This document shows positions 1-41,026 of a stretch of DNA of 41,026 nt, piece by piece. The position numbers and the translations under genes are program-made. Positions within the stretch are counted from its first letter, which is position 1, and each line of letters opens with the position of its first letter. This stretch comes from Saprospiraceae bacterium (GTDB lineage: Bacteria; Bacteroidota; Bacteroidia; Chitinophagales; Saprospiraceae). The notes under the pieces were generated by a model. The model did no database searches. It saw only the letters and a program-made list of their open reading frames with translations, and had not been told where the DNA came from. The stretch spans positions 1 through 41,026 of the forward strand of contig JBMLQR010000315.1 of assembly GCA_049241465.1 (NCBI GenBank), written 5' to 3'.

Positions 1-1138
1 ATTCATTTGAAAAATAACGGGGATGGATTTCTGTTAAAAGATTTCTCAGAGATCCCCCTTTTTTGTTATTCATCACCGACATTATTTCTGCGGTGATACT
101 CAAGGCAATTTCGGCTGGCGTTTCCGCCCCTAATTCTAAACCTACGGGACCGTAAAGGATGTTTTTCTGTTTCTCATTGAGGAATATATTCTCTGCTTTT
201 AGATCAGTAATCATATTATCCAGTTTCTTTTTGGGGCCTAATGCGCCAATGTAGGGTATATTTTTGCCCAATAATGCTTTTAAAATGGCATAATCGTAAT
301 TGTAATTATGGGTCATAAGCACAAAAACTGTTTTATCGTCTATGGGTATTTGTTGTAATACTTGCTCAGGTTTACTAACTATAATCTGGCAGGCGCTTGA
401 GAACCGCTCAATCTTTGCGTAAGTATGACGTCCATCAACAATAGTGACCTCCCAGCCAAGGGTTTCTGCGATAGATTGGAGTGGAATAGCATCATTTCCC
501 GCACCTACAATAACTAATGAGATTGGGGGAGAGATAAATGAAAGAAAAGCATTAAACGTATGATCATTTTGTTGATAGCTTTTAAATGAGCTCTTTTTTA
601 CCGTCAATGTTTCTTTGATATCCTGCATCAGCGGCTCAGGAACAAACTGAAAAGTTGAATTATTGTGAAATTCGCCAGAATCCTCAAGTAACATAGACGT
701 TCCGACGGTGTCACCTTTCTTAATTTGAGAAGCATATAAAGTGACTAATACCGTATTTTGTCTTTTATGAATGGCTTTTTTTAGTAATTCGATAGGATTT
801 AATGGGTTGTGTTCATCGATAGGTTCAAAAAGTACCTGGATAATTCCTGAACAACCCAGTTGAATGCCTATAGTGGCATCTTCCTCGTCACTTGTATCAT
901 AAACTACCAATTTAGGTGTTTGTGTATGTATGCAAAATACCGCTTTTCTTAAGGCATCACCTTCTAAACATCCTCCACTAATGGCGCCGGTAAGTTGTCC
1001 CTCCTCATCGACAATCATCCTGGCGCCTGGTCTTCTATACGACGAACCATTTAAGTGGACTAAAGTAGCCAAAGCCAACCTTTTTTCGTTTTTTTTGGCT
1101 TTATTGTAAGCATTTATGATTTCTCTTATTTCCTTCAT
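1..1138 (-). CDS. XdhC/CoxI-family molybdoenzyme maturation accessory protein. The 3' end runs off the left edge, and it is absent from the supplied ORF track.
   Basis: Hand translation of the reverse strand from the ATG (complement of 1136-1138) gives MKEIREIINAYNKAKKNEKRLALATLVHLNGSSYRRPGARMIVDEEGQLTGAISGGCLEGDA..., then LVIVGAGNDAIPLQSIAETLGWEVTIVDGR..., then GPVGLELGAETPAEIALSITAEIM. These are the XdhC_CoxI N-domain and XdhC Rossmann-like C-domain signatures. The frame stays open down to base 2, giving about 379 codons, so only the extreme C-terminus and stop are missing. Confidence 0.8.
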   Translation of the reverse strand, partial: MKEIREIINAYNKAKKNEKRLALATLVHLNGSSYRRPGARMIVDEEGQLTGAISGGCLEGDALRKAVFCIHTQTPKLVVYDTSDEEDATIGIQLGCSGIIQVLFEPIDEHNPLNPIELLKKAIHKRQNTVLVTLYASQIKKGDTVGTSMLLEDSGEFHNNSTFQFVPEPLMQDIKETLTVKKSSFKSYQQNDHTFNAFLSFISPPISLVIVGAGNDAIPLQSIAETLGWEVTIVDGRHTYAKIERFSSACQIIVSKPEQVLQQIPIDDKTVFVLMTHNYNYDYAILKALLGKNIPYIGALGPKKKLDNMITDLKAENIFLNEKQKNILYGPVGLELGAETPAEIALSITAEIMSVMNNKKGGSLRNLLTEIHPRYFSNE

Positions 1139-1190
1139 ACTTATTTATTAACGCTAATTTCTTACTTTTACTTTAAATGCATCCTTTTTT

Positions 1191-2543
1191 ATGACGAATA
1201 ATGCGCTAGTTCAAAATATTTTAACCATTGAGAAGGAATTAAAATGGTTTGAAATGTTTTTAGAGGCTCGTATAGCTCAATTTTTCAATAATGAATTAGA
1301 AGATCCATATCAAATTCATATCGCACCAGATTTATCAGAGGAGGAAAGTATTTATGCTAAATTTGTAAACCGTTACCAACTTAATTTTGGAGAACGACTC
1401 GTTTTATTGTTATGTTTAATTCCGCATATAAAGCCAGAATTGTTGGATTCATTTTTAGTTAAAGATGCTGTTACAGGCAGATTTTATACTATTTTCGGTG
1501 GTGTAGCCGGGCAAAATCATAATGGTTTTTTACCAACCGGAGAAACAGCTGTTTTTTTACTTTCAGGTAATGATCTTTTAGCGAGAACCACTGCCTCTAA
1601 ATTATTTGCTGAAACCCATAAATTTTATATTTTTAATATTTTAAAACTGGATGAATCAAAATTGGGAGAGCCTCGATTAAGTGGTTTACTATCAATTTCT
1701 GAAGAAACGTTGTCTTTGTTAACCTCTGGCAATGACTATGAGCCTCCTTTTAGTTCAAAATTTCCAGCCAGAATATTACATTCTTCCTTGACCTGGGATG
1801 ATTTAGTCTTGGATACCAACGCGTATGATGAAATTGAAACGATTAAAGTCTGGATAAATCAAAAAGATAATCCTGAATGGAATGATGTTAAACATTCTGG
1901 TTGGATGAAAGGCTATAGAGTGCTATTTTATGGACCTCCGGGAACAGGTAAATCTTTGACAGCAACTTTAATGGGAAATGAATGTGGCAAAAATGTTTAT
2001 CGAATTGATTTGTCCCAGATTGTTTCTAAATATATAGGAGAAACGGAAAAAAATCTTTCCTCCTTATTTCAATTGTCAGAAAATAAAAACTGGATTTTAT
2101 TTTTTGATGAAGCAGATGCCCTTTTTGGGAAAAGGACAGAAATGACGGACGCAAAAGATAAATATGCCAATCAGGAAACTTCTTATTTATTGCAAAGAAT
2201 TGAAGATTTTCAAGGTTTAATTATTCTGGCAACTAATTTTAAACCTAATATTGACAGTGCTTTCCTTCGTCGTTTTCAATCTATTGTTTATTTTAAAATA
2301 CCCGGTATTAGCCAACGGGAAAAACTTTGGGAGAAAGCATTGTCCCGATTGCCTGGCGAAAATCAAGTTGATGTTTTAAAATTGGCTGGTGATTACGAAA
2401 TTGCAGGTGGCTTTATTAATAATGTAGTTCAATTTGCCTGGTTGAATGCAAGAAAAAATAATTCAAAAATAATTACAAATCAAGATGTTCTGCTTGGAAT
2501 AAAAAGAGAATATGCAAAGGAAGGTAAAATTTTTAATGATTAA
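1191..2543 (+). CDS. AAA+ ATPase, CIS-associated (Afp15/Pvc15-like role)
   Basis: 450-aa ORF. It has Walker A GPPGTGKS, Walker B ILFFDEADALF and the downstream ATNFKPNIDSAFLRRF region, forming a single classic AAA module after an N-domain of about 230 aa. Assignment to the CIS rests on context and on composition shared with the AT-rich block. Confidence 0.75.
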   Translation: MTNNALVQNILTIEKELKWFEMFLEARIAQFFNNELEDPYQIHIAPDLSEEESIYAKFVNRYQLNFGERLVLLLCLIPHIKPELLDSFLVKDAVTGRFYTIFGGVAGQNHNGFLPTGETAVFLLSGNDLLARTTASKLFAETHKFYIFNILKLDESKLGEPRLSGLLSISEETLSLLTSGNDYEPPFSSKFPARILHSSLTWDDLVLDTNAYDEIETIKVWINQKDNPEWNDVKHSGWMKGYRVLFYGPPGTGKSLTATLMGNECGKNVYRIDLSQIVSKYIGETEKNLSSLFQLSENKNWILFFDEADALFGKRTEMTDAKDKYANQETSYLLQRIEDFQGLIILATNFKPNIDSAFLRRFQSIVYFKIPGISQREKLWEKALSRLPGENQVDVLKLAGDYEIAGGFINNVVQFAWLNARKNNSKIITNQDVLLGIKREYAKEGKIFND

Positions 2544-2661
2544 TTAAATTTTCAGCAACTCCGAAATTTAGTAAAAAAAGGTGATTAATAGATTTCTTTG
2601 TTTTTTGGAAAAGATTGGTTAATTTTAAAAAAATTTCAAAACAAATAAAAAATCAATAAAA

Positions 2662-5487
2662 ATGTTTAGGAATTTAAGGGTTTTTATGTTCATTTTATTT
2701 GGAATATGCTCTATTCCAAATATTTGTATCGCGCAGGATGTTCAAACTATTATAAATTCAGCTACACAAGATTTTGAATCTGGTCAATTTGGAGAAGCTA
2801 AACAACAAGTTTTTCAATGTTTTTCAGGAAGAAAATTTGATAATATAAAATTAACAAATGATGCTTACCGTTTGCTTTCCCTTATTTCAATTGCCGAAGA
2901 TTCAATTTTCCTCGCCAGAAAATATATAAAAAGAATTATTCAATCTAATCCAGATTATAAAGGTCCTGTTCAAAATTTCATTTTTGATCAATTATTACAG
3001 CAAATATTATCAGAAAATCAAGCGATTACAGTTAGTGCAGTATCAAAAAAAGCGGAAGATATACGAGTAGCGCCCGCAAGTGTTCTAATTTTAAATAGAA
3101 ATGATATAGTTGAAAGAGGTTATGTTGATTTGATAGACGTACTTTCTAATCTTCCTGGATTTGATATTTCAAAATATTATGGGGTAAATTATGCTAATGT
3201 TTATCAATTGGGTTTTCGACAAGAAAATACGGAGCGAACTTTATTGATGATAAATGGCATTGAAGAAAATGATAACTGGTCAAATATTGCATATATGGCC
3301 CGGCAGTACCCACTTTCCAATATTAAAGCAATAGAAATACTATACGGACCTTCTTCAACAATGTATGGTCCGCGTGCATTTGTAGGTACGATAAATATTA
3401 TAACTTATGACACGGGTGAATTAATTCCTTTTCCGGAAAAATCAACAGATGTTAAAGTAGCACCAAAAATAAATCCATTTTATTTAAATGGAACTGTTTT
3501 AGGTGGTAGCTATGGCACCCGGGATGCTGATTTTACGATTGGGTTTAAAAAGGATGCAACCATAAATACTACCTTTACTTTCAAATCATTTCAAAGTGAT
3601 CATCGATATGATTCAAATATTGAGGCCTTTGATTATGATCCCAGCGATATTGATCAGTTAAACTATGATCATTTAAATCTTACCAAGCCAATTACTTTAA
3701 ATAATAATGGAATTATTAATGCTTATACACCAGCTGCATTTGCAGATTTATTTAAATTGGAAAATAATAACCCTTTTTATCAACTTTTTAGAAATCAAAC
3801 GGGTGCTGTAGATAGTATTAAATTAACCCCGGCGGGTATTAATCAAGCAAGATCATTAGATAAAAAGGCATATACAGGACTGGTAAATGGTCAACCTTCG
3901 GGTTATTCAAATAGGATGAAAGATTCCTATATAGGTATAAAAGTTGGATTCCCGAATCTGGTATTGGGAATTCATGCCTGGAAAACATCAGAATCTTTTG
4001 GATTTTTACAGGATATATTCAATACTGGAACTAATAATGGAAGTAATTGGGCGATCTCAAATGCAACCTTTTATTCAATGTTTAATAAATCATATAATCG
4101 TTTTTCATTCTCAAATATTACGTCTTTTACAAATAATAGATTAGATAATTCGTCTGTTAGAGTAACCTATTCTTTACTGGGAAATAAATCACTAGATTTG
4201 AACTTAGGTCATTTTTTATATCCTGATTCCTTAATAGCTACTAGTTCCTTAAATTCTGCCAGACAAGGGTATGGAAATTTATTTTATTACTATGATGCCC
4301 TATTATTTAGGAATGATTTTCGAACGTTTTATCAAAACGAACGCTTAAATGTTATGGGCGGTCTAGAATTTAGATTTAGTCGACAATTTGGAGATTTCAT
4401 GTATTATCTTGATTTTCCAAAAGACGAAAATGGATTGTTTCAAGATGGTGGTTCTTTTGCGCAAGAAAAAGGAACTTTTGCCAATGTTGGTGCTGAAGGG
4501 GCGAATATTTACAGCCTTTTTGATTTAGCCTTTTACTTTTCTGGTACCTATAAAATAATTCCAAAAAAGTTAAATCTTTCTTTTGGAAATAGGATAGATC
4601 ATTCCAGAATTCAAAATAAAGTTAGAAATGGATATGAATTTTCACCCCGACTAGCCTTGGTATTTTTGGGGAAACATATTTCTTCTAAATTGGTGTATTC
4701 ACGTGGCATTCAGAATATTTCACTTTTTACAAAGTTTTCTACCGGTGGTAATAAAAAACCTAATGCGGATTTAACTAATGAAAAAATTGATTATTTAGAT
4801 TTTTCATTAAACGGAGTTCATAAAAACAATAATTTACGTTGGAATTTTATTTTGTTTCATTATTTTGTAAAAGATGCCGTTGCATCTGTTGCTATAAATG
4901 AACCTCCGTTTAGTTTGCAAAATCAAAATTCCGGCGTTTATCAGGTTACGGGTACATTATTTGATTTTAATTATACCTTTGCTAACAAGAAATGGGGTGT
5001 ATTTTTCAACCACACTTTCAATTTACCATTCGAACAAACCAAAGATGCTCTTTCAAAAAACTTAAGGATAGCAGATATAAGTTCCCATAGCGCTAACTTA
5101 GGGTTAACTTATAGACTCAACAATAATAATCATGTTTTTTCAAACCATTTTTATGCCAACTTTGTAGGTGAAAAACCGATTGGATCAGGTACTACAGCAC
5201 CTGTAAATCTTGGATATTTTGGTGAGAATATTCCAGCCTATTTAATATTTAATACGACTTTTAATTATACTAATAGAAGTTTACAAGGAATTAAATTTTC
5301 CTTGATAATAAATAATTTATTGGATATGAATATTTTATATCCAGATCATGATACATATTACCATCCTGGAATCAGAACCGCTATGGGTTCCATGCAGCCG
5401 GATTCTTTAAATGGATTTGTACCCTTTTTTCCCCAAAGAGGCAGGCAGTTATTTGTCAGGATTTTATATAATATTGGGGGAAGTTAA
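2662..5487 (+). CDS. TonB-dependent-receptor-like outer-membrane beta-barrel protein with an N-terminal helical extension
   Basis: 941-aa ORF. It has a signal peptide (FMFILFGICSIPNICIAQ) and a helical/TPR-like stretch of about 100 aa. A plug-like segment follows (ITVSAVSKKAEDIRVAPASVLILNRNDIVERGYVDLIDVLSNLPGFD ... IEILYGPSSTMYGPRAFVGTINIIT). The remaining ~650 aa are Gly/Asn/aromatic-rich alternating beta-strand sequence typical of a large barrel. No SusD-like partner gene is adjacent. Confidence 0.7.
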   Translation: MFRNLRVFMFILFGICSIPNICIAQDVQTIINSATQDFESGQFGEAKQQVFQCFSGRKFDNIKLTNDAYRLLSLISIAEDSIFLARKYIKRIIQSNPDYKGPVQNFIFDQLLQQILSENQAITVSAVSKKAEDIRVAPASVLILNRNDIVERGYVDLIDVLSNLPGFDISKYYGVNYANVYQLGFRQENTERTLLMINGIEENDNWSNIAYMARQYPLSNIKAIEILYGPSSTMYGPRAFVGTINIITYDTGELIPFPEKSTDVKVAPKINPFYLNGTVLGGSYGTRDADFTIGFKKDATINTTFTFKSFQSDHRYDSNIEAFDYDPSDIDQLNYDHLNLTKPITLNNNGIINAYTPAAFADLFKLENNNPFYQLFRNQTGAVDSIKLTPAGINQARSLDKKAYTGLVNGQPSGYSNRMKDSYIGIKVGFPNLVLGIHAWKTSESFGFLQDIFNTGTNNGSNWAISNATFYSMFNKSYNRFSFSNITSFTNNRLDNSSVRVTYSLLGNKSLDLNLGHFLYPDSLIATSSLNSARQGYGNLFYYYDALLFRNDFRTFYQNERLNVMGGLEFRFSRQFGDFMYYLDFPKDENGLFQDGGSFAQEKGTFANVGAEGANIYSLFDLAFYFSGTYKIIPKKLNLSFGNRIDHSRIQNKVRNGYEFSPRLALVFLGKHISSKLVYSRGIQNISLFTKFSTGGNKKPNADLTNEKIDYLDFSLNGVHKNNNLRWNFILFHYFVKDAVASVAINEPPFSLQNQNSGVYQVTGTLFDFNYTFANKKWGVFFNHTFNLPFEQTKDALSKNLRIADISSHSANLGLTYRLNNNNHVFSNHFYANFVGEKPIGSGTTAPVNLGYFGENIPAYLIFNTTFNYTNRSLQGIKFSLIINNLLDMNILYPDHDTYYHPGIRTAMGSMQPDSLNGFVPFFPQRGRQLFVRILYNIGGS

Positions 5488-5488
5488 A

Positions 5489-8400
5489 CTACCGCCATAA
5501 AATCACTAATCGTTCCTTCATCCAACTCATTTGAATCATTTGAATTCCCCATGGAAGAGTTTCAAGTAATAGGTCATAAGCTTTTTTTTCAACTTTCAAT
5601 TCCCAACGATTATTCATATAGTATAAAGACCCATTGCGCTGAAGGAAGGTCTCTCTAAAGGTTCCTATTCGTGTACCCTTTAGCTTTTCCCAATTAGTAA
5701 TGGCCCCTGTTAATAGAGAATTTGATAAATTTATTTCCTCTTCTGTTATTTCTATTTCTAAATCTATTTCTAAATCCATTCCAGCACCACACAATAATTT
5801 GTTCAATGCTAATTCATATTCTGGAGCCTCTTTTTTACCTGTTACCAAATATTGTATCAATAAAATAGCTCTCATCCTACTGCTTTCATCAATAAATTCT
5901 TTAGCACCAACTAAATTTAATCTTCGGAAAAAGCGACCTAAAAACGGCCATAATAATATTAAACCAGCGTTTGCAATATAGATTGATTCTGGAGAAAGCC
6001 CCTCTGGAATTACAGGTGTTTCCTTTTTTATCTTTTTTTCAATATAGGTATCCTTAGCATACTTTTGTAATGATTTAATTACATTAATCTGTTTGGATGA
6101 AACATTTTTTACTTTTTCAACAATGAGTGCTAAGAGAATATTTGGCTGAATTCTTTTCTTTTCTACGTACATTGAATAGAAAAGATAAATAATAGGTATT
6201 GGAGATGGTTGTATTTTTTGACTTTTACTCCACATATATAATATATTTTTTATAAAAGTTTTTTCATCCTTAAAACCTAATTTTTGTCTCAAATTTTCCC
6301 CTGTTACGTGATCTATCAACTTTTCTAAAAAAATTATTTGTTCATATAATTCCTTATTAATTAATGAAATTAATGAGATTGACGTATTTTCAGAAACTAA
6401 TTCAAGTAACCTATTTATTTTATATGGGGTTTTTGACCAAAAATGTAATTTGTACATCAAATTTCTTGGTGCATTAATTTTGAGATTTTCTATAAGAAAA
6501 TGCCATTTTTTAGCATCAAAATAAGGGTGTTCTATCGGAATAGATCCGTAAGTTAAATAATAATCAAGTAAGGAAATTTCTTTATCCCAGGCAGAAAAAG
6601 AGTTTTGCGATTTGATTTTAGGTTTTTCAATATTGTTGATTTCAGTAATAGTATTTCCTAAATCACTCATTAATTGATTATCAATGCTAATATTTTGGTT
6701 TCTTTCAAATAGCAGGAGACTTAATAAACTGTCAAAGAGTATTTCTAATTTTTTTACATTGACATATTTGGTACCTTTTAAAAGATATATTTCTATAATA
6801 TTTTCCAGGTGTATGGAGTTTATATTTTTTATTTTCAAAATTTCTTTGAAAATAAATGCAATCTCTTTAGTTGAAAATATTACCCTAAGGATGTTTTGGT
6901 GAAATGAATAATAGGATAGATTTTCTGTGATATTTAAAAGTAAAATGGGATTTTCAAGAATGCTAGATTTTAAAAATGCTATATATAAAGAAATTTTTTC
7001 TTCTGGAAATCCTTCTGGCCAAAATCCAGATTCCAAATAGTATTGTAGCCAGGTTATTTTAAATGATTGGCCTGATATTTCAGCTTCATCTAATTTTATT
7101 TTGGTGTTATACATTTTATTTATTCCATCTGTTATCATTTCAAATCGAAGTATTGGATTGATTATCGTCCACATTTTATTTTGCATGAAAACAATAAAAA
7201 TGGATCTTTTTATTTCACTTGAAATATTTAAACCTTCTGTTATTTTATACACTGATTGATAAAATGAAAGTATGGACTTTTGTGGAAATATTTTATTAAT
7301 TAAATGTATAATAACCAATGGATCCTTTCTTCCTATCAATGAAAAGATTCTATTTAATACATTATTGGTCATTGGTATAGCTAAAATACCTTTGATTAAA
7401 GATAAATTTTCAGATTTAATTGCTTCATTAAAAATATAATCCAGTTCTTTTATTTCCAAATAAGGATTATCTAACCATCCTTGAATTTTTCCTGTCAATA
7501 AGTAGTGGATTAGAACATCGCTGTAAAATTGATTGTCTCTCCAGGCCTTTGGCAGAGGCATATTATTTTGCTCAGAAATGAAATCAAATATTTCACTTTT
7601 AAAGGCAAAAGGCAAATTATCTATCGTTTTATCGAGTTCTTTTAATTGTAAAATTCTCTCTTTTTGTAGTTTTTCTAAAATAAATTGATAAAAATCTGCT
7701 GTTTTAAATTTGCTTCTCTCATTTAGTAGAATAAAATGTAAAGTGTTTTGTTTGACCCATAAGCCTATTTTGTTTCTTGGTAGTTTAATAATATTATATC
7801 GGCTAAACCATTGTTTTAAGTCGTTTGAGGCATTGATTAATTCAGTGTAAGATTCACCGGCAATGCTCATTTGAAGAAACTGAAGGGCTTCTTCTGGTAA
7901 TCCATTCACTAATAAAAAGGGAATGGCTGGATTAAACTTGCGCTCAAATAACCTCTCTAAAACAAGTTCTCTTTGCACCAGTAAAACTTCTAAAAAAAGG
8001 GTTGTTTTATCAGTGTCTTCATTTCCTATAAATTCGTTAAACAGTGAATTACCTAAAATATCAATTAATTTTTCAATAGATTCTGACGCTTTAAATGTCG
8101 TTTCTACTGTTTCTGCATAAGTTGGATTCTTTTCTAATATTGTCTCATAAACCAATCTTAATGTTTTTGTCAATTTATCAGGTATAACACTGTTTGTTTT
8201 TAATAATGGATAAATAAATGTTTTTATGGGTGTTTTTGATTTATTAGCTAGTTTCGAAATAACTTTTAATAAAAAATGTTCAATTTTATTTATGTCGGAT
8301 TGATTTAATAAAACGATGTTTATTAGGAAAATATAAAAAGCTGGTTGATTTATAAAAGACTTTAACGATGGATAAATGCTAAAAACCTTTTTAATGAATT

Positions 8401-10741
8401 CTTCAAATAAGAGGTAATTACCTTTTAGTAACTTAGCAAGTATATTTTTTAACTGTGGAAGATCAATGTTATCATAATTTTTGGCATCTGATAGAATTTG
8501 CTTGATACCTTCTGTAGAAATATTCTTTTCGTTTTTTACTCTTTGTTGAATGACTTTAAAAAGTTTCGCTGAAATAGTTTTTTTATTTAAAAATAAAGAT
8601 TGATAAAAAACACTACTTTCAAGGGGTATTTTTTGACTAAGCAAAGTTATTAACTCAGCGACAAAATTTGGGAAATGTTCGTGTTTTTCAGGCTTTTCCA
8701 TCCATTTATTAATCAAAATAATATAGAAAGCAGGTTGGCTAACAAATATCTTAAGGGAAGGATGAATAGTAGTAACATTTTTTATAAACTCTTTAAATAA
8801 TGGGAAATTGGCTCTTAGCAACCTATTAAATAAATTATCTAATTGAGGAAGATTAAGTTGATCATAATTTTTGGCATCGGATAAAATTTGTTTGATACCT
8901 TCTGCTGAAATGTTCTTTTCGTCTTTTGCTCTTTGTTGTATGACTTTAAAAAGTTTCGCTGAAATAGCTTTTTTATTTAGAAGTAAAGATTGATAAAAAA
9001 CACCGCTTTCAAGGGGTATTTTTTGACTAAGTAAAGTTATTAACTCATCGATAAAAGAAGAGAAATGCTCATTTCGTTCAAGCCTTTCCATCCATTTATT
9101 TATTAAATTAATATAAAAAGCCGGTTGGCTAATAAATATCTTTAGGGAAGGATATAAACAGGTAACATTTTTAATAAACTCTTCAAACAAAGGGAAATTG
9201 GTACCTAAGTATTTTCCCAGAATATTTTTTAATTGAAACAGATTGAGTTTAGCATAATTGGGGAAATCTATGGTTAAACTTTGTTCATCTTTTAAAAATT
9301 GAATTAAAGGTTTGTTTTTTATTTTTGGTGAATAGGAGAGTGAGGCTTCATAAAATTGTCTAATTAAAAATTCTTTATTTAGGCTAAATGTTTTGGTAAT
9401 ATTTTTTATGATCTGACTAGCTGATATACTACTTGATTTTTTTTCTGCAAAGGAATATGATAAAATATGGGAATAGATAATTCCCCTAACATTAACGTTA
9501 CTATTTGAAAAAATAAAAAATTTATTGTTTAAATATTTGAATGAATCAATCAGTGAATTAGCCATTTCTAAATGAGGTTCATGCCATATCTCCATCATTT
9601 CAAATAGTAAACCTTCTGAGAAAAGGGAGGCTACATGCACTTTACTGATATTGAATTTTCTGTGTAAGCCACTTAATAATTGGAAGGTTTTCTGCTTATT
9701 TTGGCGCAGCATAAGACGAATTAAACGGTCTCTTTCTTTTTTTGATTTATATTTTCCTGCTAATTGATTTGGATTGGATGTATAAAAAAGAGTTAGTAAT
9801 TCATTATATTCCTTAAAATAGAGGTTTTTGGAGGGCTTTGGTAAGGTAATAGTCAGGAAATCTCTTTTCAAAAGTTCTTTAACTATATTTTTGATGCCAA
9901 ATGTTTGTGGGTATGTTTCAGGAAGAGTTCTGATTGCCTCATTAATTCTATCCAATATGGTCTTATAAGAAATACCATATCGTTTTGAAAGTAATAGTAG
10001 CTGCTTTTTAAAAAAAGAAGTTTGGTCAATACTGGTTGCAGTATGTGAAACTAAATAAGTGAGAATAAGCTCCTGTAAAACTTTCTTGAAAGCACGATCT
10101 TCTTCTTCAACCACTTTTTGCTTCTGATGAATTTCAGTAAGATCGGTTGCATATTGCTTGAAAAAAGAGGAAGGTCTGGGACTTAAAATGCCAAATAGTT
10201 GATATAAGGTTTCGTCTTTAAATTGATAAACAATTCTTTTTCTATTATCCTTATTTTTCCCTAAGGTGAAAATAAGATTTTTAGTTTTAATACTTTCTTC
10301 CCTGATATATTTTTTTAATGATTCATCTGGTAAAAATCGTGGATTAACGCCCCACCAGGGAAGATTTCCATAGGTTATAAAATGTTTAATCAAATTAAAT
10401 TCTCTATCAGACAGCGAAAATGTTTTAATCTCTTTATCTGTAGTATAATTATTAGTGGAGAATTTTTCTTCAAACCATTTTCCCAAGCCTATTTTAAACT
10501 GTGAAATTATATGGTTCCTGGTATCTGTTACAGAAATATTTTCAAGATCCAATGTTATTTCTGGAATACGAATAATCTGATCTTGAATATTATATTTATT
10601 TAATATTACATCTAATATAGCATTTAATTCATGTTCTGTTATGCTTGAAATTAAATCAGAGATATAGTTAAATTGTTTTTCACTGGGAATTTGAATATCA
10701 AAAGTCAGTTTTTCAATGGTATGTTCATCCTTATTATTCAT
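5489..10741 (-). CDS. Putative CIS tape-measure protein (Afp14/Pvc14 position)
   Basis: 1750-aa ORF with an ATG start. It is the last gene of the operon, directly after the baseplate genes, which is the Afp14 position. The sequence is helical, K/E/L/I-rich and of low complexity. The C-terminal block SIYIANAGLILLWPFLGRFFRRLNLVG matches my recollection of the conserved C-terminal signature of Afp14-type tape-measure proteins. It contains 130-aa tandem repeats. Confidence 0.6.
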   Translation of the reverse strand: MNNKDEHTIEKLTFDIQIPSEKQFNYISDLISSITEHELNAILDVILNKYNIQDQIIRIPEITLDLENISVTDTRNHIISQFKIGLGKWFEEKFSTNNYTTDKEIKTFSLSDREFNLIKHFITYGNLPWWGVNPRFLPDESLKKYIREESIKTKNLIFTLGKNKDNRKRIVYQFKDETLYQLFGILSPRPSSFFKQYATDLTEIHQKQKVVEEEDRAFKKVLQELILTYLVSHTATSIDQTSFFKKQLLLLSKRYGISYKTILDRINEAIRTLPETYPQTFGIKNIVKELLKRDFLTITLPKPSKNLYFKEYNELLTLFYTSNPNQLAGKYKSKKERDRLIRLMLRQNKQKTFQLLSGLHRKFNISKVHVASLFSEGLLFEMMEIWHEPHLEMANSLIDSFKYLNNKFFIFSNSNVNVRGIIYSHILSYSFAEKKSSSISASQIIKNITKTFSLNKEFLIRQFYEASLSYSPKIKNKPLIQFLKDEQSLTIDFPNYAKLNLFQLKNILGKYLGTNFPLFEEFIKNVTCLYPSLKIFISQPAFYINLINKWMERLERNEHFSSFIDELITLLSQKIPLESGVFYQSLLLNKKAISAKLFKVIQQRAKDEKNISAEGIKQILSDAKNYDQLNLPQLDNLFNRLLRANFPLFKEFIKNVTTIHPSLKIFVSQPAFYIILINKWMEKPEKHEHFPNFVAELITLLSQKIPLESSVFYQSLFLNKKTISAKLFKVIQQRVKNEKNISTEGIKQILSDAKNYDNIDLPQLKNILAKLLKGNYLLFEEFIKKVFSIYPSLKSFINQPAFYIFLINIVLLNQSDINKIEHFLLKVISKLANKSKTPIKTFIYPLLKTNSVIPDKLTKTLRLVYETILEKNPTYAETVETTFKASESIEKLIDILGNSLFNEFIGNEDTDKTTLFLEVLLVQRELVLERLFERKFNPAIPFLLVNGLPEEALQFLQMSIAGESYTELINASNDLKQWFSRYNIIKLPRNKIGLWVKQNTLHFILLNERSKFKTADFYQFILEKLQKERILQLKELDKTIDNLPFAFKSEIFDFISEQNNMPLPKAWRDNQFYSDVLIHYLLTGKIQGWLDNPYLEIKELDYIFNEAIKSENLSLIKGILAIPMTNNVLNRIFSLIGRKDPLVIIHLINKIFPQKSILSFYQSVYKITEGLNISSEIKRSIFIVFMQNKMWTIINPILRFEMITDGINKMYNTKIKLDEAEISGQSFKITWLQYYLESGFWPEGFPEEKISLYIAFLKSSILENPILLLNITENLSYYSFHQNILRVIFSTKEIAFIFKEILKIKNINSIHLENIIEIYLLKGTKYVNVKKLEILFDSLLSLLLFERNQNISIDNQLMSDLGNTITEINNIEKPKIKSQNSFSAWDKEISLLDYYLTYGSIPIEHPYFDAKKWHFLIENLKINAPRNLMYKLHFWSKTPYKINRLLELVSENTSISLISLINKELYEQIIFLEKLIDHVTGENLRQKLGFKDEKTFIKNILYMWSKSQKIQPSPIPIIYLFYSMYVEKKRIQPNILLALIVEKVKNVSSKQINVIKSLQKYAKDTYIEKKIKKETPVIPEGLSPESIYIANAGLILLWPFLGRFFRRLNLVGAKEFIDESSRMRAILLIQYLVTGKKEAPEYELALNKLLCGAGMDLEIDLEIEITEEEINLSNSLLTGAITNWEKLKGTRIGTFRETFLQRNGSLYYMNNRWELKVEKKAYDLLLETLPWGIQMIQMSWMKERLVILWR
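8090..9259 (-). repeat. Three tandem copies of a 390-bp (130-aa) unit inside the putative tape-measure gene
   Basis: The same string atcataattt / agcataattg recurs at 8471, 8861 and 9251, giving a period of exactly 390 bp, in frame. Copies 8480-8869 and 8870-9259 share long identical runs, for example atgactttaaaaagtttcgctgaaatag and ctttcaaggggtattttttgactaag. By my hand alignment they are about 76% identical at the protein level (99 of 130). The third copy (8090-8479) keeps the N-terminal half (NYDNIDLPQLKNIL...QPAFYIFLIN) and then diverges. Confidence 0.9.
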
Positions 10742-10754
10742 TGCTGATTATTTT

Positions 10755-13529
10755 CTAATCGTAAGAAAGAAGAAGCTGAACAAGTTGCAGAGAAAGGTTA
10801 TCTAGGGAATTAAAATCAGGATTTAATTTTTGTTTCTCTTCCAGCCATTTTTGATATAAAGCTTCAAAAATGCTCATTTTTTCGATATCAATAAAAAATA
10901 ATTTAATATTAAAATGGGCTGGAATTAAACTATCCAGGATATCTTTTAACAGAATTTTAAAATCTTCATTTTGAAATCTTGCTGGCCAATTTGGAAAAAT
11001 GATACTTGCGGAATTAGAAAATTCAAAGGTTAGGGGGAACATAGTAGCTGGAGATGATTCCTGTAAAATTTCAAAAGATGACTCCAATTCTTTTTTACCA
11101 TCAACAATATCCTTAAAGTATTGCATAGCTATTTCCATTTCTTTTTCAGCAACGAAAGTGGAGTAAAATTCCTTTTGAATCTTTCCTATCATTTCGTTCC
11201 GATCATTGTATAGTACAACTTGATATTTAGTTTGTTGTACTAATTCAATAATTCCATAATTTTCCTTTTTCAAGGCTATAAATGGAAAATCCTCAACTAA
11301 ATTTTTCAGTTTGACTAAATTATTTGATACTATTCCTTTAATATATATATCACCCTTTTCGTCATAAAAATATAAAGAATAAATTATAGCCTCCAGCGGC
11401 CTGAGTAAAATATGTTCTATGAGGTGAAAACCTTCACATAACTCGTTTAAAGAAATAAAACGTTCTGTTGCCTTATTTAATTTATCAAGACAATGACTTT
11501 CTGCTTGTGATTCAAATATTACGGTTTCAATATTTATATGAGGACTTTTATAAATTAGATGGTAAATAAAATCAGGATAAGAACCTGTTCGTACTAATTT
11601 GTAGTATTGATTTGTAATACCGTGTAAGAATAAATCATGAATTAAATGACTATTTTCTGCATAGAAAAATAATTTATCGTTTTCATAAGCTCCATCTTTT
11701 AATCTTAGCACCTCTAATTGTTGATTATTTTCAAGCGTTAAGGAAGTATTAACCCAATTTTGTTTTAGATTTTCATCTCTGTTTATATTTGCATACTGAA
11801 GTAGTGGTTTAACTAATGATTTTATTTCCAGGTTTTTAATATTGAGAAGAAGACTTAATTTTTGAGCAATACCTGAAATATTTTTAGTCTCCCAGGACGG
11901 TTTCAAGTAATTAAAGCCAACACCTCTTTTATATCCTATAGGTAAGATTTGTTCAAGAAATCGTATTTTTGCAAGAATCATCTCTTTTTCTACAGCTAGT
12001 TTTGAGGATAAACCTCGAAGGTTTTCAAATTTTTTCAATATATCATCGGGAAATGTTTCCCCGAAGCGAGCTAATAAATGGTCAAGAATCCTATTTCTTC
12101 TTTCAAAAAAAGGATCCATCTCGGCAGTTATTTTTCCCAGATTCCTTTCATACTGATCTATATTCTCTCCAATTACTATTTTATTAAGCTGTGGAATATC
12201 ATGAGGTACTTGAAAAAAATAGGATTGATTTAGCTCGGGATTTATAGAATATAAATTTTTTGTATTCACTAATTGAGCTAAATAGTTTGCTAATATTTGT
12301 TCGAAAAACGTTAAATAAGCTTTAAGTTGGAAGGCTTGCGCCCGTCTTTGATAGGAAGCAGATGATGGTAGAGAATTCTCTTTAAGACCATAAATATCTG
12401 GCAATTCATTTTGAATGGAATAATAAGCGTTGATTTCTTCTGCATTAAACCGGCCTTGAATAATTTCTTGTGAAACTATTTTTGGTGTTCTGTAGTTTTG
12501 CAAACTATCTGCGATTTGTGAATTGAAAAATTGTTGTGTGGTTTGTAAATCAGTTTTATACTGAAGATTATTTTTTAAAATAATTATATTATTTCCTGAG
12601 TATTCATTTTGCAATAAATTTTTATCCAAAATAGGAAATTCATCGTTTTCAAAGGTTATTAAATTTTCATGGCAACGGACCTCATTTTTCATTAAACTAA
12701 GTTCCTCTACAAATTTCACACCAATGACATCAGCAATTAGTTCTTTTAATCTTGATAAATATATTCCATTTACGGCTGGTTTTAAAGCGGAATCATCTAA
12801 ATAACCATAAGGAAGTAAAGGTCCCTGAAAAATAATATCTGGATCAATCCCTTCTTTTAATAAATCATCAGGATGTTGGAATTTTATTTCAGGATTTAAG
12901 AATTCATTGATTTTTGCAAAAATTTGAGCTAATAATAATTCACCAACGGCATCAGGATCGATTTGAATTTTACCTTGGAGGCTTATTTTCACTCCTGTCA
13001 TAATAATTACTTTATTGATATCAAAGCCAATTAATCTGTTTGCATGGAATTCATTTTTAACTTTAACTATTAGATCTTCTTTTTCTTCTGACTTTAGTTC
13101 TTTGCCAGCTTGAACTAGTATGTCAATCAGACCTTGATAACCAGCTCCATCATCTTTTATAGGATGTATCCAACAATTTTTTATTTCTGGAATATTCCCA
13201 AGCAATAATTTTCTATAATCATTAATGATAATGGGACTTGATGGAAATATCTGAGAAGGTGGGAACAATAAATTATCTGAATTTTTATGGTCTTTATCAT
13301 TTTTAAGATATAATAAATCTGTTATTGGAAATTGCGTTCTGTAGGCTAAATCAGTTATTGCATAGCACAATTGCTCCATAAAGGTAACCCCAGGGTCATG
13401 ATAGTTATAATCGGTCCAAATATTTCCAGAAAATTGCTGAGAAAAATATAGCGCTTTTTCCCTCAACCATTCATAGTCAAGGGCTGGTTGTTCATAATTA
13501 GCTTTACTTACTGTTTGTGCTTTTTTCAT
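10755..13529 (-). CDS. CIS baseplate wedge protein (Afp12/Pvc12 position)
   Basis: 924-aa ORF with an ATG start. The N-terminal WTDYNYHDPGVTFMEQLCYAITDLAYRTQF resembles the DPG..(L/F).E....D.L.YR motif I recall at the N-termini of phage/CIS baseplate assembly proteins. It lies downstream of the Baseplate_J-like gene, as afp12 does. Confidence 0.5.
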   Translation of the reverse strand: MKKAQTVSKANYEQPALDYEWLREKALYFSQQFSGNIWTDYNYHDPGVTFMEQLCYAITDLAYRTQFPITDLLYLKNDKDHKNSDNLLFPPSQIFPSSPIIINDYRKLLLGNIPEIKNCWIHPIKDDGAGYQGLIDILVQAGKELKSEEKEDLIVKVKNEFHANRLIGFDINKVIIMTGVKISLQGKIQIDPDAVGELLLAQIFAKINEFLNPEIKFQHPDDLLKEGIDPDIIFQGPLLPYGYLDDSALKPAVNGIYLSRLKELIADVIGVKFVEELSLMKNEVRCHENLITFENDEFPILDKNLLQNEYSGNNIIILKNNLQYKTDLQTTQQFFNSQIADSLQNYRTPKIVSQEIIQGRFNAEEINAYYSIQNELPDIYGLKENSLPSSASYQRRAQAFQLKAYLTFFEQILANYLAQLVNTKNLYSINPELNQSYFFQVPHDIPQLNKIVIGENIDQYERNLGKITAEMDPFFERRNRILDHLLARFGETFPDDILKKFENLRGLSSKLAVEKEMILAKIRFLEQILPIGYKRGVGFNYLKPSWETKNISGIAQKLSLLLNIKNLEIKSLVKPLLQYANINRDENLKQNWVNTSLTLENNQQLEVLRLKDGAYENDKLFFYAENSHLIHDLFLHGITNQYYKLVRTGSYPDFIYHLIYKSPHINIETVIFESQAESHCLDKLNKATERFISLNELCEGFHLIEHILLRPLEAIIYSLYFYDEKGDIYIKGIVSNNLVKLKNLVEDFPFIALKKENYGIIELVQQTKYQVVLYNDRNEMIGKIQKEFYSTFVAEKEMEIAMQYFKDIVDGKKELESSFEILQESSPATMFPLTFEFSNSASIIFPNWPARFQNEDFKILLKDILDSLIPAHFNIKLFFIDIEKMSIFEALYQKWLEEKQKLNPDFNSLDNLSLQLVQLLLSYD

Positions 13530-13544
13530 TATACTTATTAGACT

Positions 13545-14288
13545 TTATTCTGAAATAGACCAAAGCAGGGTTACATGAAATTTAATTTGATAGGGTTCTG
13601 CATTTTGATCATTCAAGCCATAATGTCTTCTGGTTCTGACCTGTAAGGCATAATTATTAACCGATCCAGTCCATCGGAATTGTAATTGATTTAAAAATCC
13701 ACCATAATTGGCCGCAGTTTTCCGAATCGACCATTTTGACAAATAACCACCAAAAGTAGCTAAGGCAATAGCATGGGCAATAGCATATCGACCACTTCCT
13801 TTTTTACCACTTATCTGTGCCATGATCTCAAAGGCATTTATCTCGTCAAGTTCAGCTATAACATTATGCCATTTTCCATCACCTGGAACTTGTCCCTCTA
13901 CAAAAGTTCCCTTTCTTGCATCCATCCCAATGCAACCCTTTACTTCTAATTTTGAGGTAGGGTTTGAAATGCCAATACCAATGTTTCCACCATTTTTTAA
14001 TACAAGCCTATGATCATTATCAGTTTGATGAAAAGTTAATCCTTTTGAATTTCCTCCATTTAAGCTAATAAACCAATCTGGACTTGATTTTTGTGAATTT
14101 TCATAAAAAGAGAGAAGTCTTTTTGAATAACCCATAGGAGAGATTCGAAAGCCATCTTCCACGCTTCTTCCTATACCATCTTCCACAATATTAATGGACG
14201 AATCTATCAAGTCAGCAAAATTAGTTTCTGTAGGAACACTACCTTTCCTAAAGAAATTTTTCAAGGTTATCCTATTTAAAATAGCCAT
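13545..14288 (-). CDS. Small fibre-like or baseplate-peripheral protein (possible receptor-binding component)
   Basis: 247-aa ORF. The N-terminal LKNFFRKGSVPTETNFADLIDS and the internal GGNIGIGISNPTSKLEVKG resemble motifs I recall from Bacteroidota/cyanobacterial tail-fibre-like proteins. It sits between the two wedge genes. The function is not established. Confidence 0.35.
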   Translation of the reverse strand: MAILNRITLKNFFRKGSVPTETNFADLIDSSINIVEDGIGRSVEDGFRISPMGYSKRLLSFYENSQKSSPDWFISLNGGNSKGLTFHQTDNDHRLVLKNGGNIGIGISNPTSKLEVKGCIGMDARKGTFVEGQVPGDGKWHNVIAELDEINAFEIMAQISGKKGSGRYAIAHAIALATFGGYLSKWSIRKTAANYGGFLNQLQFRWTGSVNNYALQVRTRRHYGLNDQNAEPYQIKFHVTLLWSISE

Positions 14289-14294
14289 GATTAT

Positions 14295-17200
14295 TTAAAA
14301 ATTGAGGGTGAATAAAGTAGGAAATTGGCTTGCTCCATTTAACATCTCATTTTTATCCTTTATTTCTAAGTCACCCGCCGATAGAGGATTATCAGATGCA
14401 ACGACGAAGGTGTTTCCAATACGGAAATCAGAGAGGTCTGCCGGTTCAGGAGCATAAAATTGGGGCTTTTCTAATATCGTAATATCATTAGAAAAACTTG
14501 GTATTAAAACAGACCAAGGGGTTCCTCCTTTTAATAAACTATCTGTCGATTCTATATCTGAAGCGGTATCTTTTAATAAATATAGCCCATTATCATTTAT
14601 TTGTAATTGAATGACTGAAAGACCGGTTAAAAATTTCACATAAGGTCTGGATTCCACAAATTGTATTAGAGCAGATTTTTTAATTGAACCACCTAAAGAT
14701 GCGTCCACATTGTCATTGTAGAACCACGGACATATAAATTGGAGTAAATCTTTTTGTAATTCTCTGATAAAACGACCTGTTGATTTACCCTCAAATATTA
14801 CTTTTGCTTTTAGTCTGAGATATTCATAACTGGGATTCCTAATTTCAAGCTTTAGAAAAGGACTGGTGTGAGCAATGATGAAAGCTCTAATTTCTTCTAT
14901 GAGCTCTGGATTTAATTTAGGTTCATAAAATTGTTTTTCACCTTTTACTTTTGGTGTTGCAACGATAACAATTTCCCCTTTAGAAATGAAACTTTCATGA
15001 CTATTGTTTCCAATACACTTTACTTGATTTAATTCATCAAATCTATTTAAAAGCATGTGTTCAATATCCCATTTCGTCAAACATCGGTTTTTATGCCTGA
15101 TTCGTTCTGCTACTCTGGTATGAAAAATATCATCTGATTCATGGTGGGTTCCATTGAAGGAATCTAATGGTTGTTTAATATTCATAATTCCTTCTATCGG
15201 AATAAAAATATCACTGATACTATTTGCTGGTAATTGAATAGGATGGTTTATTGAATCTGTGGTATATTGATAAGTAGCAGTTGTTGCATTAGTATAAATG
15301 GATATTATTTTACTAAATAAATCTGCTTTTTGTCTGGTTACTGCTCTTATCCAATAATTATCCCCGGATAAAATATCATTGTTTTTAGTCAAATTTGTGG
15401 GAAGTACAAAACTAATAATACCTGTGACCATGAGGTTTCTGGTTCCATCATTTAAGATACCATCATGTTCAAAATCAAGCCATTCTTCGCGAGAAAGATA
15501 TTGCCATTTAACATCAGGTCTATGTCCAATTTCCCACTGTTCACTTCTTTTTGTATGAAATAAAAGATTTAGTTGCTGGGGTAAATTTAAATTTTCAATG
15601 CCTATAAAAAGATAGCCTTCTTCCGGTAAGCTTGGTATTATTTGTTTTCTTTTGGGTTTGCCTTCTGAAAAAATATTTTCTATGCCGTAAGGATGTAAAT
15701 GGTAAATTTTCTCCTCTTTAACCGGGTTATTTTCATAGAGTTTTGTTTCATCAAACTGGAATTTGCTTTTAGATGAATAGGATATTTTGATATCAGAAAC
15801 TATTGGAAAAACGGGATTATTTGGTACCAATTTTACTGGCTTTTCTCCGGAAAGCAAGGAATTTGGTTTTGCATTTTCGGTAACTGCACTTACAAAAATT
15901 TTTGGATATAACTCAAAACCAAAACCCATGGGAGGATTTGATAAAGTAAATTTAAGAAATCCTGTTTGTTTTTCCCTGTTATACTGCTCCGTTACTTCTT
16001 CTGTTAGGTTGTAATTCGGTTTGATTTGAAGTTTGGAAAAATCAATCTGATCAAAGGTGACCTTTTCAGGAATACCATCTACAGGTTCTGAATTGAATAA
16101 GGAAAATTTTTGTGCTTCAACACGATTTTCAGGATTAAATTGAAAATTAGAGAGGCCGGTCAGACTTACCGTAAAAGATTTGGCTTCGATATTTTTTTGA
16201 TAAGCCTCATAATGGGAAGCAAATGTCCCACCATCGAGGCCTATGGGTTGGTATTCCAGGGCTATTTTTAAATCGTCTAAATCTTTTGAAAATAATTCAG
16301 TACTTCCAACTACAAAATAGGATCCGATGTTAGGCATAGGGCCTAAAAGAGGAAATGGGTTGGAAAAATCAATAGCTCCTAAATGATTAAATAAGTTTAT
16401 GTTTTTTAATTTTTTTACTTTAACCCCTAGTTCAATCTCATTTAAGTTCATATTTTCTAAATAAGAATAGGGATGTGTGGTTAGCCCACCACTCATTAAA
16501 ACACGCAAAATGGGTTGTCTTGAATTATATTTACCTAGATGAATTTCTTCATTAAATGGTATAATAGCCGGAGTAGATTCGTCAAGTTCGAAGGTAAGGG
16601 TGATTGGATCTTTTGTCCAATCAGCAGGTGTAATGACACGATAACTATTTGGAGATACCCAACCATCTTTCGCAGTTAAGGATATGGTGAAAGCATGAGA
16701 AAATATTTCGTGAAAAACCTCTTCAGGTGTAATATTTCTTTTTTCTGCAATGTCCAGGAGAAGTAAAGTTAACTTGTCAATCGATTCTGGGGAGAAATAA
16801 AAAGATATAGTAATGGATCGTATTCCACCGCATAATCTTAGGGTAGGGGATGAAATGGCAAATCCAATTTTTATGTTTGACATTGTTTTTTCATCCTCTC
16901 CTAAGAAAAGTTGTTCCTCGCCAAGGGATGCAAATGCTTCGAAATTAGTTGTATCATTAATTTCTTTTCCATAAATACCTGAAACTAATCTAAATTGAGA
17001 ATATACATCTACCAGTGGATTTCTACTAACATAAAGCGTGATTAATTTATTTATGGAAGCTGCAGTTACTTGAATACCCTGGTCAATTTTATATTTTTCG
17101 GGAAAACCCGCTGTATTTTGCCCCGCATGTAAAATAGTATCTTTGTCCAGAATAACATCTTTGTAATCAGGATTTAAAATGGCATAAACAAAAAGTGAAT

Positions 17201-18074
17201 CTGGATTTCCAGTTTTAGGCTTTTGCCCTAAAACCTTAGCGAAGAAGAAGTCTAAATGTTTCTGGGTAAGTTTATTTAAATCGGTTTTTAAAACAGCAAA
17301 TAATTCAAGAAATGCAAAAATTAAACCATTATGAGGTGGATGATTTTCATTCTCATAAAATGTTTTTTTAAATAAATCAGGTGCTTTAAAATTTAAAGAT
17401 CTAAAGATGGAAATGATGGGAGGATACAATAAAATAACTTCTTTTAAGGCGTGACTTATTTGTTCTAATTCATTATCACCAAAATGATAAATGGAAATGG
17501 GTTCCGTATCTTCAATTTTCCAAATGGATAAAAAGGATGAATAATCATTTTGCATAGAAATGGGTAGATCACAAGATGTTTTTGCCATGTCATACGCTAT
17601 CAGTTTCGATAGAATGGTGGTTCCTTCAGAAATTATTGCGGTGTAAAGTTCATTTTCGATAGAAGTAACATGAACACCTTTATTTGTTTCAGAAGCCCTT
17701 TTATACCAGGAATTTAAATCTTTTAGAAGGTCCAAACAAAAAATGAAGAATTGTTCAAACTGACTAATTTTAGCTAACAATGCATCATAACCTTCAAATA
17801 AGTTGAGAATTTTTATTTTTTCTTTTTCAATTGATTCAATATTTATACCTGCAATTTCCGCCAATAAAAAGGAATCATCACCCTCAAAAAATGACTTCCA
17901 GGTTTCATTTTCATTCCCATCAATGCCATAGAATTTTAATATCTGCGCATGTTTATATACAAATTGCAGAAAATCACCGGTAGTGCGTTCGTCAGGTAAA
18001 AAATATTGACAATCAAGCGCTTTGTTTATGCGATTTTTCCTTGAAGATCCTTGATAAGAGTATAAAGTATTCAA
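14295..18074 (-). CDS. Large Baseplate_J/gp6-like baseplate wedge protein (Afp11/Pvc11-like with a large N-terminal expansion)
   Basis: 1259-aa ORF. The C-terminal third has a Baseplate_J/gp47-like signature (HTRVAERIRHKNRCLTKWDIEHMLLNRFDELNQVKCIG ... GEIVIVATPKV ... IRNPSYEYLRLKAKV). The only start available after the in-frame stop at 18081-18083 is TTG at 18072-18074. The first in-frame ATG is codon 163. Confidence 0.75.
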   Translation of the reverse strand: MNTLYSYQGSSRKNRINKALDCQYFLPDERTTGDFLQFVYKHAQILKFYGIDGNENETWKSFFEGDDSFLLAEIAGINIESIEKEKIKILNLFEGYDALLAKISQFEQFFIFCLDLLKDLNSWYKRASETNKGVHVTSIENELYTAIISEGTTILSKLIAYDMAKTSCDLPISMQNDYSSFLSIWKIEDTEPISIYHFGDNELEQISHALKEVILLYPPIISIFRSLNFKAPDLFKKTFYENENHPPHNGLIFAFLELFAVLKTDLNKLTQKHLDFFFAKVLGQKPKTGNPDSLFVYAILNPDYKDVILDKDTILHAGQNTAGFPEKYKIDQGIQVTAASINKLITLYVSRNPLVDVYSQFRLVSGIYGKEINDTTNFEAFASLGEEQLFLGEDEKTMSNIKIGFAISSPTLRLCGGIRSITISFYFSPESIDKLTLLLLDIAEKRNITPEEVFHEIFSHAFTISLTAKDGWVSPNSYRVITPADWTKDPITLTFELDESTPAIIPFNEEIHLGKYNSRQPILRVLMSGGLTTHPYSYLENMNLNEIELGVKVKKLKNINLFNHLGAIDFSNPFPLLGPMPNIGSYFVVGSTELFSKDLDDLKIALEYQPIGLDGGTFASHYEAYQKNIEAKSFTVSLTGLSNFQFNPENRVEAQKFSLFNSEPVDGIPEKVTFDQIDFSKLQIKPNYNLTEEVTEQYNREKQTGFLKFTLSNPPMGFGFELYPKIFVSAVTENAKPNSLLSGEKPVKLVPNNPVFPIVSDIKISYSSKSKFQFDETKLYENNPVKEEKIYHLHPYGIENIFSEGKPKRKQIIPSLPEEGYLFIGIENLNLPQQLNLLFHTKRSEQWEIGHRPDVKWQYLSREEWLDFEHDGILNDGTRNLMVTGIISFVLPTNLTKNNDILSGDNYWIRAVTRQKADLFSKIISIYTNATTATYQYTTDSINHPIQLPANSISDIFIPIEGIMNIKQPLDSFNGTHHESDDIFHTRVAERIRHKNRCLTKWDIEHMLLNRFDELNQVKCIGNNSHESFISKGEIVIVATPKVKGEKQFYEPKLNPELIEEIRAFIIAHTSPFLKLEIRNPSYEYLRLKAKVIFEGKSTGRFIRELQKDLLQFICPWFYNDNVDASLGGSIKKSALIQFVESRPYVKFLTGLSVIQLQINDNGLYLLKDTASDIESTDSLLKGGTPWSVLIPSFSNDITILEKPQFYAPEPADLSDFRIGNTFVVASDNPLSAGDLEIKDKNEMLNGASQFPTLFTLNF

Positions 18075-18088
18075 CGTAACTTAATTTG

Positions 18089-18502
18089 TTAGGTGATAGT
18101 GGTTCCTTCGGCAAAATAAAAAGGATAAACAATATTATTTCTAACATTGGTACTTTCAATCTCATAATCAAGGTTAATTTGAAGGACGCCATCTAAAATT
18201 CTCTCTTTATTTGCTGAAATACTATGTATAAAGAGGCGTGGTTCATTGATTCGAAGGGAAAGGGATATGTCCTTTAATATCCAATCAATATTATTTTGAG
18301 AAGATATTTCAAATACATGTTGATAAAGTGGATTTCCATATTCTGGACGCATAATTCTTTCCCCTAATTTTGTGCCCAGAAAAATTTCAATACTCTGCTT
18401 AATATCTTCCTCATCACTTACCATGTGCAACCCTTTTTTCTCGAGATGAAAAGTAGGAGGGAAACTCCATCCAGTGCCAAGAAATGATTTATCTGTTGAC
18501 AT
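18089..18502 (-). CDS. GPW/gp25-family baseplate wedge protein (Afp9/TssE-like)
   Basis: FLGTGWSFPPTF ... VSDEEDIKQSIEIFLGTKLGERIMRPEYGNPL is the gp25 signature. The ORF-track start at 18532 is a GTG that overlaps PAAR by 28 nt. I prefer the ATG at 18502 (MSTDKSFLGTGW), which lies 2 nt after the PAAR stop. Confidence 0.85.
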   Translation of the reverse strand: MSTDKSFLGTGWSFPPTFHLEKKGLHMVSDEEDIKQSIEIFLGTKLGERIMRPEYGNPLYQHVFEISSQNNIDWILKDISLSLRINEPRLFIHSISANKERILDGVLQINLDYEIESTNVRNNIVYPFYFAEGTTIT

Positions 18503-18504
18503 AT

Positions 18505-18795
18505 TTATCCTCCTATGATTACAGTTGGGCACCCCAAAACAATACTACCACCGTGTGCACAAGTATCACCCATTCTTGCAGCAGGTTTATTTCCAAACAA
18601 TACAGTTGCTGAACCTTTCATAATAGAATCAGGAGGTCCAACACAAACAGCTGAGTCCCCCATAATGGCAGCAGGTAAAAAAGAAATTAGTACAGTAGGC
18701 GATCCTGGTCCAATAATCGGACCGCCAACATGCGGGATTGGCCCAGTGGTCATTGGGCAAACGTGCAAATCAGTAATTCTAGCTGCTAATGGCAT
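18505..18795 (-). CDS. PAAR-domain spike-tip protein (Afp10-like), with no extension domain
   Basis: 96-aa Gly/Pro-rich ORF with PAAR-type repeats (LPAAIMGDSAVC, KPAARMGDTCAHGG). It lies immediately downstream of the spike gene. Confidence 0.9.
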   Translation of the reverse strand: MPLAARITDLHVCPMTTGPIPHVGGPIIGPGSPTVLISFLPAAIMGDSAVCVGPPDSIMKGSATVLFGNKPAARMGDTCAHGGSIVLGCPTVIIGG

Positions 18796-18806
18796 ATTTG
18801 TCTGTT

Positions 18807-20615
18807 TTAATTTATCATGACGACACCGCCTTTAACTACTGTCTGACCAGAAGCAACAAGTTCTGCTTGCGCTGTTCCCTTAAAAGAGGCTTTTACTTGG
18901 GCTTCAGCTGCAACATTTAAACCTTTTATTCCAATATCCCCTCCTGAGCAATCAACATTTACTCCTGTAGTTCCAGTGATTACTACTTTTTGTCCACTTT
19001 TAATGGTAATATTGAAATCGCTGGTTATTTCAATTCCAGAAGAGGAAGTTTTTATCTTATTCCCATTAAGATCCTTTATGTTGATTTCCTTATCCTTGTC
19101 TGAAATAATGATTGAACTACCTCCAGGAGTCAACAAGGTAAGAATTTTATCTTTGTCATCAAATTCAAGTTTTAATAAAGATTTTGAGTAAAAGGCCTTT
19201 TTGGGATTTTCAGCGCTAATTGTTACCGGAGGAGCATTGGAACTATTAAAGAGACTTCCCAATACAACGGGGAAACGTGGATCTTCATTTAAAAATCCAA
19301 TGACCACAGAAGATCCAACCTCAGGAATGAAAAAACTTCCCGCGCCGGATGTTGCGTAAAGATGTCCTAAACGTGCCCAAACTCCAAGTCCCGTTTGTTT
19401 CAAGGCGGGTATTAACACTTGAATTTTATATTCACCATCTGGATCTGCATCTATCTTTGTTACTTTCCCAATATGTAATCCTTTTATTGGATTATAAACA
19501 GGTATTTGATTAGGAATTTTCTCCCCGTTTAATATATTTGGTTGTAATCCAAATTGAATTTTAGTTAAAAATACTCCATCAGCCATGGTATGTTCAATTC
19601 CAGTTACTAAGGTTTCTCCATTGAATCTACTACCAAAACCTTGTAAAGTGACAATATCACCCAGCGAAAATATATTTAATCCACGAAAAGTTACTGAACC
19701 TCTTATTCTTTGAATTCTTGATAAAACAAGTAATGCATCGGCATAAACCTTTAATTCTGAAGATAACATTGGGCTATCATAATTCATTTTCAATATAGTC
19801 GGACTGGCTACAGCACCTAATTTTTTACCCGTTAAATCGCCCTGCGCAGGGATTCCTGTAGGTTCTGAACCAGTCTGGCTGACTGCTGCATTGGTAAATG
19901 GGTTAAAAGTTCCAGCGGATACTCCTTGTAATTGAGTGGTCGCATCTATTTCTCCTTCGAAATCAGCGATATTATCTCCGTATATTAAAGTGCTTTTAGA
20001 TTTCGAACCTGCGGCGGGTTCTGGTTTTCCAACGGTTAATTTTCCTTGACTATTAAAAACAATAAATCCATTCGCTTTGGCACGAAGCAGGAGAAAATCC
20101 CAGTTGGTCATTTCATGTTGAATAAGAAAAGGATGTGAATAGGTTGTACTGGCAATCGATTTTGTGACTCCTTTAGCAGTAATCAAAGTGGTAAAAATAT
20201 CACTATCTGTTTTATTAACAAAAATTTCAGATGTTTTTTGATAGGTCATTTCAATGGCTTTATCAGCACATTCTAAAACGACCAGATTTTTATAAGAGGA
20301 ACTTTGGTAACCAGGTTTGATTGATATAGAATGTTTAACAATAATGCCACTAAATACTACCTCATTAAGTTGATCAAAACCCAGGCTTATTTTAACTGCT
20401 ATACCAGGTTCAAAAGTAGTTTCTTCACTTTCAGGAAATAGATGTAAGGCTGTATCCCCACCAATAATTTCAATTTTTGCCCGGGCAATTTTATTAACTA
20501 CTTCAGAGGTTGAAATTTTATATACTATTAAATCTGTGGGCAGTAAAGACCCATTAATGAAAATGTTGAAAGAAGTAGGTTTTCCCGTAGAATCTAATGG
20601 TGATATTCCAGACAT
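18807..20615 (-). CDS. VgrG/gpD-gp5-like central spike protein (Afp8-like)
   Basis: 602-aa ORF. It has the gp5 OB-fold signature GVWARLGHLYATSGAGSFFIPEVGSSVVIGFLNEDPRFPVVLGSLFN and a C-terminal beta-helix-like repeat region (IIISDKDKEINIKDLNGNKIKTSSSGIEITSDFNITIKSGQKVVITG). There is no C-terminal effector extension. Confidence 0.9.
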   Translation of the reverse strand: MSGISPLDSTGKPTSFNIFINGSLLPTDLIVYKISTSEVVNKIARAKIEIIGGDTALHLFPESEETTFEPGIAVKISLGFDQLNEVVFSGIIVKHSISIKPGYQSSSYKNLVVLECADKAIEMTYQKTSEIFVNKTDSDIFTTLITAKGVTKSIASTTYSHPFLIQHEMTNWDFLLLRAKANGFIVFNSQGKLTVGKPEPAAGSKSKSTLIYGDNIADFEGEIDATTQLQGVSAGTFNPFTNAAVSQTGSEPTGIPAQGDLTGKKLGAVASPTILKMNYDSPMLSSELKVYADALLVLSRIQRIRGSVTFRGLNIFSLGDIVTLQGFGSRFNGETLVTGIEHTMADGVFLTKIQFGLQPNILNGEKIPNQIPVYNPIKGLHIGKVTKIDADPDGEYKIQVLIPALKQTGLGVWARLGHLYATSGAGSFFIPEVGSSVVIGFLNEDPRFPVVLGSLFNSSNAPPVTISAENPKKAFYSKSLLKLEFDDKDKILTLLTPGGSSIIISDKDKEINIKDLNGNKIKTSSSGIEITSDFNITIKSGQKVVITGTTGVNVDCSGGDIGIKGLNVAAEAQVKASFKGTAQAELVASGQTVVKGGVVMIN

Positions 20616-20624
20616 AATAATTAT

Positions 20625-21317
20625 TTATTTTTCCAATGGTGGAAATAATAATTTTTCTCCAAGTTTAAGTCTTCTAAAAGATGGCAGATTATTGATTTCT
20701 GCAATTTTCAAGTAATATTTTTTATCACTGTAAAATTCTTTACACAATGCTGGAATAGAATCTCCTACTTTAATAGTAGGAATTCTGGTAATATCAGGAC
20801 TTTGAAATTTTGATTCTATAACATTTTGATCGATGAATTCTTCGATTTTTATAGAAATATCAGCACGAACAGCTTTACCTTCTGAATTAAAATAGGTGTA
20901 TTCTATCCCTAATTCACCTACAAAGCCTTTCAATGAAATATCCCCCCAAATTAAATGTACGTAGGGTGGCATGTGTGTGGAACGAAGAGGGTTTATAGTT
21001 ACTTCTTTTAACTTTTTAATAGAATCTTCCAACCCTGAAAAATAATTTATTTCAGAAGACGTCATTCCATCGGGAACACTTGGAATAACACCAGTTAAAT
21101 CCAGTGTAAAATTGAATGATACGGATTCCTTAAAGTAAGTAAAGAGTTTAGGTGGAATAGCTCCCCCATTAGCACTTTTTGGTTCAATCCCTTCGAAATC
21201 ATCTTTTCCGTAACTACATACCACACTTCCAGGATTTATTTGGAGTTGATAGGTACCTAATAATTCTGTATATGCTAAACTTGAATAGGCCTTAATTGAA
21301 AGATTAGATGGAAACAT
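20625..21317 (-). CDS. LysM-domain tube-initiator / baseplate hub protein (Afp7/Pvc7-like)
   Basis: 230-aa ORF with a C-terminal LysM motif (IKVGDSIPALCKEFYSDKKYYLKIAEINNLPSFRRLKLGEKLLFP). Its position between the tube and spike genes matches afp7. Confidence 0.75.
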   Translation of the reverse strand: MFPSNLSIKAYSSLAYTELLGTYQLQINPGSVVCSYGKDDFEGIEPKSANGGAIPPKLFTYFKESVSFNFTLDLTGVIPSVPDGMTSSEINYFSGLEDSIKKLKEVTINPLRSTHMPPYVHLIWGDISLKGFVGELGIEYTYFNSEGKAVRADISIKIEEFIDQNVIESKFQSPDITRIPTIKVGDSIPALCKEFYSDKKYYLKIAEINNLPSFRRLKLGEKLLFPPLEK

Positions 21318-21514
21318 TATAAATTTGTTTGAGATTTAATTTGCTCCATAACCCTCCTTACTACCTCGTTTATAAGTTCCTCCTTTTCGTAAAATCCTAA
21401 GGTATCCTTTGATTTATTTTTTGAATTTTGAGAATTACTCTCCGATACTGATTTTTCTCCAGCTTGGTCTTTAACATTTGCTTTTACGACTAATTGTCTT
21501 ATTTCAACTGGCAT
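21317..21514 (-). CDS. Small conserved CIS protein (Afp6 position; DUF5908-like)
   Basis: 65-aa ORF. The N-terminus MPVEIRQLVVKANV matches my recollection of the MP(I/V)EIR.L motif of small Bacteroidota CIS proteins. Its TAA stop overlaps the next ATG by 1 nt (TAATG), which implies translational coupling. Confidence 0.5.
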   Translation of the reverse strand: MPVEIRQLVVKANVKDQAGEKSVSESNSQNSKNKSKDTLGFYEKEELINEVVRRVMEQIKSQTNL

Positions 21515-21517
21515 TGG

Positions 21518-21997
21518 TCAATATATTCTGGAATAATAAGAATAACTAAATTCTATGGACTCAAAAGCATACTTTGAATCTTGAGCATCAAAGTCACTGA
21601 TAGTCCATTTTGTAGGATAGGCATTGTAAAATCCCCAAGTCATAGAAGGTTCTAAAGTATTCGGGTCAAGTAAAAAAACCTTGATCAAAGCTGTTTTAAT
21701 TCCTCCCATTGACATTGATATAGAATTAGTACACCAATCAGTTAATGGTGATGATTCTGCTACTATTCCACGCTCCAATACCAACGGACTATAGGTTACT
21801 TCTGTTGGAAGGTGATAAGTTGTCCTATTACCCGAACCTGCCTGTAAGGCTTTTGTATTTCTGGTCGCGGAGATACCTGAAATTTTACTAAAATAATTAT
21901 CTCCGATTAAAGGTACATCATTTCCAGAAACTGTAGTTATAATCGAAACTGTGAAGTTGTACCCTGGTAGAGGTACTATTCTAGGTGAACCTAACAT
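21518..21997 (-). CDS. Tail tube protein paralog 2 (phage T4 gp19-like; Afp5-like)
   Basis: PLPGYNFTVSI ... ISGISATRNT ... YSPLVLERGIV ... LTDWC ... FESIEFSY fits the gp19/Hcp-like tube family. The ORF-track start at 22024 is TTG. I prefer the ATG at 21997 (MLGSPRIVPLPGYNF). Confidence 0.8.
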   Translation of the reverse strand: MLGSPRIVPLPGYNFTVSIITTVSGNDVPLIGDNYFSKISGISATRNTKALQAGSGNRTTYHLPTEVTYSPLVLERGIVAESSPLTDWCTNSISMSMGGIKTALIKVFLLDPNTLEPSMTWGFYNAYPTKWTISDFDAQDSKYAFESIEFSYSYYSRIY

Positions 21998-22030
21998 TAA
22001 AAGTATCTTACAGGTTTTAATCAATAAATA

Positions 22031-22073
22031 TAAAAAACTGAAATCCTAGGGAGATTTAACTCCTCTAGGATTT
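22031..22073 (-). terminator. Intrinsic-terminator-like hairpin plus T-tract between the two tube genes (candidate intra-operon attenuator)
   Basis: The minus strand reads AAATCCTAGAGGAG-TTAAAT-CTCCCTAGGATTT followed by CAGTTTTTTA. That gives 13 bp of pairing (9 + 4 with a 1-nt bulge), a 6-nt loop and a T6 tract. It lies 38 nt downstream of the tube-1 stop (22111). Confidence 0.5.
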
Positions 22074-22110
22074 AATTCATATATTTCACCACATTTCATT
22101 GGGTTATATA

Positions 22111-22581
22111 TTATGCTGCTTCAATGGTTATTCCCTCGCAAGCAAATACAATTGACTCAATTGCTGCGTCACTCGTTTGAGAATTCATATCAGTAGGTGT
22201 TATTTTTTTAGGAAACGCACCTGTTACAGTCCAAGTCATTTTAGGAGAAGCATCCTCATCTAATAATTTAATTACTAAGGTAAGCCTCTCGTAGGTATTC
22301 AACTGAATTTTAGTTAACCAGTCGTAGAAAGAATTATCAGTAGTAAATACCCCTTTCTTAAGGGTAATATCACCGTATTTCATTAATCCTGGCATTTTAA
22401 TTGTCGAATGCACTGGACTATTACCATGACGGTATTCTACTACATCAGTTTCAATATCTAAACCCGAAACTTCTTGAAAGGGGAGATCAGTCTGATCGCC
22501 TATATCAACAGAAAAATAAAATTTAGGTAACGGCCAATTTTGATCCTGATCTGCACCTGTACCCGGCGTTGGAGCTGCCAT
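22111..22581 (-). CDS. Tail tube protein paralog 1 (Afp1/Pvc1-like, Hcp-like)
   Basis: 156-aa ORF. NWPLPKFYFSVDIGDQTDLPFQEVSGLDIETDVVEYRHGNSP ... GDITLKKGVF ... FYDW is the classic conserved phage-tail-region tube signature. Confidence 0.9.
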   Translation of the reverse strand: MAAPTPGTGADQDQNWPLPKFYFSVDIGDQTDLPFQEVSGLDIETDVVEYRHGNSPVHSTIKMPGLMKYGDITLKKGVFTTDNSFYDWLTKIQLNTYERLTLVIKLLDEDASPKMTWTVTGAFPKKITPTDMNSQTSDAAIESIVFACEGITIEAA

Positions 22582-22612
22582 ATATTTAGAATTTTATGTT
22601 AGTTATTTAGGT

Positions 22613-24112
22613 TTATGATTTTTGCTGTTGTTGTTGGAACGTAATAACGATAAACTCAGCAGGACGTACTATCGCAACTTTGACAGTTAATTTTAACATA
22701 CCGTCTAAAATATCATTTGCTGTCATCGTTGATCCTAATCCAATTTCTACAGAAAATGCATCGGTTGGCGTACTACCTGCAAGGAGACCACCTTGCCACT
22801 GATTATTAAGGAAATTCTCAATAGTTGCCTTAATTGAAATCCATGTAGTGGCTGTATTTGGTTCGAAAACATATCTTTCAGATGCAATTTTTATACTTTG
22901 CTCAAGAAATGTCATGGTTCTCCTAACAGAAATATATCGCCAATCTTGACTATTACCGTCTAATGTCCTTGCTCCCCAAACGATAGTACCCTTCCCTGTA
23001 AAGGCTCGTATTGCATTGATTGCTTTGCCATTTAATGGAAGATTTAATTCTTCTTGTGCTTCATTTGTAATGTTGATAGCTGGCGAAATTACATTTCCAA
23101 CACTTACATTCGCAGGAGATTTTGCAATGTTTATAGAATTATCAACCATAGCATATACCCCTGCCATAGCGGCACTTGGTGGCAATACATTTAAAATTTC
23201 ACGCATATCACTAAGAATGCTCTTAAAAGTAGGACTAATCACTTTCAGGGTGTCACTTAAAAGAAGTATTTCAACCGCGGTTGAAGCTGTTGCAATTTTT
23301 GCAATTTCTGCTTTTATTAGTTCTGCCCGCGATTCTCTGACCAAACCTGCTGCCACACCATCAACCACCTCTTTTGTTAATATTTCAATAAGCCCATCTT
23401 TATTGCTAATATTAGTGAAATCAACATCTGTGGACTGAACAACGGTTGTTTTTAAAAACGGATAATAAGCTGCACCCCATTGAAGAAAGTTAGCGCCTAC
23501 ACCTTCACGAAACTTATTGATTACGTCCTCATCATCAAATGTTCTTTCTTTATCACCATTAAAAACATCTAAAATAGCAAAACGATTCTTCATGGTGTAG
23601 CCACAATGAAGTAACATAGCTTGTTGAAGAGCTGAACAATCAGATTCTTCTAGTAAAACAGCTTCTGGAATAACTAATAAAGTTGGTTCCATGTATTTCA
23701 AAAGAGTTACTAATCCCTTTCCATTTGCAGGATCATTGAAATCAATGGCCTTTATTCCGTTTCCATAATTTCCAATAGAAACCACGTAACAATCTCCACC
23801 ACCATTAGAATAAAAATGTCTTAAACAACTGTGCAAAAGATATCTTGTTGCTTGATCCGCAGACAAAGTGTAACCAACATTTTCGTCTGGTTCAATAGTG
23901 AATTTTGTTTTCGGTCCTGCACCAAACATTTCTTCAAATTCAGCTAATGAGGTTACTCTTGTTGGAATATTTGTAAGTGGCTTATTCCCTCTTGAAGCTC
24001 TCTGCGTATAGCCAATAAATGCTGGAATAGCAGTTGATACTGGAACTACAGAAGAGGAGAAAGCACTTTTTTCTTCGATATAAACTCCAGGTGTTGCTAA
24101 TACTTTTGCCAT
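22613..24112 (-). CDS. Contractile sheath protein (Afp2/Pvc2-like)
   Basis: 499-aa ORF. It has the N-terminus MAKVLATPGVYIEEKSAF ... IPAFIGYT and the C-terminal region INAIRAFTGKGTIVWGARTL ... WRYISVRR, both typical of the phage tail sheath family. It is the only sheath gene in the locus. Confidence 0.92.
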   Translation of the reverse strand: MAKVLATPGVYIEEKSAFSSSVVPVSTAIPAFIGYTQRASRGNKPLTNIPTRVTSLAEFEEMFGAGPKTKFTIEPDENVGYTLSADQATRYLLHSCLRHFYSNGGGDCYVVSIGNYGNGIKAIDFNDPANGKGLVTLLKYMEPTLLVIPEAVLLEESDCSALQQAMLLHCGYTMKNRFAILDVFNGDKERTFDDEDVINKFREGVGANFLQWGAAYYPFLKTTVVQSTDVDFTNISNKDGLIEILTKEVVDGVAAGLVRESRAELIKAEIAKIATASTAVEILLLSDTLKVISPTFKSILSDMREILNVLPPSAAMAGVYAMVDNSINIAKSPANVSVGNVISPAINITNEAQEELNLPLNGKAINAIRAFTGKGTIVWGARTLDGNSQDWRYISVRRTMTFLEQSIKIASERYVFEPNTATTWISIKATIENFLNNQWQGGLLAGSTPTDAFSVEIGLGSTMTANDILDGMLKLTVKVAIVRPAEFIVITFQQQQQKS

Positions 24113-24197
24113 GCCGTTTTATTTAATTTTTTGGTGGTTAAGTAGATTACGGGTCTAAAATAAATATTATTTTAGAGAAAACTCTGTTTTTATAAAA

Positions 24198-25040
24198 TTA
24201 AATATAAATAAATTCTTGAACATAGAACTTTTCGGTTTTAATATCAAAGTTTACAGATCTTGGGTTTGGACAAGGCAAGCTCTTGATTAAGAGATTTTCA
24301 GTGTTTTTTCTATTGTTTAAATATAAGCCAAGCTGCTTATTTGGTCTTTCTTTAAGAGGTAATGTTTTTTCGGAAATAAATAAATACCCATCTTTTCCAT
24401 TGGGTAAAATGAGAGGTATAGGCTTTGTGAAAGTCATGCTATTTTTTTGACTTTTATCATAAATGTATAAACTCTCGATATCTTCCATATATTTGCCTGT
24501 ACCATATATATAATACTTCCAGTAAACATTTCTTTCTTTAAAATTAATAAAATGCCTTATTGGAAGAATTTTATTTTTTTCAGAGGAGGATAGTCCGAAA
24601 AGTTCATTTTCCTTGTTTAAACTTAAATTAATTTTACCATTAATTCCTGTTGTTGAATAGGATTCATTGCAGATGTCAAGGGTTACATTTTCATCAGCAT
24701 GTAATAATTCCCTTCCTGTTATTTGTTCTAATTTTATACATTGGTTTGAGATAAAAGGAAGCTCAGTGAAATTTAAAAATTGAGGGTTTTTATTTTTTAT
24801 CTTAAAATTTAATATTATTTCTCCGAGATAACAAAAATGATTAAAATCTTTATTTGCATCTATAATCAAAATTAATTTATTTGGTTCCTGTTTAACAATA
24901 ATACCATATTGTTTAATAGTTTGCATGGTCTCATTTTCAACTTCAAAAATGAAATCATTACACCTGTTATTGTAATAATAACCATGATTTATGGTAATGG
25001 AAAGTAGCTCCTGAAATTGTATGATATGATTTATTTGCAT
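24198..25040 (-). CDS. Hypothetical protein between the cap and sheath genes (CIS operon member, function unknown)
   Basis: 280-aa ORF with an ATG start. It has no signal peptide or TM segment and no motif I recognise. It is co-oriented with its neighbours, with 15-nt and 85-nt gaps. Confidence 0.6.
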   Translation of the reverse strand: MQINHIIQFQELLSITINHGYYYNNRCNDFIFEVENETMQTIKQYGIIVKQEPNKLILIIDANKDFNHFCYLGEIILNFKIKNKNPQFLNFTELPFISNQCIKLEQITGRELLHADENVTLDICNESYSTTGINGKINLSLNKENELFGLSSSEKNKILPIRHFINFKERNVYWKYYIYGTGKYMEDIESLYIYDKSQKNSMTFTKPIPLILPNGKDGYLFISEKTLPLKERPNKQLGLYLNNRKNTENLLIKSLPCPNPRSVNFDIKTEKFYVQEFIYI

Positions 25041-25055
25041 CTATTTACCTTAGGT

Positions 25056-25601
25056 CTATTCAGGTGAAATTAATATGGGTATTATCTCCTCATTCATTGC
25101 ATATTGATTAAAATTAAGCATTCTGAATTTGTAAACAATAGAAGGTAAATATTTACCTCCAAGCATACTCCAGATATTACTTAATACAGCAAATTCTAAG
25201 TTAATTATTTCAACCGTTATTTTCTCTACTTCTGCAGGTAATGAAGGAGTATTTTGAGGATTAAAAGTATGTTGTCCTTGAAAAAAATAGATGACTGCAG
25301 ATAAAAACCTTAATCCTTCTCTATAATTATTTTGAGGAAAATTTGCAGCGAATAAAACATATAAATTAATGTAAATGGATGGATTTGAACCACCAAATTG
25401 ATTATAGCCAGTATTTCGTATTAATTTTTCTTCCTCCACATTAATTAAAGTAATCATTATTTTATTATCAATTTCTATGGAGGAAGCTCCGGAATTATTG
25501 GCAACGGAAGTGACAACAACTCTGTCTTCTGTTTCACCGAAAGAATTTTTCAAATACTCGTTTAACTGACTTCCAATAATTGGAATTACATTTTGGATCA
25601 T
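25056..25601 (-). CDS. DUF4255 / Pvc16 N-terminal-domain protein (tail terminator/cap, Afp16-like)
   Basis: 181-aa ORF. The pattern DRVVVTSVAN ... IMITLINVEEEKLIRN ... INLYVLFAANF matches my recollection of the Pvc16_N (DUF4255) family. Confidence 0.7.
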   Translation of the reverse strand: MIQNVIPIIGSQLNEYLKNSFGETEDRVVVTSVANNSGASSIEIDNKIMITLINVEEEKLIRNTGYNQFGGSNPSIYINLYVLFAANFPQNNYREGLRFLSAVIYFFQGQHTFNPQNTPSLPAEVEKITVEIINLEFAVLSNIWSMLGGKYLPSIVYKFRMLNFNQYAMNEEIIPILISPE

Positions 25602-25606
25602 CTTAA

Positions 25607-25867
25607 TTATGGATTTCCTGAGGTTGCATCATTTACACCCACTAATTTTAATAATGCTTTGATTACTATTCTTACTATGTATACACACAGGAACATGACT
25701 AACCATCCTATCATAAATAGTTGAATAGTAAATACTTTTTCTACTTCATTCAATTTTGGATTTGAACTTGTGAGTTTAAATAGCATTAAAAACACAAATG
25801 ATAAGGGAACAGCTAAGATTGAAGCTATTATAAACCACATTAATTCCTTTAAAATTGTTTTTTTCAT
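25607..25867 (-). CDS. Small two-pass membrane protein (holin-like in size and topology; function unknown)
   Basis: 86-aa ORF with two hydrophobic helices (WFIIASILAVPLSFVFLMLF and FTIQLFMIGWLVMFLCVYIV) and a polar C-terminal tail. It lies 5 nt upstream of the cap gene. Confidence 0.6.
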   Translation of the reverse strand: MKKTILKELMWFIIASILAVPLSFVFLMLFKLTSSNPKLNEVEKVFTIQLFMIGWLVMFLCVYIVRIVIKALLKLVGVNDATSGNP

Positions 25868-25875
25868 GCTGATTA

Positions 25876-27615
25876 TTAAGGTCTTTTGGTATTAGAAGTA
25901 AGCTGTATTTTTTGAATGAAATAAAATACAAAGGCACCAAAAATAAAAGCAATAAGTAAGGATATGCGCTCGTCAGTAAACCAGTTCATGATACTTAATA
26001 AGGGCACTAATAACAAAGTCATTATCAACATAAACAGGTATCTGAAGAATTGCTGGCCTAAAATTCCAGTCCTTACTCGCCAATCTGCAAAAGCTATGAC
26101 CCAACCAATAATCACACTTAAAGCAAATAATAAATAAGTTAATGTTAATATATCTCTGTATTTGAGCATAAAACTACCCATGGAAACAGGAAATCCTTCC
26201 GCTTCATTTATTGGATTAACTACACCAGTGGTATCAGAGGTAAATCTATTATCTATAAGTTGCCATAGATCAGTATACCCATTGTCATATCCTAAAGCCC
26301 AGATTCCTACCCCTTTTAACCCATAACTTAAGGCTAAATTATACTTTTTCTCTAAGGTGGATGCATTGTCATACCAGCATTCTACAGAAGTACTATCACC
26401 AAATTCAAGAAAAAAATAATTGGTCATACTTACAAAATCATATTGTGGAGTATACGTTGTTCCATATAAATTCATCACCTCACGATAGGGAACATCCTTG
26501 TCAAAATAAGTATCATAAACCCCTTTACTATTTATTTTCCCTTTCCATTGAGCGCCATAATAGGGCAAAGCCAAAACTGTTTTCCCTACATCCAGTTGGT
26601 TTTTAACATAATAATCAAGGGTGCTTTGTAAACTTATTCCATTTCTATTGGTAGTTCTTAAAGGGGACACAGCACCTGTGATTCCTTTCCCTTTATGATA
26701 ATCATATCCCATTATGACCATTAAATCTACAAGTTCTCCGAGTTTTACATGGTCAAATGCATCCCGAGTGCTGTAGGAGGGTAGGGTAATGGAAAGAAAA
26801 ACCTTTCCACCCGGCATTTTATTTGAAAGATTAGTACGCAAAAGAGTTACAAAATTAACCAAAGATTCTTTATGCTTTTCTGGTACATTTTCAAAATTCA
26901 AATCTACACCATCTGCATTTCTTGCAATAATTAAACTTGCAATACTATCTGTAAAAGTATTCCAAGCCGCAGGACTTGATAAAAATCTATCATTTTCGGC
27001 TACACCATGACTCGCCATACTTAATAATACCCGCGTTCCATTTGCTTTGGCAGTATCAATCATTGAGGTTGTTCTCCATTCTTGTATTTGGGCTGGATTG
27101 GAATAAGATCCAGTTTCCGGATCAACAATGTAAGCAAAATAGGCAATGGTGCTCAATAAAGAAAAATCATAAGATTCCCAGGCTGATCCCATCCAATGAG
27201 GATGCCAGCCAAAAACTTCATATTTTTTACTTAATTTTCTGTTCGTTGGACTTTTGATAAAATATATCTGTTGTACTGAATCCCAGTAAAAATTATTAGC
27301 TTTTAATTTATTTGGGTTATTAGGATTTAAAAAATCATATAGGTAACCATATCTTCGGAGCATATTCTGTTGTTCCGGAGTGGCTAATCCTTCCTTCATT
27401 TTTATTGAATCCTCCTCAGTGGGTTTCTCATCTTCCATGCCAAGGGCACTTTTTATCTTCGAGGCATCTTTATTCATGTAGCGCAGGGTTGATTCTGTCT
27501 GCCTGGTGCTTTTCTTTGCCTTAAAATAAGTATCTTTCGCTCCGCAATTAAACAGGAATATACTAAGTAAGAAAAAATAGAATACAAATCTGTATTTTTG
27601 GATTTGATTGATCAT
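25876..27615 (-). CDS. Glycoside hydrolase family 18-like protein with an N-terminal signal/lipobox and three C-terminal TM helices
   Basis: 579-aa ORF. GH18 barrel landmarks are present: VFGWHPHW, ADGVDLNFE (a variant of the catalytic DxxDxDxE), MGYDYH and GVGIWALGYD. The N-terminus is FFLLSIFLFNCGAK, a possible lipoprotein signal. The C-terminus has three hydrophobic helices (ILTLTYLLFALSVIIGWVIAFA, FRYLFMLIMTLLLVPLLSIM, ISLLIAFIFGAFVFYFI). Confidence 0.8.
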   Translation of the reverse strand: MINQIQKYRFVFYFFLLSIFLFNCGAKDTYFKAKKSTRQTESTLRYMNKDASKIKSALGMEDEKPTEEDSIKMKEGLATPEQQNMLRRYGYLYDFLNPNNPNKLKANNFYWDSVQQIYFIKSPTNRKLSKKYEVFGWHPHWMGSAWESYDFSLLSTIAYFAYIVDPETGSYSNPAQIQEWRTTSMIDTAKANGTRVLLSMASHGVAENDRFLSSPAAWNTFTDSIASLIIARNADGVDLNFENVPEKHKESLVNFVTLLRTNLSNKMPGGKVFLSITLPSYSTRDAFDHVKLGELVDLMVIMGYDYHKGKGITGAVSPLRTTNRNGISLQSTLDYYVKNQLDVGKTVLALPYYGAQWKGKINSKGVYDTYFDKDVPYREVMNLYGTTYTPQYDFVSMTNYFFLEFGDSTSVECWYDNASTLEKKYNLALSYGLKGVGIWALGYDNGYTDLWQLIDNRFTSDTTGVVNPINEAEGFPVSMGSFMLKYRDILTLTYLLFALSVIIGWVIAFADWRVRTGILGQQFFRYLFMLIMTLLLVPLLSIMNWFTDERISLLIAFIFGAFVFYFIQKIQLTSNTKRP

Positions 27616-28799
27616 TCTGTATAAATTTTAAAATACTTAATAAGTGAGGGTATTTTGTTTATAACCTGTTCTGTGTAGGGTTTGCCTTCCAAATAAATGC
27701 TTTTGAAATATACAGTTTGTTCTGATACGCCATTGTTATTCAAGCAAGCCAAATATAAATATTTCTTTTGATATTTTGATGTCGCTTCCAAAATCTTGCC
27801 ATAATTGGGACCACTATTTATAGACAGGGAAAGTGAAGCAGGTGAAAATGATCCATTTCTTGTTAATTTCAAAGCATTTGATTCATTAACAAAAGCACAC
27901 GTTAATCCCTTTGGTTCCGAATAAGGTAAAAAATGAAGTTTACCCATAGCATAATCTGTCAGGGGATCTTTTGTAGATACCACTGATTTAAATTCATCTA
28001 TATTTTTCTGATTATATCCAATCCAATAAACCCATCCTTTCCCGTTTTTTGCTAAATCAAAGGGTATTGGAAATATAAAATAAGGTGTTTTTGTAAGATT
28101 CAATTTAGCGCCTATACTAAAGGATTGTTCTGAAAGAGGAAGGTATAATAACTCTTCTTTAGTAACCATCACTGTATCATTATGATAAAGCGTGTCCGTT
28201 GCCTCCTTGAGCATAACTTTTTTTTCCTGCTTTAAATTTCTTACAAATATCGTTGTTTTAAAGGGTAGAAAGTTTCTATTTGTAAGTTTAACGGTTATTT
28301 CTCCGGCTTCAATAGCAGGTATTTTAACGTAAATAGCTTTTTTCTTCTTTAATTTCAATCTGGAGTATAAAGGTGTTTTTCCTAAAAGAACCTCCACAGA
28401 ACTTAATTTTAAAATGGATTTATGTTTAATGTAAAGTTGAATGGTATCAGATTTATCTACCTGATAAACATACTCCAGTTTATCCTTTTTAGGTATTAAT
28501 ACCTTAACAGCTGGATAGGTAACAGAGTCCTTTATCGTTTTATTTATTAGCGATTTGATGTCATCTAATTTAAAATGCATGATTAAGGTATCTCCTGCTT
28601 TTAATCTCTCTTTAAGACTGTCTAAATTAACTTTTTTTTGAAGGGGATTTTTAATTTCCAATGAAGAAATTTCTTTTTCTGCTTTCGTAGTTATTTTGTT
28701 TTTTATATCATCCAGTTTTATCTGTGCCATAACAGACGAATAAATAAAAAAACAATAGAAGAAGATATAGCCAAATTTTTCAGGGAAAGAAGTGATCAT
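27612..28799 (-). CDS. Exported or membrane-anchored hypothetical protein
   Basis: 395-aa ORF with an N-terminal hydrophobic signal (GYIFFYCFFIYSSVMAQ). The rest is beta-rich and Lys-rich with no recognisable motif. Its stop overlaps the GH18 start by 4 nt (ATGA), and its start abuts the DUF4407 stop (TAAATG). Confidence 0.65.
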   Translation of the reverse strand: MITSFPEKFGYIFFYCFFIYSSVMAQIKLDDIKNKITTKAEKEISSLEIKNPLQKKVNLDSLKERLKAGDTLIMHFKLDDIKSLINKTIKDSVTYPAVKVLIPKKDKLEYVYQVDKSDTIQLYIKHKSILKLSSVEVLLGKTPLYSRLKLKKKKAIYVKIPAIEAGEITVKLTNRNFLPFKTTIFVRNLKQEKKVMLKEATDTLYHNDTVMVTKEELLYLPLSEQSFSIGAKLNLTKTPYFIFPIPFDLAKNGKGWVYWIGYNQKNIDEFKSVVSTKDPLTDYAMGKLHFLPYSEPKGLTCAFVNESNALKLTRNGSFSPASLSLSINSGPNYGKILEATSKYQKKYLYLACLNNNGVSEQTVYFKSIYLEGKPYTEQVINKIPSLIKYFKIYTE

Positions 28800-29891
28800 T
28801 TAAGCTTTTTTATTTAGAATCTGTTTGACTAATTTTTCTTGTAATTGGGCTAATTGAATAGCAGCCTCATCTTTAATCATTTTTTCATGAGATTGATTTT
28901 TCGATTCTTTTCTAAAAGAGGTGGTTTCTGAATTTTCGGGCATTGATTTTAATCCTGCTGTCAAATGATGTTCTTGAACCTGACCCATATAAGCAATTTT
29001 ATAAGGGTATTCCTTGCTTTGAAGTAAATGATCATAAGGTCCAATAGGCGCGAATAATTTGGATAGAATTGGCGCAGTTTCCAAGAAAATAAAAAGTAAT
29101 AAAATGCCCATGGAAGTGTTTCCTGAAAGCATGGATAAGGCTTCAAGTCTGGCTAATAAACCCTTGGAAAAATACTTTTTTAAGACCTCTTTTTCATTGT
29201 CTTTTTCAATATTCAACTTTACCTTTTCGTTTGAAAGTAAGGCTAGATTATGATTCATTTTTTGTTGAATCTCCTGATGTTCTTTTGTATAAGCTTCGTA
29301 TTTCTCTTGCTTTCTTAAGCATTCACTTCCTCTTCCAGAATTTCTTGTTCCACAAGTACCGTCACATTCACATTTATACTGAGCGTAATACAATTCTTTT
29401 AATTTAAAACTACTTTGAATCGACTTTTGATATTCATTTTCTTTCTTCTCAATATTCAGAATCTTTTCAATAAAAGACTTTTCAATTTTCATTAATTTTT
29501 CTCCTCTTATTTCTATTAATTTAAAATCAATTTCTGATTGGAATAATTTTAATTCCAATGGTTTGGAAATGACAAGAGCTATAAAAATAGCCATTAAAAT
29601 TCTTGGTAATGCTTGTAAAAATTCTTGAATTGATTTTCCCTTTTTCCGAAAACTTGAAACTAAAAATCTATCTAAATTAAAGATTAAGCCTGCCCATAGT
29701 AATGACAATAGCATGGATACAAAACCTTGCTGAAAAATAAGATGAAATGCAAAATAGGCTGATAGTCCAGCCATTAACGTGGTGAAATATACACTGGCTC
29801 CAATGCCAGCATATTTAATCTTCTCAGATTCAGGGCATTCTGACATAATGTCCTTACTTACACCTGCGGCAAAATGAAGAAATCTGGACAT
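28800..29891 (-). CDS. DUF4407-family membrane protein (TM - coiled coil - TM)
   Basis: 363-aa ORF. EKIKYAGIGASVYFTTLMAGLSAYFAF, LLWAGLIFNLDRFLVSS, a long coiled coil containing the Cys cluster KCECDGTCGTRNSGRGSEC, and a late TM helix (MGILLLFIFLETAPIL) fit my recollection of DUF4407. Confidence 0.6.
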   Translation of the reverse strand: MSRFLHFAAGVSKDIMSECPESEKIKYAGIGASVYFTTLMAGLSAYFAFHLIFQQGFVSMLLSLLWAGLIFNLDRFLVSSFRKKGKSIQEFLQALPRILMAIFIALVISKPLELKLFQSEIDFKLIEIRGEKLMKIEKSFIEKILNIEKKENEYQKSIQSSFKLKELYYAQYKCECDGTCGTRNSGRGSECLRKQEKYEAYTKEHQEIQQKMNHNLALLSNEKVKLNIEKDNEKEVLKKYFSKGLLARLEALSMLSGNTSMGILLLFIFLETAPILSKLFAPIGPYDHLLQSKEYPYKIAYMGQVQEHHLTAGLKSMPENSETTSFRKESKNQSHEKMIKDEAAIQLAQLQEKLVKQILNKKA

Positions 29892-29949
29892 TTTAAAGAT
29901 TCATTTGTTCAATAAAAGCTAAAGGTATGATTTTTTTTTGGAATATAAA

Positions 29950-30954
29950 TCATGGTCTTTTTTCAAAGAATTTTAAAAACGAAGGTAATTTTTTTGCTTG
30001 TTTTTGTGATGGTAAGGTTTGGTTACCTTGCAATATATAAAAATGGAGGATTGTTTTTTTAGTTTCAAAAATAGTTTTCCATGTAAAATGAAGAGATGAA
30101 TCTTCTTTAAATTGTATGTCTCTAAACCCATTAGCAGGTATTTCCCCCCATTTTTCCTCATTTAAAATACCCATCCTATCTGCTTCCCAATATAAACGAA
30201 GATGGCAAGCTGGCGGTATGGCATAGTGGAAGGGAATTTCAGGATGAGCATGAAGGGGAATATATTCTTTAAGTTTATCTGTAGAAATATATAAGGAAAA
30301 CGACAAGCCTAACGATGTCAATGCTTTTACAAAAATTCTTTTTTCTGAAATGGCATTATCGTTTTTGGCCTGGATAGAAAATAAATAATCCATATTTATT
30401 TGTACATCATAACTCCCTTTAGGGGGTAACCTTAAATTAAGTGGCATTAAAATAACGGATTCTGCCTGAAAAACCTCCCATGATAATGTAATTTTTTCTC
30501 CTGTTTTTACCCATTCCTTTGAGGCAGAAAGATGTATTTGGGGGTTTCCACTTTGATGAACAATAGGTTTTGATTCCGCTTTTAGGTCTTGAAATTTTAA
30601 TATTCCATTCGTTATTCTTGTAAGCAGGTCTGTATCAATTTCGTTTGTTAATTCAATGGCTGAAATATGGATTTTTTTATCAATGTTTATGAAATATCCA
30701 AATTTATTTTCATTATTAAAAGAACAATATATTTGACCCCCGCCTGCAGCAATACGAAGAAGTGTATTTGTTATTTTTATAGATTTATTTTCATTCTCCA
30801 TCAGAATAATTAGTTCAATAAGTATCCCTTTAGTTTGAAGATTAAAAAGAGAAACGGATAATTCATCCAATAAATGATAAGGAATAATTCCTTGGATATG
30901 AAATTGGCAAGAACGAAAAGCCAGCTTGATTTTATCGGTAAATAGGTCGCTCAT
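29950..30954 (-). CDS. Hypothetical protein, first gene of the CIS operon
   Basis: 334-aa ORF with an ATG start and no TM segment or signal peptide. The middle part (IHLSASKEWVKTGEKITLSWEVFQAESVILMP...YDVQINMDYLFSIQAKN) looks like an Ig-like beta-sandwich. I recognise no family. Confidence 0.6.
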   Translation of the reverse strand: MSDLFTDKIKLAFRSCQFHIQGIIPYHLLDELSVSLFNLQTKGILIELIILMENENKSIKITNTLLRIAAGGGQIYCSFNNENKFGYFINIDKKIHISAIELTNEIDTDLLTRITNGILKFQDLKAESKPIVHQSGNPQIHLSASKEWVKTGEKITLSWEVFQAESVILMPLNLRLPPKGSYDVQINMDYLFSIQAKNDNAISEKRIFVKALTSLGLSFSLYISTDKLKEYIPLHAHPEIPFHYAIPPACHLRLYWEADRMGILNEEKWGEIPANGFRDIQFKEDSSLHFTWKTIFETKKTILHFYILQGNQTLPSQKQAKKLPSFLKFFEKRP

Positions 30955-31075
30955 GATTCAGATTTATTCAGTTTATTTCGGATGACAAATAGGAAATTAG
31001 TCATTTATTTTCTTTAGTTTTAAAAAATTTTGTAAAGTAATATTAAATTGTATTTTTTTTAAATAAAAAACCTAA
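30955..31075. promoter_or_regulatory. Divergent intergenic region expected to hold the promoters of the CIS operon and of the NTPase gene
   Basis: A 121-bp, very AT-rich spacer lies between the divergent start codons at 30954 and 31076. It contains a direct repeat, ATTCAGATTT ATTCAGTTTA (30957-30976). I could not find a clean Bacteroidota TAnnTTTG -7 box, so the promoter positions are not defined. Confidence 0.4.
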
Positions 31076-34000
31076 ATGGCAACAATGGCCAAACTGAATA
31101 TACCTTTTGTCGGTAGCAGATCGTTTTATGAATCTGAACAAGCGTCATTTTATGGACGTATCAAACAAGTGGATGATGTTTTGTTGTTGTTACATAAACA
31201 TAAATTTATAGCATTAACCGGACAGATTGGTTCAGGTAAATCATCATTTTTAGATTCTGGTTTAATTCCCGCATTGAAAAAGGGACACAATGGACTTGCT
31301 GGGAAAGAATGGGTGATTTGTAAAACAAGGCCAGGTCAGGCTCCAATAAGAAATCTTGCTTATGCTTTGTCAGAAAATGATTTATTAAATCCAACCATTA
31401 AATCTACCCCTGAACAACATTTATGGATAGAGAAAAAATTAAAGGAAGGTATCTCTGGACTTGAAACCGTTTATCGACAATCTGAAATTTTTGGTAAGAA
31501 AAATTTAATGATTGTTATTGACCAATTTGAAGATTTATTTTTAAATACAGATCGCTATAATAACGCCGCTGCACTTAATGAAGATACAAATCAGTATATT
31601 AATTCCATCACAGGTGCTAATTTTGCAGAAGAAATTGCAGTGTATGTTGTCATCGCTTTAGGAACTGAAAATATTATTGATATCTCCCCATATCGCCGTT
31701 TACAGGATTTAATGAACCAAGGGCAATATTTACTTCCAAGAATTAGCGGCGTCGATTTAAAACGAATTATTTCGAATCCGTTAGTTGGTTCTAAAATTGG
31801 TGTAAGTCCTGAGTCTGTAGATACTCTTCTTGCACAATTTGGTTCTGATATGCGTTTGCTTCCAAACTTACAGTTTTTATTGTATAAAACCTGGTCTGTG
31901 GTGAAAGATAAGAATCAGGAAAATATTATTATTCAACCGGAAGATCTGGCAAACGTTGGAAATATCCAACATTGTTTTGCCTCACATCTTGAATTACATT
32001 ATGACCACTTGGATGAAAGAGGAAAACAAGTTTTCGAAAAATTATTTAAAGTTTTGGTCTCAACGGAATCTTTGGGTAAATTGACTCAGCCACGAACTTT
32101 GGCACATCTAAGCTCCATTTGCGAATCGTCATTAGAAGAAATTTCAACTTTACTTCTGCCTATTTCCCGAGGGGAGGAAATGTTTTTAGAGATTTTGCCT
32201 CCTGATATTTCTATGAATACTGACAATAGAAACTTTCAACTGCATAAAAATAGTCTGTTAGTTATAAAAAATGAAAATATTTTTATCCACTGGGATAGAT
32301 TTAGAACTTGGCTTGAACAGGAAAAAGAATCTAGAGAAATTTATAAAGGTCTTATTACAGATCAATTAAGGTATGATGAAGGGAAAACCTCTTTACTAAG
32401 ACCGCCCGATTTAGATTTTATATGGCAATGGTATCAACAAAATCAACCATCAAAAATTTGGGGGGAATTTCTTGTTCCGGGATATCAAAATGCAATTGAT
32501 TATCTGACCTTGAGCTATAATACCTATAAAAATGAGTTGTTATTAAAAGAAAATGCCAGAAAAAATGAGATAAAGAGATATCGAAGAAATATGTTAATTG
32601 GTGTTGTGGTTGGAATCGTTACCATATCTGTGGTTTCTTTGTTGGCAATCAATGCACATAATGAAAAGAGAATTGCTAATAGAGAAAGACTTGTTGCTAT
32701 AAAAGCTAAGGAAGATCTGGCCCAAAAAAAATTAATAGCTGACCAATTAAATAGGGATTTATTTGAAAGTAAGGATAGCATAAATCAAATAGTTACCCAA
32801 TTAAAAACCAAAGAAATTACAATTAATAAACAAAATTTATCGCTGGTTAAAAAAAGTAGTGATCTGGAAAAATCTTCTATAACGATTAAGGAACAATATA
32901 AAAATCTTGAGGCTCAAATTAAGGAAACAAAAATTGCCGTTACTAAAGCTGAAATTGCTAAAGAAAAAGAAATAGTAGCAACAAAAAAAGCAAAAACCAG
33001 GGAAGAGTTTAGCAATATTAAAAATCAACTGTTTCTATTGGTGGGTGAATTTTTAGCAAATGAAAATCCGCTTGAATTAATACCAAAATTGAATTCAAAA
33101 ATTAATGACTATAATGAAATTTCAAATGAAGTCGTTGGAACAATACAACCAAATAATACCCTTTTTCAAGTTTTAAATATAGCGACAACTAAATTAGAAG
33201 CTTTAAGAAATAAATCCTCCCAAATTTTAAAAGCTAAAGCCGGATTAAGAACTATTAGTAACCAGAATGGAAGCTTTTTATGCGGTGGTGACGATGGCTA
33301 TCTTTTTATTGGAGGTGGTAAAAATAAGGTGGATATAGGGGAACGAATTAGAGCAACTTTACCTTTAAAAAATGAGCCTTTTGCACTTATTGGAACGTTT
33401 ACTGGAGGAGTTTATGCTATTAATTCTGGTAAGGCTCCTAATAAATTATTAAATTCTTCTTCAAATATGCCCGCTGTTGCTTTACTAAATGCGTTTAAGT
33501 ACGGGGAATATTTACTTGCCACTCAAAATGAACTGGTGCTTTTCTCTTTGGAAAATGGAGTTATTTCTAAATCTATGCTTCGTGATAAATTATTATCGAT
33601 TGTCCCTTTAACTGATCAGAATAAATTTTTATTGTCAACTCAAAAAGGTCTTTATCTTTGGAAAACTTCGGGAGAAATTGAATCATTGATTCAGTTGGGG
33701 AGCGGCGAATTTTCAAATCCTGTTTCTGCAATGACTTTATCAAGAAATATTATTTCCTTTGGATTTCAAAATGGTAAAATTCTCTTGTATAATCTGAGTG
33801 AGTTTTTACAAAATGTTAGGATAAATCCAAAGGAAAAATTTGTTTTTCATCGCACAGATATTACTAAAATACTATTTTTTGAAGATAAATTATTTTCTTC
33901 AAGTCTGGATAAAACTGTTTATTTTGTTGACTTGAAGTTAGAAAATTCGGCAGCCTATGCAGTAAAATTGGTTGATAATAACAGCTGGGTCTGGGACATA

Positions 34001-41026: not shown

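What the first reader, a model, noticed from the sequence alone, without database searches (positions are those of the whole stretch)
25607..29891. Four-gene envelope module fused to the 5' end of the CIS operon
Directly upstream of the cap gene lie four genes: a DUF4407 membrane/coiled-coil protein, a signal-peptide protein of 395 aa, a GH18-like protein with an N-terminal signal/lipobox and three C-terminal TM helices, and an 86-aa two-TM protein. The junctions are TAAATG abutment, a 4-nt ATGA overlap, and 8-nt and 5-nt gaps, so the genes must be co-expressed with the CIS. There are two competing readings. (1) The module is an anchoring or trans-envelope complex that ties the baseplate to the inner membrane and peptidoglycan, analogous in logic to TssL/TagL or the anchors of T6SSiv and tCIS. 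(2) The module is a dedicated release cassette, with a holin-like small protein and a muramidase-like GH18 enzyme of the spore-cortex YaaH/YdhD type, that liberates particles by lysis. Neither reading is established for DUF4407 or for a TM-anchored GH18 protein.
Basis: inference. Interest (0 to 1): 0.75.

Follow-up and report, generated by a model that had tools for sequence, protein, structure and literature searches.

The report
Envelope module of a membrane-docked injection system
The genes ahead of this bacterial "nano-syringe" operon are a conserved set of membrane and cell-wall proteins that most likely dock the syringe to the cell envelope; one of them was described in 2025-26 in Salmonella, and the others look like undescribed partners.

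Summary
All four ORFs, their junctions and their domain calls are as described.

The module is real. In 65 of 72 informative species-level loci across Bacteroidota, the TM-anchored GH18 gene lies no more than 1.5 kb upstream of contractile injection system (CIS) genes. Gaps between the genes are a few nucleotides in more than 50 species.

The module is larger than reported. A 334-aa cytoplasmic protein is its usual first gene. A transmembrane nSTAND1-WD40 NTPase is divergently transcribed in about half of the loci.

The centrepiece is not new. It has the architecture of SalCis20 (Ejaz et al. 2026): a signal peptide, a SleL-like periplasmic domain and three C-terminal TM helices. SalCis20 is proposed to remodel peptidoglycan and help dock SalCIS to the inner membrane. 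The window's sheath, Cis11 and cap adaptor match SalCIS best among solved structures.

I found no description of DUF4407, the 395-aa double beta-sandwich protein, the 86-aa two-TM protein or the 334-aa protein as CIS parts.

I favour the docking/trans-envelope reading (about 0.55). AlgoCIS-type loci, whose particles are released, showed none of these families in the stretches examined. The lysis reading (about 0.2) is not excluded: the catalytic Glu is invariant, and one phage places a DUF4407 gene beside its endolysin.

The parts
31076..34129 (+). nSTAND1 NTPase, then one TM helix (about aa 505-527), a coiled coil and a WD40-like C-terminus. It is transcribed divergently from the module and is an associated candidate sensor or regulator.
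   Evidence: Pfam nSTAND1 8.5e-52. TM helix by hydropathy, KD 2.8. Found in the same divergent position in 25 of 54 loci.
30955..31075 (.). AT-rich 121-nt divergent intergenic region, the presumed promoter region for the module-CIS operon and for nSTAND1.
   Evidence: Sequence. The promoter assignment is an inference; Bacteroidota promoters are not covered by the sigma-70 scan.
29950..30954 (-). 334-aa protein with no TM helix or signal peptide (predicted cytoplasmic). It has an N-terminal alpha/beta region and two Ig-like repeats, and is usually the first gene of the module.
   Evidence: Its orthologue lies upstream of DUF4407 in 45 of 60 loci.
28800..29891 (-). DUF4407 membrane protein with four TM helices. 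A coiled-coil hairpin of about 140 aa lies between TM3 and TM4, with an invariant four-Cys knuckle at its tip. The hairpin is predicted to be periplasmic.
   Evidence: Pfam 1.5e-70. Alignment A5 shows invariant C174, C176, C180 and C191. Topology is inferred from the positive-inside rule. Present in 54 of 65 loci.
27612..28799 (-). 395-aa exported protein made of two beta-sandwich/jelly-roll domains. It overlaps the GH18-TM gene by 4 nt, consistent with translational coupling.
   Evidence: AF2 pLDDT 83.5. Foldseek finds no functional relative. It lies immediately upstream of GH18-TM in 62 of 69 loci. Only 41 clusters match it among 1.84 billion representatives.
25876..27615 (-). GH18-TM protein, Cis20-like. 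It has a signal peptide or lipobox, a helical linker, a SleL-like GH18 barrel with the motif D-x-x-D-x-N-x-E, and three C-terminal TM helices.
25607..25867 (-). 86-aa two-TM protein between GH18-TM and the cap gene.
   Evidence: It lies immediately downstream of GH18-TM in 60 of 73 loci. In L015 it stays with the cap operon.
25056..25601 (-). Cap protein (Cis16a, Pvc16_N).
   Evidence: Pfam 6e-31.
24198..25040 (-). Cap adaptor (Cis16b).
   Evidence: The only PDB sequence hit is SalCis16b, 9r9n_C, at 5.9e-11.
22613..24112 (-). Sheath (Cis2).
   Evidence: The best PDB hit is the SalCIS sheath, 9r9h, at 1.4e-155.
14295..18074 (-). Baseplate/cage protein Cis11.
   Evidence: The best PDB hit is 9rce_A, the SalCIS baseplate protein (SalCis11 by position and length), at 2.5e-88.
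13545..14288 (-). 247-aa fibre-like protein in the Cis13 position. In the SalCIS model, Cis13 is the proposed link between the baseplate and Cis20.
   Evidence: It matches the Bdellovibrio protein bd2133, 8ond, which I know as a trimeric fibre, at 8.9e-8. It is 32% identical to the gene in the same position in the SalCIS-like locus L085.
5489..22581 (-). The rest of the CIS operon: two tube genes, a 65-aa gene, CIS_tube, the VgrG-like spike, PAAR, gp25, Cis11, Cis13-like, Cis12 and the tape measure.

Best explanation
The block 25607-30954 encodes the envelope-docking module of a clade Ib contractile injection system of the SalCIS / T6SS-iv kind in a Saprospirales bacterium. The following account is inferred unless marked otherwise.

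The GH18-TM protein (Cis20-like) is exported by Sec. Its three C-terminal helices stay in the inner membrane, and its SleL-like domain binds and locally cuts peptidoglycan. It acts together with the exported 395-aa double beta-sandwich protein, to which it appears translationally coupled, and with the 86-aa two-TM protein.

In most Bacteroidota two more proteins are added. One is a DUF4407 inner-membrane protein that projects a Cys-stapled coiled coil into the periplasm. The other is a 334-aa cytoplasmic Ig-domain protein.

Together these proteins would open the cell wall and build a site on the inner membrane, possibly a complex spanning the periplasm. The baseplate would dock there through the Cis13 fibres and the Cis11 cage, so that the machine fires from inside the cell rather than being freed by lysis.

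Shown here: gene content, conservation of order and spacing, folds, predicted topologies, and absence of these families from the AlgoCIS-type stretches examined. Inferred: all physical contacts, peptidoglycan cleavage and the docking itself.
For: - Synteny: 65 of 72 informative species-level loci have a CIS gene no more than 1.5 kb downstream of GH18-TM, across Saprospiraceae, Flavobacteriaceae, Cyclobacteriaceae, Fulvivirga, Marivirga, Lewinella and Bacteroidales, down to 28% identity.
- In L058 and L071 the trio 395-aa / GH18-TM / 86-aa sits inside the CIS operon between the tube and spike genes. L079, which runs off its contig, starts the same way.
- Gaps are a few nucleotides in 51-59 of 58-64 junctions.
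- The GH18-TM fold is closest to SleL (Foldseek 4e-20), with three C-terminal TM helices. This is the architecture published for SalCis20.
- SalCis20 is membrane-localised in a signal-sequence-dependent way. SalCIS lies next to the inner membrane in cryo-ET, and no release was detected (PMC13266070).
- Among solved structures, the window's sheath, Cis11 and cap adaptor match SalCIS best. A Cis13-like fibre gene is present.
- The AlgoCIS orthologue locus L106 (sheath N-terminal domain 81% identical) has housekeeping genes upstream of the cap. None of the module families was found in L106 or in the other AlgoCIS-related stretches. AlgoCIS is free in the cytoplasm and is found in the supernatant (PMC8894135).
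- A relative in the same family, Aureispira, has a C6 trans-envelope complex whose proteins have not been assigned (bioRxiv 10.1101/2024.01.29.577165).
Against: - No direct comparison with SalCis20 was possible. PDB 9R9A is in neither PDB copy.
- Proteobacterial SalCIS-like loci have no module upstream of the cap. I could not see whether they have DUF4407, 395-aa or 86-aa genes elsewhere.
- I could not check whether Aureispira or Amoebophilus carry the module.
- The SalCIS docking model is itself a hypothesis.
- The catalytic Glu, Tyr and Trp are invariant, which would also suit a lytic enzyme.
- A Saprospiraceae subclade keeps the four-gene module with no CIS nearby.
- No protein-protein interaction was modelled.
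Confidence: 0.55

Rival explanations
1. The genes form a dedicated release cassette. The 86-aa protein acts like a holin, the GH18 domain degrades the wall, and DUF4407 (an inner-membrane protein with a periplasmic coiled coil) acts like a spanin or a lysis regulator. Finished particles are freed by lysis of the producer.
For: - The GH18 domain is closest to the spore-cortex lysin SleL and to YdhD. Its catalytic Glu242, Tyr304 and Trp439 are invariant in 78-81 orthologues.
- In one genuine phage contig (L094, with terminase and tail spike), a DUF4407 gene is followed by an 89-aa protein with a C-terminal TM helix and then by a GH25 endolysin.
- Lysis genes at the 5' end of a late operon are known from phage lambda (own knowledge).
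- No other lysis genes are visible in the window.
Against: - The enzyme has a Sec signal and three stable C-terminal TM helices, so it would reach the wall without a holin and could not diffuse.
- The released AlgoCIS type showed none of these families in the stretches examined.
- SalCis20 was overexpressed and purified from E. coli membranes, and no SalCIS release was seen.
- The 86-aa protein is 31-57% identical across families, with a weakly charged C-terminus.
- The phage DUF4407 proteins lack the Cys knuckle that marks the CIS subfamily, and the phage case is a single example.
- Position 240 is Asn, not the canonical Asp, in 70 of 78 orthologues. In chitinases that change lowers activity (own knowledge).
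Confidence: 0.2
2. The genes form an independent nSTAND1-centred envelope system, such as a conflict or stress-sensing system. It often sits next to the CIS island but is not part of the machine.
For: - In L004/L005, L019, L030 and L042 the unit nSTAND1 <-| 334-aa / DUF4407 / 395-aa / GH18-TM occurs with no CIS gene in the stretch seen, and L016-L018 and L020 carry the same module genes, also with no CIS gene. L004 shows 10 kb downstream.
- In L015 the unit is a separate, divergent transcription unit.
- nSTAND1 is described in the context of conflict systems (own knowledge; the search found only passing mentions).
Against: - 65 of 72 loci show direct same-strand adjacency with gaps of a few nucleotides.
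- The core trio is embedded inside the CIS operon in L058 and L071.
- nSTAND1 accompanies the module in only 25 of 54 loci.
- A protein of the same architecture is encoded in the nSTAND1-less SalCIS operon.
- PADLOC has no hit.
- The whole genomes of the CIS-less loci were not seen, so a CIS may lie elsewhere in them.
Confidence: 0.1
3. The GH18-TM protein only makes a transient hole in the wall during firing or assembly, like MltE or TagX for the T6SS. The neighbouring proteins regulate or inhibit it, and none of them anchors anything.
For: - Conserved catalytic residues.
- The 395-aa partner is exported, and its gene overlaps the GH18-TM gene by 4 nt, consistent with translational coupling. 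An inhibitor or activator might be arranged this way.
- The SalCIS authors themselves draw the MltE analogy.
Against: - Four or five conserved partners, including a 4-TM coiled-coil protein and a cytoplasmic Ig-domain protein, are more than a wall-cutting enzyme would need.
- This rival overlaps with the best explanation and differs only in denying a structural role.
Confidence: 0.1

Closest known systems
SalCis20 of the Salmonella enterica subsp. salamae CIS (Ejaz et al., Nat Commun 2026, PMC13266070; PDB 9R9A; called SalCis19 in the 2025 preprint)
   Same: - An N-terminal export signal, a large periplasmic SleL-like hydrolase domain and three C-terminal TM helices.
- Encoded in a clade Ib CIS operon that also has a Cis13 fibre and an extended Cis11 cage.
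- The window's sheath (1.4e-155), Cis11 (2.5e-88) and cap adaptor find SalCIS proteins as their best solved relatives.
   Different: - SalCis20 is 775 aa against 579 aa here.
- It is not upstream of the cap in SalCIS-like loci.
- No lipobox is reported for it.
- The paper does not mention DUF4407, 395-aa, 86-aa or 334-aa partners, or an nSTAND1 gene.
- Direct sequence or structure similarity could not be measured here.
Trans-envelope complex of the Aureispira T6SS-iv (Lien et al., bioRxiv 10.1101/2024.01.29.577165)
   Same: - The same bacterial family as the close relatives of the window (Saprospiraceae) and the same CIS clade.
- The complex has an inner-membrane part, a periplasmic part and an outer-membrane part, and has no TssJLM homologues. 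That is the kind of structure these proteins could build.
   Different: - The composition of that complex is unknown.
- I could not check whether Aureispira has these genes.
- Nothing in the module is predicted to be an outer-membrane protein, apart from a possible lipid anchor on GH18-TM.
SleL/YaaH and YdhD, GH18 spore-cortex peptidoglycan hydrolases of Bacillus (PDB 4s3j, 4s3k, 3cz8)
   Same: - The best structural and sequence relatives of the GH18 domain.
- The catalytic Glu and the substrate-cleft Tyr and Trp are conserved.
   Different: - The Bacillus enzymes are soluble proteins; SleL has LysM domains (own knowledge).
- They have the canonical D-x-E. Here 70 of 78 orthologues have N-x-E.
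- Here the domain is tethered by TM helices.
Wall-cutting accessory enzymes of the T6SS, MltE and TagX, and the anchors TssL/TagL
   Same: The logic is the same: a dedicated envelope factor lets a contractile machine pass or attach to the wall.
   Different: There is no homology, the enzyme class differs, and no OmpA-like or TssJLM-like domain was found.
Phage holin-endolysin-spanin cassettes
   Same: - A small TM protein, a wall hydrolase and an inner-membrane protein with a periplasmic coiled coil.
- In one phage a DUF4407 gene lies next to the endolysin gene (L094).
   Different: - The hydrolase here is Sec-exported and permanently anchored.
- The small protein is unusually conserved.
- The released AlgoCIS type showed none of these families in the stretches examined.

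Membership tests
Cis20 (SalCis20-type CIS membrane hydrolase) | N-terminal Sec-type export signal | tested here: met
   A hydrophobic N-terminus ends in LFNC (Cys24). Cys24 is at least 90% conserved in close clades, and distant orthologues have type-I-like signals. This was read from the sequence only, with no SignalP.
Cis20 (SalCis20-type CIS membrane hydrolase) | Large periplasmic domain with a SleL-like hydrolase fold | tested here: met
   Pfam GH18 7.5e-33. AF2 core pLDDT above 90. The Foldseek top hits are SleL 4s3k and 4s3j at 4e-20.
Cis20 (SalCis20-type CIS membrane hydrolase) | Three C-terminal transmembrane helices | tested here: met
   Hydropathy segments at 488-514, 522-548 and 549-572. 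AF2 helices at 487-509, 518-542 and 550-569. 58 of 71 orthologues score three segments.
Cis20 (SalCis20-type CIS membrane hydrolase) | Encoded in a clade Ib CIS operon with Cis13 and an extended Cis11 | tested here: met
   The gene sits at a different place in the operon than in SalCIS-like loci.
Cis20 (SalCis20-type CIS membrane hydrolase) | Detectable sequence or structure similarity to SalCis20 itself (PDB 9R9A), including the TM region | not testable with these tools
   9R9A appears in neither PDB copy. The SalCIS-like contigs could not be read as far as that gene.
Cis20 (SalCis20-type CIS membrane hydrolase) | Homodimer in the membrane | not tested
   No multimer prediction was available.
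Glycoside hydrolase family 18 (PF00704) | Match to the family profile above the curated cut-off, and a TIM-barrel fold | tested here: met
   115 bits against a cut-off of 29.6. Fold search.
Glycoside hydrolase family 18 (PF00704) | Catalytic motif D-x-x-D-x-D-x-E | tested here: not met
   The window has DGVDLNFE. Asn replaces the third Asp in 70 of 78 orthologues, while Glu is invariant. The fold and family membership stand, but the activity is uncertain.
DUF4407 (PF14362) | Match to the family profile above the curated cut-off | tested here: met
   238 bits against a cut-off of 31.3, covering profile positions 1-296 of 297.
Phage-type lysis cassette (holin, endolysin, spanin) | An endolysin that is cytoplasmic until holin action, or one with a releasable SAR anchor | tested here: not met
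   The protein has a signal peptide or lipobox plus three stable C-terminal TM helices.
Phage-type lysis cassette (holin, endolysin, spanin) | A small holin with a highly charged C-terminal tail | tested here: inconclusive
   The 86-aa protein has two TM helices with both ends predicted inside, but its C-terminus is weakly charged. It is 31-57% identical across families.
Phage-type lysis cassette (holin, endolysin, spanin) | Presence in systems whose particles are released | tested here: not met
   The AlgoCIS orthologue locus L106 and the other AlgoCIS-related stretches show none of the five families.
T6SS membrane complex (TssJ, TssL, TssM, TagL) | Homology to any of these proteins or to an OmpA-like peptidoglycan-binding domain | tested here: not met
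   No such Pfam or NCBIfam hit for any of the module proteins.

The most novel reading that the evidence does not exclude
The six proteins are the missing parts list of the C6 trans-envelope complex seen by cryo-ET in the Aureispira T6SS-iv. They are the 334-aa protein, DUF4407, the 395-aa protein, GH18-TM and the 86-aa protein, plus the transmembrane nSTAND1-WD40 protein. In this reading, DUF4407's Cys-stapled coiled coil and the double beta-sandwich protein form the periplasmic part around the wall-cutting Cis20. The 334-aa protein links the complex to the baseplate. The nSTAND1 protein senses an envelope or prey signal with its periplasmic propeller and licenses assembly or firing. That would be a membrane complex for contractile injection systems unrelated to TssJLM.
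Probability: 0.3. Interest if true: 0.8.

Novelty: new variant of a known kind. Interest (0 to 1): 0.55.

Why it matters
How T6SS-iv-like systems of Bacteroidota attach to and fire through their own envelope is open. They have no TssJLM, and the trans-envelope complex seen in Aureispira has no assigned proteins. The only candidate so far is SalCis20, with a hypothetical docking model.

This locus and about 65 related ones show that in Bacteroidota the Cis20-like protein comes with a fixed set of partners. These are an exported double beta-sandwich protein, a two-TM mini-protein, a DUF4407 coiled-coil membrane protein and a cytoplasmic Ig-domain protein. A transmembrane STAND NTPase often accompanies them.

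That gives a short, testable list of genes for deletion, pull-down and cryo-ET work. It gives a function-linked context to DUF4407. It may also provide a genomic marker that separates membrane-docked from released clade Ib systems.

Tried and rejected
- PADLOC, NCBIfam and PHROGs gave nothing useful for the module proteins.
- The literature search for DUF4407 gave three unrelated mentions.
- The word-indexed search with the 395-aa family returned only relatives at 64% identity or more. The exhaustive representative search supplied the diverse alignment instead.
- SalCis20 was sought in the PDB by profile, by the N-terminal piece, by the C-terminal piece and by fold. It was not found, and 9R9A is evidently not in the copies.
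- I tried to reach SalCis20 and the AlgoCIS locus through a two-seed sheath profile. The AlgoCIS sheath did not make the top 120, and the SalCIS-like contigs end before the gene. AlgoCIS-type loci were then reached through the metagenome scan.
- Foldseek of the 395-aa model against PDB and BFVD gave only generic jelly-roll or GOLD-like matches with TM-scores of 0.15-0.25 over the full length.
- Two viral scans for DUF4407 returned the same 8 contigs. Only one is a clear phage.
- I considered a u-spanin-like double tether (lipid anchor plus TM helices) as a general property and dropped it, because the lipobox is missing in the Cytophagia-type orthologues.
- I considered a DUF4407/395-aa gene fusion (P0382, 718 aa). 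It is only a longer 395-aa family member that follows a separate DUF4407 gene.


Full report
**1. What is in the window**

On the minus strand lie a 363-aa DUF4407 protein (28800-29891; Pfam 1.5e-70), a 395-aa protein with no family (27612-28799), a 579-aa GH18 protein (25876-27615; Pfam 7.5e-33) and an 86-aa protein (25607-25867). The Pvc16_N cap gene follows at 25056-25601. The junctions are an abutment, a 4-nt overlap, an 8-nt gap and a 5-nt gap.

Downstream is a complete contractile injection system (CIS) operon. It contains the cap adaptor, sheath, two tube genes, a 65-aa gene, CIS_tube, a VgrG-like spike, PAAR, gp25, a 1259-aa Cis11, a 247-aa fibre-like protein, a 924-aa Cis12 and a 1750-aa tape measure.

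Hydropathy and an AlphaFold2 model give three C-terminal TM helices for the GH18 protein. Hydropathy also gives two TM helices for the 86-aa protein and, with the alignment, four for DUF4407. The terminator scan is at chance level (8 found, 6.0 +/- 2.6 expected), and none of its sites lies in a junction.

One is a 334-aa gene 58 nt upstream on the same strand (29950-30954). The other is a divergently transcribed 1017-aa nSTAND1 NTPase (31076-34129), which carries one strong TM helix followed by a coiled coil and a WD40-like region. The CIS, the module and nSTAND1 share a lower G+C (0.27-0.37) than the housekeeping genes beyond 34 kb (0.38-0.42).

**2. Is the module real?**

The GH18-TM protein belongs to a family that is conserved over its full length. 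The 120 best database hits are mostly 555-589 aa long, 41-99% identical, and nearly all cover at least 92% of the query.

I scanned one genome per species (GTDB) with a profile of this family and obtained 79 loci. The closest, at 98% identity, is a Haliscomenobacteraceae MAG, which places the window in the Saprospirales.

I then searched the ORFs of all loci with iterated profiles for each module protein, and with tblastn for the CIS proteins.

| Feature | Loci |
|---|---|
| CIS gene on the same strand, no more than 1.5 kb downstream of GH18-TM | 65 of 72 informative |
| 395-aa family immediately upstream of GH18-TM | 62 of 69 |
| 86-aa family immediately downstream | 60 of 73 |
| DUF4407 within 2.5 kb upstream | 54 of 65 |
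| 334-aa family within 4 kb upstream | 45 of 60 |
| nSTAND1 in the divergent position | 25 of 54 |

The carriers span Saprospiraceae, Lewinellaceae, Flavobacteriaceae (Polaribacter, Psychroflexus), Fulvivirga, Marivirga, Cyclobacteriaceae, Flammeovirgaceae and Bacteroidales. GH18 identity falls as low as 28%. Median gaps are -4 nt (395-aa to GH18), 6.5 nt (GH18 to 86-aa) and 2 nt (86-aa to cap).

The variants are informative:
- In L058 and L071 the trio 395-aa / GH18-TM / 86-aa lies inside the CIS operon between the tube and spike genes, with no DUF4407 nearby. L079, which runs off its contig, starts the same way. So the trio is the core and it moves as a unit.
- In L015 the 86-aa gene stays with the cap operon, while the other four genes form a divergent unit.
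- A Saprospiraceae subclade (L004/5, L016-20, L030, L042) keeps the four-gene unit, in several of these loci with nSTAND1 upstream, but has no CIS gene in the stretch seen.

**3. The individual proteins**

*GH18-TM.* The AF2 model has a mean pLDDT of 77.7, and the barrel exceeds 90. It shows low-confidence helices at 26-96, the TIM barrel, and three TM helices. By sequence its nearest solved relatives are 4wiw, YdhD and SleL/YaaH. By fold the top hits are SleL 4s3k and 4s3j at 4e-20.

Across 78-81 orthologues, Glu242, Tyr304 and Trp439 are invariant or nearly so. The residue two positions before the Glu is Asn in 70 and Asp in 8. Four of those eight show a swapped DGVN(I/L)DFE motif. The site is therefore under selection and probably active or at least glycan-binding, but it departs from the canonical D-x-E.

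The lipobox Cys is confined to the Saprospiraceae and Flavobacteriaceae clades. Other orthologues have ordinary signal peptides.

*395-aa protein.* Only 41 clusters match it among 1.84 billion representatives. With those sequences as the alignment, AF2 gives a confident model (pLDDT 83.5). It has a signal peptide, a poorly defined helical stretch, and two beta-sandwich/jelly-roll domains with very long strands. Foldseek against PDB and BFVD finds only generic jelly-roll and GOLD-domain matches.

*DUF4407.* Four TM helices are conserved. A coiled-coil hairpin of about 140 aa between TM3 and TM4 carries an invariant knuckle, Y-x-CEC-x-G-x-CGT-x3-G-x-G-x-EC. The strongly basic TM2-TM3 loop places the hairpin in the periplasm by the positive-inside rule, which is an inference.

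*334-aa protein.* It has no TM helix or signal. After an N-terminal alpha/beta region it has two repeats with an Ig-like sequence pattern.

*86-aa protein.* It has two TM helices and conserved charged positions, and is 31-57% identical across families.

**4. What is already known**

The decisive literature hit came from the PDB search. The window's sheath matches the sheath of the Salmonella enterica subsp. salamae CIS (9r9h, E = 1.4e-155; about 50% identity by tblastn to a 94%-identical relative) far better than it matches AlgoCIS or the cyanobacterial tCIS. The cap adaptor matches only SalCis16b. Cis11 matches 9rce_A best.

Ejaz et al. (Nat Commun 2026, PMC13266070; preprint June 2025) describe SalCis20 in that operon. 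It has a Sec signal, a large periplasmic domain homologous to SleL, and three C-terminal TM helices. It was solved as a homodimer (PDB 9R9A) and is peripheral in cells only when the signal sequence is present. The authors propose that it remodels the wall, by analogy with MltE. They also propose that its TM helices engage Cis13 trimers bound to Cis11, so that SalCIS docks to the inner membrane.

They saw SalCIS next to a pinched inner membrane by cryo-ET and detected no release. They also define a "distinct cluster" of CIS that share these components.

The window has the same triad. Its 247-aa protein is fibre-like (bd2133) and is 32% identical to the gene at the same position in a SalCIS-like contig. 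A TM-anchored GH18-type protein in a clade Ib CIS is therefore published, together with the anchoring idea.

I could not compare the two proteins directly. 9R9A is in neither PDB copy, and the SalCIS-like contigs I could reach end before the gene.

In those proteobacterial loci, and in Nitrosomonas and a deltaproteobacterial MAG, the operon starts at the cap and has none of the module genes upstream. The 5' placement is therefore a Bacteroidota arrangement. I also found no mention in either version of the paper of partners resembling DUF4407, the 395-aa, the 86-aa or the 334-aa proteins. DUF4407 has only three incidental mentions in the searchable literature.

**5. Anchor or lysis?**

Three lines favour docking.

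- The published behaviour of SalCis20 and SalCIS points that way.
- The phyletic contrast points that way. AlgoCIS is free in the cytoplasm, never membrane-attached, and present in supernatants (PMC8894135), and its cluster is defined as starting at the cap. A metagenome scan with the AlgoCIS sheath N-terminal domain found an orthologous locus, L106, with 81% identity there, a 693-aa sheath, a 197-aa cap and a 286-aa adaptor. Its upstream genes are a DEAD-box helicase, DUF6909, MsrA, a radical SAM enzyme and a methyltransferase. None of the five family profiles hits L106 or the other AlgoCIS-related stretches. The released system therefore shows no sign of the module.
- The enzyme is Sec-exported and permanently tethered, which does not fit a holin-gated endolysin.

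In addition, Aureispira is a Saprospiraceae member with a T6SS-iv. It shows a C6 complex with inner-membrane, periplasmic and outer-membrane parts and no TssJLM homologues, and its proteins have not been assigned. The module is an obvious candidate, but I could not check that genome.

Two things keep the lysis reading alive. The catalytic Glu is invariant. And in one genuine phage contig (terminase, tail spike) a DUF4407 gene is followed by an 89-aa protein with a C-terminal TM helix and then by a GH25 endolysin. That is a single case out of eight viral-collection hits. The phage proteins also lack the Cys knuckle of the CIS subfamily.

The stand-alone modules in one Saprospiraceae subclade keep a third reading possible, in which this is an independent nSTAND1-linked envelope system. 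The embedded trio and the 90% adjacency argue against it.

**6. Verdict**

It is also larger than described. Its centrepiece is a Bacteroidota counterpart of a protein described in 2025-26, so the finding is not categorically new.

What appears new is the fixed partner set (the 395-aa double beta-sandwich protein, the 86-aa two-TM protein, the DUF4407 protein with its Cys-knotted coiled coil, and the 334-aa Ig-domain protein). The frequent transmembrane nSTAND1-WD40 neighbour and the contrast with AlgoCIS-type loci also appear new.

I rate docking/trans-envelope function at about 0.55, a lysis cassette at about 0.2, wall-cutting only at about 0.1, and an independent system at about 0.1. All mechanistic steps beyond gene content, conservation, fold and predicted topology are inferences.

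Noticed in passing
window 31076-34129 (+): An nSTAND1 NTPase with one strong TM helix (about aa 505-527), then a coiled coil and a WD40-like C-terminus. The propeller would lie outside the cytoplasm, making this a transmembrane STAND protein. It is divergent from the module in 25 of 54 loci. In L044, L045, L047, L065 and L072 it sits inside the CIS operon between the tube genes on the opposite strand.
   Followed up: partly
window 29950-30954 (-): A 334-aa predicted cytoplasmic protein with two Ig-like repeats.
   Followed up: partly
L094 7992-10007 (IMG/VR contig IMGVR_UViG_3300013772_000003): In a genuine phage contig (terminase, tail spike), a DUF4407 gene is followed by an 89-aa protein with a C-terminal TM helix and then by a GH25 endolysin. 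This is a second, independent pairing of DUF4407 with a wall hydrolase. It is a single example.
   Followed up: partly
L096 6810-8907 (Nitrosomonas sp. Nm51, FOGH01000004.1): In this SalCIS-like locus a Peptidase_S13 (PBP4-type DD-peptidase) gene ends 35 nt before the cap gene. It may be a different wall enzyme in the place where Bacteroidota have the GH18-TM module, or it may be coincidence.
   Followed up: no
L004/L005, L016-L020, L030, L042: A Saprospiraceae/Lewinellaceae subclade has the 334-aa / DUF4407 / 395-aa / GH18-TM unit, in several of these loci with nSTAND1 upstream, but no 86-aa gene and no CIS gene in the stretch seen. Whether a CIS lies elsewhere in those genomes is unknown.
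   Followed up: partly
window 25876-27615 (residues 235-242) and orthologues: The GH18 motif is D-x-x-D-x-N-x-E in 70 of 78 orthologues. Four of the eight exceptions swap the Asn and Asp (DGVN(I/L)DFE), which suggests a compensating pair.
   Followed up: partly
window 2662-5487 (+) and L004/L005 1-1056: A TonB-dependent receptor gene lies between the AAA ATPase (1191-2543) and the tape-measure end of the CIS. A Plug-domain receptor also flanks the nSTAND1 genes in the CIS-less loci L004 and L005.
   Followed up: no
window 1-41026: G+C of the CIS, module and nSTAND1 block is 0.27-0.37. The housekeeping genes at 34-40 kb are at 0.38-0.42. This is consistent with one island.
   Followed up: no
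L089-L093, L095 (IMG/VR contigs of 158-554 kb): DUF4407 matches (about 33% identity) lie where L089 shows no long ORF in the standard code, next to a TonB-dependent receptor gene; only L089 was inspected. Possible causes are recoding, a pseudogene or a misclassified bacterial contig.
   Followed up: no
PMC13266070, section on SalCis20: The paper calls SleL an N-acetylmuramoyl-L-alanine amidase. To my knowledge SleL is a GH18 N-acetylglucosaminidase. This matters for the chemistry one would expect from Cis20-type proteins.
   Followed up: no
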